Source: a virus
Lineage: Duplodnaviria; Caudoviricetes
Virus record (IMG/VR): IMGVR_UViG_3300005764_000034
Span: 1-43,002 of that record
Strand: one strand, 5' to 3'
DNA: 43,002 nucleotides
Shown: piece after piece, positions 1 to 43,002 of the stretch
Numbering within the stretch: position 1 is the first letter of the stretch
How the letters are laid out: every line of letters begins with the position of its first letter
Notes under the pieces: model-generated
What the model was told of the DNA's origin: nothing
What the model saw: only the letters and a program-made list of their open reading frames with translations
Database searches by the model: none
Position numbers and translations under genes: made by a program

Positions 1-4
1 TGAG

Positions 5-214
5 ATGACCCCGGAACGCAAGGAGCAGGCGCAGATCGCCGTGGACATGATCGTCCACGGCTGCGCCGCGCTGGTCCTGATCGCCGCGGCGGCCGACGAG
101 AACGACGACGACGACATGGCGACGATGGTCTCCTCGCTGGAGGAGGTCACCGACGCGATGAGGATGCTGCTCGACGCGGCGAGGGGCCGCGTGGGCGGCC
201 GAAGGATCAACTGA
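5..214 (+). CDS. hypothetical protein (early region)
   Basis: 69-aa ORF with GC3-rich codons; its TGA is the start of repeat copy 1. Confidence 0.6.
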   Translation: MTPERKEQAQIAVDMIVHGCAALVLIAAAADENDDDDMATMVSSLEEVTDAMRMLLDAARGRVGGRRIN

Positions 215-261
215 CCCGCGAGGGAAGCGCCGACGCCGTCGGCGCTTCTCCCTGGGCCAGA
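211..261 (+). repeat. structured intergenic repeat, copy 1
   Basis: CTGACCCGCGA-GGGAAGCGCCGAC/GTCGGCGCTTCTC-CCTGGGCCAGA; degenerate leader box CAGAGGACAAACC before ATG 311. Confidence 0.9.
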
Positions 262-310
262 CACTCAGGGGTCGGCGGTATGAACGCCGGCCAATTCAGA
301 GGACAAACCT

Positions 311-634
311 ATGGATATTGCACGAAAGCGGGCGCGTCAAAACGCCTGGCTGAAGGCGCATCCCGAGACCGCAAGGCGCAACTCCATCGCGTACTATTGG
401 AGGCATCGAGAGAAGGTTCTCGCGCGGGCGAAGGAGCGTCGGAAGTTCCATGACGAGTTGCACGAGGCCGATCCGTCGTACGTGCAACCGCACAAGTTGT
501 GGCGTCTCCGCAATCCGGAAAGGGCCATGGAGCAGAACCGCAAAGCCTTCCGCAAGTGGGCGGCGAACGGTGTGGGCGCAGCATATCAACGCAATCGCCG
601 GGCACGCATCCGGCAGGAGGCACTCAATGGCTAA
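311..634 (+). CDS. basic helical protein resembling the N-terminal arm of phage HNH endonucleases (no nuclease motif)
   Basis: RBS GAGGA; Arg/Lys-rich motifs YYWRHREKVLAR, WRLRNPE, YQRNRRAR. Confidence 0.55.
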   Translation: MDIARKRARQNAWLKAHPETARRNSIAYYWRHREKVLARAKERRKFHDELHEADPSYVQPHKLWRLRNPERAMEQNRKAFRKWAANGVGAAYQRNRRARIRQEALNG

Positions 635-1250
635 CCATGGCTATCTGATCGACGCGGCCAATCGCGAGGTGCGGGAGGTCGAGTTCGAGACCGGCGAGCT
701 GCAGAAGCTCGTCGGCGGTTGGCTGACGACCGCCTGGACGTGGGACAGCGGCGACGTGCTGTTCGTCGACGACGAGGGGCTGCTCAAGGCGCAGGAGCAC
801 TTCTTCCTGTTCGCCCCGCGCCGCGACGGGCAGCCGATGGCCGGCAACGGCATGGTGGTCGGCCCCGAGGTCGAGGACGACGGGCCGCACGGATACCACA
901 ACGACCCGCCGGCCATCGCGCTCGACGAGCTGCGCGGGCTGGTGGCGTTCCGCGACCGCGCCTTCTTCGACGCCTGGGCGGCGACGCACGCCGGCGAGCC
1001 GGCGGTGACGGTGATGATGGTGGGCGACGGCTTCGAGCCGAAGGGCAAACCCGAGGTGTTGACGACGTACGGCGACATCGCGCGGGACATGCCCCGCCCG
1101 GTGATCGGCTACGCCATCGAGTCGGAGGACTTGGAGAAGATGCGGCAGATCGCCGACGTCCTGCACAGCGGCACCGACCGCGAGCGGCACCTCGGCCACA
1201 TGCTGTGGCTGGTCGTCTGCGCGGCGGAGAAGAACGCGATAGGGGGGTGA
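627..1250 (+). CDS. hypothetical phage protein (DUF3846-like)
   Basis: AGGAGG RBS before ATG 627; motifs LQKLVGG and DVLFVDDEGLLK. Confidence 0.6.
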   Translation: MANHGYLIDAANREVREVEFETGELQKLVGGWLTTAWTWDSGDVLFVDDEGLLKAQEHFFLFAPRRDGQPMAGNGMVVGPEVEDDGPHGYHNDPPAIALDELRGLVAFRDRAFFDAWAATHAGEPAVTVMMVGDGFEPKGKPEVLTTYGDIARDMPRPVIGYAIESEDLEKMRQIADVLHSGTDRERHLGHMLWLVVCAAEKNAIGG

Positions 1251-1252
1251 CG

Positions 1253-1435
1253 ATGGCGCCGCATCCGAACGCGCTCGCGACGATGGAGCGCAACAAGAGG
1301 ATCGCCGCCGATTACGCGAAGGGCGGCCGGACGCTGCGGGAGGTCGGCAAGAACTTCGGCATCGGCCCCGAGCGCGTGCGGCAGATCGTCCGCATGATGC
1401 GGCGCAAGCAAGGGATGGAGGCAACGAAGGACTGA
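1253..1435 (+). CDS. small sigma-70 region 4-like HTH DNA-binding protein
   Basis: RTLREVGKNFGIGPERVRQI matches the sigma r4 HTH pattern (TLxEVGxxFGxxxERVRQI). Confidence 0.75.
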   Translation: MAPHPNALATMERNKRIAADYAKGGRTLREVGKNFGIGPERVRQIVRMMRRKQGMEATKD

Positions 1436-1511
1436 CCCGCGAGGGAAGCGGCGCGCGACGCGCCGCTTCTCCCTGGGCCAGAATGGACTGACCAGGGAAC
1501 AGAGGACACCG
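1432..1511 (+). repeat. structured intergenic repeat, copy 2, with leader box
   Basis: CTGACCCGCGA-GGGAAGCGGCGCG/CGCGCCGCTTCTC-CCTGGGCCAGA then AGGGAACAGAGGACACCG. Confidence 0.9.
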
Positions 1512-1515
1512 AACG

Positions 1516-1887
1516 ATGGGCTTGGACATGTGGATGCGGACGACGCGGATCGTGCCGGACGCGGAGGTCGACTTCGACCTGCCGCGCGGCTCGACGCAGG
1601 AGCTGCACTATTGGCGGAAGCACCCGAACCTGCACGGCTGGATGGAGCGGCTGTACCGCGCGAAGGGCGGCAAGGCCGACGACTTCAACAGCGTGTACCT
1701 GCGGCTGACCGGGCGGGACCTCGACGAATTGGAGAAGGCGGTCGAGGGCGACGCGTTGCCCGAGACCGCCGGCTTCTTCTTCGGCGAGAGCGACGGCACC
1801 GAGGCGGCGGGCGACCTCGCCTGCATCGGGAAGGCGAGGGAGGCCATCGCCGACGGGCTGACCGTGCTCTACACGAGCTGGTGGTGA
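1516..1887 (+). CDS. conserved phage hypothetical protein (YWRKH motif family)
   Basis: MGLDM start, ELHYWRKHPNLHGWM, GFFFG and C-terminal YTSWW; follows the leader box. Confidence 0.75.
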   Translation: MGLDMWMRTTRIVPDAEVDFDLPRGSTQELHYWRKHPNLHGWMERLYRAKGGKADDFNSVYLRLTGRDLDELEKAVEGDALPETAGFFFGESDGTEAAGDLACIGKAREAIADGLTVLYTSWW

Positions 1888-2213
1888 TGCTTCTCGCGCT
1901 GCTCCTGCTGGCCGCCGCTCCGCCCGAGGCGGACGGCGCGCTGGCGCCGTGGTTCCACTCGCTGACCGTGCCGGACACGGGCGGCGAGTGCTGCGGCGTC
2001 GCGGACTGCCGGAACCTCCCGGTGCGCGCCGACGGCGAACGCTATTGGGTGCTGTACGACGGCGAATGGGTCGCCGTGCCGGACGACGCGGTACTCGACC
2101 GCGCCGACAACCCGACCGGCGACTACATCGTCTGCGTGCAGCGCGACTTCTGGCGCAACGGCGTGCAGCGCGGCCCGATGGTCCGCTGCCTCGTCAAGCC
2201 GCCTCGCACCTGA
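1887..2213 (+). CDS. putative exported Cys-rich protein
   Basis: TGATG coupling; hydrophobic N-terminus MLLALLLLAAA; CCGVADC and C-terminal RCL. Confidence 0.65.
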   Translation: MLLALLLLAAAPPEADGALAPWFHSLTVPDTGGECCGVADCRNLPVRADGERYWVLYDGEWVAVPDDAVLDRADNPTGDYIVCVQRDFWRNGVQRGPMVRCLVKPPRT

Positions 2214-2293
2214 CCCGCGACGGAAGGGCCGCGCACTCCGGTGCGTCGCCTTTCCGCCTGGGCCAGAACCCAGGGGAAAACAGAGGAACACCG
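2210..2293 (+). repeat. structured intergenic repeat, copy 3, with leader box
   Basis: CTGACCCGCGA-CGGAAGGGC/GCCTTTCCG-CCTGGGCCAGA then AACAGAGGAACACCG. Confidence 0.9.
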
Positions 2294-2297
2294 AACA

Positions 2298-3287
2298 ATG
2301 ACAACGAAGCAACCGCCCGTTTCGGTCAACCGGAACGGGCAGCTTGAGCTGGACCTGACGCGGCTCGCCAAATGGGACGCGTCGGTCGGCCGGGTGCGCG
2401 ACTGCATCCTCGAATGGATGATCTCGTCGCACGACTTCTCGCCGTACATCGGCCGGGGTCTGCCCGAGGCGGTGCGCGCCATGACGTGCACGCAGTTGGA
2501 GGTCGAGGCCATATCGCACTCCGCCCGCGAGGCGGCGCTGTGCGGCAGGCTGTTCGACTTCGGGCACCTGCCGAACGAGGTCATCAAGGAAGGCGCCAAG
2601 CGCGGCGGCAAGCTGTGGGACCAACACGCCCTCGGCATGCCGTTCGCCGAGCCGTGGGTGCTCTACCACACGTGGGAGGGCGGCACGGCGGTCTATCTCG
2701 TCGGCGAGCGTTCCGAGGGCGTCGTCGAGGTGTGCGAGTTCCAGCCGTTCGCGGTCGACGGGACGGGCATCCGGACGCTGGTCGTCGGCGACCGGGCGCA
2801 ATTCCGCCGCTCCGACGGCGACGGCTACCACGCGAGCGTGGTGCCGTTCCAGATGCGCTTCTTCGACGGGCTGCCGCCGGAGCTGAACCTCGGCACGACG
2901 CCCGAGGCCGCCGCCGCGTCGAACTGCGGCGACCCGGTGTGGGCTGCGCTGCTGATACTCAACACGCGGAACGTCGGACGCGAAACCATCCACGCCGACG
3001 CGAAGCTGCAGAAGGCCCGGGCGCGGAGCGGCAAGCCGCCGATCCCGCCGCACGAGCGCATCGACTCGCTGCCGTACGTGACGGCGGTGACGATGCGGGG
3101 CACGGCCCGCGAGCGCGTCGACCACGGCGGGCACCACGCCTCGCCGGTGCCGCACGTGCGTCGCGGCCACGTCCGGACGTACGAGAGCGGCAAGCGGTCG
3201 TGGATCGCCGACACGCTGGTCAACGTCGACGAGGCGACGCGCGGGAACTTCCTGCGGTCGCGGTCGCACTACGAGGTGAAGCCATGA
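2298..3287 (+). CDS. hypothetical phage protein with C-terminal SPxxHxRRGH motif
   Basis: ATG after leader box; HASPVPHVRRGHVRTY...WI motif, common in phage proteins. Confidence 0.7.
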   Translation: MTTKQPPVSVNRNGQLELDLTRLAKWDASVGRVRDCILEWMISSHDFSPYIGRGLPEAVRAMTCTQLEVEAISHSAREAALCGRLFDFGHLPNEVIKEGAKRGGKLWDQHALGMPFAEPWVLYHTWEGGTAVYLVGERSEGVVEVCEFQPFAVDGTGIRTLVVGDRAQFRRSDGDGYHASVVPFQMRFFDGLPPELNLGTTPEAAAASNCGDPVWAALLILNTRNVGRETIHADAKLQKARARSGKPPIPPHERIDSLPYVTAVTMRGTARERVDHGGHHASPVPHVRRGHVRTYESGKRSWIADTLVNVDEATRGNFLRSRSHYEVKP

Positions 3288-3439
3288 GGCTCGTGCTGGT
3301 GCTGTGGATCATGGTGATCGGCTGGCAGGCCAACAATTTGTGGCGCGCGTGGCGGGGCTGGAGAGCAGCCCGACACCGCAGCCACAAGCGGCCCATGAGA
3401 CCTCTGATGCTCACCTTCGACTGCTATCTGCGATGGTGA
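3284..3439 (+). CDS. small membrane protein
   Basis: ATGA coupling to the upstream stop; hydrophobic N-terminus. Confidence 0.4.
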   Translation: MRLVLVLWIMVIGWQANNLWRAWRGWRAARHRSHKRPMRPLMLTFDCYLRW

Positions 3440-3527
3440 GATTGATGACTACGGCTGGGACTGCGCTTCCGGGTGCATATGGAACCCGAGAGCGATCGCC
3501 TCGGTCGCCGCCGCGCGAGGTGCGGCC

Positions 3528-3605
3528 ATGATGATCGTGCTTCTGCTGGAGGTCCTGGTCGGCGCGCTCGTCATCGCGCTGATCGCGACCATCTGGCTTT
3601 ACTGA
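3528..3605 (+). CDS. 25-aa single-TM peptide (MMIVLLLEVLVGALVIALIATIWLY)
   Basis: GAGGTG RBS; its TGA abuts repeat copy 4; absent from the ORF track. Confidence 0.55.
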   Translation: MMIVLLLEVLVGALVIALIATIWLY

Positions 3606-3690
3606 GCGACGTTGACGGAAGCCGCGCCCGCGCGAACGGGTGGCGGTTTCCGCCTGTGCCGCTCCTGGCATGGGAGAACAGAGGGACACC
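3604..3690 (+). repeat. diverged structured intergenic repeat, copy 4, with leader box
   Basis: GAGCGACGTTGA-CGGAAGCCGC/GCGGTTTCCG-CCTGTGCCGCTC then GAACAGAGGGACACC. Confidence 0.75.
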
Positions 3691-3693
3691 TGA

Positions 3694-4260
3694 ATGAACC
3701 GAAGCGAACTGCTCGCCGTCGCGCTGGACGGCGGGGACCTCGCGGGCTGCGACGCGGAGGGGCACGACCTCTCCGGCGCGCAGCTCGGCTACTGCCGCAT
3801 GCGCGGGGCGAAGCTGGCGAACTGCGGGCTGGCCGAGACCGATCTGCACGCGGCCGATCTGCGCGGGGCCGACCTGTCGCACACCGACCTGCGGCTGACG
3901 AACTTCTCCGACGCCGACATGCGCGGGGCGATCCTCGCCGGGCCGGACCACATGGAACTCGCCTTCTTCGGCGGCGCCATCGGCGTCATCGACGCCGGGG
4001 TGAACCACGAGGGCGCGCGCTTCGTCGGCGTGCACCACGACGACGGGTGGATGGTGGCGGTGGCGCGCACCGGGTACTGGTCGATGTGGATGACGATGAC
4101 GGACGCGCTCAGGCACTTCCGCGCCGGCGGCGACGCCGACGCGCTGGCGCGGCTCGACCTCATCAACGAAGGCGGCAGGGCGGCCGACCGCGTCGCGGTC
4201 GACGGCGACCCGGTGCGCGAGGCGTTGGACGACGACTTCGCGGAGGAAGGCGGATGCTGA
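3694..4260 (+). CDS. pentapeptide repeat protein
   Basis: A(D/N)Lxx repeats: ADLRGADLSHTDLRLTNFSDADMRGAIL. Confidence 0.85.
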   Translation: MNRSELLAVALDGGDLAGCDAEGHDLSGAQLGYCRMRGAKLANCGLAETDLHAADLRGADLSHTDLRLTNFSDADMRGAILAGPDHMELAFFGGAIGVIDAGVNHEGARFVGVHHDDGWMVAVARTGYWSMWMTMTDALRHFRAGGDADALARLDLINEGGRAADRVAVDGDPVREALDDDFAEEGGC

Positions 4261-4481
4261 GCGTGTCGACGATCCTCGGCAACCTGCTGACCAACCTGCT
4301 CGACGAGAACACGCAGTACGTGCTGGTCGCCGTCGACCCGGAAGGGGAACTCGGCGGCGAGCACGGCGTGGCCGTCACCAACGTCCCCGACAAGGACGAG
4401 GTCGCGAACATCCTGCGCGAGGCCGCCGAGGCGATGAGGACCGGCATCCCGCGACGGAGGGACCGGCCGCCGCAGAACTGA
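4254..4481 (+). CDS. hypothetical protein
   Basis: overlapping ATG with GGAGG upstream; its stop is the TGA of repeat copy 5. Confidence 0.6.
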   Translation: MLSVSTILGNLLTNLLDENTQYVLVAVDPEGELGGEHGVAVTNVPDKDEVANILREAAEAMRTGIPRRRDRPPQN

Positions 4482-4565
4482 CCCGCGACCGGAGGGCGCG
4501 CGCCGCGAGGCGCGACGCCTTCCGGCCTGGGCCAGATGGACTGATCCGGGAACAGAGGAACACCG
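4478..4565 (+). repeat. structured intergenic repeat, copy 5, with leader box
   Basis: CTGACCCGCGA-CCGGAGGGCG/CGCCTTCCGG-CCTGGGCCAGA with GCGA tetraloop, then GGGAACAGAGGAACACCG. Confidence 0.9.
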
Positions 4566-4570
4566 AAAAC

Positions 4571-5206
4571 ATGGACAGAAAAGACATGCCAAAGGCGCGC
4601 CGCGCGTCCGCCGGCAAGGGCCGTTGGCGCGCGCAGACCGAGCACGACATGGCGTTCGCCGACGCGATGCTGGTCGAGACCGGCCGCGTGCTGCCGATGT
4701 TCGTCATCCACTCGGCGAAGGCGTCGTACGCCGTGCTGACCGGGTGGCGCGACGCCGACGACAAGCTCGCCGTCGCGCGGGTCATCAAGCTGTTCTGCAT
4801 CGCCAAGAACGCCGAGGCCCTGTCGTTCGTGGCCGAGGCATGGTCGGCGGCGATGCGGCGCAGGATCGGCGAGAGCGAGGCGGAGTTCGAGGAGCGCGCG
4901 ACCTCGCTCGCGCCGTCCGAGCGCGAGGACCGCGAGGAGGTCATCATCGCGGAGACCTCGTGGCGGGAGCGCGGCGAGGTCCGCTCCTTCGCGCTCATGC
5001 GCGTCATCGAGCGCGGCGCCGACGGCAAGCCGTCCGGCACGACGGCCGGGCCGCTGCCGGACGCCGACGCGATCGAGAGCTGGCGGAGCCGATGGGCCGA
5101 CCTGCTGCCGGAGCGCGCGCCGCGGCCGATGGAGGTGGCGATGGCGGAGCTGCTGCTGAGGGCGATGCCGGGCACGGGGATCACGGAGATCGCCCGTGAC
5201 AACTGA
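4571..5206 (+). CDS. hypothetical protein
   Basis: ATG after leader box; FVAEAW and SEREDREEVII motifs. Confidence 0.7.
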   Translation: MDRKDMPKARRASAGKGRWRAQTEHDMAFADAMLVETGRVLPMFVIHSAKASYAVLTGWRDADDKLAVARVIKLFCIAKNAEALSFVAEAWSAAMRRRIGESEAEFEERATSLAPSEREDREEVIIAETSWRERGEVRSFALMRVIERGADGKPSGTTAGPLPDADAIESWRSRWADLLPERAPRPMEVAMAELLLRAMPGTGITEIARDN

Positions 5207-5444
5207 CGTCGGGCGCGAGCTGCGCCCGGACGAGCTGCGGCCGAGGTCCATCGTCGTCGTGCATCCGCCCGGCTCGCCGGGCGTGCTGCTGACGATGTGG
5301 GTGCTCGCCGCGAACGGCGGCTACGTCACCTTCTACTCGGGGGTGACGAACACCGCCGTGGTCAACCGGATACGCGGCGACGGGAAGCTGGTCGACGACC
5401 GCGACCGCGTCGTGCGCGTGTTCGAGTACCTTGGGGAGCCCTGA
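5196..5444 (+). CDS. hypothetical protein
   Basis: GTG start with GGAG upstream; coupled to both neighbours. Confidence 0.6.
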   Translation: MTTDVGRELRPDELRPRSIVVVHPPGSPGVLLTMWVLAANGGYVTFYSGVTNTAVVNRIRGDGKLVDDRDRVVRVFEYLGEP

Positions 5445-5653
5445 TGCTGAACGAGAACCGCGTGCTCGACATCATCTTCGCCGAACTGCGGCGGATCGAC
5501 GTGAGGAGGCCGGACCCGCTGTCGCGCGAGATGCGCGCGTACCGCGAGGCCGCGCGACGGATAAGCCAGGAGGCCATGAGCGAACAGCGGCAGGCGGCGC
5601 GGACGGCGTCGCTCGCCGGCTTCGTGGTGACGAGGGGCCGGACGAGGCTCTGA
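5444..5653 (+). CDS. hypothetical protein
   Basis: TGATG coupling; its stop is the TGA of repeat copy 6. Confidence 0.55.
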   Translation: MLNENRVLDIIFAELRRIDVRRPDPLSREMRAYREAARRISQEAMSEQRQAARTASLAGFVVTRGRTRL

Positions 5654-5736
5654 CCCGCGAGGGTAGGGGATGGCGATGACAACCATCCCTTGCTCCCTGG
5701 GCCAGATGGACTGGGACAGGAAACAGAGGAGCACCG
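5650..5736 (+). repeat. structured intergenic repeat, copy 6, with leader box
   Basis: CTGACCCGCGA-GGGTAGGGGATGG/CCATCCCTTGCTC-CCTGGGCCAGA then GGAAACAGAGGAGCACCG. Confidence 0.9.
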
Positions 5737-5740
5737 AAAG

Positions 5741-6130
5741 ATGCCATTCGACGCTACACCAGTAGAGGCACCGGTAGAGGATACCGCGCTGACCAAGGCG
5801 TTGATCGCTGGCAAGGCGATGATCGCCGACAAGAACCGATGGACGAAGCACAGCGAGCAGGCGTGGGACAAAACGCGCGAGCAGTTCCGCTACTGCGCCA
5901 TCGGCGCGATCCGTTACGGCACGCGCGAGCGGTTCCGCGCCATCGGCGCGATCCGCCACGGCGGCACCGGGGACGCTATCGCGATGGACGCCATCAACTT
6001 TCTCAGTGAGGTGGCGCTGGACCTATGCGGCACGACGGCGCCGGACTTCAACGACCGGCCGACCACCGGGCACCTCATGGTGCTGCGGCTGTTCGACAAG
6101 GCGATCGAGCGGAGCCGGCTATCCGGCTGA
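5741..6130 (+). CDS. hypothetical protein (DUF6197-like)
   Basis: W-TK...YCAIGAI...FND....H..VL.LFD.AI pattern. Confidence 0.6.
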   Translation: MPFDATPVEAPVEDTALTKALIAGKAMIADKNRWTKHSEQAWDKTREQFRYCAIGAIRYGTRERFRAIGAIRHGGTGDAIAMDAINFLSEVALDLCGTTAPDFNDRPTTGHLMVLRLFDKAIERSRLSG

Positions 6131-6214
6131 CCCGCGACGGAAGGGCCACCGCGCAACGCGCGGTGCGCCTTTCCGCCTGGGCCAGACACGGCACGGGGGA
6201 ACAGAGGAGACACC
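6127..6214 (+). repeat. structured intergenic repeat, copy 7, with leader box
   Basis: CTGACCCGCGA-CGGAAGGGC/GCCTTTCCG-CCTGGGCCAGA then GGGAACAGAGGAGACACC. Confidence 0.9.
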
Positions 6215-6215
6215 T

Positions 6216-6587
6216 ATGACGATCAGACCACACGGGCCGCGCAAAGGCGGTCCGGTGCTGCGCGTCGTCGCGTCCGCCGAGGACGCGGCGGTGCCGGCGA
6301 AGGAGCCGAAGCGATGGCAGGGGACCGACCCGGTCTTCTTCCACCGCAGCCAGGTGAGGATAGGCACCGTGCTGCGCTGCTTCGGGCGGATCGACCACGG
6401 CGCGCTGTGGCGCGTCGTCGAGATCAAGACCTATCTGACCGGCCGACGCGGCGGCACCTACACGCGGCGGCTCGGCGAGGCGCGGCGGCTCGACGACGAG
6501 GTGGTGCTGAACCGCGTCGGGTCGAACGAGAACCGCTCCATGCGGTTCGCCAACCTGTCGTACTCGGCGATCTGGAGGATCGAATGA
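6216..6587 (+). CDS. hypothetical protein
   Basis: ATG after leader box. Confidence 0.65.
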   Translation: MTIRPHGPRKGGPVLRVVASAEDAAVPAKEPKRWQGTDPVFFHRSQVRIGTVLRCFGRIDHGALWRVVEIKTYLTGRRGGTYTRRLGEARRLDDEVVLNRVGSNENRSMRFANLSYSAIWRIE

Positions 6588-6769
6588 CGCTCACGTTCGA
6601 GCAGCGGCTGATGGCCGCCGTCTGGATGGTCGGCAACTGCGACACGGAGGAGGACAGGGGGCGGTGGTGGAAGGACCACGGCGGCCTGTGGAACGAGGTC
6701 GCGAAGCGCGGCGACGAGGCGCAGGCGTGGGCAGACGCGGTGGCGGCGGAGGCCGACGCGAAGGAGTGA
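6584..6769 (+). CDS. hypothetical protein
   Basis: ATGA coupling with GGAGG RBS. Confidence 0.6.
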   Translation: MTLTFEQRLMAAVWMVGNCDTEEDRGRWWKDHGGLWNEVAKRGDEAQAWADAVAAEADAKE

Positions 6770-6799
6770 CGCACCGATTGGACCGATTCACGACGACCT

Positions 6800-6845
6800 A
6801 AAGAGAGAGGCCCGACGTGTCCGCAAAACACGCCGGGCCTCTCTC
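6800..6845 (-). terminator. probable intrinsic terminator (minus strand)
   Basis: long stem GAGAGAGGCCCG-x-CGTGT/ACACG-x-CGGGCCTCTCTC, G-U paired only on the minus strand and followed by TTT. Confidence 0.55.
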
Positions 6846-7015
6846 CGTTCGGACGCGAACCTTCTCAAGGGAACAGAGGAACACCGTCGCCGTGACGGCT
6901 CGCATCCGCGCCCAATGTGGCGTCCGGCGCGCCGCGACGCAACCTCGTTCGCACGGAAAGGGGCCTGCACGAGACAGGCCCCCATTTGAGTCGCAGTCGG
7001 GAGGAAACGTCCGCC
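6800..7015 (-). ncRNA. candidate antisense sRNA carrying the complement of the early-gene leader box
   Basis: non-coding convergent region; minus strand contains CGGTGTTCCTCTGTTCCC (6869-6886); hairpins at 6960-6982 and 6803-6845. Confidence 0.35.
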
Positions 7016-7049
7016 GCGCCCTTAGCACGCGCGGCATGACGATTGCGAG

Positions 7050-7463
7050 CTACTTCGGGCCGGCGCCGCCGCCCGGGGTGAAGCCCCAGTAGATCGCGCC
7101 GTTGCTGTCCGAATAGAGGCCCCAGCCTCCCTCGGCCGGCGGCTCCTTGATGACCGTGCTCGGCGGCACCGGGGTCGGCAGGTCAGGCGGCAACTCCGGC
7201 GTCGGCGGCTCCGGCAGCGGGTGCCCTGCGATCGGCGGATAGCCGGGGCCGGGCGGCAGTTCGATGCCGGGCGGTCCCCAGATCGGGAAGGTCGGCGTGC
7301 CGGGCGGGCCACCGCCGCTCGGTGGCTGCTGCGGCGGGATGATCGGTCCGCCGCCGACGCCGAGGCCGGTGAGCGACGCCTCGCCGATCAGCACGACGTT
7401 CTGCGTGGTGCGCGCGAGCTTGTCGTAGAGCATGCCGGTGATGGTGACTTCGACTGCTGCCAT
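7050..7463 (-). CDS. proline/glycine-rich hypothetical protein
   Basis: AAAGGA RBS; PIWGPP and PPIAGHPLP motifs. Confidence 0.75.
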   Translation of the reverse strand: MAAVEVTITGMLYDKLARTTQNVVLIGEASLTGLGVGGGPIIPPQQPPSGGGPPGTPTFPIWGPPGIELPPGPGYPPIAGHPLPEPPTPELPPDLPTPVPPSTVIKEPPAEGGWGLYSDSNGAIYWGFTPGGGAGPK

Positions 7464-7608
7464 GACGTTTGTCCTTTCGGATGGAGGAGGAGTGCGTTCG
7501 TGCGGAGAGGCGAAGGCGGTGCCGCCTTAGCACGGCCCGCGCGCGCCGCCCACCCGAGGAAGCGGAAAGTTCACGACGCGGGTCGGCAGCGTGAGGTCGG
7601 TGCGCCGC

Positions 7609-7899
7609 TCATTGGCCCGCCTCGCGCGCGTCCTGCGGCGCGTCAGGACGGCGCGGAGGCTCCGGACGCGTCAGCGGCACGGTCAGGGCGGTCACGCCCG
7701 TCACGGACGCGCGGACGGGCGGCGCGAGGCGGTTGCGCAGGCGGTCGGCCTCGGCCTTGAGCCAGAACAGGGCGAGGCGGCGCAGGTCGCGCTCGCGTAT
7801 GGCGGCCTGCTCGTCGTCGCATCCGGCGGCGACGAGGTAGAGGATGCGGGTGAGCAGTTCGATGTCGCGGTCGTCGAGGACGATGCTGCGCTCGCTCAC
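7609..7899 (-). CDS. hypothetical protein
   Basis: GTGA coupling; MSERSIVLDDRDIELL. Confidence 0.45.
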   Translation of the reverse strand: MSERSIVLDDRDIELLTRILYLVAAGCDDEQAAIRERDLRRLALFWLKAEADRLRNRLAPPVRASVTGVTALTVPLTRPEPPRRPDAPQDAREAGQ

Positions 7900-8093
7900 G
7901 GCGCCGGCTCGCCGCCCGGCGCCTCCGGCTCGTGGACGACGTGGCGGACGCCGCCCGACGGCAGCACGACGTCGAACGGCGGCGGGCCCAGGCCGGCGAG
8001 CAGCATCGGCGTCTTGGGCAGCGGGCGCCATTGCCCGTCGGGCGTCACGTAACCCCACGGCAGCCCGTCGTCCTCGTCGAAGAACAGTGGCAT
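7896..8093 (-). CDS. hypothetical protein
   Basis: coupled to the helicase stop; MPLFFDEDDGLPWGY. Confidence 0.5.
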   Translation of the reverse strand: MPLFFDEDDGLPWGYVTPDGQWRPLPKTPMLLAGLGPPPFDVVLPSGGVRHVVHEPEAPGGEPAP

Positions 8094-9916
8094 CAGTTCC
8101 CCCTTCTCTGCTGTTCGTGCTCGGCCTGCGAGCCTTCCTCCGCGATGATCGCGTCGATGTAGCGGCCGGTGTGCTGGTCGAAGTCGATGACGCACTTGCG
8201 GCCCGGCGCGCCCCACAGCTTGACGACGCGCGACTTCCACACGTGCAGCTCGACGTGGCCGTCACGCTGGAACACGGTGAGGCCGAGGTCGCACTTGTTC
8301 AGCCAGTGCGCCGCGCCCGCGACGTCGTAGCCCTCCGGCGGCTCGCGATCCTTCTTCTTGCGCTTGTCGGACGGCGGCTTCGCCGGATGCGCGATCAGCC
8401 AGATGTTGCAGCCGTGCCGGCGCGAGAACGTGCGGCATTCGCGCAGCATGTCGCCGATGTACTCGATCTCGGTCCGCGTGCCGCGCTGGTGCTCAAGCTC
8501 GTTGATCGGGTCGATGACCACGTCGGTGACGCCGTCGCGCAGCACGCACATCGCCGCGGTGCCGAGCATCCAATCCATCGTCACGCGCTCCGTCTCCGGC
8601 ACGCCGTGGACGATGCGCACGTGCTTCGCGAGGAACGCCTCGGCCCTGGCGTCGTCCTCCTGCGTCATGGTGTCGAAGCCGGGCTGCGGCCAGAACGGCT
8701 TGCCGATCAGCCACGTCGCGCATTCCTGCTCGAAACGCGATGTCTCGTCCTCGCCCGCGAACACGAGGAAGCGGCGGTCGTATTTCCGGCAGACGTGCAT
8801 CATCAGGTGCCGCATGAACGCGGACTTGCCGTCGTTCGGGTAGCCGGTGAGCACGATCATCCGCCCGTCGGCCGGCAAATGCACCAAGCCGTCGACCGCG
8901 CGCACGCCGGCCGTCATCACGCGCGGCGGCGGCGCTTGGCGCATCCGCGCGAAGTCGCCGCTGCGCGCGCTGTGCACGCCCTCGATGGGGTACGGCACGG
9001 CGGCCTTGGCGTCGACGATTTCCGCGAAGGTGCGCTCGACGCGCAGGTCGGCGATGGCGATCAGCGTATCGTTCGCGTCCTTGCAGCCGTCGGGCCAGGT
9101 GACGGTGCGAACCTTATGCCGACCGAGCCGGCGGGCAAGTTCCTCGTGCCACATCGCGCCGGCCTCGTCGGCATCGCCCGCCAGGATGTGCGTCGGCACC
9201 TTTTCAAGCAGGTCCTCGTGCGTCTTCAATGCGAGGAACCGCGCGCTGTCCGCCCGCGCCATCGTCTTCGACGCGCCATCCCGCAGGGACACCACGTTCG
9301 GATAGCCGGCCTCGTGCATGGCGAGGACATCCGGTTCGCCCTCGACCCAGTACAACGGCCTTGCCGGATCGATGGAGTCGGCGTTGTACAGCACCGGCTC
9401 GCCGCCATCGTTCTCCTGGTACTGCGGGTTCTTTTCCGGGTGCGGGCGGAACTTGAGCGTCGCCAACCGTCCGCCGTGGAAGTACGGAAACACGACCGAC
9501 GGCCGCACGCCGCCGAGCTCGCGGTAGTGGTGGTCCTGCGCCCAAAGGCGGAAATGCCTGACCGTGCGCGCGCTGATGCGGCGGGCGCCGAAGAAGTCGA
9601 ACAGCCAATCCGGCTGCATGCCCGGTTCGCCGGAGCGATCGGCGAACACGGCGCGCTTGCGCGGCTGCGGTTTCGACGGCTTCTCCCATCGCGGCGCGCC
9701 GTCGCGGATGCGGACGTTGCCCTTCCACCCGCAGGTGCCGCGATGGCATTCCCACACCGCGCCCGATCCGTCGGCGTCGACGGTGACGGACAGCGATCCC
9801 TTCTCCTTGCGCGAGCCGCCGCCGCAGCGGTGGCAGTTGATGTGCTCGGTGCGGCCGGCCGCGAGGCTGCGCAGCCGGATGCCCTCGTCCGCGAGCAGCG
9901 CGAACAGGTCGCTCAC
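8093..9916 (-). CDS. DNA primase-helicase (Twinkle/T7 gp4-like)
   Basis: Zn finger CHRC...CHRGTC; TOPRIM WVEGEPD and DADEAG; Walker A GYPNDGKS; VVIDP; LIAHP; start at GTG 9916 (alternative ATG 9946). Confidence 0.92.
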   Translation of the reverse strand: MSDLFALLADEGIRLRSLAAGRTEHINCHRCGGGSRKEKGSLSVTVDADGSGAVWECHRGTCGWKGNVRIRDGAPRWEKPSKPQPRKRAVFADRSGEPGMQPDWLFDFFGARRISARTVRHFRLWAQDHHYRELGGVRPSVVFPYFHGGRLATLKFRPHPEKNPQYQENDGGEPVLYNADSIDPARPLYWVEGEPDVLAMHEAGYPNVVSLRDGASKTMARADSARFLALKTHEDLLEKVPTHILAGDADEAGAMWHEELARRLGRHKVRTVTWPDGCKDANDTLIAIADLRVERTFAEIVDAKAAVPYPIEGVHSARSGDFARMRQAPPPRVMTAGVRAVDGLVHLPADGRMIVLTGYPNDGKSAFMRHLMMHVCRKYDRRFLVFAGEDETSRFEQECATWLIGKPFWPQPGFDTMTQEDDARAEAFLAKHVRIVHGVPETERVTMDWMLGTAAMCVLRDGVTDVVIDPINELEHQRGTRTEIEYIGDMLRECRTFSRRHGCNIWLIAHPAKPPSDKRKKKDREPPEGYDVAGAAHWLNKCDLGLTVFQRDGHVELHVWKSRVVKLWGAPGRKCVIDFDQHTGRYIDAIIAEEGSQAEHEQQRRGN

Positions 9917-10641
9917 CAGTCGGTATTCCCGATGGCGGTCGCCCATTGGTCGGGCAGGTCCGCGACGTCGGGCGTTTCGTTCCGCTTGCGCTCGACGGCC
10001 AAGGCTATCTCGCCGGCGAGGATGCGGAGGCCGTACTTGACGAGGTCGTTGATCCCGTCCGCCTCGCGTGCGGCGAGCTTGGCGACCGCGAGGCCGATGA
10101 TCCGCGGGGTGGCATCCTTCCGCTTCCGCGCCTCGGTGACGAACGCATGCGCACGGTCCGCGATGTGTCCCACGTCGATCAGTCTCTGCACCCAGCGGTT
10201 GCGGTCCGGGTCCTGCTCCCTTGGCTTGCTTTCTGCGTCGGAAAGCATCGTCCTCGCGTGCGCGCTCGCGCGCGCGGCTTGCTGACTCTTCTCTTTGGTA
10301 AGGAAGAAAGAAGTACAGACTCCTAGCGTTGTGTCCGGATTTCCGGACAAAACCACGGAGCTACCGTCGTTGTGTCCGGATTTCCGGACAAAACTTTTGT
10401 CCGGATTTGTGTCCGGATTTCCGGACCTATTCAGGACGAACACGCTCGGCTGGCGTCTGTGGTGGCGGACCAAGAGGCCGCCTTCCGCAACCCATGCGTG
10501 CACGGCGTCGATCACGGTGTCCTTGTTCACGTCGGCGGCGTGGGCGATCTGGCGGTAGGTTGCCTCGGCCATGTCGCCGCCGTCGCACAGGCGGATGATG
10601 GCTTCGCGCACGAGGCGCTGCGCTGTCGGGAGGCGCCTCAT
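9913..10641 (-). CDS. replication initiator (N-terminal wHTH, lambda O-like layout)
   Basis: ATYRQIAHAADVNKDTVIDAV HTH; internal iterons; directly upstream of the helicase. Confidence 0.7.
   Translation of the reverse strand: MRRLPTAQRLVREAIIRLCDGGDMAEATYRQIAHAADVNKDTVIDAVHAWVAEGGLLVRHHRRQPSVFVLNRSGNPDTNPDKSFVRKSGHNDGSSVVLSGNPDTTLGVCTSFFLTKEKSQQAARASAHARTMLSDAESKPREQDPDRNRWVQRLIDVGHIADRAHAFVTEARKRKDATPRIIGLAVAKLAAREADGINDLVKYGLRILAGEIALAVERKRNETPDVADLPDQWATAIGNTDW
10328..10426. repeat. iteron cluster / probable replication origin
   Basis: three copies of the palindrome GTCCGGA-TT-TCCGGAC plus a half site, inside the initiator gene. Confidence 0.8.
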
Positions 10642-11003
10642 GAGCGGTCCTCCGGAATGCGCCAGCAGACGAGCGTGAGGCCCTTGTGCTGCGCGATCTC
10701 CAGCCAGACGCGCGCGTCCGGGTCGGCGGCGTGGTCGCAGGTCTCGCACCAGAAGGCGACGGCGATGCCGTTGCGCCGCGACGACGGATTGCCGCAGCCG
10801 TCGGAGACGGCCGAATGCGAGGCGATGCGGCCGCCGAGCACGGACGTGACCGTCGTGCGCTCGGCGTCCTCGCGGCGGTCGAACACGAGGACCTCGGTGT
10901 GGTGCAGATAGGGCCCGAGGCAGCGCGGGCAGGCCAGCGCCTCCTCGTCGAGGATCGTCACCGTCCGGTGGTCGTCGTCGTCATTTGAATTTGTCGCCGA
11001 CAT
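10638..11003 (-). CDS. Zn-ribbon hypothetical protein
   Basis: CPRC...LHH, NPSSRR, CETC, QHKG; GGAGG RBS. Confidence 0.65.
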   Translation of the reverse strand: MSATNSNDDDDHRTVTILDEEALACPRCLGPYLHHTEVLVFDRREDAERTTVTSVLGGRIASHSAVSDGCGNPSSRRNGIAVAFWCETCDHAADPDARVWLEIAQHKGLTLVCWRIPEDRS

Positions 11004-11325
11004 TTCACCCTCCACGCTGTTGCGCGACGGGCGGGGGCGTGCCATGTACGGAACGTCAGGCGTTCCGTCGCGGACCATCCCTCCGCGTCGTCGCAGGTTA
11101 CAAGGCGCCGTCGGTCTCAAACACCGGCGGCGTTCTTTCGTTGTACCCCGTACGCCGAAGCCGCCATCCTGTACCCGTTTGGCCGGGCTGTGAACCGGAA
11201 ACGCATCCAGCGTACGGAGCCGGATTTTCCGCGGCATTGAAGGCTTCGAGCGACTTATGCACAGCACCTTCGCAACGGACCGCCTCCAACAATTCCGTGA
11301 TCCGTGATCGGCGGCGCGTGCTCCG

Positions 11326-11535
11326 TTACGCCTTGCTGCGTTCGCGCACCGGCGGATGGAACTCGTGGACGACGGCGGCGACGCGGTGGCCGTCGATCGT
11401 CAGGCCGCAGGTGCGCGCGATCTGGCCGAACGACTCGCCCGCCTCGTGCCGCGCGTGCCAGACCTCGGCGAGCCTGCGGCGTTGCTCGCGGCCCTCGTCG
11501 CGCTTGACCGACGGCGGGCGCTTACGCTGCGGCAT
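11326..11535 (-). CDS. small HTH-like protein
   Basis: AGESFGQIARTCGLT. Confidence 0.45.
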   Translation of the reverse strand: MPQRKRPPSVKRDEGREQRRRLAEVWHARHEAGESFGQIARTCGLTIDGHRVAAVVHEFHPPVRERSKA

Positions 11536-11716
11536 CGCGTCGTCGCCGTCGCGGCGCCGCCTCGCTGACGAGCCAGGGCCAGCCCCGCGCGGTCGCGCAG
11601 GCGAGGCACCAATGGCGGTCCTTCGCGCCGCGCGACAGCATGACGCCGACCTCGACGACGGGCGCGGAGCCGGGCAGGAACACGACCGCCGGCGCCGCGC
11701 AGGTGTCGCAGGTCAT
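11522..11716 (-). CDS. small Cys-containing protein
   Basis: CDTC...CLAC; ATGA coupling. Confidence 0.5.
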   Translation of the reverse strand: MTCDTCAAPAVVFLPGSAPVVEVGVMLSRGAKDRHWCLACATARGWPWLVSEAAPRRRRRDAAA

Positions 11717-12342
11717 TCGTCGTCCGGAGACGGAAGGCTCACCAGTCCGCCCTCCTTCGGCTTCGGCATGGCGTCGCGGTAGTCGTAGAGCGGCCTGTCC
11801 TTGTCGAGCGCGATGGCGGCCATGTGCGCGACCAGTTTCACCTGTTCTTCGTATGCGTCGCTCGCGGCGGACAGGTTCAGCTCGTAGACGGAGAGCGACA
11901 GTTCCAAATGCCGTTGCGTGGCATATTGCCTGCCGACGCGACGGTGTCCGCCGGGCACGTTCGCGTCGGGGATGGTCACGAACGGCGGCAACGCCACGCC
12001 GGCCACGGTGAACAGGTCCGGCTGCTTTGCCTTGGCGACCGCCTTGGTTTCCTCGTCCTTCTTCTTGCCCTTTGGCTTGTCGTCCTCCTCCGGCGGCGGG
12101 CGGACGACGGGACCTTCCCGCCAGATATTGTCGAAGCATTCGCCGACCAAAGCCTGCAGCAGCTCGTCTGGCTTGAACCCCTTGCGGAATTTCGCCTTCG
12201 ACTGCGCCAGCATGCGGCCTTCCTCGCAGAAGCCGCCGAGCCTGTCCTTGTCGTCGATGTAGTCGAAGTACTGCCGCAGGCAGAACAGGTGGATCGTATC
12301 GTACGTGGTGCCGCTACGCGGTGCGCTTGGCTTTCTTGCCAT
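11713..12342 (-). CDS. hypothetical protein
   Basis: GGAGG RBS; MARKPSAPRSG start. Confidence 0.65.
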   Translation of the reverse strand: MARKPSAPRSGTTYDTIHLFCLRQYFDYIDDKDRLGGFCEEGRMLAQSKAKFRKGFKPDELLQALVGECFDNIWREGPVVRPPPEEDDKPKGKKKDEETKAVAKAKQPDLFTVAGVALPPFVTIPDANVPGGHRRVGRQYATQRHLELSLSVYELNLSAASDAYEEQVKLVAHMAAIALDKDRPLYDYRDAMPKPKEGGLVSLPSPDDE

Positions 12343-13243
12343 CCTTGCCTCCCCTTGCGTTGACGATCTGATCGATGACCTGGCCGACCTTGTCGAACCC
12401 GGCCCTGGCGCGTTCATACCTCTCGGCGAGCTCCTCGACACCGTCGCGGAAATACTGCTGCAGGTGGCTGTAGCCGTCCGGCGTGGCGAGCTGCGCGGGC
12501 AGCGCGAGCAGCGCGTCCGACCGGTCGAAGCCGTCGGCTCCGCGCAGCACGGACGCGAGCCCGAGCAGCGCCGAGTCCCGCGCCTCGCGCGTTGCGGCCT
12601 TCCTGTCTTCGATGATCTTGCGAGCCTCCGCGATGCCGATCTCGCGGTCGACGACGCGCTGCGCCAGGTCGCGGTCCTGCTTGCGCAGTTCGACAAGGCC
12701 AAGATCGCGGACCTCCGACCGATCCTTGATCTCCTTCGCCTTCTCGTAGGCGGCCTCGAGTTTCATCCCGCCATCGATGATACTTTGCACGACGGTCGGC
12801 GTGTACCTGGCGACGGTAAGCGCCCTGCTGAGCCGTTCCCCCGTTACTCCGGAACCCTTCGCAGCAAGAACGCACGCCTTCTGTTCGGCATCCGATCCGT
12901 TTTGCAATTTTGCAAAAAGGTTCTGTGCCGCAATCATCGCGAGCTGGCCCTTGTTGGTCTGCCGCCGCTTGCCGTTGACCGACCAGATCAACGCTTCGAT
13001 GTCGACGTCATCGGGCAGCACCTCGAACACCGGCTCGACGCCGGCCTTGTCGGTCGCCGCCAGCCGCATCCGCCCGTCGACCAGTGTGCCATCGCTCGAC
13101 ACGAGGATCGCATGGAATTGGCCGTTTTCCGCGATGTCGTCGACCAGTTCGTCGAACGCATCATCCGACAGCGGCGGGAACAGCTCCGCCAGCGGATGCA
13201 CCTTCGTCGGTCGCCAACCCTCGCTTCCCACCACGTCGCTCAT
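12314..13243 (-). CDS. ParB N-terminal (ParB/Srx) domain protein
   Basis: VHPLAELFP...ELVDDIAENG...LVDGRMRLAA...NGKRR. Confidence 0.8.
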   Translation of the reverse strand: MSDVVGSEGWRPTKVHPLAELFPPLSDDAFDELVDDIAENGQFHAILVSSDGTLVDGRMRLAATDKAGVEPVFEVLPDDVDIEALIWSVNGKRRQTNKGQLAMIAAQNLFAKLQNGSDAEQKACVLAAKGSGVTGERLSRALTVARYTPTVVQSIIDGGMKLEAAYEKAKEIKDRSEVRDLGLVELRKQDRDLAQRVVDREIGIAEARKIIEDRKAATREARDSALLGLASVLRGADGFDRSDALLALPAQLATPDGYSHLQQYFRDGVEELAERYERARAGFDKVGQVIDQIVNARGGKDGKKAKRTA

Positions 13244-13256
13244 TGTGTTCCTCCGT

Positions 13257-13793
13257 TCATTCGGCCGCCCACAGCGGCCCGGCCACCGGCATGACGCCGG
13301 CGACCCGTTGCGTGTGCCACAGCCACACCACGGCGGCGTCGGCGGCGTGGTGCGAATTGACCGCGATGCCGCGCCGCTTGCAGAACCGGTAGACCTCCTG
13401 CTTGGCCACGTCCTTGCCGAGCCGCCGCGTGCCCATGACCTCGGCGCGCGCGGTGTGCACGTCGACCTCGGAGAACGCCGCGCTGCACCGCCAGCACTCG
13501 GCGGCGACGAAGGCGCGCAGCGCGAACTGCTGGCAGGCGCTCCGCCAGTTGTTCAGCGCGGGCAGCGGCAGCGGCGCCTCGCAGACGACGGCCTCCGGTT
13601 GCCACAGGTCCATGTGCTCGGCGAGCACGTTCTCGAAGGCGGCATAGCGGGCGCCCTCGCCGCCGACGTGCGGCAGGTGCCACGTGCCGGTCTTCGGCAC
13701 CTTGTCGCCCCGGAGGTCGCCGATGGCCCAGCCGACCGTCGAAGACAGGTCCAGCGCCAGCACGCCGTGCAGCGGCCGGTCGTCGATCCACAC
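13257..13793 (-). CDS. RuvC-like Holliday junction resolvase
   Basis: VLALDLSSTVGWA, VVCEAP, K-x-x-AK, HHAADA. Confidence 0.75.
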   Translation of the reverse strand: MWIDDRPLHGVLALDLSSTVGWAIGDLRGDKVPKTGTWHLPHVGGEGARYAAFENVLAEHMDLWQPEAVVCEAPLPLPALNNWRSACQQFALRAFVAAECWRCSAAFSEVDVHTARAEVMGTRRLGKDVAKQEVYRFCKRRGIAVNSHHAADAAVVWLWHTQRVAGVMPVAGPLWAAE

Positions 13794-13798
13794 GGCCC

Positions 13799-14530
13799 CT
13801 ACTCGGCCGGCCCGGCGGACGCCTCCGTGCGGTCGCCCTGGACGTTCCTGGACCGCCTGGCGGCCGTCGGCCTGCGGGTGCCGCGGGCGGCCTTCCGGCG
13901 GCCTCCCTGGGCCTTCCTGGGCGCCTCCGTGGCGGCCTCCTGGCCGTCCGCCCGCCCGTCGGCCTCCGGGCCGTCCTGCGCCTCCTGACGGGCCGCGCGG
14001 GGCATGCCGGGGAAGCGGGTCTGGCGCGGCCGGCGGCGGGTGGCCGGCGCCTGCGTCGCGTCCGGCCCCAGCTCCTTCGAGCGGCTCTCCTGGCCCTTGT
14101 GCCACCACGACAGCCACTCGGCGTGCAGCATCGAGCCGATCTCGTACGGGCATTCCGCGATGTCGGTGCCGTGGCGCCCGGCCTGGAAGCCGGCGTCCTC
14201 CGCGTCCCACACGTCGTCCAGCTCGCGCGCCTTCTCGGTGACGCGCGGCGTCCAGCCGTCGAATAGCGTTTCACGTGAAACCGGGATGTTGCGCAGGGCG
14301 TAGTAGCGCGTCGTGTCGCGCAGCTCGGCGACCGCCTCCTGCGGGTCCATCTTCCGCGCGCGCGACACGGCGGTCAGCGCGGCGAGGTTGACGCCGTCGG
14401 CCTTGGCCCGCTTGCGGATGTTGCGCAGCACGCCCTGCTCGACGTCGCAGACGCGTTTCTGCGTCTCGTATTCGCGCATCCATTCCTGGATCGTCTCGTT
14501 CGACACGTTCGACCGCACCGTCTCGGACAC
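13799..14530 (-). CDS. GapR (DUF2312)-like protein fused to an Rmf-like motif
   Basis: LRNIRKRAKADGVNLAAL..RKMD; GFQAGRHG...CPY...EWLSWWHKGQ; GGAGG RBS. Confidence 0.6.
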   Translation of the reverse strand: MSETVRSNVSNETIQEWMREYETQKRVCDVEQGVLRNIRKRAKADGVNLAALTAVSRARKMDPQEAVAELRDTTRYYALRNIPVSRETLFDGWTPRVTEKARELDDVWDAEDAGFQAGRHGTDIAECPYEIGSMLHAEWLSWWHKGQESRSKELGPDATQAPATRRRPRQTRFPGMPRAARQEAQDGPEADGRADGQEAATEAPRKAQGGRRKAARGTRRPTAARRSRNVQGDRTEASAGPAE

Positions 14531-14559
14531 TGTCGCCTCCGCATGGGGATGATGGGCGG

Positions 14560-14660
14560 AGATTGCGCGCGGCGCGGCGCGCCGGTCAACAACGGAAACG
14601 TCAACGGAAGCATTGATTATCGGATTGACGCTGCATGCCAGCCGAGGCATTGTTTGATGA
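14560..14660. promoter_or_regulatory. divergent promoter region
   Basis: + strand TTGACG(14625)-N17-CATTGT; - strand TTGACC(14589)-N17-GCAATC; repeated GTCAAC and AACGGAA. Confidence 0.55.
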
Positions 14661-14675
14661 AAGGAGGAACGACGG

Positions 14676-15218
14676 ATGGGAAGGCGAAGGATGGTCAAGG
14701 TGCAGCCGTCGCCGCGGCAGATCGGCGAGGCGCTGCGCACGGCGAGGGAGGCGCGCTCGGCGTTGCTGGCCGCCGACCCCGACATGGCCGCCGACGACCG
14801 CAGGCTCTACCTCGACAGCATCGAGGGCGAGACCGACGCCTTCGAGCAGCTCGACCGGGTGATGGAGATCGCGCTCGACGCCGAGGCGATGGTCGAGGCC
14901 ATCGAAAGCCGCATCGTCCGGCTGGACGCGCGGATGGAGCGCCTCAAGCACCGCCGCGAGACCATGCGCTTCGCCGCGCTGCGGATGATGGAAGAACTCG
15001 GCCTCGACGGGGTCGAGCGGCCGACCTACTCGCTGTCGGTCGGGCCGAGCCAGCGCCACGTCGTCGTCGTCGACGCGGAACGGCTGGCCGACGAGTACGT
15101 GCGGACGAGGCGCGAGCCGGACAAGGCGGCGATCCGCGCCGCGCTGCTCGACGGCCGCGAGGTCGACGGCGCCGCGCTGTCGAACGCGCAGCCGGTGCTG
15201 CGGGTGAAGGCGTCATGA
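14676..15218 (+). CDS. Siphovirus Gp157/Gam-like protein
   Basis: coiled coil plus EPDKAAIRAALLDGREVDGAAL; AGGAGG RBS. Confidence 0.8.
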   Translation: MGRRRMVKVQPSPRQIGEALRTAREARSALLAADPDMAADDRRLYLDSIEGETDAFEQLDRVMEIALDAEAMVEAIESRIVRLDARMERLKHRRETMRFAALRMMEELGLDGVERPTYSLSVGPSQRHVVVVDAERLADEYVRTRREPDKAAIRAALLDGREVDGAALSNAQPVLRVKAS

Positions 15219-15237
15219 AGGCGAAGGGGAAGAAGGC

Positions 15238-16512
15238 ATGAGCGGGCATCAGGACAAGGCGCCGGCCAGGCGCGCGGCACGCAAGGCGGTGACGGTGGCA
15301 ACGATCCCGCAGGCGGTCGCCAGGGCGAACGGCGACGGCGACCACGCGCCGTCGCTCGACGACCGCATCACCGAATGGGCGGCCAACTCGGCGATCGACG
15401 CCGACAAGCTCGACAAGCTATGGACGATCTACGAGAAGCAGCTCGCCACGCGCGCGCGGATCGAGCACGCCGAGGCGATGGCGGCGGCGCAGGCCGACTT
15501 CCCGATCGTCGGCCGCGACGCGCACAACCCGCACACCAACAGCAACTACGCGCGCTTCGAGACGATCTGGGAGACGTGCGCGCCGATCTGGACGAGGCAC
15601 GGCCTGTCCGTGTCGTTCCCCGCCGTGACCACGCCGGAAGGGAAGATCAGGATGACCGCGCGCATCCGCCACCGCTCCGGCCACATCGAGGAGATCGGCT
15701 GGCCAGACGCCGACAGCGACACGACCGGCGCGCGCGGCGCGGTCAACAAGACCTTCGTGCAGGGTAACCAGTCGGCGGTCAGCTACATGAAGCGCGGCCT
15801 CCTCTGCTCGGCGATGGGCATCGCCACGGCGAATGAGGACGACGACGGCCACGCCGCCAAGCGCCCGGCGACGGGCGGCGAACGTCGCGAACCTCCGGCC
15901 GAGGACATCGACGGCTACCGCCCGATCCATTCGCGCGACACCTGGATCGGCACCGTAGAGCGCGCGCTGGCGAAGAACGCGGGCGACGGCGGCAAGTGGA
16001 TGCGGCTGTTCAAGGACGCCTGCGAAAGGTGCGGCACGCTCGGCGACGCCGTCGCGCTGCGTTGCCTGTCCGGCGTGGCGACCGCGCTCACCACCGCGCC
16101 CGGCGAGATCAGGCGGGTGCTGGAGGCCGAACTAGGCAACATGGACCGCCGCCTCGCTCGCGGGACCGTTGGCGAACATCCGTCGGACGAACCGGGACCG
16201 ACTCGGGACGACGGCACGGCTTCCGGCTTTCGCCACGAGGCGGTCGTACCGCCGCAGAACGCCGGCAGACCGTCGTGGTCGACCTGGGCGCGCCTGGTGC
16301 GCGACGAGCTGCTCGACTGCCCGCCCGACATGCTCGAAGGCTGGCTCGACGCCAACCGCGCGAACATCGAGGCGTGCCCCGAGGACGGGCCGCTGAGCGA
16401 GGTCCTGCTGGCGTTGTCGGACGGCCTCGCCGCCGCCGAGCTGCCGGCGCCGTTCTGGCTGCGCGCGGTGTCCGAGGCGATGCAGGTGCGCCAGCAGCGC
16501 AGGATGTCGTGA
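15238..16512 (+). CDS. erf: ERF-family single-strand annealing protein
   Basis: NPHTNSNYA, HRSGH, SYMKRGLL...GIA...EDDDG. Confidence 0.8.
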   Translation: MSGHQDKAPARRAARKAVTVATIPQAVARANGDGDHAPSLDDRITEWAANSAIDADKLDKLWTIYEKQLATRARIEHAEAMAAAQADFPIVGRDAHNPHTNSNYARFETIWETCAPIWTRHGLSVSFPAVTTPEGKIRMTARIRHRSGHIEEIGWPDADSDTTGARGAVNKTFVQGNQSAVSYMKRGLLCSAMGIATANEDDDGHAAKRPATGGERREPPAEDIDGYRPIHSRDTWIGTVERALAKNAGDGGKWMRLFKDACERCGTLGDAVALRCLSGVATALTTAPGEIRRVLEAELGNMDRRLARGTVGEHPSDEPGPTRDDGTASGFRHEAVVPPQNAGRPSWSTWARLVRDELLDCPPDMLEGWLDANRANIEACPEDGPLSEVLLALSDGLAAAELPAPFWLRAVSEAMQVRQQRRMS

Positions 16513-16820
16513 CGGCGATGCGTCCGCTGTCGCAGATCATCGCGATCATCGACGGAACCGAACTGGCGCCCGGCGACCTGCGCGTGCTGGCCGTCCTCGT
16601 CGAGGCGGGACGCCCGCTCGGGTCGGCCGACATGGCGGCGAACGCCAGGCTGACCGCGCAGAACGTGTCGCGCGCGGTCAAGCGACTCCATGCCGGCGGC
16701 CTCGTCGAGCACGCGGTCCCCGACAACGAAGCCGACTGGCGGATCAATCTCTACGTGCCGACCACGCACGGGCGCGGACTCTACCGGCGCCTGATGAGGG
16801 GAATGGGGGAAGCGGCATGA
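16509..16820 (+). CDS. MarR-like winged-HTH regulator
   Basis: LTAQNVSRAVKRLHAGGLV...DWR...TTHG. Confidence 0.75.
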   Translation: MTAMRPLSQIIAIIDGTELAPGDLRVLAVLVEAGRPLGSADMAANARLTAQNVSRAVKRLHAGGLVEHAVPDNEADWRINLYVPTTHGRGLYRRLMRGMGEAA

Positions 16821-17266
16821 ACGGCAACAACGACCAATGGAACGAGGCGCAGGCGCTCAGGCTGGCGGCGCTGTGGACGCAGAAGAACGCCGACGGCAGG
16901 TTCGCGCACTCGGCCGCCGGCATCGGCTTCGCGCTCGGCGTGTCGAAGAACGCGGTGGTCGGCAAGGCGCACCGCCTCGGGCTTGAGCCGCGCCCGACGC
17001 CGATCCGCGCGCAGCGCGCCCAGAAGGCGCCGAGGCCGACGCGCGCGCCGAGGTTCACCATCATCGAGGGAGGCTCCGTGGAACGCGAGAAGGGGAACGT
17101 CGTCGAGCTGCTGCGCGGCAACTGCAGGTGGCCGCTGGGCGATCCCGGAGCGAAGGGCTTCCGCTACTGCGAGGCGCCGGCGATCCTCGGCAAGCCGTAC
17201 TGCTCGGCGCACTGCCGGCTGGCGTACGCGAGGCACGTGCCCGACGACCCGCCGGAGGCGGCATGA
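16817..17266 (+). CDS. gcrA: GcrA cell-cycle regulator homologue
   Basis: GVSKNAVVGKAHRLGL; CRWPLGDP...FRYC...PYCSAHCRLAY. Confidence 0.92.
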   Translation: MNGNNDQWNEAQALRLAALWTQKNADGRFAHSAAGIGFALGVSKNAVVGKAHRLGLEPRPTPIRAQRAQKAPRPTRAPRFTIIEGGSVEREKGNVVELLRGNCRWPLGDPGAKGFRYCEAPAILGKPYCSAHCRLAYARHVPDDPPEAA

Positions 17267-17269
17267 GGG

Positions 17270-17947
17270 GTGTCGCGCGTGGCGGTCGAGGACGACAGGC
17301 TTGGCTTCGAGATCACGTCGGTCGCGGTCGACAACCGCCACCGCAAGGTCGCGCGGTTCGCCTGCATCGAGTGCGCCGAGACGATCGACGTGACCATCGC
17401 GCCCGGCGGGAAGATGGTCCCCGAGCTGCTCGCGCAGTCGGCGAGGAACCACGGCTGGGACGTCGACGCGTACAGGAAGAACCGCATCCGCTGCCCGGCG
17501 CACACGTCGAAGCGCAGGGCGACGGACACCGACACCGAACTCAGGAGGCACGAGGCGAGGATGGCGAACCTTAAGCCCGACGTGGTCCCGCTGCGCGAGC
17601 CGACCACCGACCAGCGGGTGATGATCCGACGCCTGCTGGAGAAGCACTTCGACGAGGGCCTCGGCTACTACGTCGAAGATTGGTCGGACGACCGGGTCGC
17701 CGAGGAGGCGAGCGTGCCGCGCGCCGTGGTCGAGCGGTCGCGCGAGGCGTCGTACGGGCCGATCCGGGTGTCGGCCGAGACGTTGGCGTTCAAGAAGCAG
17801 ATCGCCGCGTTGCGCGCCAAGGTCAACGATCAGGTGACGGCGGTCGAGCAACTCGCCGACGCGGTCAAGGGCGACGCCGCGGCGATCCGCCGCCAGCTCG
17901 ACGAGCTGGACAAGAGGATCGGCGGCACGATCAAGGGGGCGGCGTGA
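17270..17947 (+). CDS. hypothetical protein (Zn site plus coiled coil)
   Basis: CIEC...CPAH; WSDDRVA; C-terminal heptads. Confidence 0.65.
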   Translation: MSRVAVEDDRLGFEITSVAVDNRHRKVARFACIECAETIDVTIAPGGKMVPELLAQSARNHGWDVDAYRKNRIRCPAHTSKRRATDTDTELRRHEARMANLKPDVVPLREPTTDQRVMIRRLLEKHFDEGLGYYVEDWSDDRVAEEASVPRAVVERSREASYGPIRVSAETLAFKKQIAALRAKVNDQVTAVEQLADAVKGDAAAIRRQLDELDKRIGGTIKGAA

Positions 17948-18171
17948 TGCCGACGGACGAGGACATGCGCGTCGCCGAGGCGCTGTTCGACGACATCGGC
18001 AACGCGATCTTCGCCGGCGGCAGGCGGCCGACGGTGCACGCCGTCCTGGCCGCGCTGCTCGCCTCGTTGGAGACCGTCATCGTCACCGCGCCCGACCCCG
18101 ACGAGATGCGGCAGGTGGTCCTCGAGCGCCTGTTGGAGAAGACGCAGGGCGCGGGGAAGCCGAAGCATTGA
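17947..18171 (+). CDS. hypothetical protein
   Basis: TGATG coupling. Confidence 0.55.
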   Translation: MPTDEDMRVAEALFDDIGNAIFAGGRRPTVHAVLAALLASLETVIVTAPDPDEMRQVVLERLLEKTQGAGKPKH

Positions 18172-18242
18172 GCGCGGCCGAGGGCATGTCGGCTCCTGTC
18201 GATTGCGGAAGGGGCCGCCGTCATAGCACGGGAGGAACGGAC

Positions 18243-18386
18243 ATGAGGGGCATAGTGCTCGGCGTGCTGTTCGTCGCGGCCGGATGGGGCATCGGCTGGC
18301 TGGCGAACGAGGGGCACGCGGTCATGGCGCTGTTCACTGTGCTCGCCGCCCTGCTCGCGGCGGTTCTCGTCGCGGTGCTGCCGTGA
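18243..18386 (+). CDS. small two-TM membrane protein
   Basis: GGAGG RBS; two hydrophobic segments. Confidence 0.55.
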   Translation: MRGIVLGVLFVAAGWGIGWLANEGHAVMALFTVLAALLAAVLVAVLP

Positions 18387-18721
18387 CCGACGAGCCGGTC
18401 GACCTGCGCAGGCTGGCCGACGAGGCGGCGCGCGAGGTCTATGATCCGCGCGCCAAGCGGTGCTTCGTGTTCCGGCACGAGTGGACGATGTGGAAGGCCG
18501 ATCCGACCGGTCGGCGGCAGACGCGGCGCTGCCTGCGTTGCGGCAAGGCCGCGATGCTCGTCATGGCGAAGGAATGCGCGCACCTCTGGGATACGCACCA
18601 GAAGTACGAGGTGTTTGATGAAATGGAGAGCGAGAAGCGCCCGATCGGCGTGTCCTACATGCAGCACTGCACCAGGTGCGGCGAGGTGCGGCGGAAGAAC
18701 CTGCTCTCGACCTACACATGA
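18383..18721 (+). CDS. double Zn-ribbon protein
   Basis: C...HEW...CLRCG and C.H.W...CTRCG. Confidence 0.6.
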   Translation: MTDEPVDLRRLADEAAREVYDPRAKRCFVFRHEWTMWKADPTGRRQTRRCLRCGKAAMLVMAKECAHLWDTHQKYEVFDEMESEKRPIGVSYMQHCTRCGEVRRKNLLSTYT

Positions 18722-18972
18722 CGCTCGGCGAGCGGTATTGCGATGCGATCCTGGTGCGTGTCGTGTGCGACGGCCCGCGCCCGTTCGTCGCCGGCCTGCT
18801 GGTCGATCGTGCGACGCGCCGCTGCGTGTTCGCCGCGCCGGTCCTGCGGCACTACGTCGGGGCGCGCGAGGACAAGCTGCGCGCCTCGTTCGCGCGCCTC
18901 GGGTTCAGGGCGACGATCGTCCCGCGCTCTCCAGCAGCCGGCGGACCTCGTCGCACGGCTCGCGGGTGCTGA
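18718..18972 (+). CDS. hypothetical protein
   Basis: ATGA coupling; FVAGL...AAPVL motif; overlaps a convergent gene. Confidence 0.45.
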   Translation: MTLGERYCDAILVRVVCDGPRPFVAGLLVDRATRRCVFAAPVLRHYVGAREDKLRASFARLGFRATIVPRSPAAGGPRRTARGC

Positions 18973-19153
18973 TGAAGTTGCCGCTGACCATGAAGATCAC
19001 GCAGCGCGCGTCCTTCGCCAGGTAGTGCCGGTTCTCGCGCATCGGCTCGCGGATCGAGGTGATCTCGCGCGGGTTGACGAAGATCGTCTGCCCCGACGGC
19101 GCATGGACCTCGAACAGCAGGTAGCCGCCGGCGAGCAGCGCGGCGCGTATCAC
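18905..19153 (-). CDS. hypothetical protein (FlbD-like pattern)
   Basis: IFVNPREITSIRE...TREPCDEV; last gene of the late operon. Confidence 0.5.
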   Translation of the reverse strand: MIRAALLAGGYLLFEVHAPSGQTIFVNPREITSIREPMRENRHYLAKDARCVIFMVSGNFISTREPCDEVRRLLESAGRSSP

Positions 19154-19344
19154 GGCGCGTCAGGCAACTCCGGGCGCGCCCCGCCATTCACCGGACCTTG
19201 TGCCTGCGGCGCTATCCCCAGCCCTTGTGCGAGCTGGCTCTGGATCGTCAGCACCAGCGGTGCCACCTCGTTGAACGGCGCGCGCGCGAGCACGTTGATC
19301 GCGAGCTGCCACTGCGCCTGATCGAGCGTGACCGATACCTGCAT
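19150..19344 (-). CDS. hypothetical protein
   Basis: coupled ORF; LARAPFNEVAPLV. Confidence 0.6.
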   Translation of the reverse strand: MQVSVTLDQAQWQLAINVLARAPFNEVAPLVLTIQSQLAQGLGIAPQAQGPVNGGARPELPDAP

Positions 19345-19345
19345 G

Positions 19346-20041
19346 TCAGACTCCGGGGATGCCGCGCGCTGCGAGCGCGTCCTTGACGTGTGCGTAGGTC
19401 TGCTGGATCGCGGCCAGCGTCATCACGCTTGTGGCCAACGCCATCCATGCGAGATCTGAGCCGCGATCGTTGGCGGTTGCGGGATATGGGCCGCCGATAC
19501 CGACCTGGGTGGGACTTCCCGGGGTGAGTGTCCCCGTTGCCACAGTGATCTGCGTGCCGAGCGAGAGGTCATAGAAGATGACCGAGCCGCCCGGAGTGCA
19601 GGTCATCGCATAGAAGTGAAATGGCGTGCCGTTGATGACGAGGTTCTGCGGCGAGGCGAAGCCAGTGCCTTGGAACACCAGGGCGGTCGATCCCATGCTG
19701 ACGAGCGCGCCGAACCCTGTTGTCGGAGCCTTGAGCTGCGCGAAGGCGCCGCCCGTTCCGCCGCCGGTGTAGCGGCACACACACATCCAGGTCTCCGACG
19801 TGGCCTGCGTGATGGTGGGCAGCAGCAGATCGCCCGCGCTGCCCTTGCATGAGACGTAGTTCGGCGCCCAGGCGACGGAGCCAGCGCCCGGCAGTAGCGC
19901 ACCGGCTGAGCCAGCGTTCGGCGAATGGGCGAGGTCGGTGCCGAAGTAGGTCCACATCTGCAGACCAGAAATCGCCGGCAGCGGCTTGAGGATCGGATTG
20001 GTGAACGATGCGGGGGCGGTGAGGGTGATGGCAGTCGGCAT
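19346..20041 (-). CDS. putative lectin-like (LamG/ConA) virion protein
   Basis: beta-rich Thr/Gly composition, FHFYAMT; follows the spike gene. Confidence 0.55.
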   Translation of the reverse strand: MPTAITLTAPASFTNPILKPLPAISGLQMWTYFGTDLAHSPNAGSAGALLPGAGSVAWAPNYVSCKGSAGDLLLPTITQATSETWMCVCRYTGGGTGGAFAQLKAPTTGFGALVSMGSTALVFQGTGFASPQNLVINGTPFHFYAMTCTPGGSVIFYDLSLGTQITVATGTLTPGSPTQVGIGGPYPATANDRGSDLAWMALATSVMTLAAIQQTYAHVKDALAARGIPGV

Positions 20042-20042
20042 G

Positions 20043-23000
20043 TCATGCGCTCCAATCGCAGGATTCGATGGCGGCCTGGATTGCCCAATATCCTTTCAAC
20101 GCCGAATCATGGCCGACACCGCCTCCGCTCCACCCGGTGTCCGGCACGGCGCCGGTGCCCCAGCACTCCGGCTCCGTCATGCTGGGCATGAAGAACATCC
20201 GCTGGTCCGGATTTGCCGACGCCGCTTGCGCCCATCCGTCGTCGCCGCTGTGCTCGAAGTACAGCTTACCGGCTGGCACCGATCCGGCGCTGCATGTGAT
20301 CCTCGGCTGCCACGGCTGGTTGTACCTCGGCACGTTGATGATCGCCGAGAACGTCCACTGGTCGAGGTTCGTGCCGCCGACCGGATAGGATTGCAGCACC
20401 AGCCGCGAGCCGGAACACGCGACGGTGAAGGCCATGTTCCCGTCGGTCGTGTTGATCCAGCCGGTGGCATTGGTCTTCGGCACATGGATGCTATCTACCC
20501 CGGCGCCCATCGAGACCAGCGAGGTATCGACCTCGTAGTAGAGCTGTCCGGTCGCCGGATCGCGACCGAAGCGCAACTGGCAGCCGCCGTTCGGGTTCAG
20601 GCCCGATCCGTACTGCCAGCCGCCAAGCTCGAATTGCAGCTCGTTGCCCATCGCGGCCCAGCCGCCGCCGATGATGTAGTAGGTGCCCTGGTACCCATAG
20701 CAGCGCGTCGGCCATGTGAACGGCAGCGCGATGTTGCCGCGCAGGCCATTTGTCATTCCGGTCACGTTGTAGTCCCGCTTCAGCGGGATGTCGTCCACGT
20801 CGAAGCCCTTGGCGTGGATCGTGATGGCGCGCCCTGTATCTACAAGCCCAAGCCCTTTGCTGATCGCCCACGTTCGTTCCATGCAAGCGGCTGCCTGCTG
20901 CGCCTCCCACACAAGCGCCGTGTTCACTTGCCCGGAATGCTGCTGGGCGTAGGGATTGCTGGTGGCGAGAATGACCTCTGGTGGATTGCTCCACGCGGCC
21001 ATCTTGTTGAGCACGCTGATCATCGTCGCGATGCGGAATGCGGCGCCGTCATTTGCGCTGAAACCGACCACCACGATGTCGGGATTGAGGTCCTGGATGT
21101 AGAGCAGCCACGCCCGCGCATCGTCGTAGTACCAGTGCGGGTTGTTCGGCGCCGCGCCAGACACGGTATCGAGGTTGGTCCATGTCTGGCCGCCGATCGC
21201 GCGGTTGATCCAGGTGACCGCTTTACCCGGATTGGCCTGCTTCATCGCCAGTTGCGCGCGCGCCCAGAACAGCGGCAGCACGGTCGCCGATGTCGTGGTC
21301 GTGTAGGTCGACTCGCCTGTCACCACCACCGTCACCGGCGTGCCAGCCCTGATCTTTGCTGCGGCCTTCGGGCAATGCACCCTGAGCGTCATGGTGTTCG
21401 TGATTCGACATGGCGCGCTCGGTGCGAATGGCGGGATCACGAACATCTGGACGTTGGCGTTGAGCAGTTGTCCGACACCGATGAGCAGGATTTGCGAGAT
21501 CGGATGGTCGAGGTGCGGGGTGTTGAATGTATCGTTGATCGCGATGCAACGTTCGCCCGCCGCAATCGCTGCGTTGGCGCACGCCATGACGGCAGTGCTG
21601 TCATCAGCCACGCCATCGCCCACCGCGCCATAATCTCTTTTGGGGTCGCGCAGCGGAGGATACGGAAAGTCCCTCTGCGATTGCAGGCCGGCGAGACCGC
21701 CGCCGCCGCCGGACGCTGCCGATGAGTCGACGTATGCCTTGTTGGCCGCCTGCGTCGGATCGGTCGGCGATCCCAGCGGCAGATAGAGCGCGCCGACCAT
21801 CGTGCCGCCGGTCGAGTTGATGTAGGCGCCGTCCGCATAGCTCTTACGCAGCGCATCGTTCGGCCCGCTTGCGTCGAAGCCGAGCGTCAATTTCGTCGCG
21901 ACGTTCGCCAACCCCATCATCATCGTACCGTCGGTAGCGAGCGCGGCGCCGATCGCGGCGTTGCCGTCGAGCCATGCGTAGGAGATGTTCTGGATGCGCG
22001 GATCAAGCTCGCCCATCGTCTGGCTCGGCATGACGATGCTCGCCACGTTGAGCGCACCCGAGAACGTCAGGTTGCTGATATTGGCGCTTGCCGCGATGAG
22101 TTGGTTGGTGGTCAACGAGGCGAAGGTGCCAAAGCCCCATTGCAGCGAGCCGTCGTTGGCGATGGCGCCGCCGAGGTTCCCGGCCGGATCGAACCAGCCA
22201 TACGAGTAGCCGACGATGCGCGGATCGAACGCGGCCCACAGATCGCCCGAGACGGAGACCGAGCCGAGCGCGAACGAGCCGGTCGGCGGCATGGTGAGCG
22301 CATTGGCCGCGATGGTCGGCGCGGTGATGGTGCCGCTCGCGGTGAGTGCCGCGACATTGGTGGTGCCGCTGAAGGTCGGGCTTGCGGCGGTCAGCGCCGA
22401 CAGCACGGCGGTGCCGGCGAGGATGGTCGCCTGCTTCGCGGTAAACGTGCCCCAGGAGAGCGAGCCATCGTTGTAGATCGCGCCCGCGATGTTGCTCGCC
22501 GCATCCTGCCAATAGTAGCTGACGCCCGGTATCCGCGCGTCCACGACTCCGAACGCATCGCCGCCCGCGAGCGTCAATACGCCGGACAAAGCGCCCCCGG
22601 TCAGCAACAGGTAGGGCGTGGTGGTGACGATCACGCGCTCCCACGTCGCGCCGTTGCTGATCATCCAATCGCCGGCGTTCGCCGTGGTGGTCCCGTCGAT
22701 CGAGGCGAAGGTGCCGGCGGTCGTGGTGACGTAGAACCTGCCCTTCGCTGCCTGCGCGCCGGAGACGAGGCCGCCGCTCGCCATCGGCGGCTGATTGGTC
22801 GCGGCGTTCCATCCGCCGACGTAGAACAATGTGCCGGTCGCGGCGGCGGGCAGTTGCGAGGAAACCACTTTCGCGTTCACGTCGAGCGATGCGACGCCAT
22901 TCGCCGCGCCCATCGAGGTCAGCGGCACATAGGCGCCGACCGTCGCCGATACCTGCGTTCCGGTCTGGAAGTTGTTGGGGTTCGCCCCGCCGTCGTACGG

Positions 23001-23351
23001 CGCATAGCCGAGCGCGCCGGAGACGTCGGCCGCGAGCAATGCGATGTCGCCCTTGCGGGTGTTGAAGCTGCTGACCCCGGAACCGGGCACCGACAGCACG
23101 CCGTTGGGGTCTATGTGCGTGGTGATGCCGTCGATCTTCACGCCGCCGAGCACGTCGGACGACGCCATCGGCAGCCGGTACGCGCTGTTGGTGAACGGCA
23201 CCCATGCCGCGCCGTCCCAGAACCACACCGTGCCGTCGTCGGTGGTCTCGAACAGCGCCAGCGCGTCGCCCGCGACGTTCGGCTTCGCCGGCCGGATCGC
23301 CGTCGGTCCGCGCCCGAGGTAGTCGATGATGGCGTTCGAGGTCGAGGTCAT
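20043..23351 (-). CDS. tail fibre/spike with C-terminal SGNH-type esterase domain
   Basis: LGGVK and VSSFNTRKG fibre motifs; DYGAVGDGVADD; TGES..NRAIGG..PDIVVVGFSAND..GH. Confidence 0.75.
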   Translation of the reverse strand: MTSTSNAIIDYLGRGPTAIRPAKPNVAGDALALFETTDDGTVWFWDGAAWVPFTNSAYRLPMASSDVLGGVKIDGITTHIDPNGVLSVPGSGVSSFNTRKGDIALLAADVSGALGYAPYDGGANPNNFQTGTQVSATVGAYVPLTSMGAANGVASLDVNAKVVSSQLPAAATGTLFYVGGWNAATNQPPMASGGLVSGAQAAKGRFYVTTTAGTFASIDGTTTANAGDWMISNGATWERVIVTTTPYLLLTGGALSGVLTLAGGDAFGVVDARIPGVSYYWQDAASNIAGAIYNDGSLSWGTFTAKQATILAGTAVLSALTAASPTFSGTTNVAALTASGTITAPTIAANALTMPPTGSFALGSVSVSGDLWAAFDPRIVGYSYGWFDPAGNLGGAIANDGSLQWGFGTFASLTTNQLIAASANISNLTFSGALNVASIVMPSQTMGELDPRIQNISYAWLDGNAAIGAALATDGTMMMGLANVATKLTLGFDASGPNDALRKSYADGAYINSTGGTMVGALYLPLGSPTDPTQAANKAYVDSSAASGGGGGLAGLQSQRDFPYPPLRDPKRDYGAVGDGVADDSTAVMACANAAIAAGERCIAINDTFNTPHLDHPISQILLIGVGQLLNANVQMFVIPPFAPSAPCRITNTMTLRVHCPKAAAKIRAGTPVTVVVTGESTYTTTTSATVLPLFWARAQLAMKQANPGKAVTWINRAIGGQTWTNLDTVSGAAPNNPHWYYDDARAWLLYIQDLNPDIVVVGFSANDGAAFRIATMISVLNKMAAWSNPPEVILATSNPYAQQHSGQVNTALVWEAQQAAACMERTWAISKGLGLVDTGRAITIHAKGFDVDDIPLKRDYNVTGMTNGLRGNIALPFTWPTRCYGYQGTYYIIGGGWAAMGNELQFELGGWQYGSGLNPNGGCQLRFGRDPATGQLYYEVDTSLVSMGAGVDSIHVPKTNATGWINTTDGNMAFTVACSGSRLVLQSYPVGGTNLDQWTFSAIINVPRYNQPWQPRITCSAGSVPAGKLYFEHSGDDGWAQAASANPDQRMFFMPSMTEPECWGTGAVPDTGWSGGGVGHDSALKGYWAIQAAIESCDWSA

Positions 23352-24934
23352 GGCGCGCCGCCCAGGAATGTCTCGTTGAGCACGATGGTCTGCCCCGCCG
23401 TCGTGACGATCTGCACCTGCCCCCGCAGCGTCCGGTCGGCCATCTCGGTGACGAAGGCCCTGGCCTGCGCGACGGCGGGCACCGACAGCGCGGCCTGCTC
23501 GATCATCGCCTTCAGCACCGGCAGCGGCGGCGCATGGCCCAGCACCTCCTCGAAGTACGGAATGCCCTTGGTGGTGTCATACCACAGCTCGCCGAGGAAC
23601 AGCCGGATCGCCGAGGCCACGTCCTGCTCGACGGCGTACGGCGCCTGCGCCGCGGCGATGTTGCCGTAGGCGTCGACGCAGAGGTCCCACAGGTCGCGGT
23701 CGAGCAGCAGCGTGTCGTAGCCGAACACGGCGACGTCGGGCGGCGGGACGACGACGCGCGGCGGCGGGGCGGCGAACACCGAGGCGCGCAGCGCGCCGCC
23801 GGCGGACACGCCGAGGCCCGACATGCTCGGGCGCGCGGTCGAGAACGTGTAGGGCGTCATCCTGCCGGATGAGCTGCCCAGCCCGACGATGCCGGGGCGC
23901 ACGCGGGCGTTGGCTCTTGCGGTGCCCATTCCGACGCCTCGCCCCGACATCGCCAGTTGCGCGAGCGGCGGATACTGCGACGCGGCGGTGAGGTCCGCGT
24001 CGCTCATCGCATAGGGGAAGTACTGCACGCGCTTGATCCGCGTGGTGCTCATGAAGCCGCCCGACAGCGACATCTGCACCAATCCGGTCGGCAGCGTCTT
24101 GCCGGTGTCGTTGACGCCATACAGCGTGCCCATGACGGCGAAGCGCAGGGCGCCGCCGACCGAGTTGTATCGTCCGACCAAACGCATGATCGAGTTGGCC
24201 GCCAGCGAGTAGACCTGCTCGTTGACCTGCGCGACGCTGCCGGAATAGGCGAGCTGCTGTCCGATGGCGCCGGCCGACGAGCCAAGCTGATAGCGATTTG
24301 CCGTCCCGCCCAGGCCGTCGTCTATCGCGAGAGCCTGGGTCGCCGCCGCATTCAGCCCGGCGAGCGTCGGCCACGATACCTCGACCGAGTATGTCCCTGC
24401 GGCGGCGTTGAACCAGCCGCCGAGCGGGACCGCGCACGTCTCGTTCACGCGGGTCGCCGCGGCGCCTGCGGTCACGATGAACGATGAGGCCGATCCCCAC
24501 TTCTCCACCTGGAAGCGGTTCAGCGTGCCGGTGACGGTGAAGACGAAGGTCCCTGCGGTGGTCACCGTGAAGGTCACCGGATTGCCGTTGGTCGCCGTGC
24601 CGAGGCCGGTCGCTGCGCCGGTTCCTGCGGTCACGGTGCACGAGCCGGTGCCGATGACCCACAGCGTATGGATAGGAGTGGTGCCGACGGTGAGCGAGAC
24701 GGTCTGCGTCGCGGGCGCGGTCGAATTTAGCAGGTAGTTGGTCCGCGCGCCCTCGATGACGATGCCGTTCGACGAGAAGCGAGGCGCGTTGTTGGCATAG
24801 GTGTTGTAGGTGCTTCCGGGTGCGTCGGTCCAGAAACTGTCGGTCGCGGCCGACGCGCGGGTATGCACCCAACCGGCCGGCAACGCGCCGCCGGTGAAGT
24901 CGTAGTCGACCGCGATGCCGTTCGGATACGGCAT
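23348..24934 (-). CDS. lectin-like domain fused to a gp25-like baseplate wedge domain
   Basis: IEGARTNYLLNS; C-terminal WDL...GNIA...QDVASAIRLFLGELWYDTTKGIPYF. Confidence 0.7.
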   Translation of the reverse strand: MPYPNGIAVDYDFTGGALPAGWVHTRASAATDSFWTDAPGSTYNTYANNAPRFSSNGIVIEGARTNYLLNSTAPATQTVSLTVGTTPIHTLWVIGTGSCTVTAGTGAATGLGTATNGNPVTFTVTTAGTFVFTVTGTLNRFQVEKWGSASSFIVTAGAAATRVNETCAVPLGGWFNAAAGTYSVEVSWPTLAGLNAAATQALAIDDGLGGTANRYQLGSSAGAIGQQLAYSGSVAQVNEQVYSLAANSIMRLVGRYNSVGGALRFAVMGTLYGVNDTGKTLPTGLVQMSLSGGFMSTTRIKRVQYFPYAMSDADLTAASQYPPLAQLAMSGRGVGMGTARANARVRPGIVGLGSSSGRMTPYTFSTARPSMSGLGVSAGGALRASVFAAPPPRVVVPPPDVAVFGYDTLLLDRDLWDLCVDAYGNIAAAQAPYAVEQDVASAIRLFLGELWYDTTKGIPYFEEVLGHAPPLPVLKAMIEQAALSVPAVAQARAFVTEMADRTLRGQVQIVTTAGQTIVLNETFLGGAP

Positions 24935-25551
24935 CAGGCGAGCGACAGCACGATCTGCCCGGTGGTGAACTGCACGGTCATGTTGGCGATGACGGTCTGC
25001 GGGACGACCTTGCGCAGCATGATCCCTCCGGTGTTGGGCGCGTTCACCCCGACGTTGAAGGTGTCGGTCGTCACTCCGGCAACCGTGAGTAGCCCGGTCA
25101 GGAAGCCGGGCGGCGTGGTGCCCTCCGAACCGATCTCGCTCGACATGACCACGCTATCGCCGTTGGCGAAGCCGTGCGCGGGCAGTGTGATGATCGAGGG
25201 CGAGGCGGCGGAGAACGTCGCCGGCTGCCATGGATAGCTGCCCATCCAGTTCCACCAGCCGAGATTGCCGCCAGATGCGAGCGAATAGAGACCTGCCGCG
25301 ATGATGTTCGCTCCTGCGGTGGTGCCGAGCGGGAAGCTGATCGTCGCGTTGTTGCTCTTGGTGCTCGGCCCGGAGCCGGACGCCGCCGCCCACAGCCCGG
25401 CGGTATTGACCCGCGCGTAGCCGGCGAACGCGCTCTCGGTGAAGCCCGATCCGGCGTCGGTGCCGACGGCGGTGAACAGCGCGAGGAACGGGTAGTTGGT
25501 GATGAGCGCGTCGAGGTTCGCCTGGGCGGTCAGATCGGTGAAGCCTGCCAT
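24934..25551 (-). CDS. virion structural protein
   Basis: YAR...NNATISFP...GGNL motifs; HGFANGD insert. Confidence 0.65.
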   Translation of the reverse strand: MAGFTDLTAQANLDALITNYPFLALFTAVGTDAGSGFTESAFAGYARVNTAGLWAAASGSGPSTKSNNATISFPLGTTAGANIIAAGLYSLASGGNLGWWNWMGSYPWQPATFSAASPSIITLPAHGFANGDSVVMSSEIGSEGTTPPGFLTGLLTVAGVTTDTFNVGVNAPNTGGIMLRKVVPQTVIANMTVQFTTGQIVLSLA

Positions 25552-25560
25552 CCTGCGCTC

Positions 25561-26112
25561 CTATGGGATCGTCGCGGCCTGCGGCGGCCAGTTCGGTGTG
25601 TCGCCTCCCGCCATGATGTCGCGCTGCTGCGCCAGCGCGTAGCGGAGGTCGCGCTCCGCCTTGTACAGCGCGACGGCGTCGGTGTCGGCGAAATCGTGCA
25701 TGGTGCCGTCGATGTCGGGCAGCGGCACCGTGGCCGCGTCGTTCGGCAGGCCGATGCCGGAGGATGCGTCGCGCGCGATGGCGCCGACCCGCTGGAAGAT
25801 GCCGTCGTCGATCGGGTAGGTCGCGTCGAGCGCCGGCGTCGCGGTGCTGGTGATCGCGATGCCCTGTGCGATGCGGCCGGCATACTCGCTGTCTGCCGTG
25901 GGCGCGGGAGGCGGCGGCGTGTAGTTGACGAGCGCGCCGGCATCGACCGCCCATTGCCCGGTGAGCCGGTTGTCCCATTCCGCGTCGGTCAGTTCGAGCA
26001 GGTTCGCTGCGTCTGGCAGGTTGCTGCCGTAGTCGAACACCTCGGTATCGTACCAGCCGGTGACCGGGGCGGCGCCCTGGATGCTGCTGTCGAAGCTCGC
26101 GTAGCGCGTCAT
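25561..26112 (-). CDS. tail fibre assembly protein (DUF4376-like C-terminus)
   Basis: VTGWYDT...LP; directly downstream of the fibre gene. Confidence 0.6.
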   Translation of the reverse strand: MTRYASFDSSIQGAAPVTGWYDTEVFDYGSNLPDAANLLELTDAEWDNRLTGQWAVDAGALVNYTPPPPAPTADSEYAGRIAQGIAITSTATPALDATYPIDDGIFQRVGAIARDASSGIGLPNDAATVPLPDIDGTMHDFADTDAVALYKAERDLRYALAQQRDIMAGGDTPNWPPQAATIP

Positions 26113-26113
26113 G

Positions 26114-27250
26114 TCACCACCCCACCGCGATCCACTTGCCGAAGTCGCCGTTGCGCTGCATCGCGTTCGGCGCGGCACCCGAGGACGCCGCCCTGATCTC
26201 GGTGCACGACCAGTAGAACCGAGCGTTGTCGATGATCTGCACCCCGTAGACCGAGCAGCGGAACGGGCTGTCCCAACCGATCACGCCCTGCTCGGTCGCG
26301 GTGATCGCGAGGCAGGCGTTGGGGAATGCGATGGGAAAGGTGACGATGTCCTTGTCGCCGGTCCCTCCGCCGGTGCCCCATTGGACGATGAAGCCGTTCG
26401 CCATGATGTCGTAGCCGGAGGCGGCGGCCGACAGCGTGTAGTCGGCGAGGATGGTCGCCGCGTTCGGATCGCCGCTGCCCTTCGCGCCGAAGTTCGCCCG
26501 CAGCCGCGCGCCCGCGGTGATGTTGCCGCCCGCCGAGAAGCCACCGGCGACGTAGCCGTTGCGCCCGATACCGAGATCGAGGCCGGCGCTGATGCTGCCG
26601 TTCGGCGCCTGCAGGTTGCCGGCGTTCGCCTGGATCGTGTTCGCGGTGTTCAGCGCGCCAGCGTCGGTCAGCGTCAGTATCTCGGCCGAATAGGCGTTGT
26701 TGACGATGGAGAAGTTGCCGTTGATCGCGCGCAGCCACTTCGCCGGCGTGCCGCCAGGACCCCACAGGCGGATGCCGGCGCCGTAGTTGGTGTCGCCGCG
26801 CCCGTCGATGATGAGCGCCTCGAGACCTGACTGCACCGCGAAGGTCGCCGCAGACCAGCCCGCGCCGCCCGCGTCCGGGTTGGTCGTGTTGTTGTCGACG
26901 GAGGACTGATAGACGATCGCCGGGTTGCCCGTGCTCCTGATCCAGCAATTCGCCGGATAGCCGCCGATCGCGGTCTGGAACGCCGCGTCGTACATGACCG
27001 GGATGCCGGCGGTCAGGCAGCGCAGCCACGAGGTGATCTGCAGCAGGATGCCGTTGTGGTCCTGGCCGAATGGCGGGATACCGCCTGCGCTGACTGCTTG
27101 AAAATTAAGCGGAACAAATCCGTCGGTCAGTGACGCGGCGCCGGGCGTGATGCTTATCTGGCTTCCGACAGGGATCGCACGGACGTAGCTTGGTCCAGCG
27201 CCAGAAGCAAACGCCACCGGGAACTTTGCAGGCGAGTCGATCTGCCTCAT
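26114..27250 (-). CDS. tail fibre protein (gp53-like C-terminus)
   Basis: GAASLTDGF...GGIPPFGQDHNGIL; IGGYP; GFIVQWG...FPIAFPN. Confidence 0.85.
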   Translation of the reverse strand: MRQIDSPAKFPVAFASGAGPSYVRAIPVGSQISITPGAASLTDGFVPLNFQAVSAGGIPPFGQDHNGILLQITSWLRCLTAGIPVMYDAAFQTAIGGYPANCWIRSTGNPAIVYQSSVDNNTTNPDAGGAGWSAATFAVQSGLEALIIDGRGDTNYGAGIRLWGPGGTPAKWLRAINGNFSIVNNAYSAEILTLTDAGALNTANTIQANAGNLQAPNGSISAGLDLGIGRNGYVAGGFSAGGNITAGARLRANFGAKGSGDPNAATILADYTLSAAASGYDIMANGFIVQWGTGGGTGDKDIVTFPIAFPNACLAITATEQGVIGWDSPFRCSVYGVQIIDNARFYWSCTEIRAASSGAAPNAMQRNGDFGKWIAVGW

Positions 27251-27597
27251 GCGGCAGCCTCCGTCTTCTTCCTGGCGCGATACCGCTTCACTCTGGCTTT
27301 GATCTTCTCTTTGTCGCGGACGTATCGAAGACGACCGATCATCCTCGCATGCTCTGAATTAGCAGCACGCCGCGCTCGTTCTTCAGCACGGAACAGTGCC
27401 GGGTCGGCGGCTCGCTTCGCGCGTTGCTTCTCACTGATCTCCTTGCGGTGTTTCGCATACCAAGCCGCCATTCGGGCGAGTGCCTCATCATGATGGTCAC
27501 CCTGATAGGCCATTACCCTCTCGATGATGCTCTCCCGGTTTTCCCTATAACGGGCAGCATGGTAGGCTTTGGCGGCCACCGGGTCTTTATGTGGCAT
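27247..27597 (-). CDS. basic helical protein resembling an HNH endonuclease N-terminal arm
   Basis: YRENRE, WYAKHRKEI, YVRDKEKIKAR; lower GC than neighbours. Confidence 0.55.
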   Translation of the reverse strand: MPHKDPVAAKAYHAARYRENRESIIERVMAYQGDHHDEALARMAAWYAKHRKEISEKQRAKRAADPALFRAEERARRAANSEHARMIGRLRYVRDKEKIKARVKRYRARKKTEAAA

Positions 27598-29116
27598 TCG
27601 CAGCCCCCAATCGCGCCTCAAGCTCGGCCACCCGCGCGGTGAGCTGCTGCACCGCGCGCACCAGCGTGGCGATCAGCGGCAACTCGCGGATCATGTCGTA
27701 TGCCTCCGGCCGGTCCGCCTGCGCATAGGCGACCGGGATGACCTCGCCGACCTCGTGGGCGATCAGGCCGAACGGCCAGTGCTGCTCGACCGCGCCGGGG
27801 ATCGGCACCTTCATGTCAAACTCACGGACCTTCAGCGCATTGATCGCGGCGAGCGCATCAAGCGTCGGCTCGCCGATGTTGGTCTTGAGCCGCGCGTCCG
27901 ACGGCGAATAAGTCCATGCGACCACGGTGCCGGTGCCATAGTAGGCATAGACCTGACTGGCGCCGCCGTTGAGCGCGATCTCCCAGGTCCCGGTCAGCCC
28001 GCCGCCCGAGGTGCTGCGGATCAGGTAGCCGTAGTTGCCGGAGTTGATGAAGCTGGTGACTCCGTATCCGTCCCAGCCGAACGCGAAGGCGTTGCCGCCG
28101 CCCGTGACCTGCGGATAGAGCACGCCCTGGCCCGCCTCGTTGATCTCCAGCAGCGATACCCCGCTGCCGTTGAGGTAGTAGAGGTGCCCGGTGCTGCGGC
28201 TCCAGGTCAGGCCCCAGGCGCCGGCGAACCGCAGATAGGCGTTGCTCGCGTCGGCGCTGAAGTAGCCGCCCGATGCGGTCAGGTTGAAACCGCCGGAGCC
28301 TCCGGTGGTGACGGCGCCACCCGATGCGATGTTGCCGTTGGCATTGAGGTTGCCGCTGCCGTCGAGCGACATGACCTGCGTGTTGCCGGCCACCCACGCG
28401 CGCGTGCCGTTGCTGCTGTTCCAGTAGTCGTAGTGGCCGGAGCGATGGACCTGATAGTGGTTGCCGTCGGACGCGCTGCGATAGAACGACCATTCCCAGC
28501 CGTTCGCCGGGTCGATGAGGAAGCTGGTGGTGACATAGAGCGAGCCGCCGGCCACCACGTTGCCGGTGAAGCTCGGGCTGGCGACCGGCGCGCGCGAGGT
28601 GTCGGTCGCGTGGCGATGGTCGGCGCGCGCATAGGCCAGCGAGGTGCCGACCGCCACCGCGCCGTCCATCTGCGGGTTCACCGCCGAGGCCGCCGGTATG
28701 CCGGCGCCGGCCACGAACGCGGTGGTCGCGATCTTGGTGCTGTTGTCGCCCGCCGTCGGCGTCGGAGCGGTGGGCGTCCCGGTCAGCGCGGGGGAGGCGA
28801 GCGGCGCGCCGCCCGCTCCGGTGACGTCGGCGGCGGTCAGCGTGACCGCGCCGGTCCTGCTGTTGAACGATCCGACGCCCGCCGTGCCGCCGACCACCGC
28901 CGCTTTGACGAACGCGGTGGTCGCGACAGTGGTGTCGTTGCTCGCGCCCGCTGCCGTCGGCGCGGTCGGCGTGCCGGTGAAGCCCGGGGAGTTGAGGTCG
29001 GCCTTGCCGGACTGCAGCGCGGTGATCTCGGACTTCGCGGTGGCCCAGTTCGCGCGCTCGGCCGAGGTCAGCGCGTTGCCGAAGGGCGGGACGGTGGCGT
29101 CGATGGCGCTCGGCAT
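27587..29116 (-). CDS. tail fibre with C-terminal intramolecular chaperone (peptidase S74)
   Basis: SPxxTGTPTAPT repeats; SDARLKTNI...GLIAHEV...LVRAVQQL coiled coil. Confidence 0.88.
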   Translation of the reverse strand: MPSAIDATVPPFGNALTSAERANWATAKSEITALQSGKADLNSPGFTGTPTAPTAAGASNDTTVATTAFVKAAVVGGTAGVGSFNSRTGAVTLTAADVTGAGGAPLASPALTGTPTAPTPTAGDNSTKIATTAFVAGAGIPAASAVNPQMDGAVAVGTSLAYARADHRHATDTSRAPVASPSFTGNVVAGGSLYVTTSFLIDPANGWEWSFYRSASDGNHYQVHRSGHYDYWNSSNGTRAWVAGNTQVMSLDGSGNLNANGNIASGGAVTTGGSGGFNLTASGGYFSADASNAYLRFAGAWGLTWSRSTGHLYYLNGSGVSLLEINEAGQGVLYPQVTGGGNAFAFGWDGYGVTSFINSGNYGYLIRSTSGGGLTGTWEIALNGGASQVYAYYGTGTVVAWTYSPSDARLKTNIGEPTLDALAAINALKVREFDMKVPIPGAVEQHWPFGLIAHEVGEVIPVAYAQADRPEAYDMIRELPLIATLVRAVQQLTARVAELEARLGAANAT

Positions 29117-29754
29117 CAGGTTCTATCCCACGATGTCATGCGGCTGTCCCAGACGGTCCCGCCGCCGTCCCACGGCGTCGAGGTGTGCAGCTCCTGCGCC
29201 ACCGTCGCCGACACGCCGGCCGGCTTCGGCAGGATGCCGGACGCCTGCGCGATGCTGACGTCGAGCGGGGTCATCTGGAACTCGAACTTGTACTGCATCG
29301 TCATGTCGCGGCCGTCGACGACGTACACGTTGCCGCGGCGCGGCCAGAGCATCAGCAGGATGTTGTTGATGCCGGGGATGCTGCCGTCGCAGATGTTCGC
29401 CGCCGCCTTCGCCAGCAGCAGCGTGCGGTAGCCGGTGTCGTCGAGGATGACGTTCTGCGTGAGCTTCTGGCCCGAGTAGAACGGCGACTGCCCGTACGGG
29501 TCGGCCGACACCGTGGTCGCCTCGTCGTAGCCCCAGTACTTGCCGGTGGCGACCGCGATGACGCGGCCGATGCCGAGGATGCGGCCCCACGCGTCCAAGC
29601 CCCAGCCAACAGCGGTGTCGATATTCCACATCAAGTCATAGAAATCATTGATGTTCTTGGTCGGATCAATCCACTGGTTGAATGCCTCGATCAGAAGAGT
29701 GATAGTCGGTGACGCATCGTATTGACTGATTACGGTCGGGTCGGGGTTTTGCAT
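29116..29754 (-). CDS. baseplate wedge protein (DUF2612)
   Basis: ISQY..SP, WNIDTAVGWGLDAWGRILG, LPKPAGV. Confidence 0.85.
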   Translation of the reverse strand: MQNPDPTVISQYDASPTITLLIEAFNQWIDPTKNINDFYDLMWNIDTAVGWGLDAWGRILGIGRVIAVATGKYWGYDEATTVSADPYGQSPFYSGQKLTQNVILDDTGYRTLLLAKAAANICDGSIPGINNILLMLWPRRGNVYVVDGRDMTMQYKFEFQMTPLDVSIAQASGILPKPAGVSATVAQELHTSTPWDGGGTVWDSRMTSWDRT

Positions 29755-30238
29755 GTCAGTGACGCTCGCCGATATACGAAAGGTTCTGCCTCTCGCGCCG
29801 CAGAGGTTCCTCGACAAGATCGCACCCGACGCGACCGGATGCTGGCTCTGGACCGGGGTCCTCATCCCCAACGGATACGGCCAGTTCTGGTGGAACGGCC
29901 GGATGGAGAACGCCCACGTCATGGCCGCGCGGTTCAGCGGCCGAGAGGTGATTGGCGGGAAGCGCGGACAGATCGTCCGGCATTCGTGCGACGTGCGTCC
30001 CTGCTGTTATCCGATCCACCTGTTCGTCGGATCGCAGGCTGAGAACCAAGCCGACATGGTCAGCAAGAGCCGACAAGCCTTCGGCGAGCGGCATGGGATG
30101 GCAATCCTGAGCGAAGACGACGTGCTCTACATCCTCGGCCGCCATGAGACCGCTCCGGCCGCTGCCGCCCTGTTCGGGGTAGCGACCGCGACCATCCACG
30201 ATATCCGTCAAGGGCGCAGATGGCGTCATCTCAGATGA
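29753..30238 (+). CDS. HNH homing endonuclease, antisense to the late operon
   Basis: GCWLWTG...GYG...AH...[16 protein letters not shown]...EN..DM; C-terminal HTH. Confidence 0.88.
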
Positions 30239-31661
30239 GGCTCACGACGACGTTCGCAGCCCCTAAAACTGGAACGTGGGCGATGCCGACCGCGACGCTG
30301 TTCAGCCCGGCCGCGAGCGCCTGCATCGCCTCGCTGGCGACGGTCTGCGCGATGGCGACGTTGTAGGTGCCGGTGCCGCCCGTGCCGGTGCCGAGCGAGA
30401 CGATCCGCACGCCGTCCGCGACGCCGGGCGCGACCACGGTCTGCCCGACCGCCAGCGTGCCCGAGGCGACCGCGCTGACCGTCATGACGGTGCCGGCGAT
30501 GGCGGCGGTGAAGGCCGCCGCGGGGGCGGCGGTGCTGCCGATCTGGATGGCGAGTATCTCGCACCACGGCCCGAGCGCGGCGACGCCCGCGTAGAACCGC
30601 GAGGCGAACAGCTCGGCGCCGATCCGCGCGCGCGTGCCGCCGTCGAGGCCGTTGAACGCGGCGAGCACGGCGTTCGCCACGAGCTGCTGCACGTTGCCCG
30701 GCACCGAGGGGTTGTTGCGCAGGCTGACGCCGACGACGAAGGTCTGGCTCGCGGCGATCTGGAACGTGATCGAGTAGGACGGCAGCGGCGCGCCGTAACC
30801 GGAGTTCTGGTCGTACACGGTCTCGGTGTGGTTGCCCGCCATGCCGCAGCCCGGCGGCTTCTTCGACCAGATCGCCTGCGCGACCGCCTGCGGATCGCCT
30901 CCCGCCACGCAACAGTACATCGAATGCGCGGGGATGGTGACGCCGTCGGACACGACGGGCGATCCGGTGGAGTTCTCGGTGGTGTAGGCGTCGAGCACGT
31001 TCGGCACGTTGAGCACCGCCGCCTGGATGCTCTGCACCGTGGCCTGCGCGTTGACCGACACGGAGGCGAAGCGGCGTTGCTCGAACGCGGCGCGGCTCTC
31101 GACGTCGTTGCCGACCACCGCGTCGGCGGCGTTCGAGATTAGGTCCCAGCCGGGGATCGCCTGATAGACGATCGACAGCGATCCGGCGGGGCACGCGATG
31201 GGCCCGGTGACGGTCGCGGCGAACGGCAGCACGACGGTGCCGGACGCGCCGATGACGCCGCCCTCGCTGCACTCGAACAGCGTGCCGTCCTGCGCCGCGG
31301 CGAGCGCGCCGGTCGGGATCACGACGCCCGGCAGGCCGGTGCAGGTCGCCTGCGCCGTGGTCGGCTCGGCCGGCATGCGCGAGAGGAAGTAGATGCGGCC
31401 GATGGCGTCCTGCATCCGGCCCGAGGCGTACGCCGGGTCGACGCCGTTCGCCAGCGCGAGGAACTGCGCGTCCTTGTCGCCGATGATCGCTGCCAGGCTC
31501 GACGCGAGCTGGCCCTGCGGCGTCTCGAGCGCCTGGTTGAGCCTGCCGCCGAACGCCGCGTTGATGTCGGCCTGCACGCCGGCCAGCACGTCCGGCTCGG
31601 ACGGCGCGACGAAGCCGGCGTCGCCGAGGTAGGGCTGCGGGACCGAGGTGGTGCCGCTCAC
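30231..31661 (-). CDS. baseplate J/gp47-like protein
   Basis: [31 protein letters not shown]. Confidence 0.9.
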
Positions 31662-32023
31662 AGCCCGCGCATCGCGACGTCGATCCGGCCGCGCTCGCGC
31701 GCCGCGACGAGCAGCCGCGCGATGGCCTTCGCCATGCCGTCGGTCCGCTCGCTGGCGAGCACGCGCTCGACCACCTCCCAGTCGATCGAGACCGCGCCGT
31801 CGGCGGAGATGCTGGCGACGCAGAACTGCCAGCCGGTCGGCGCGATGTTGCCGGTGAAGGTTGCGCTCGGATCGGCCGAGAACGCGCCGACCTGCTCGTT
31901 GGTCAGCGGCGTCGCGGGTTGGTGCAGGCCTTCGGGCAATGAATGCGCAGCGACAGCGTGCTGGTGATCTGCCCCGTCGCCGGCATCGTAGGCTGCGTCC
32001 CTGGGGAAGTGCGCCATGTTCAT
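31658..32023 (-). CDS. hypothetical protein
   Basis: coupled at both ends between the spike and J genes. Confidence 0.5.
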
Positions 32024-32685
32024 GTCCCCGGCTTGGGTTGTCCGCTCTCGCCGCCGCCCGGCACGACGCCGAGGTGGTGGTGCGTCGCGAGGTTGATCGT
32101 CGTCGCCGCGTCGGCCGAGTTGATCGTCACGGTCCCCTTCATAACCGCATTGCCCGTGGCGTCGATGGCGAAGTTGCGCGCGGTGATCGTCAGGTCGAAC
32201 GGCGTGCCGATCTCGATGCCGTTCGGGTGGAAGCGGATGTAGTGCTGCGGCGCGCCGTTGAGCACGCCGCCGTGGTAGAGGCCGTCCGACATGCTGAACC
32301 GCCGGCGCGAGCCGGGCAGCGACGCCTTGCGCGTGCGCTTCACCGACGAGATGTCGTGGCTGGCGAAGGTCGCGATGCCGATGTCGCCGACCTTCGGGTC
32401 CATGATGACCGCCGCGTCGCCGCCCTGCGCGCGCAGGTACGGCAGGTTGTGCAGCACGCCGTGCGGCATCGGCTGGCCGTTGCCGTCGACCTGATGGACC
32501 ATCGGGCGGACGCTGACGAAGCCGACCGGCCCGACCTCGCCGTTGGTCGTCACCGACACGACCTGCACCAGCGTCGTCGTCGCGTTCCTGTTCTGGAGCT
32601 GCTTGATCGCGAACTTGATCTGCGAGAAGTCGCCGCCGAGGTCGAACGGCGTCGCCATGCCGGCGTATGACTTCGAGCCGCTCAC
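32020..32685 (-). CDS. baseplate central spike (gp138/gpV-like)
   Basis: MDPKVGDIG...DIS...RRFSMSDG; C-terminal THHHLGV iron-binding motif. Confidence 0.88.
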
Positions 32686-33647
32686 GACGCGACGCCGATC
32701 TTGTCGAGGCCGAGCGAGGTGAACCACTGGCCGCCCGCCGTCTCGGTCTCCAGCTCGTGGTGCAGCTCCATCACGCGCCATTCGCCGGTCGCCATCCGCA
32801 CGTCGCTCTCGACCCGCACGTGCCCGAGCACGCGGATGTCCTTGTTGAACATGGTGCGCACCCGCACGTGCGCCGCGGAATGGAAGGCCGGGTAGCCGAC
32901 CATGCCGGTCTTCGGCGAGATCAGCGCCATCGGCCCCTGCCGCGGCGAGCCGTAGTGCGGGAAGATGACCATCCGCCCGTCGTCGACCGTGTACGAGAAG
33001 TTGCCGGCCTCGGCGACGAGGTCGGCCTGCATGATCGCGGTGCCCTGGAGGTACTGGTCGGTCAGCATGGTCGGCGGCACGCCGGCGTTCTCGAACGCGT
33101 AGCCGGCGTTCTTGGCGATCTGCTGCATGATGACCACGGCGTCGGTCTGGTCGATGAACGACAGCGGCTCGATCGGCTTGAGCTGGTCGACGAACGCGGT
33201 CTGCGACTGCACGACGAGCATCGCGTTCGGCAGCGCGTCCATCTGCGGATACGACTCCCAGATGGTGCCGCGGTAGATTTCCGACACGCCGTCCTCGTCG
33301 CCGGCCGCGAGCAGGATGGCGTTGCTGCGCAGGTCGGCGAGACGCAGCGTGCCGAGCGTGCAGAGCGTGTTGATGAGGCTCCAGTTCAGCCCGCCGATGC
33401 GCACCTGCGCGGTGTTCATCACGGAGGCCGGGAACTTCTGGATCGACGCGTGCACCTCCAGCCCCGTGACCTTGTAGGTCTTGACGCCGGCCTCGCCGAA
33501 GTTGCCCTGGCCGAGCTTGAACGTGACGTCGATGCGCCGCCCGCGCATCCCTCCCTTGGGAGGCTCCGCCTGCGCCTGGTTCTGGTCCGCGTTGCCGAAC
33601 GCGGAGCGGTTGCGGGCTGCGGCGTCGGGCGGAACTGTGGCGCTCAT
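32682..33647 (-). CDS. baseplate hub protein
   Basis: LAAGD, GYAFEN, ISPKTGMVGYP, GEW; gene order. Confidence 0.8.
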   Translation of the reverse strand: MSATVPPDAAARNRSAFGNADQNQAQAEPPKGGMRGRRIDVTFKLGQGNFGEAGVKTYKVTGLEVHASIQKFPASVMNTAQVRIGGLNWSLINTLCTLGTLRLADLRSNAILLAAGDEDGVSEIYRGTIWESYPQMDALPNAMLVVQSQTAFVDQLKPIEPLSFIDQTDAVVIMQQIAKNAGYAFENAGVPPTMLTDQYLQGTAIMQADLVAEAGNFSYTVDDGRMVIFPHYGSPRQGPMALISPKTGMVGYPAFHSAAHVRVRTMFNKDIRVLGHVRVESDVRMATGEWRVMELHHELETETAGGQWFTSLGLDKIGVAS

Positions 33648-33952
33648 GGCGGATATATCTGCCACGCTTCGAGGTAGGTGAGCACCCAGCGGACGCCGAG
33701 GCCGTCCCATCGCGGGTCGTCGTTCGCCTGCCGGTCGATGAACATCAGGTCGCCGGCGAAGCCGCGGTAGTAGTCGCGCACGATCAGGCTCGCGTTGTGG
33801 CAGACGACGCCGCCGACGACGATGAGGTCGTTGAGGAACACGTCGCAGTGGAGGCCGGTGGTGCGGTGGTACACGTTGATCCGCGCGCGCTGCCCGCCGA
33901 GCGTCGGTGCGACGGTCTGCGACGGCACCGCCATGAGCGGCACGATCTGCAT
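33644..33952 (-). CDS. small baseplate protein
   Basis: VPSQT...YRGFAGDLMFID...DP..GLG.RW.L.Y. Confidence 0.75.
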   Translation of the reverse strand: MQIVPLMAVPSQTVAPTLGGQRARINVYHRTTGLHCDVFLNDLIVVGGVVCHNASLIVRDYYRGFAGDLMFIDRQANDDPRWDGLGVRWVLTYLEAWQIYPP

Positions 33953-35112
33953 CAGTGTTTCGTCCAGCTGATCGGCGCGTCGGGGTAGTGCATGCCCGGC
34001 GCGTAGTTCGGCGTGTAGCCCTGGCTCGTCATGCCGTCGACGTAGCTGCCCCACGACTGGCCGGTGTGGTTGATCGCGAACGGCGAGGAGGCCATCTGCT
34101 GCTGCGTGACGCCGCCCGGCGCCGTTATCGTCGCGGGGGTGCCGTCCGCGTTGAGGATCGGCACGGTGTTGAGGCCGGTCGCCGGCGCGCCGCCCTCGCC
34201 GAGCTGCTGGATCGTCACGGTCGGCTTCGGCGCCGGCGGCGGGTCCGGCAACGACGACGACGGCCCCTGCTGCTGCGGCTGCGGCGAGCCACCGCTCTGC
34301 GGCGCGGCGCTCTGCGGGTTCTTCGGCGCGTCGGCGGCGCCGTTGCCGGGCGCGGGCGAGCCGCTGCTCGGCGATCCGCCCGGGCCGCTGCCCTTTCCGC
34401 TGCTGCCGGCGTCGCCGCCGCTGCCGCCCGGCTGCGCGCTCTTGTCGCCGCTGATCGGGTCGGTGTTCGGCACCTCGCCCGAGGTGAACGCGCCTTTCGG
34501 CGTCAGCCTGATCTCCTGCAGCCAGCACTCGACGCGGATGATCGACACGCCGCCTCGCGCCTCGCGCCGGTAGTCGTAGTGCATCAGCATCATGTTCTGG
34601 TAGGTCGCCTCCGGCGTGACGACCGTCATCAGGTCCTTCTTGTTGCCGACGGCGGTGTCGATGTCGGACAGCATCTGCCGCCGCCCGTCGCTCGACCCGC
34701 CGAGCACGCCGAGGCCCGACAGCAGCGCGCCGCCCGGGATCAGCGAGCCGAGCAGCGACTGGTTGCCGGCGACCGCGAAGGTGATGCGCACGTCGAACGG
34801 CGTCTTGACCTTGTTGTACGAGTTGAACGCGCCGCGCTCGATCGGATAGGTCGCGATCTGCCACTCCTGCCGGTAGTCGACCGAGATCACGCTGTCGGCC
34901 TGCAGCACCGGCTGGCCCGCCTTGTCGCCGCTCGACCACCAGATGCCCCATTGCGGCCCGAGGCCGAGCAGCTGCTTGACGATCTGGATCGCGTCGGACG
35001 CGACCGCGACGACGGTGTTCTCGACGGCGCCGGCCGACCGCATCATCGGCGGCACGCCGGGCGAGCGCGGCACGTTCGCGTACTGCGGCGGCGAGGTCGG
35101 CGCGAGCGCCAT
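33952..35112 (-). CDS. baseplate/tail-tube initiator protein with long Gly/Pro/Ser-rich C-terminal extension
   Basis: YPIERGAFNSYNKVKTP, VVTPE.TY, LQEIR. Confidence 0.75.
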   Translation of the reverse strand: MALAPTSPPQYANVPRSPGVPPMMRSAGAVENTVVAVASDAIQIVKQLLGLGPQWGIWWSSGDKAGQPVLQADSVISVDYRQEWQIATYPIERGAFNSYNKVKTPFDVRITFAVAGNQSLLGSLIPGGALLSGLGVLGGSSDGRRQMLSDIDTAVGNKKDLMTVVTPEATYQNMMLMHYDYRREARGGVSIIRVECWLQEIRLTPKGAFTSGEVPNTDPISGDKSAQPGGSGGDAGSSGKGSGPGGSPSSGSPAPGNGAADAPKNPQSAAPQSGGSPQPQQQGPSSSLPDPPPAPKPTVTIQQLGEGGAPATGLNTVPILNADGTPATITAPGGVTQQQMASSPFAINHTGQSWGSYVDGMTSQGYTPNYAPGMHYPDAPISWTKH

Positions 35113-37028
35113 CAGGCGAGGCCCGTGTTCGCCTGGTTGGCGAACTCGGCGCGCAGCGAGCGGGCGACGCCGCGCCCGTCGGTCGCCTGTGTGTTGACGA
35201 CGATCGGGCCGTGGACGTTGACCGTGCTCGACCTGCTGTTGTCGTTCATCGCCACCTGGTCGTTGCGCACCATGTCGGCCTGCCGCGAGAACCTCGCGGC
35301 GTGCGCCGCGCGCACCTGCCAGTTGCTGACCTTCGGCTTCTCGAAGCCGCCCTCGAATATCCTCGCCGACTGCGCCGCCACGTCCGCGCCGCTCAGCCCG
35401 CGAAGCTGGCCGACCACGCCGCTGTAGTCGCCGCGCAGCTCGGACAGCAGGAAGCCGTAGTTCGCCTCGTCGCTCGTCGGGTCGAGGCCGTGCTCCTTCG
35501 CGTACTTCTCGAACGCGACGCGGCGCGGGCCGGTCCATTGCGCCCAACCGAAGCCGCCACGGCCGCTGATCGGGTTGCGCTCCTGTATCGCGCGGATGCC
35601 GCTCTCCGCCTGGAGGTTGCCGGTGATGCCGGACGCCTGCTCGATGGTGAGCCCGAGGTCCTTGGCGAGCCGCGCGGTGATCGCCGCGCCGCGCTCGCTC
35701 TGTCCTTGCGGCAGGTTCATGTTCGACGGCGCCATGCCGCCCTCGCCCTCGCCGGCCTTCGCCGGCTTGGCGCCGAACAGCTCCTTCGCGCCGGACACGA
35801 TGCCTTCGGTTAGGCCGAGTTCTTCGAGGATGTCCCATCCGAGCAGGCCCCAGCCGAGGAACGGCACCGCGCGCAGCAACCGGCCGCCGATCCTGCGCCC
35901 GACCGAACGCATGCCGCCCGCCGCCGCCGCGCCGGCCGCCGCCGAGGTCGCGTAGCGCCCGGCCCGTCCGCCGCCGCCCGGCACCGCGCCGAGGCCGCCA
36001 CGGAGGCCGCCGGACGCCGCCAGCACGCCCGCCGCCCGCGTCAGCGCCATCGCCGAGCCGTCGAGCGCGACGGCGCTGCGCGTCAGGCCGTGGTCGCCGC
36101 CGCCGAACAGCCCGCGCCACATCCCGCGCATCAGCAGCGCGCCGCCGACCAGCGGGGTCGCGCCGAGGCCGACCGCGCCGATGCCCTGCGCGACCCACGG
36201 ATGCTCGTGCGCGAGGTGCCGCATCGCGTCGACGGCCTTGGTGATGTAGGGCAGCACGCCGACCACCAGCTCCGCGCCGAGTTCGCGGAACACCTGCATG
36301 GTCTGCACCCACGCCTTGTTCGCCTCGCGCGCCCTCTCGGCGCTCTCCTGCGACGGCACCGCCTCGCCGCCCTGGCGCAGCGCCTCGCGGACGGCGCCGG
36401 TCCCCCGCATGATGACGCCGATCTCGGCGTCGCTGTAGCCGCCCTGGCGCAGCATCATGCGGGCCACCGCCGGCGTGCTGCGTTGCGCCGCCCGCGCCGC
36501 CTGCAGCATCTGCTCCTGCGGCGTCTTCGCGACGCCGCCGGCCCATTGGAAGAACGCGTCCCGGTCCGACGTGCCGCGCGCGCCGACGTCGTCGATGGCC
36601 TTCGCCATGCCGCGGAACGACGCCTCGCCCTGCTCGGCCGATCCGCCGAGCTGCTCGACCATGTTGCGGTAGGCGGCGAGTTCCGGCACCGACGCGCCGA
36701 TGGCGCGCGACGCGACGGCGAGGTGCGTCAGCTCGCCGACCGTGTCGCGCACCAGCGAGCTGATGCTCTCGGCGCCGACCAGCACCGCCATCAGCTCGAG
36801 CGCCTGCTCCTTGATCTTCTTGAAGCCCTCAGCGACCTCCTCCGAGTGCTTCGCCATCTCGCGCGAGGTGCGGTGCGACTGCTGCTCGGTCTTGTGCAGC
36901 TGCTCGCCGGTCTCGCGCGACGCCTTCTTGACGCCCTCGATGGCCTTGATCGCCTGCGCGCCGCCGACGGTCAGCGCCTTCGCATCGAGCCCGAGCTGGA
37001 TGACCAGCGAGTCGACGACGGTCGGCAT
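35112..37028 (-). CDS. tape measure protein with phage tail lysozyme domain
   Basis: MPTVVDSLVIQLGLD; ASGITGNLQAESG...GWAQWTGPRR. Confidence 0.88.
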   Translation of the reverse strand: MPTVVDSLVIQLGLDAKALTVGGAQAIKAIEGVKKASRETGEQLHKTEQQSHRTSREMAKHSEEVAEGFKKIKEQALELMAVLVGAESISSLVRDTVGELTHLAVASRAIGASVPELAAYRNMVEQLGGSAEQGEASFRGMAKAIDDVGARGTSDRDAFFQWAGGVAKTPQEQMLQAARAAQRSTPAVARMMLRQGGYSDAEIGVIMRGTGAVREALRQGGEAVPSQESAERAREANKAWVQTMQVFRELGAELVVGVLPYITKAVDAMRHLAHEHPWVAQGIGAVGLGATPLVGGALLMRGMWRGLFGGGDHGLTRSAVALDGSAMALTRAAGVLAASGGLRGGLGAVPGGGGRAGRYATSAAAGAAAAGGMRSVGRRIGGRLLRAVPFLGWGLLGWDILEELGLTEGIVSGAKELFGAKPAKAGEGEGGMAPSNMNLPQGQSERGAAITARLAKDLGLTIEQASGITGNLQAESGIRAIQERNPISGRGGFGWAQWTGPRRVAFEKYAKEHGLDPTSDEANYGFLLSELRGDYSGVVGQLRGLSGADVAAQSARIFEGGFEKPKVSNWQVRAAHAARFSRQADMVRNDQVAMNDNSRSSTVNVHGPIVVNTQATDGRGVARSLRAEFANQANTGLA

Positions 37029-37031
37029 CGG

Positions 37032-37286
37032 CTATGCGGCGCCGCCCTGCACGCGGTTCCTGCCGTGCCCCGCGTGGTGCGCGTCGGCATGCTGCGTCTG
37101 CTGCTGCGCGGGCGGCGGCGCCTCCTGCGGCACAGGCTCCGCGTCGACCGGCGCATCGATGCCGGTCTTCACGCGCAGCTCGTTCAGCTCGTCGCGGATG
37201 ATCGCGAGCTGCCGGCGCAGCGCGCCCGCCTCGATCTCGTACGGGCTGATGCTCTCCGGGTTCACCTGGCTCGGCATGGCTTTCAC
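37032..37286 (-). CDS. hypothetical protein
   Basis: coupled ORF with a short coiled coil. Confidence 0.5.
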   Translation of the reverse strand: MKAMPSQVNPESISPYEIEAGALRRQLAIIRDELNELRVKTGIDAPVDAEPVPQEAPPPAQQQTQHADAHHAGHGRNRVQGGAA

Positions 37287-37519
37287 TCCTGCGGCTGGTT
37301 CGCCAACGCGCGATTGTGCGCGTCGACGGCGGCTATCTCCAACAGGTCGTACAGGTCCTCCGTGCCGTACACCGTGTCCAGCTCGTGCAGCGTCGCCAGC
37401 CGGGACGAGACGACGGCGGCGAGCGCCTTGGGCACGTTCGCGTAGTCTACGAAGCTCGGGCCAGGGGAACCGTCGCCGACGGGTCCGAACTCGATCGGTC
37501 GCCGGCGAAGGAGAAATTT
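37283..37519 (-). CDS. tail assembly chaperone C-terminal extension (-1 frameshift product)
   Basis: ATLHELDTVYGTEDLYDLLE in the -1 frame after slippery AAATTTC; no own RBS/ATG. Confidence 0.7.
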   Translation of the reverse strand, partial: KFLLRRRPIEFGPVGDGSPGPSFVDYANVPKALAAVVSSRLATLHELDTVYGTEDLYDLLEIAAVDAHNRALANQPQE

Positions 37520-37896
37520 GTGTGCAGCTCGACGATCTCGCGGCGCAGCCGCAGCCGCGTCGACACCTCCTCGATGTCGTCCTCGATCAGCCGGCGCTTC
37601 ACCATCGGGCGCGACGGGTCCGGCACGATCTCGACGCAGTCCATCATCTCGTCGAGCAGCCCGGCCGCCTCGGGGAACGGCATCGCCGACAGCGCCCTGA
37701 GCGACAGCGTCACCAGGCCGGCGATCCCGGTCGTCTCGAAGTCCTCCGGCAGCTCGACGTCGGCGCGCACCATCGCCATCAGCGCCCGCGCCGCCCACCG
37801 CTCCGCCTGCGACGCCGGCAGCTCGGTGATGATGAAGTGCTTGCCGTCGTCGCGGCCGCCGTCGGTGACGACCACCTCCCTCGTCTTACGCGCCAT
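37447..37896 (-). CDS. tail assembly chaperone
   Basis: GRDDGKHFIITELPA...DDIEEVST..LR...LH.NF; lies between tube and tape measure. Confidence 0.8.
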   Translation of the reverse strand: MARKTREVVVTDGGRDDGKHFIITELPASQAERWAARALMAMVRADVELPEDFETTGIAGLVTLSLRALSAMPFPEAAGLLDEMMDCVEIVPDPSRPMVKRRLIEDDIEEVSTRLRLRREIVELHTNFSFAGDRSSSDPSATVPLARAS

Positions 37897-38089
37897 TCCC
37901 CACCTTGATGAAATCCAACGGACCGTGGTTGCTGCTGATGCGGACCACGCGGGTGCGCGGGCTCTGCGCCATATCCGCCCATCCCCAGGTCTGTTCGACG
38001 AAGCGGTATGCCTCCGACCAGTCCATGCCATCGGGCACCTCGACCCTGCGTTCGAGTGTCGCATGGAAGCGGACGATGTACTCCGCCAT
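37886..38089 (-). CDS. hypothetical protein
   Basis: coupled small ORF. Confidence 0.5.
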   Translation of the reverse strand: MAEYIVRFHATLERRVEVPDGMDWSEAYRFVEQTWGWADMAQSPRTRVVRISSNHGPLDFIKVGNGA

Positions 38090-38286
38090 CAGACCATCAG
38101 CCTCGCGCGCACTGCCGCGTCCTTCGCCTCCAGCAGCTTGCGCAGCGCGACGGTGCGCTCCGGGTTGCGCGGCAGCATGGCGACCACGAGATCGGCGAGG
38201 TCGCCGAACGGACGCGACACCTGCGCCAGATGGTCCGGCAGGTGCGCGTGCGCGAAGAACTGCATGATCGGTTCGTCGGCCGCCAT
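38089..38286 (-). CDS. small helical-hairpin protein, possible Acb2/Tad1-like anti-defence sponge
   Basis: QFFAHAHLP..L..VSRPF...ERTVALRKLLEAKDAAVRA. Confidence 0.55.
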   Translation of the reverse strand: MAADEPIMQFFAHAHLPDHLAQVSRPFGDLADLVVAMLPRNPERTVALRKLLEAKDAAVRARLMV

Positions 38287-38717
38287 CAGATCGGCACCGG
38301 CAGGATGCTGCCCCAGGTGATGCCGAACTGCCGCGCCTGCAGCACGCGCCGGCCCTCGGGGAACGCCGTGTAGGCGTGCAGGAAGCCGCGGATCAGCGTG
38401 AACTCCTTGTTGATCGACGGCAGGATCAGGCCGCCGTTGGCGATGTAGACCTCGCGCGCCGCCTGCTGCGCCGAGTACCACGCGTCGAACATCGCCGCCG
38501 ACGGGCTGTCCGGCATGAGCGTGATGTTCATGCGCAGCTCGACCGGCACCCAGCCGGCGGACAGGATGCCGTCGACGCCCATCACGGTCTCGACCGACTG
38601 TATCGTGTCGGTCGCGAACGCCGCGTCGGCCGCGTAGCCCTGCATGGTCTGCGGCACCGGGAACAGGTTGAGGATCGCCAGCGTCAGCACGCTGTTGGCG
38701 GCGGTGATCGTTGCCAT
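38286..38717 (-). CDS. tail tube protein
   Basis: TITAANS, MGVDGILSAGWV, LMPDSPS; follows the sheath gene. Confidence 0.8.
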   Translation of the reverse strand: MATITAANSVLTLAILNLFPVPQTMQGYAADAAFATDTIQSVETVMGVDGILSAGWVPVELRMNITLMPDSPSAAMFDAWYSAQQAAREVYIANGGLILPSINKEFTLIRGFLHAYTAFPEGRRVLQARQFGITWGSILPVPI

Positions 38718-38727
38718 GACCGTGTCC

Positions 38728-40452
38728 CTACTGGATCATCACAGAGGCGAGGTGGATGCGCTGGATCGATTGGCCGTCACAATACCAGAACGTGCAGGGC
38801 GGGCTGCCTCGCGCCTGCCTGACCTGCGGCAGCGCGTCGCGCACCTGGAAGTACCAGCCGCGCTGGCTGAGGATGTCGTCGATCTTGATGCCGGCGTCGG
38901 CGTTGACCTCGGCGGCCTGCGCCATCGACAGCGTGACGCCGGGCCTGACCGCGCCGAAGTCGACCGCCTGGTTGATGGTGTCCTGCGCCGCCGCCTTGAT
39001 GAGACCGTAGCCCTGCTGGTTGTACGGGATGGACTTGCGGTTGGCGAGCAGCACCATGAAGGCGAGCTGGAACTGGTTGTTCATCCAGATCTGGTCCACG
39101 TAGCTGTCCACCCAGTCGAACGGCCCGCTGATCTGCCCGGGGTAGCAGAACTGGAACTGGTCGTTCGCGGTCGCCCACACGCCGTAGTAGTTGTAGCCGT
39201 TCACCTCCAGGTTCGCCGCGATGCTGGCGTTGGTGATGTCGGGCACGATGCCCGTCTGCGAGCGGAAGGCGAGCGTCGTCCTGCCGTTGAGCTCGGTGAA
39301 GTCGATCGAGGCGATGGCGCCCATCGCGAAGGCGGCGAGCGCCGGCCCGTTGGTCGGCGAGTAGATCGGCATCGTGCCGGAGGTGTTGGCGGCGGTGAGC
39401 TGCGCGCCGAGGCTCGTCGTGTTGCCGGCCTGCGTCGCGGTCACGTCGCTGTCCCACGCCACATAGACCCAGCGGTTGTTCTGCCCGTTGTTCCAGTTGG
39501 CGAAGGCGAGCTTCTGCGCGTTGCCCGCGCCGCCGTCGGGGTCGAACACGGTGGCGAACGAGGCCCAGTCCTGCGTCTGCGCGACGATGGTCGCCATCGC
39601 GCCCGCCACGGTCGCCGCGACGGCGCCCTGGCTGGTCGTGGCGCCGGTCGCCTGCGTCAGCATCAGCGGCGCGGCGATGGTGCCGGAGCCGTAGCCGATG
39701 CTGCTGGGCGCGCCGACCGTGGCGGACTGCACGACGAAGGCGTTGGCGGTCACGTCGTACGTCACCGCCGGCGTGTTGGTGGTCAGCGCCGACGACGCGA
39801 CGGTCTGGCTCGCCGAGACGGTGTACGTGCCGTTGCCGCCGCTGCCGGTGCCGAGCGCGGTGATCTGCGTGCCTGCCGTGACCCCGGTGCCGCGCACCTC
39901 CTGGCCGACCGAGAGCGCGCCGGAGGAGACGGCGGTGACGGTCAGCGTCGTGCCGGCGATCGAGCCGGTGAGCGCCGCGCCGGCCGGGCCGACCACGCCG
40001 AGCGCCGTGGTGATGAGCTCGGCCGCCGCCGAGAACGAGGTCGCCGAGCTCAGCACGATGTTGCCGCTGGTGTGCGGCGATCCGTCGATGGTCACGGTCA
40101 GCACGCCGGTGAGCGCCTGCAGCTGCGCGAGCGTCATCGAGCCGAGGTTGCCGCCGCGCAGCCACGCGCCGACCGGGGCGGCGTTGTACTGCGAGAACAG
40201 CACGTTCGCCGGCTTCACGTTGGAGTCGTCGAAGCCCAGGAAGTAGTTGGCGCCGAGCGCCGCCTCGGTGCTGGTCGGGCCGAAGAACGTCGACACGTCC
40301 GCCGCCGTGGTGAAGCGCGCCACCGAGCCGACCGGCACGCGCTGGTTCTGCGTCAGGAACAGCCCCGACAGGTCGAGCGCCGAGCCGCCCGCGGCGATGA
40401 CCGACGGCGTGACTGCGACGATGGCGGAGGCGGGGATCGCCGGGCCGGTCAT
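38728..40452 (-). CDS. tail sheath protein (DUF3383)
   Basis: IPASAIV.VTP, FFGPTS.EA, GYNYYG, IPYNQQG, RQARGSP. Confidence 0.9.
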   Translation of the reverse strand: MTGPAIPASAIVAVTPSVIAAGGSALDLSGLFLTQNQRVPVGSVARFTTAADVSTFFGPTSTEAALGANYFLGFDDSNVKPANVLFSQYNAAPVGAWLRGGNLGSMTLAQLQALTGVLTVTIDGSPHTSGNIVLSSATSFSAAAELITTALGVVGPAGAALTGSIAGTTLTVTAVSSGALSVGQEVRGTGVTAGTQITALGTGSGGNGTYTVSASQTVASSALTTNTPAVTYDVTANAFVVQSATVGAPSSIGYGSGTIAAPLMLTQATGATTSQGAVAATVAGAMATIVAQTQDWASFATVFDPDGGAGNAQKLAFANWNNGQNNRWVYVAWDSDVTATQAGNTTSLGAQLTAANTSGTMPIYSPTNGPALAAFAMGAIASIDFTELNGRTTLAFRSQTGIVPDITNASIAANLEVNGYNYYGVWATANDQFQFCYPGQISGPFDWVDSYVDQIWMNNQFQLAFMVLLANRKSIPYNQQGYGLIKAAAQDTINQAVDFGAVRPGVTLSMAQAAEVNADAGIKIDDILSQRGWYFQVRDALPQVRQARGSPPCTFWYCDGQSIQRIHLASVMIQ

Positions 40453-40465
40453 GTCTCAAGCTCCT

Positions 40466-41347
40466 TCATGCGATGCGCACCATGCAGGGGACGAGGATGA
40501 TGTTGCCGTTCGCGTCTATCATCGGGACCGGCGGGCTGTCGGGGTTGAACAGCGCGCCGTCGCAGAAGGCGTCGATGCCGGGCGCGATCGTCACCGCGAC
40601 CTCGTCGGCGAACTGCATCGGGGTGTCCACCTCCATGTTCGCCTGCAGGCACACCTCGACGATCCAGCGGTTCTCGTACTGCGTCTCCGCGTCGATGAAC
40701 GGCATCTGCCGCCCATCGTCCGCGTGCAGCGGCTGGATGTCCAGTCCCGTTTCGCCGAACCAACGCGTCGCGTACTCGTCGCGCACGACGGTCGAGACGA
40801 TCTGCGCGTTCTCCGCGCACGCCTCGCCGAACACGTCGAGCTGGAACGTCACCTCGGTCGGCATGACGCTGCGCGTGATGCCGGCGTAGATCGGCCCGAC
40901 GCCGACGGCCTGCGGCGGGTCGACCGTGTAGGTCCCGGCACCGCCGGTCCCGGTGAGGAACGCGGTCACCCGCGTGCCTGGCAGCACGTAGCTGAAATAG
41001 TCCCACGTCGCCGCCCCGCCGTCCCAGTCGGTCGTCCCGCCGTCCCAGTCGGTCGGCGGCGGCGAGCCGAACAGCAGCGAGCCGACGGCCAGCGAGCCGT
41101 TGCTGATCGCATGCACCGTCAGCATGGAGCCGTCGATCTGCGCGGTGAGCGAGGTGTCGATGGTGAGGTCGATGTTCGTGCTGAGCCGCTCGCGGCGCAG
41201 CGCGGTCATCAGCACGAAGTCGCCGACCGGCATCGCCGTGCGGTTGACCTGCGCGCGGACGATCTGCGTGGCGGGCGGCAGGATGTCGGCGAGGAAGCCG
41301 CGCAGCGTGGTGAAGAGCTGCTTCTCGGTGATCGACGGGCCGATCAT
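40466..41347 (-). CDS. neck/tail terminator protein
   Basis: RAQVNRT.MP, FQLDVFG, PLHADD..QMPF...QYENRW. Confidence 0.78.
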   Translation of the reverse strand: MIGPSITEKQLFTTLRGFLADILPPATQIVRAQVNRTAMPVGDFVLMTALRRERLSTNIDLTIDTSLTAQIDGSMLTVHAISNGSLAVGSLLFGSPPPTDWDGGTTDWDGGAATWDYFSYVLPGTRVTAFLTGTGGAGTYTVDPPQAVGVGPIYAGITRSVMPTEVTFQLDVFGEACAENAQIVSTVVRDEYATRWFGETGLDIQPLHADDGRQMPFIDAETQYENRWIVEVCLQANMEVDTPMQFADEVAVTIAPGIDAFCDGALFNPDSPPVPMIDANGNIILVPCMVRIA

Positions 41348-41356
41348 CCGTCGGCG

Positions 41357-41539
41357 TCACTCGGCCGCATCCGTGACCTCCCGCAACCGGGTCGGCGGCT
41401 GCGGCTGCGCCTGCTGCTGCGGCTGCGCCGCCAGCGCGTCGAGCGCCTGCATCACGGCGGTCATCGCCGGCGCCTCGCTGCCCTTGAGGTCGACGCGGGC
41501 GAGGAACTGGATCGCCAGCCGCGCAAGCTCCGGGTTCAT
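41357..41539 (-). CDS. hypothetical protein
   Basis: ATGA coupling; QFLARVDLKGSE. Confidence 0.55.
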   Translation of the reverse strand: MNPELARLAIQFLARVDLKGSEAPAMTAVMQALDALAAQPQQQAQPQPPTRLREVTDAAE

Positions 41540-43002
41540 GCCACCCTCACCATCACCTGAGAACCATTGCGATAGACCTGCCCGACCGCCACGCCGCCGG
41601 TCGCCGCCGCCGCGTCGTTCGCGTAGCTGGTCATCGCCGGCAACCAATCGAGGAAGAACGAGGGCGTTGCTGATTGGATGTTGAAGGCGCGCATCAGGTT
41701 CGTCGCGTTGCCGCCCAGCCTGAATGTGTTGGCCTCCGCGCCGGTCGCCGCGTCGATCGCCGATCCGTTGCCGATGTAGATGTTCCCGCCGCCAGTCGTC
41801 AGCGTGACGCTGCCGACGGCGTTGCCGATGATGACATTGTTGCCGCCGGACGAGACCGCTGCACCCGCTGAGCCGCCAATCGCGACATTGCCATTGCCCG
41901 TCACGGCGAGAAGTGCGTTCAACCCGACACCGACGTTGCTGACAGCACCGGAGCCTGCCGCGCCCCGCACTGCACTAGCACCTACCCCGACGTTGTTCGC
42001 GCCAGTCGTGATATTCAGACCGCTGTTCTGACCGACAAAGGTGTTGTTGTTGCCAGTCGTCAGGTTCAGCGCGGCATTGTTGCCGACCGCCGTCAGGTTC
42101 GCCGCCGTGGTGCCGTTCTGGAACGCAGCAGCGCCGATGGCAGTATTGCTGCCGCCAGTCATGCCGGAACCGGAAACTGGCCCGCGCGCAGCGCCGAAGC
42201 CAAGATAGGTGTTCAGCGAACCGCTGGTCAGCGCCGCACCGGACGACTCGCCCATAGCGATGTTCTGCGAGCCGGTCGTCAACCCTTGCAGGCTGTTCAC
42301 TCCGACAGCGGTGTTCTGCGATGCAGTCGTCATCGACAGCCCGCGCATGGCGAAATAGCCGATCGCAATGTTGTTGCTGAACGCGTTGGTCGTGCCGCCG
42401 GTCACAGCCATGACCTCGGTGCCCGCGCCGGTGACGTTCGCGGTCATCGTCAGCGCCGTGCCAACCGTCGATGAGCCGTTGTAGTCGATGCCGATGACGC
42501 CTGGGGTGACCCCACTCGGATATGCACCGATGTTGGCAGCCATCAGCGCCGGGGTGTTGGCGATGGCAGTAGCCAGATTGGTCGCCATCGTCAGCAGAGA
42601 TTGCCCCGCTGAGACCGGCGAGTTGACCGTGATGGGCGATCCGGTGACGGCGGCACAGGTGATCGTTACCGAGAGCACGTCGCCGGCGGTCGCGGTGCCG
42701 GTGATGGTGATGGTGCCGCCGTTGCCCTGTAGGGCATTGTATCCGACAGCGGTGCCGTTGGACCCGTGGTAGTTGCGGTAGGCGTTCGCGCCCGCTGCCG
42801 TGCCGTTCGACACACCCACAGTGTTCCGCATAGCGTCGTTGCCGAACGCGCTATCGAAGCTGCCCGTGAGTTCATAGCCCATCGTGTGCAGACCGCAGCC
42901 GGTATCATGCACCCCGGTCGTCAGATACTGGCCGGTGAAGTTGCCGATCAGCGTGTTCTCGTTGCCGGCGACGGCGTTGGCAGGCTGCGCCTGACCGGCC
43001 CG
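41536..43002 (-). CDS. fibre/adhesin-like protein with NxAxGxxA repeats (5' truncated by the window edge)
   Basis: frame is open to the window edge; many NTAVG/NIAIG..AL beta-roll repeats. Confidence 0.75.
   Translation of the reverse strand, partial: RAGQAQPANAVAGNENTLIGNFTGQYLTTGVHDTGCGLHTMGYELTGSFDSAFGNDAMRNTVGVSNGTAAGANAYRNYHGSNGTAVGYNALQGNGGTITITGTATAGDVLSVTITCAAVTGSPITVNSPVSAGQSLLTMATNLATAIANTPALMAANIGAYPSGVTPGVIGIDYNGSSTVGTALTMTANVTGAGTEVMAVTGGTTNAFSNNIAIGYFAMRGLSMTTASQNTAVGVNSLQGLTTGSQNIAMGESSGAALTSGSLNTYLGFGAARGPVSGSGMTGGSNTAIGAAAFQNGTTAANLTAVGNNAALNLTTGNNNTFVGQNSGLNITTGANNVGVGASAVRGAAGSGAVSNVGVGLNALLAVTGNGNVAIGGSAGAAVSSGGNNVIIGNAVGSVTLTTGGGNIYIGNGSAIDAATGAEANTFRLGGNATNLMRAFNIQSATPSFFLDWLPAMTSYANDAAAATGGVAVGQVYRNGSQVMVRVA

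Follow-up and report, generated by a model that had tools for sequence, protein, structure and literature searches.

The early-gene array of an uncultured soil phage contains seven copies of a conserved hairpin between its genes, and these elements are probably T7-like RNase III nick sites that, according to our model, would give every mRNA unit a hairpin at its 5' and at its 3' end. The element is a sense-strand RNA hairpin in which the 3' arm has two mutually exclusive partners, either the arm that carries the stop codon or a covarying segment of the following leader. The whole stretch of DNA analyzed (the window, 43,002 nucleotides) has the following features in and next to the array.

5 to 6769, plus strand: gene array of approximately 17 small genes, mostly unknown, in units of 1-3, with DUF3846, HTH, pentapeptide-repeat and DUF6197 included
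211 to 260, plus strand: copy 1, with stop-codon arm (TGA 212-214), upper stem 222-250 and 3' arm 251-260; predicted nick after 250, alternative hairpin 251-269, leader box approximately 294-308, ATG 311
1432 to 1481, plus strand: copy 2; predicted nick after 1471, alternative hairpin 1472-1496, box 1496-1511, ATG 1516
2210 to 2266, plus strand: copy 3; predicted nick after 2256, alternative hairpin 2257-2274, box 2277-2293, ATG 2298
3602 to 3665, plus strand: diverged copy 4; predicted nick after 3652, alternative 8-bp hairpin 3653-3674, box 3675-3690, ATG 3694
4478 to 4535, plus strand: copy 5; predicted nick after 4525, alternative hairpin 4526-4550, box 4549-4565, ATG 4571
5650 to 5705, plus strand: copy 6; predicted nick after 5695, alternative hairpin 5696-5720, box 5720-5736, ATG 5741
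6127 to 6185, plus strand: copy 7; predicted nick after 6175, alternative hairpin 6176-6197, box 6198-6213, ATG 6216
6773 to 6795, plus strand: trailer, complementary to a segment of the operon leader of the related contig L420 (16 bp + 4 bp, -34.8 kcal/mol)
6803 to 6845, plus strand: long hairpin 3' of the last gene, z -8, without U tract
6868 to 6886, plus strand: eighth leader box, with no ATG after it, pairing with the antisense box copy (anti-box) of L420 at -22.2 kcal/mol; possibly a decoy
6959 to 6983, plus strand: G+C hairpin at the operon end, followed by a weak U tail; possibly a terminator, although the terminator scan did not call it

A sequence-only reading had placed six full copies and a diverged seventh in this region, and all of them were observed directly. 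Exact matches to CTGACCCGCGA-N20-50-CCTGGGCCAGA begin at 211, 1432, 2210, 4478, 5650 and 6127, all on the plus strand, and the pattern gave 0 matches in 100 dinucleotide shuffles, while the diverged copy was picked up by the covariance model at 3606-3662 (E 2e-4). All seven are predicted to fold as long hairpins (z -3.2 to -5.5), and each is followed by a leader box and then an ATG, as that reading had described. It was also right in taking the TGA of the six full copies as an ORF stop (ends at 214, 1435, 2213, 4481, 5653 and 6130) and in giving the first inner pair as G-C in copies 1, 2 and 6 and C-G in copies 3, 4, 5 and 7. The TGA of the diverged copy (3603-3605) likewise closes an ORF, a hydrophobic one of 25 codons (3528-3605); its lower stem differs and the AAG of the upper stem is kept. 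The contig start lies inside the array, the window's own operon leader falls outside the window, and one more copy is found upstream, on a contig extending past window base 1. This further copy was absent from the sequence-only reading, as were the second exclusive hairpin, the trailer at approximately 6773-6795 and the ATG-less box at 6868-6886.

At the gathering threshold, Rfam 15 had no match to the window, to 10 related loci or to four boxA test loci, which supports the earlier claim of a conserved sense-strand RNA element outside the named families. Complete relatives carry arrays of 5-13 copies. Among the INPHARED cultured phages, neither two element-plus-leader queries nor a 329-aa array protein had a real match, and among the 120 pattern matches listed from a bacterial genome collection none was an element with paired stem and leader. 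The structure shows signs of selection, its pairing going together with the leader box: of 204 distinct arm-pattern matches from all loci, the inner stem is paired in 32/32 with a leader box and unpaired in 171 of the 172 without one. In a set of 33 elements 97.3% of the cells are paired, with 82 double-sided changes versus 22.7 in shuffles, figures that are not a probability because the set was chosen for pairing and its members are related. That G-U pairs favor the sense strand, as had been claimed, held for the variable wobbles (33 G-U versus 2 A-C in the first 8 inner pairs of the 33 elements; 64 versus 7 at +1 to +10 in a tally of 66), but not for whole-element folding energy, which favored the antisense strand in 25/33 since two conserved A.C mismatches turn into G-U there. 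The set of 66 excludes one weak match (G002, 66747), and another candidate, L090, was dropped as a chance match. Positions 2-4 hold a stop triplet in all 66 (UGA 57, UAA 8, UAG 1), pair 3 covaries, and the longest upstream frame closes at the element stop in 65/76.

An RNA that begins at the 3' arm has a hairpin starting from its first nucleotide in 71 of 75 elements and from nucleotide 1 or 2 in 75/75, compared with a mean of 48.75 and a maximum of 58 in the shuffled-leader control. Of the variant arms, 31/35 show better pairing with the leader of their own element, and the diverged copy in the window retains the second hairpin using other letters. The ribosome-binding box is single-stranded in both predicted folds. 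The two states are close in predicted energy, and for uncut RNA the folding prediction favors the leader hairpin in 45/74 elements and the long hairpin in 26/74, so that the long-hairpin substrate may be transient.

The rules applied to the cut were the E. coli in vivo RNase III matrix (PMC6212723, Table S4), the +3G rule (PMC9291653) and the 22-bp rule of approximately two helical turns of dsRNA with 11 bp on each side of the cut (PMC3867540); the scoring rules are those of E. coli, and RNase III of the putative host group, Alphaproteobacteria, may follow rules of its own. With a lower arm of 10-11 nt and an upper stem of at least about 11 bp, the element provides the two turns. It also follows the proximal-box preferences in one fixed register, the 66 elements having A-U at +4 in 41, A-U or U-A at +5 (D) in 58 and G on the 5' strand at +6 (E) in 63. 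The best sense half-site, with A' at +1, scored 2.02 bits against at most 0.05 in every other register, a score matched by 37/3000 column permutations (P about 0.01; 0.012), and the highest-scoring downward half-site lies the expected step away. The 3'-strand cut given by the E. coli rules falls at the same base where the second hairpin begins. Placing the cut immediately 3' of GCGA gave -5.3, and this register was rejected. Read on the antisense strand, these hairpins scored higher (2.82, at another register), the E. coli matrix being permissive and the copies not independent. Counting against RNase III, B (+3) is mostly G-C or G-U (58/66), and a 3'-strand G is conserved at +10 (59/66) instead of at the J position (+11). 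No RNase III domain was found in 5/5 phage records, so the enzyme would be that of the host. Of the three mechanisms offered by the sequence-only reading, an RNase III-type processing site is the best supported, and its interpretation overall stands in part.

In the mechanism that we propose, the long hairpin would form first, during transcription, and host RNase III would read the upper stem through A-U, A-U/U-A and G-C/G-U at +4, +5 and +6. The cut would fall on the 3' strand, between the foot of the upper stem and the 3' arm, e.g. after window position 1471. The weak lower stem (A.C, G.U and a bulge), presumably also stripped by the ribosome stopping on its UGA, would then release, and the freed 3' arm would pair with the leader and leave the ribosome-binding box single-stranded. 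One long early transcript would in this way be split into units of 1-3 genes, each with an upper hairpin at the 3' end and a new hairpin at the 5' end.

The early sites R0.3, R0.5, R1, R1.1 and R1.3 of T7 likewise lie between early genes and are hairpins built of upper stem, weak zone and lower stem, and D is A-U and E is G-C in 5/5, at the same distance from the 3'-strand cut; the cut positions are those we take to apply in the five sites, the T7 records being without RNase III annotation. A 3' hairpin left behind by single-strand cleavage is known to serve RNA stability (PMC3867540). Unlike in T7, the 3' arm here has a second covarying partner and a hairpin starts from the first base of the product, whereas T7 products fold at -0.3 to -6.8 kcal/mol without a consistent 5'-terminal hairpin, so that the capping part has no T7 precedent. 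Further differences are the 5-13 copies per complete relative, the lack of an RNA polymerase in these myoviruses, the phage-specific box after each site and its antisense copy in the operon leader.

That the element is interchangeable with a predicted ribozyme in the operon leaders of relatives also favors a processing site. A descriptor search found a type III hammerhead just upstream of the first gene in 5/8 of these leaders, a predicted ribozyme with CUGANGA/GAAA core, stems I-III and NUH triplet; two matches have an extra base and one has U4C, and one matches RF00008 (E 5e-4, 29.8 bits, below the gathering threshold of 48.5). In L420 we directly observe an element at the hammerhead's place before the first gene (covariance model E 3e-8), with pair 2 changed from U-A to C-G, no stop codon and no upstream gene, and the rest kept. 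All 8 relatives with a sequenced leader carry the anti-box, an antisense copy of their own repeated ribosome-binding box, which provides the 5' strand in a helix formed with the first box; an 18-nt anti-box scan returned G001 itself only. A boxA-like motif, TCTTTGACA..TGAAT, is exact in 5/8 leaders and missing from those of G003 and L420. It resembles published consensuses (PMC5725501 and PMC13753749) and the 16S leader of one Rhizobiales genome, one of the two alphaproteobacterial 16S leaders compared, and a boxA pattern search in five alphaproteobacterial assemblies matched no rRNA locus. This motif, a signal of the antitermination type that the sequence-only reading had suggested for the element, sits in the operon leader of relatives instead of in the repeated element. 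Leader-trailer complements of 12-20 nt, 9-13 kb apart, occur in G001-G004 and L399.

We consider it unlikely that the element is an uncut, translation-coupled switch, in which a ribosome on the UGA would melt the lower stem and flip the RNA to the two-hairpin state, thereby tuning reinitiation or stability of the next unit. The invariant stop triplet with its covarying pair, the upstream frames closing there, a stop only 6-7 nt from the upper stem and the similar energies of the two states all favor it. However, a box that is single-stranded in both states leaves no obvious output, the L420 leader copy keeps everything but the stop and the upstream gene, another L420 copy begins CUGG, several G004 copies come after a gene already stopped, and both the fixed +4/+5/+6 pairs and the hammerhead substitution would be left unexplained.

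Cutting by another agent, either a new self-cleaving ribozyme fold or a different host nuclease (RNase P-like at the 5' foot of the leader hairpin, or Mini-III), is likewise improbable, albeit the element takes the place of the hammerhead in L420 and its 5' arm has CUGA...GA before the stem, which we assume to be comparable with the hammerhead core. The conserved letters lie within helices, variants with CUAA..UA break a hammerhead-type core, and GAAA and stem I are absent. RNase P sites carry expectations for the +1 base and an RCCA tail; here +1 would be C, and no RCCA tail follows the second hairpin. The upper-stem pattern, moreover, fits the rules of RNase III.

Very unlikely is a single-strand recombination site like the integron attC, or a homology module like the PeSL of T4-like phages, with the swapping of gene units as its main job, the cassette function raised by the sequence-only reading. 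As in attC, a stop codon lies in the fixed base of a hairpin with variable top between gene units, and some copies have CTAAC...GTTAG with inner AAGC/GCTT boxes, which we take to be attC-like. Relatives share gene families in differing order, and their leader boxes are phage-specific, showing homogenization. The attC sites have a GTT core, a bottom-strand hairpin with extrahelical bases and complementary cassette flanks. Here the GTT core is missing in most copies, the 3' arm mostly ends GCCAG, the wobble bias is on the sense strand, and flanks pair with the flank of the previous element in 12 and 13 of 63 (expected 0.20 and 0.29), i.e. at or below chance. The tyrosine recombinase domain PF00589 was found in 0/5 related records (4 complete) and in none of the window proteins scanned, giving no cognate IntI, and integrons are reported absent from 243 alphaproteobacterial genomes (PMC4889954). 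Gene families are reshuffled within units and not just between them, and the companions of a family differ between phages, so that units do not move intact. Relatives are too distant for DNA breakpoint comparison at the element, and the DNA contigs of four runs, which show presence only, had no joints at elements. Incidental homologous recombination between copies is possible.

A readthrough or recoding signal fusing neighboring genes is highly improbable: there is a C after the stop with a stable stem 6-7 nt on, and the downstream ATG is in frame in 35/73 (26 of these open), above the expected third, but it is out of frame in 38/73, every unit has a strong Shine-Dalgarno, the loop is variable and the element also occurs outside coding context. 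SECIS-like readthrough and a hammerhead in trans were considered and ranked low. Hardly credible is a PeSL-type composite terminator/promoter with a transcription start for each unit, since, although PeSL are likewise repeated structured intergenic modules, located in a variable region whose genes are shuffled (PMC4122927), and an intrinsic terminator directly precedes one G004 element, here no U tract follows either hairpin, the inter-arm spacer varies, window positions 1-7600 have no sigma-70 match (alphaproteobacterial promoters can escape the scan) and no plus-strand terminator, G004 has a single strong promoter (11/12) upstream of the whole array, and no phage RNA polymerase is among the proteins scanned.

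With nick sites for RNase III as the preferred reading of the element, the leaders of relatives suggest, as far as sequence can tell, an rRNA-operon-like, antisense-gated control in which the antisense copy would let one RNA control all pieces. Nus-loop repression of translation is reported to be relieved by RNase III. Of the designs of the rRNA operon (boxA antitermination, leader-trailer helix, RNase III) and the lambda N leader (nut boxA, RNase III site), relatives have the boxA-like motif and leader-trailer complements; here, in contrast, a protein-coding array is enclosed, no N-like protein was identified and NusB/E binding is putative. Nus-loop repression is described for suhB and lambda N (PMC5725501). 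The P1/P7 C4 RNA is also alike, an antisense segment in a larger transcript that is released by processing and partly occludes ribosome-binding sites (PMC5320573), but here there is one stretch versus two loops, up to 14 targets, proposed release by hammerhead or element rather than RNase P, and cis pairing with the first box as well. The anti-box was rejected as a C4 antisense RNA, having neither the three-stem-loop fold with a'/b' loops nor an Rfam match.

Tentatively, the early region could as a whole mimic an rRNA operon, with a single RNA as its gate. The transcript, loaded through boxA and competent for antitermination, would be cut at every element, and the hammerhead or element would free a 5' leader RNA whose anti-box may pair with the ribosome-binding boxes of all units. 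This RNA could act in trans as a repressor, or it could be a strand that stays tethered to the polymerase and is handed from unit to unit. After full transcription, the 3' trailer and the orphan box would capture the leader RNA by toehold pairing and switch translation of all units together.

As a processing site, the element would extend the early-mRNA design of T7 to an uncultured myovirus group and add a predicted self-capping, in which one arm first builds the nuclease substrate and later caps the product. The cut is predicted to the base, and synthetic operons could possibly use the element as a portable insulator. Of wider importance is a circuit that spans the operon in relatives: up to 14 copies of a phage-specific ribosome-binding box are combined with an antisense copy of that box in the leader, a predicted ribozyme, a boxA-like motif and, 9-13 kb away, a complementary trailer. 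No description of this circuit was found in the literature searched. If functional, it would provide protein-free co-regulation of a large and fast-changing set of early genes.

The six arm-pattern copies of the element described in the sequence-only reading, at 211, 1432, 2210, 4478, 5650 and 6127, were all recovered, with none found in 100 shuffled sequences, and the diverged seventh copy was retrieved at 3606-3662 by a covariance model. All seven fold stably (z -3.2 to -5.5). As had been claimed, the TGA of the element is the stop codon of the upstream ORF in each of the six exact copies; that of the seventh closes a 25-codon ORF. The element had also been held not to belong to a named family, in line with an Rfam search of the window that gave no matches. 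No description of it was found in the openly accessible literature searched or in searches of cultured phages. A 4329-nt contig from sequencing run X1 covers window positions 1-3564 and has one more copy of element and leader some 570-650 nt upstream of base 1; the array thus extends beyond the window.

The window represents the whole record (43,002 nt), a partial myovirus (CheckV 55%), with the following gene blocks:

Window 8093-16512: replication/recombination block with primase-helicase, ParB-like, RuvC-like, Gam-like and Erf-like genes
Window 29116-40452: tail sheath and baseplate genes (protein scan)

A tape-measure gene is also present, and the protein scan found no head or terminase genes on the window contig. 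The proteins encoded at 13799-14530 (minus strand) and 16817-17266 (plus strand), which we take to resemble GapR and GcrA, would point to an alphaproteobacterial host. Convergent with the array end lies a 137-aa ORF rich in proline and glycine (7050-7463, minus strand), for which no family match was found.

Viral and metagenome contigs searched by pattern gave at least 27 homologous elements with at least nine of the first ten inner pairs intact, while the scan of bacterial genomes gave no homologous element among the matches listed. In each of four complete related records (G001-G004), all of them myoviruses with portal or sheath families in common, a covariance model built on 33 elements found a one-strand cluster (5, 10, 13 and 13 copies). 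Among 204 distinct arm matches, all 32 with a leader box had a paired stem, versus only one of the 172 without (window copy 1, which has a degenerate box); the pairing is thus not an artefact of the selection filter. Covariation, which the earlier reading had proposed to check, amounted to 82 double-sided changes versus 22.7 in shuffles, in sequences that are related and pre-selected for pairing. The suggested sense-strand bias holds for the variable wobbles (33 G-U versus 2 A-C) but not for total energy, which is lower for the antisense strand in 25/33 because of two conserved A.C mismatches. Positions 2-4 form a stop triplet in 66/66 elements (UGA 57, UAA 8, UAG 1), with covariation at pair 3; two copies in the related locus L420, outside this set, break the rule.

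The upper stem is variable, yet, counted from its foot next to the 3' arm, it has A-U at +4 in 41/66 elements, A-U or U-A at +5 in 58/66 and G at +6 in 63/66. Half-sites were scored with pair counts from 85 E. coli in vivo double-cleavage stems (excerpt of PMC6212723, Supplementary Table S4). In the best sense register the 3'-strand cut falls exactly at the junction of upper stem and 3' arm, with 2.02 bits versus at most 0.05 for other registers, a score reached by 37 of 3000 column permutations. One step above it is the best downward half-site, at the offset that a dimer cut requires. Two results weaken this case: the element copies are not independent of one another, and read on the antisense strand the same hairpins score 2.82 at a different register. 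In a control with the five T7 early sites, at assumed cut positions, D was A-U and E was G-C in 5/5. The five phage records searched yielded no RNase III domain. Excerpts of earlier work describe a +3 G contact in RNase III (PMC9291653) and irregular stems with single-strand cuts that leave stabilising 3' hairpins (PMC3867540). The proposal of an RNase III-type site, as in T7, thus stands for the sequence and structure features that could be tested, from which cleavage is predicted and the element would work like a T7 early site; it departs from expectation in the distal G, at +10 rather than +11. On this sequence evidence the element is probably processed by RNase III, and that it is a cut site of one kind or another appears quite probable.

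The leader immediately downstream offers the 3' arm a second partner. RNA beginning at the first 3'-arm base is predicted to form a hairpin from nt 1 in 71/75 distinct elements, and from nt 1-2 in 75/75, versus a mean of 48.75 and a maximum of 58 for nt 1 with shuffled leaders. The variant arms CCUGC, CCUAG, CCUCG and UCUGG form stronger pairing in their own leader context than in a foreign one in 31/35, three of the four misses being CCCCG arms, and the diverged window copy has an 8-bp version of the second hairpin in different letters. Since the RNase III register predicts the first 3'-arm base as the new 5' end, two separate lines converge on one position. Predictions for the uncut RNA are dominated by the second fold in 45/74 and by the long hairpin in 26/74, which would make the RNase III substrate a transient or co-transcriptional form. 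T7 early RNase III products have no consistent 5' cap hairpin, in contrast to the one predicted here, and the covarying second fold together with the operon context would set the element apart from T7 sites.

A type III hammerhead is predicted (by descriptor) directly 5' of the first gene's box in 5/8 relatives with a sequenced operon leader; that of contig L399 matched RF00008 with E 5e-4, under the gathering threshold. In L420 the element stands in the hammerhead's place before the first gene (29 bits, E 3e-8):

L420 6666-6711, minus strand: element copy in the hammerhead position, leader L420 6460-7160

This location supports the cut-site reading. The copy has C-G in place of U-A at pair 2 and no stop codon, and it retains the second hairpin as well as the +5/+6 pattern, showing that the stop is a coding overlap and not a structural need. 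G003 and G004 have neither hammerhead nor element directly before the first gene. Outside the array leader, the descriptor found another hammerhead-like motif (U4C core) on the reverse strand of G004, at about 9357 counted from the end of the record.

The element had alternatively been proposed to be a module for shuffling cassettes. Shared gene families are indeed reordered among relatives, but the unit companions differ too. No tyrosine recombinase was found in 5/5 records and no integrase domain in G001-G004, flanks paired with the preceding element no more often than chance (12 and 13 of 63 versus expected 0.20 and 0.29), and no joints at elements were seen in the DNA contigs examined, which show presence only. 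These results argue against such a module as the main function; incidental homologous recombination between copies is possible. Nor is stop-codon readthrough likely to be a general function, the downstream start being out of frame in 38/73. In 35/73, above one third, the ATG shares the reading frame of the element stop, an excess possibly due to shared ancestry. PeSLs are terminator/promoter composites (excerpts of PMC4122927 and PMC2839356), and this identity is unlikely, no promoter or plus-strand terminator having been found in window 1-7600.

Beyond the predicted cut site, the leaders of relatives contain further signals. The box consensus is phage-specific and reaches past the Shine-Dalgarno core, and its sense-strand complement (anti-box) occurs in 8/8 leaders, about 100-200 nt 5' of the first start codon. 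The G003 anti-box gives -18.3 kcal/mol with its own boxes versus -9.9 to -12.5 with nine of ten other sets, and -16.4 kcal/mol with the single L405 leader; non-G003 anti-boxes reach only -11.2 to -13.3 kcal/mol on G003 boxes. The computed specificity is clear for G003, the most divergent phage, and weak among similar ACAGAGG-type phages. Across G001-G004 pairing is -18 to -20 at array boxes versus -9 to -15 at other Shine-Dalgarno starts. In local folds the anti-box pairs in cis with the first box in 7/8 leaders, and it could be purely cis-acting, the downstream boxes being duplicated copies. Box-like leaders also precede non-array genes of G002 (~9111 and ~11312, locus L434), in the neighbourhood of Gam-like and ParB-like genes, a hint of a regulon that spans the genome.

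At the array 3' end lie exact leader complements (trailers) of 17 nt in G001 (+9.7 kb), 20 nt in G002 (+10.3 kb), 14 nt in G003 (+8.9 kb), 13 nt in G004 and 12 nt in L399; complements of 12-13 nt turn up by chance at other places too, so the case for G004 and L399 is made by their position and a neighbouring box-like stretch. In G003 (L443 ~10850-10885) the trailer lies within the end-of-operon terminator hairpin, so leader-trailer pairing would compete with termination. G003 is a 107-kb relative (L441-L442) that has Que/deazaguanine genes for DNA modification and also encodes a DNA polymerase of its own. Its box is different and it lacks the boxA-like motif, yet element, anti-box and trailer are all retained.

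The L420 leader holds an anti-box, the element copy and a segment complementary to the window trailer (6773-6795; computed pairing of 16+4 bp), and its anti-box is computed to pair with a window box that has no following ATG (6868-6886). Between these window segments sits a very stable hairpin (6803-6845, z -8, one A.C mismatch), possibly a further RNase III site or a roadblock. L420 and window have the same G+C (69%) and both stretches are present in run X4; ParB-like and methyltransferase genes diverge from the L420 leader, as in complete relatives. No sequence overlap was found between the two; L420 may come from this phage itself, as its upstream part, or from a close sister.

The motif TCTTTGACA, mostly followed by TGAAT, occurs in 5/8 leaders of relatives. 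Of two alphaproteobacterial genomes whose 16S leaders were read, one has a similar sequence there, and the motif also resembles boxA consensuses in excerpts of PMC5725501 and PMC13753749. In G004 a single strong sigma-70 promoter precedes the array, and a terminator within the array implies leakiness or antitermination:

L447 6721-6738, minus strand: intrinsic terminator inside the G004 array, directly before an element and after a PEP-CTERM gene

These operon-level features of the relatives find their parallel in the rRNA operon (PMC10250234, in excerpt) and in the repression of suhB and lambda N by a Nus loop (PMC5725501, in excerpt). By these features and analogies, with the leader features read from relatives since the window starts inside the array, the array would tentatively, and with considerable doubt, form an antisense-gated, rRNA-like operon circuit.

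Follow-up and report, generated by a model that had tools for sequence, protein, structure and literature searches.

The c4 RNA of phages P1 and P7 is a processed 77-base RNA, and the c4/CI RNAs, immunity factors of temperate phages, are released by processing from the leader of the very operon under their control. As a phage small RNA, c4 pairs in trans with its own message and stops protein synthesis; what it keeps in check is Ant, a temperate phage's antirepressor (passages of PMC8546580). P22 sar, lambda OOP and aQ are also phage antisense RNAs, sar blocking translation initiation (passages of PMC12197685); within the parts of the literature compared here, phage antisense RNAs control one gene or operon each. 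At the level of the leader, cluster K mycobacteriophages carry the SAS, an asymmetric repeat lying over the ribosome-binding site of 11–19 non-structural genes, in one orientation and mostly before the ATG; four genomes also have one copy that is reversed and has no gene behind it. Its function was left open in 2011 and its associated inverted repeats were judged not to be RNA hairpins; the passages of PMC3203893 used here propose no antisense RNA for the SAS, and the word is absent from the main text. The rRNA operon leader combines boxA, boxC and a leader-trailer helix (PMC10250234, in part), and in hammerhead-punctuated prophage operons self-cleaving RNAs flank single genes within long transcripts (PMC3088659, in part). 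A literature search, largely of open-access papers, returned no description of the system presented below. Here a spare ribosome-binding box lying past the end of an array of boxed phage genes is probably the template of a trans-acting anti-ribosome-binding-site sRNA, which would silence the boxed genes together. Three relatives lend comparative support to the original prediction of one antisense RNA set against many standard leaders. Sequence shows the box, its position beyond the array, its presence in these relatives too and the complementarity, and we infer the later steps.

The array of boxed genes and its leaders

The window, the whole 43,002-nt stretch of DNA analysed, is a fragment of a myovirus with 69% G+C, its record representing 55% of a complete virus. 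The minus strand encodes tail sheath, baseplate, tape measure and primase-helicase, while positions 1–6769 of the plus strand hold a block of small genes, mostly without assigned function, which are presumed from the block layout to be early genes. Contig L033 overlaps window positions 1–5806 at 100% identity and record G002 at 100% over 9,999 bases, so that all three sequences belong to one phage. With L033 added, the array begins at L033 3372 and displays 17 boxes across about 13.7 kb, all on one strand, with an ATG 12–19 nt from the start of the box in 15 of the 17. Two copies, at L033 8762 and 4558, depart from this layout: behind one box come a further Shine-Dalgarno and an ATG some way off, and the other variant has no start codon, so that the box may have a role beyond ribosome binding.

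The four DNA data sets that best match the phage sequence are soil metagenomes, and the 8 runs listed include no RNA run, which speaks neither for nor against a transcript; the closest tail-sheath matches are Burkholderia phages at about 58%. A 329-aa array protein gave no match in 50,697 phage records, the primase used as query recovered no relative, and the exact 18-nt box occurs in 0 other viral records. The sequence AGAGGAACACC, allowing up to 2 mismatches, has 17 matches in the window against 6.5 expected, a count reached in 0 of 100 shuffles; its three exact matches lie at 2282, 4554 and 6875.

The original prediction described seven standard leaders in the window. The copies are present, but the full array has 17 boxes, the hairpin of copy 4 is degenerate and the box of copy 1 is weak. 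The leaders are listed with their cofold ddG (kcal/mol) for pairing with the predicted sRNA described below:

211..310, plus strand: leader 1, hairpin and weak box; ddG −0.4, a poor target
1432..1515, plus strand: leader 2, hairpin and box; ddG −10.0
2210..2297, plus strand: leader 3, hairpin and box; ddG −16.4
3614..3693, plus strand: leader 4, degenerate hairpin and box; ddG −8.9
4478..4570, plus strand: leader 5, hairpin and box; ddG −14.5
5650..5740, plus strand: leader 6, hairpin and box; ddG −11.5
6127..6215, plus strand: leader 7, hairpin and box; ddG −9.7
211–260, 1432–1481, 2210–2266, 4478–4535, 5650–5705 and 6127–6185, plus strand: CTGACCC hairpins

The lower stem and internal loop of the CTGACCC hairpin are constant and its upper stem is free, and it has no Rfam match. 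Hammerheads occupy the same slot in relatives, which suggests that the CTGACCC hairpins are cleavage sites, either for RNase III or, conceivably, as self-cleaving RNAs of a type not yet described. RNase III as the cutter is a guess by analogy with the sites of the T7 early transcript. The portions of PMC3867540 used here contain nothing on T7 early sites. The hammerhead-like RNAs of the relatives (G001 60753, 61341 and 61736; G003 13613; L044 128 and 671; G005 65731) have variant cores (CCGAUGAG, or an extra base) and lie directly 5' of ribosome-binding boxes.

The spare box and its predicted antisense RNA

As originally described, an eighth box at 6869–6886 is identical to 4548–4565 of the copy-5 leader over exactly 18 nt, lies in a convergent gap between the stop at 6769 and the stop at 7050, and has no CTGACCC hairpin upstream. 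The accompanying statement that it lacks a properly spaced start stands for ATG, which is absent, but GTG 6892 is spaced (+19) like the copy-5 ATG. The locus is invariant among the sequences available: contigs X2 and X3 from other runs (over 6500–7277) and X7 from another study (over 6664–6895) display no differences, and the contigs of 8 DNA runs contain no sequence variant in 6770–7050. The features of the gap are as follows:

6758..6792, plus strand: trailer, the 3' strand of a leader-trailer helix (by cofold) whose 5' strand is L033 3126–3230, upstream of the first array gene
6797..6907, minus strand: predicted sRNA of about 111 nt, opening with an anti-box stem-loop at its 5' end and closing with a GC-rich hairpin and a few U
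6800..6846, minus strand: 3' hairpin, with only UUU behind it and no call by the terminator scanner
6869..6886, minus strand: anti-box, reverse complement of the eighth box
6892..7092, plus strand: 66-codon GTG ORF 3' of the eighth box, judged a non-gene
6914..6942, minus strand: candidate sigma70-type promoter, −35 TTGCGT at 6942–6937, 17 nt, −10 CACATT at 6919–6914
6960..6982, minus strand: hairpin upstream of the candidate promoter, fold −19.7 kcal/mol
7020..7029, minus strand: originally proposed promoter motif CGTGCTAAGG, without a TTG −35 and with a second copy at 7534–7525
7050..7463, minus strand: convergent proline-rich gene bounding the gap, GC3 0.91

Two minus-strand ORFs of the gap, 6798–7037 and 6788–6985, were dropped (GC3 0.70 and 0.68, no matches).

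Pattern and protein scans found the leader system in three complete phages, G001, G003 and G005. Six partial contigs (L022, L024, L029, L040, L044 and L045) have the same leaders, but no array end is seen in them. Every phage has its own box variant, and a spare box lies past the last array gene in all four phages whose array end is covered. The spare box of G003 is the sole one of 11 core boxes without an ATG and has ATC at the ATG position. That of G005 is the last copy, with no start codon behind it; three of the 18 core matches of this phage have no ATG, namely the spare box, the leader anti-box and one match inside a gene. In G001 the unit is flipped relative to the array and stands behind a U7 terminator, its other strand reading box, ATG and 11 codons, and thus cannot be cis-antisense to the array. 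Next to the anti-box, G001 and G003 have in common a 9-mer that occurs a single time in each genome, despite the opposite orientation of the unit and the loss of the reading frame; one nucleotide differs there and destroys the start codon. A homologous unit kept in both orientations fits a diffusible product and not a cis element. The four predicted RNAs do not align into a single family: column identity is 47%, and the anti-boxes fall out of register.

Several candidates were set aside. Among 22 loci the leader system was found only in G001 and G005. G007 is a relative that shares array genes (L052 5950–9310), but there the array has a different box and promoters of its own, with a sigma70-like promoter before some cassettes, and the boxA-like match of G007 lies in a coding region. 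On inspection, L001–L003, L007, L017, L018, L021, L023, L028, L030, L031, L041, L046, all five genome-contig matches L047–L051, L053, L054, L057–L059, L089 and L091 were chance matches.

The original prediction placed the promoter at 7029–7020, where the CGTGCTAAGG motif is indeed present; it is probably the wrong promoter, having no TTG −35. The arrangement TTGCGT-17-CACATT at 6942–6914 is the more likely candidate, and 7020–7029 is a possible, not favoured, second promoter. The two copies of CGTGCTAAGG, at 7020–7029 and 7525–7534, flank the proline-rich gene 7050–7463 and are possibly a middle-promoter element. With the candidate promoter at 6942–6914 replacing 7029–7020, the predicted sRNA shortens from the originally proposed length of about 200 nt to about 110 nt. 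Moreover, termination at the 6960–6982 hairpin, named at the outset as a refutation, would not refute this shorter RNA, the candidate promoter lying downstream of this hairpin, which is likely the terminator of the convergent gene.

A relaxed promoter pattern (TTG, three bases, 16–18 nt, then T/C-A-N-N-N-T) has one match in the 150 nt preceding the anti-box in all four phages, with shuffle P values of 0.036 for this phage and 0.068, 0.092 and 0.103 for the relatives and a genome background of 2.5–7.9% of windows; the pattern was written after three of the four sites had been seen by eye, the G001 site being found by script. G001 has an additional match on the opposite strand. A strict sigma70 scanner returned nothing at the anti-box unit in this phage or in the two relatives scanned.

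The predicted sRNA folds at −70.0 kcal/mol, both of its ends being predicted only. The predicted +1 at 6907 is the opening base of an 11-bp stem, and a 21-bp hairpin with three U follows downstream. Within the anti-box the 7-nt loop at the apex of this stem, UGUUCCU at 6883–6877, covers the complement of the Shine-Dalgarno core, its bases being 0.8–1.0 unpaired in the predicted fold. An unpaired seed complementary to the target ribosome-binding site is predicted here and in G005, where the anti-Shine-Dalgarno similarly occupies a 7-nt loop on a 5-bp stem, while the predicted folds of G001 and G003 leave the anti-box largely paired. At the other end, the 6800–6846 hairpin is likely a weak terminator or a stabilising stem. 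The original claim that the hairpin (6800–6845) pairs better on the minus strand is borne out (−39.2 against −32.0 kcal/mol, 3 against 0 G-U pairs). Over 6786–6942 the minus strand folds 19.9 kcal/mol better, with 11 against 2 G-U pairs, a difference matched by 0 of 50 background windows. The strand-fold test supports the minus-strand RNA without deciding, because five of the six processing hairpins, which lie on the mRNA strand, also fold better as the reverse complement, though by a lesser 1.4–5.1 kcal/mol. Rfam returned nothing at 6770–7050 up to E 5 and no gathering-score match in the window, L011, L014 or L015.

Pairing energies were computed with ViennaRNA duplex and cofold, the cofold set-up joining the 111-nt RNA to 115-nt leader contexts. 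A cofold ddG of −8 kcal/mol or lower is reached by 12 of the 17 boxes compared with 1 of 40 sampled background sites (of 49), and in a second run by 11 of 15 boxes compared with 1 of 60 background sites. Specificity is weaker in the relatives, where 22, 20 and 14 of 60 background sites reach −8. The proposed co-variation of box and anti-box was found, cognate sRNA-leader pairing being the best in all four rows by both duplex and cofold, with a cognate margin below 2 kcal/mol in G003. Co-variation alone cannot discriminate between the strands and is expected wherever a spare box is copied from the leaders. The A-to-G variants in the boxes of copies 4 and 6 exist as described, but the argument drawn from them, that G-U pairs would retain the pairing, is weak, because A-to-G also preserves a purine-rich Shine-Dalgarno and a 1-nt-shorter box, which would force a bulge with the anti-box, is as common as the perfect-match box (6 of 17 each).

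On the minus strand at 13243–13257 of the window a box-like ribosome-binding site precedes a ParB-like gene (12314–13243). It is the second-strongest non-array partner of the seed (−27.0) and a possible extra target by this modelled pairing. G001 has two boxed genes outside the array, at 9118 and 11320, which would come under the control of the same RNA.

Bracketing of the array, proposed mechanism and alternatives

All five phages whose array start is covered have a second anti-box ahead of the first box, on the array strand, and it co-varies with the box; that of this phage lies outside the window, in the operon leader. The trailer at 6758–6792 is the only partner of at least 12 bp for the tested 25-nt leader stretch (array strand, 53 kb), and the trailer is the longest leader partner on the array strand in all four phages (16, 21, 23 and 22 bp). 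The leader strand of this phage, L033 3126–3230, is interrupted by a 60-nt hairpin. Ahead of the leader strand stands a boxA-like motif, clear in G001, G003 and G005 and degenerate in this phage. Between the second anti-box and the first box, G001, G003 and L044 have a hammerhead-like RNA (descriptor matches), this phage has a conserved hairpin (by eye), and G005 has a twister-P1 match (L083 7284–7221, E 0.0057, below gathering score), ahead of which its leader comprises about 500 nt of non-coding sequence. Judged by these motifs, the bracketing of the array resembles that of an rRNA operon: a boxA-like leader, a leader-trailer helix and the second anti-box, then a ribozyme or hairpin. The helix partly explains the leader's second anti-box, which in turn supplies the main rival for the spare box.

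Of 251 genomes in the class to which G008 (Maricaulis) belongs, 36 contain the same boxA-like motif, and at 6 of 12 loci examined it stands before a 16S or 23S gene. Since it precedes rRNA genes in that class, an alphaproteobacterial host is likely. A boxA-like variant is present in two copies in G110 and in four in G150, and a scan of one such locus, L101, showed no adjoining rRNA gene; these loci may be mobile elements with rrn-type leaders.

In the proposed mechanism, the host sigma70 polymerase would transcribe the array into one long RNA and would also make the sRNA. The long transcript would be cut at hairpins or by ribozymes, leaving every box near a free 5' end. The 7-nt loop of the sRNA would then seed on the Shine-Dalgarno core and zip to a 14–18 bp duplex that occludes the box, and as the sRNA accumulates array translation would be turned down. 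Tyrosine integrase (PF00589) is absent from all five records searched, three of them complete, and neither integrase nor repressor was found among the subset of 41 G003 ORFs. Because the three complete relatives have no tyrosine integrase, an early-to-later timer is more likely than lysogenic immunity.

The leader anti-box could itself be the real regulator, the plus-strand spare box in the array's 3' tail serving as a decoy that offers it an alternative partner. The co-variation of the anti-box with the box in all five leaders agrees with such a role, as does the position of the spare box on the array strand in three of four phages, directly after trailer and hairpin, and no plus-strand U-tract terminator was found here. 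However, the flipped unit of G001 leaves the array transcript without a sense box, promoter-like motifs lie on the anti-box strand in all four phages, and the leader anti-box is already partnered by the trailer, so that a decoy is unlikely. A little less likely again is an ordinary or decayed cassette leader, which would either drive the 66-codon GTG 6892 ORF or be the remnant of a lost gene. The GTG spacing equals that of the copy-5 ATG, the hairpin-then-box order resembles that of real leaders, the G001 copy has its ATG and 11 codons and the G003 copy its ATC, and the internal box at L033 8762 also has no direct ATG. Yet the ORF displays no codon-position bias (GC 0.69/0.69/0.69), its GC3 of 0.69 falling below the 0.87–0.98 of 14 of 15 array ORFs, and has no homologue in PHROGs, the relatives or the protein collection; by composition it looks non-coding, and translation from GTG 6892 had been named at the outset as a refutation of the antisense reading. 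Moreover, the G005 spare box has no start codon, and a mere remnant would not be expected to turn up at one and the same position in phages that have diverged.

A minus-strand RNA acting only in cis would collide or pair with the array 3' end, trailer included, insulating the convergent operons or blocking the leader-trailer helix. Such a role accords with the promoter-like motif facing the array in three of four phages and with the weak terminator, which makes read-through into 6792–6758 plausible, but the G001 unit points away from the array and a cis-acting RNA has no need of the box copy that all four phages keep; this reading is distinctly improbable. The boxes might also bind a protein, as an operator or as the site of a translational repressor or nuclease, with the spare box as a titration site. 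Conservation of the box extends beyond Shine-Dalgarno pairing, and for the SAS repeats a protein site is an option left open in the passages of PMC3203893, but such a site leaves the opposite-strand loop display, the promoters and the leader-trailer G-U pairs unexplained, and it is the account to which we give very little credence.

The trans-acting sRNA and the leader anti-box could also be joined in a two-layer RNA circuit on one address tag, a layer of leader anti-box and a separate layer of sRNA; this is a tentative and rather doubtful extension. The boxA-tethered 5' leader, freed by the ribozyme or hairpin, would ride with RNA polymerase, its anti-box able to pair each emerging box before finally locking onto the trailer and ending the operon. 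The separately transcribed sRNA would later silence all boxed messages. If such a circuit operates, a gene shuffled in with a standard leader would inherit the whole programme, and similar reasoning could account for the SAS repeats of mycobacteriophages.

Comparison with known systems

If the trans-acting sRNA exists as proposed, one RNA acting on the tag of up to 17 interchangeable genes would constitute a protein-free master off-switch, would explain a homogenisation of the leaders beyond Shine-Dalgarno needs, and would give a reading for the SAS repeats of mycobacteriophages. The four natural sRNA-box pairs, differing in sequence, provide cognate and non-cognate sets without a cultured phage.

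Like P1 c4, the predicted phage sRNA would pair in trans on the phage's own messages. In contrast to c4, it would be made from its own predicted promoter and address up to 17 targets; it matches no Rfam family, and no tyrosine integrase was found in the relatives. The c4/CI arrangement also differs in position: the unit here, equipped with a promoter-like motif, sits beyond the last gene of the array, and the separate 5' leader anti-box would be the element that fits. As with sar, OOP and aQ, antisense base pairing would lower phage gene expression; each of these acts on one gene in the passages of PMC12197685, whereas many genes with a standard leader would be targeted here. The boxes resemble the SAS in being an asymmetric repeat of one orientation at ribosome-binding sites before the ATG (15 of 17 boxes here), but differ in sequence and in host group, the host here being likely alphaproteobacterial, and here hairpins or ribozymes precede the boxes. 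Similarly to the rrn leader, a boxA-like motif is followed by one strand of a 16–23 bp helix, and the other strand is found where the block ends. Unlike in the rrn leader, about 10–15 kb of protein genes are bracketed, the leader strand doubles as an anti-box, and boxA is degenerate in this phage. Finally, the relatives share with the operons of PMC3088659 the presence of self-cleaving motifs, hammerhead- and twister-like RNAs occupying the slot of the CTGACCC hairpin; the parts of that paper used here describe no shared leader box or antisense partner, and the window itself has hairpins only.
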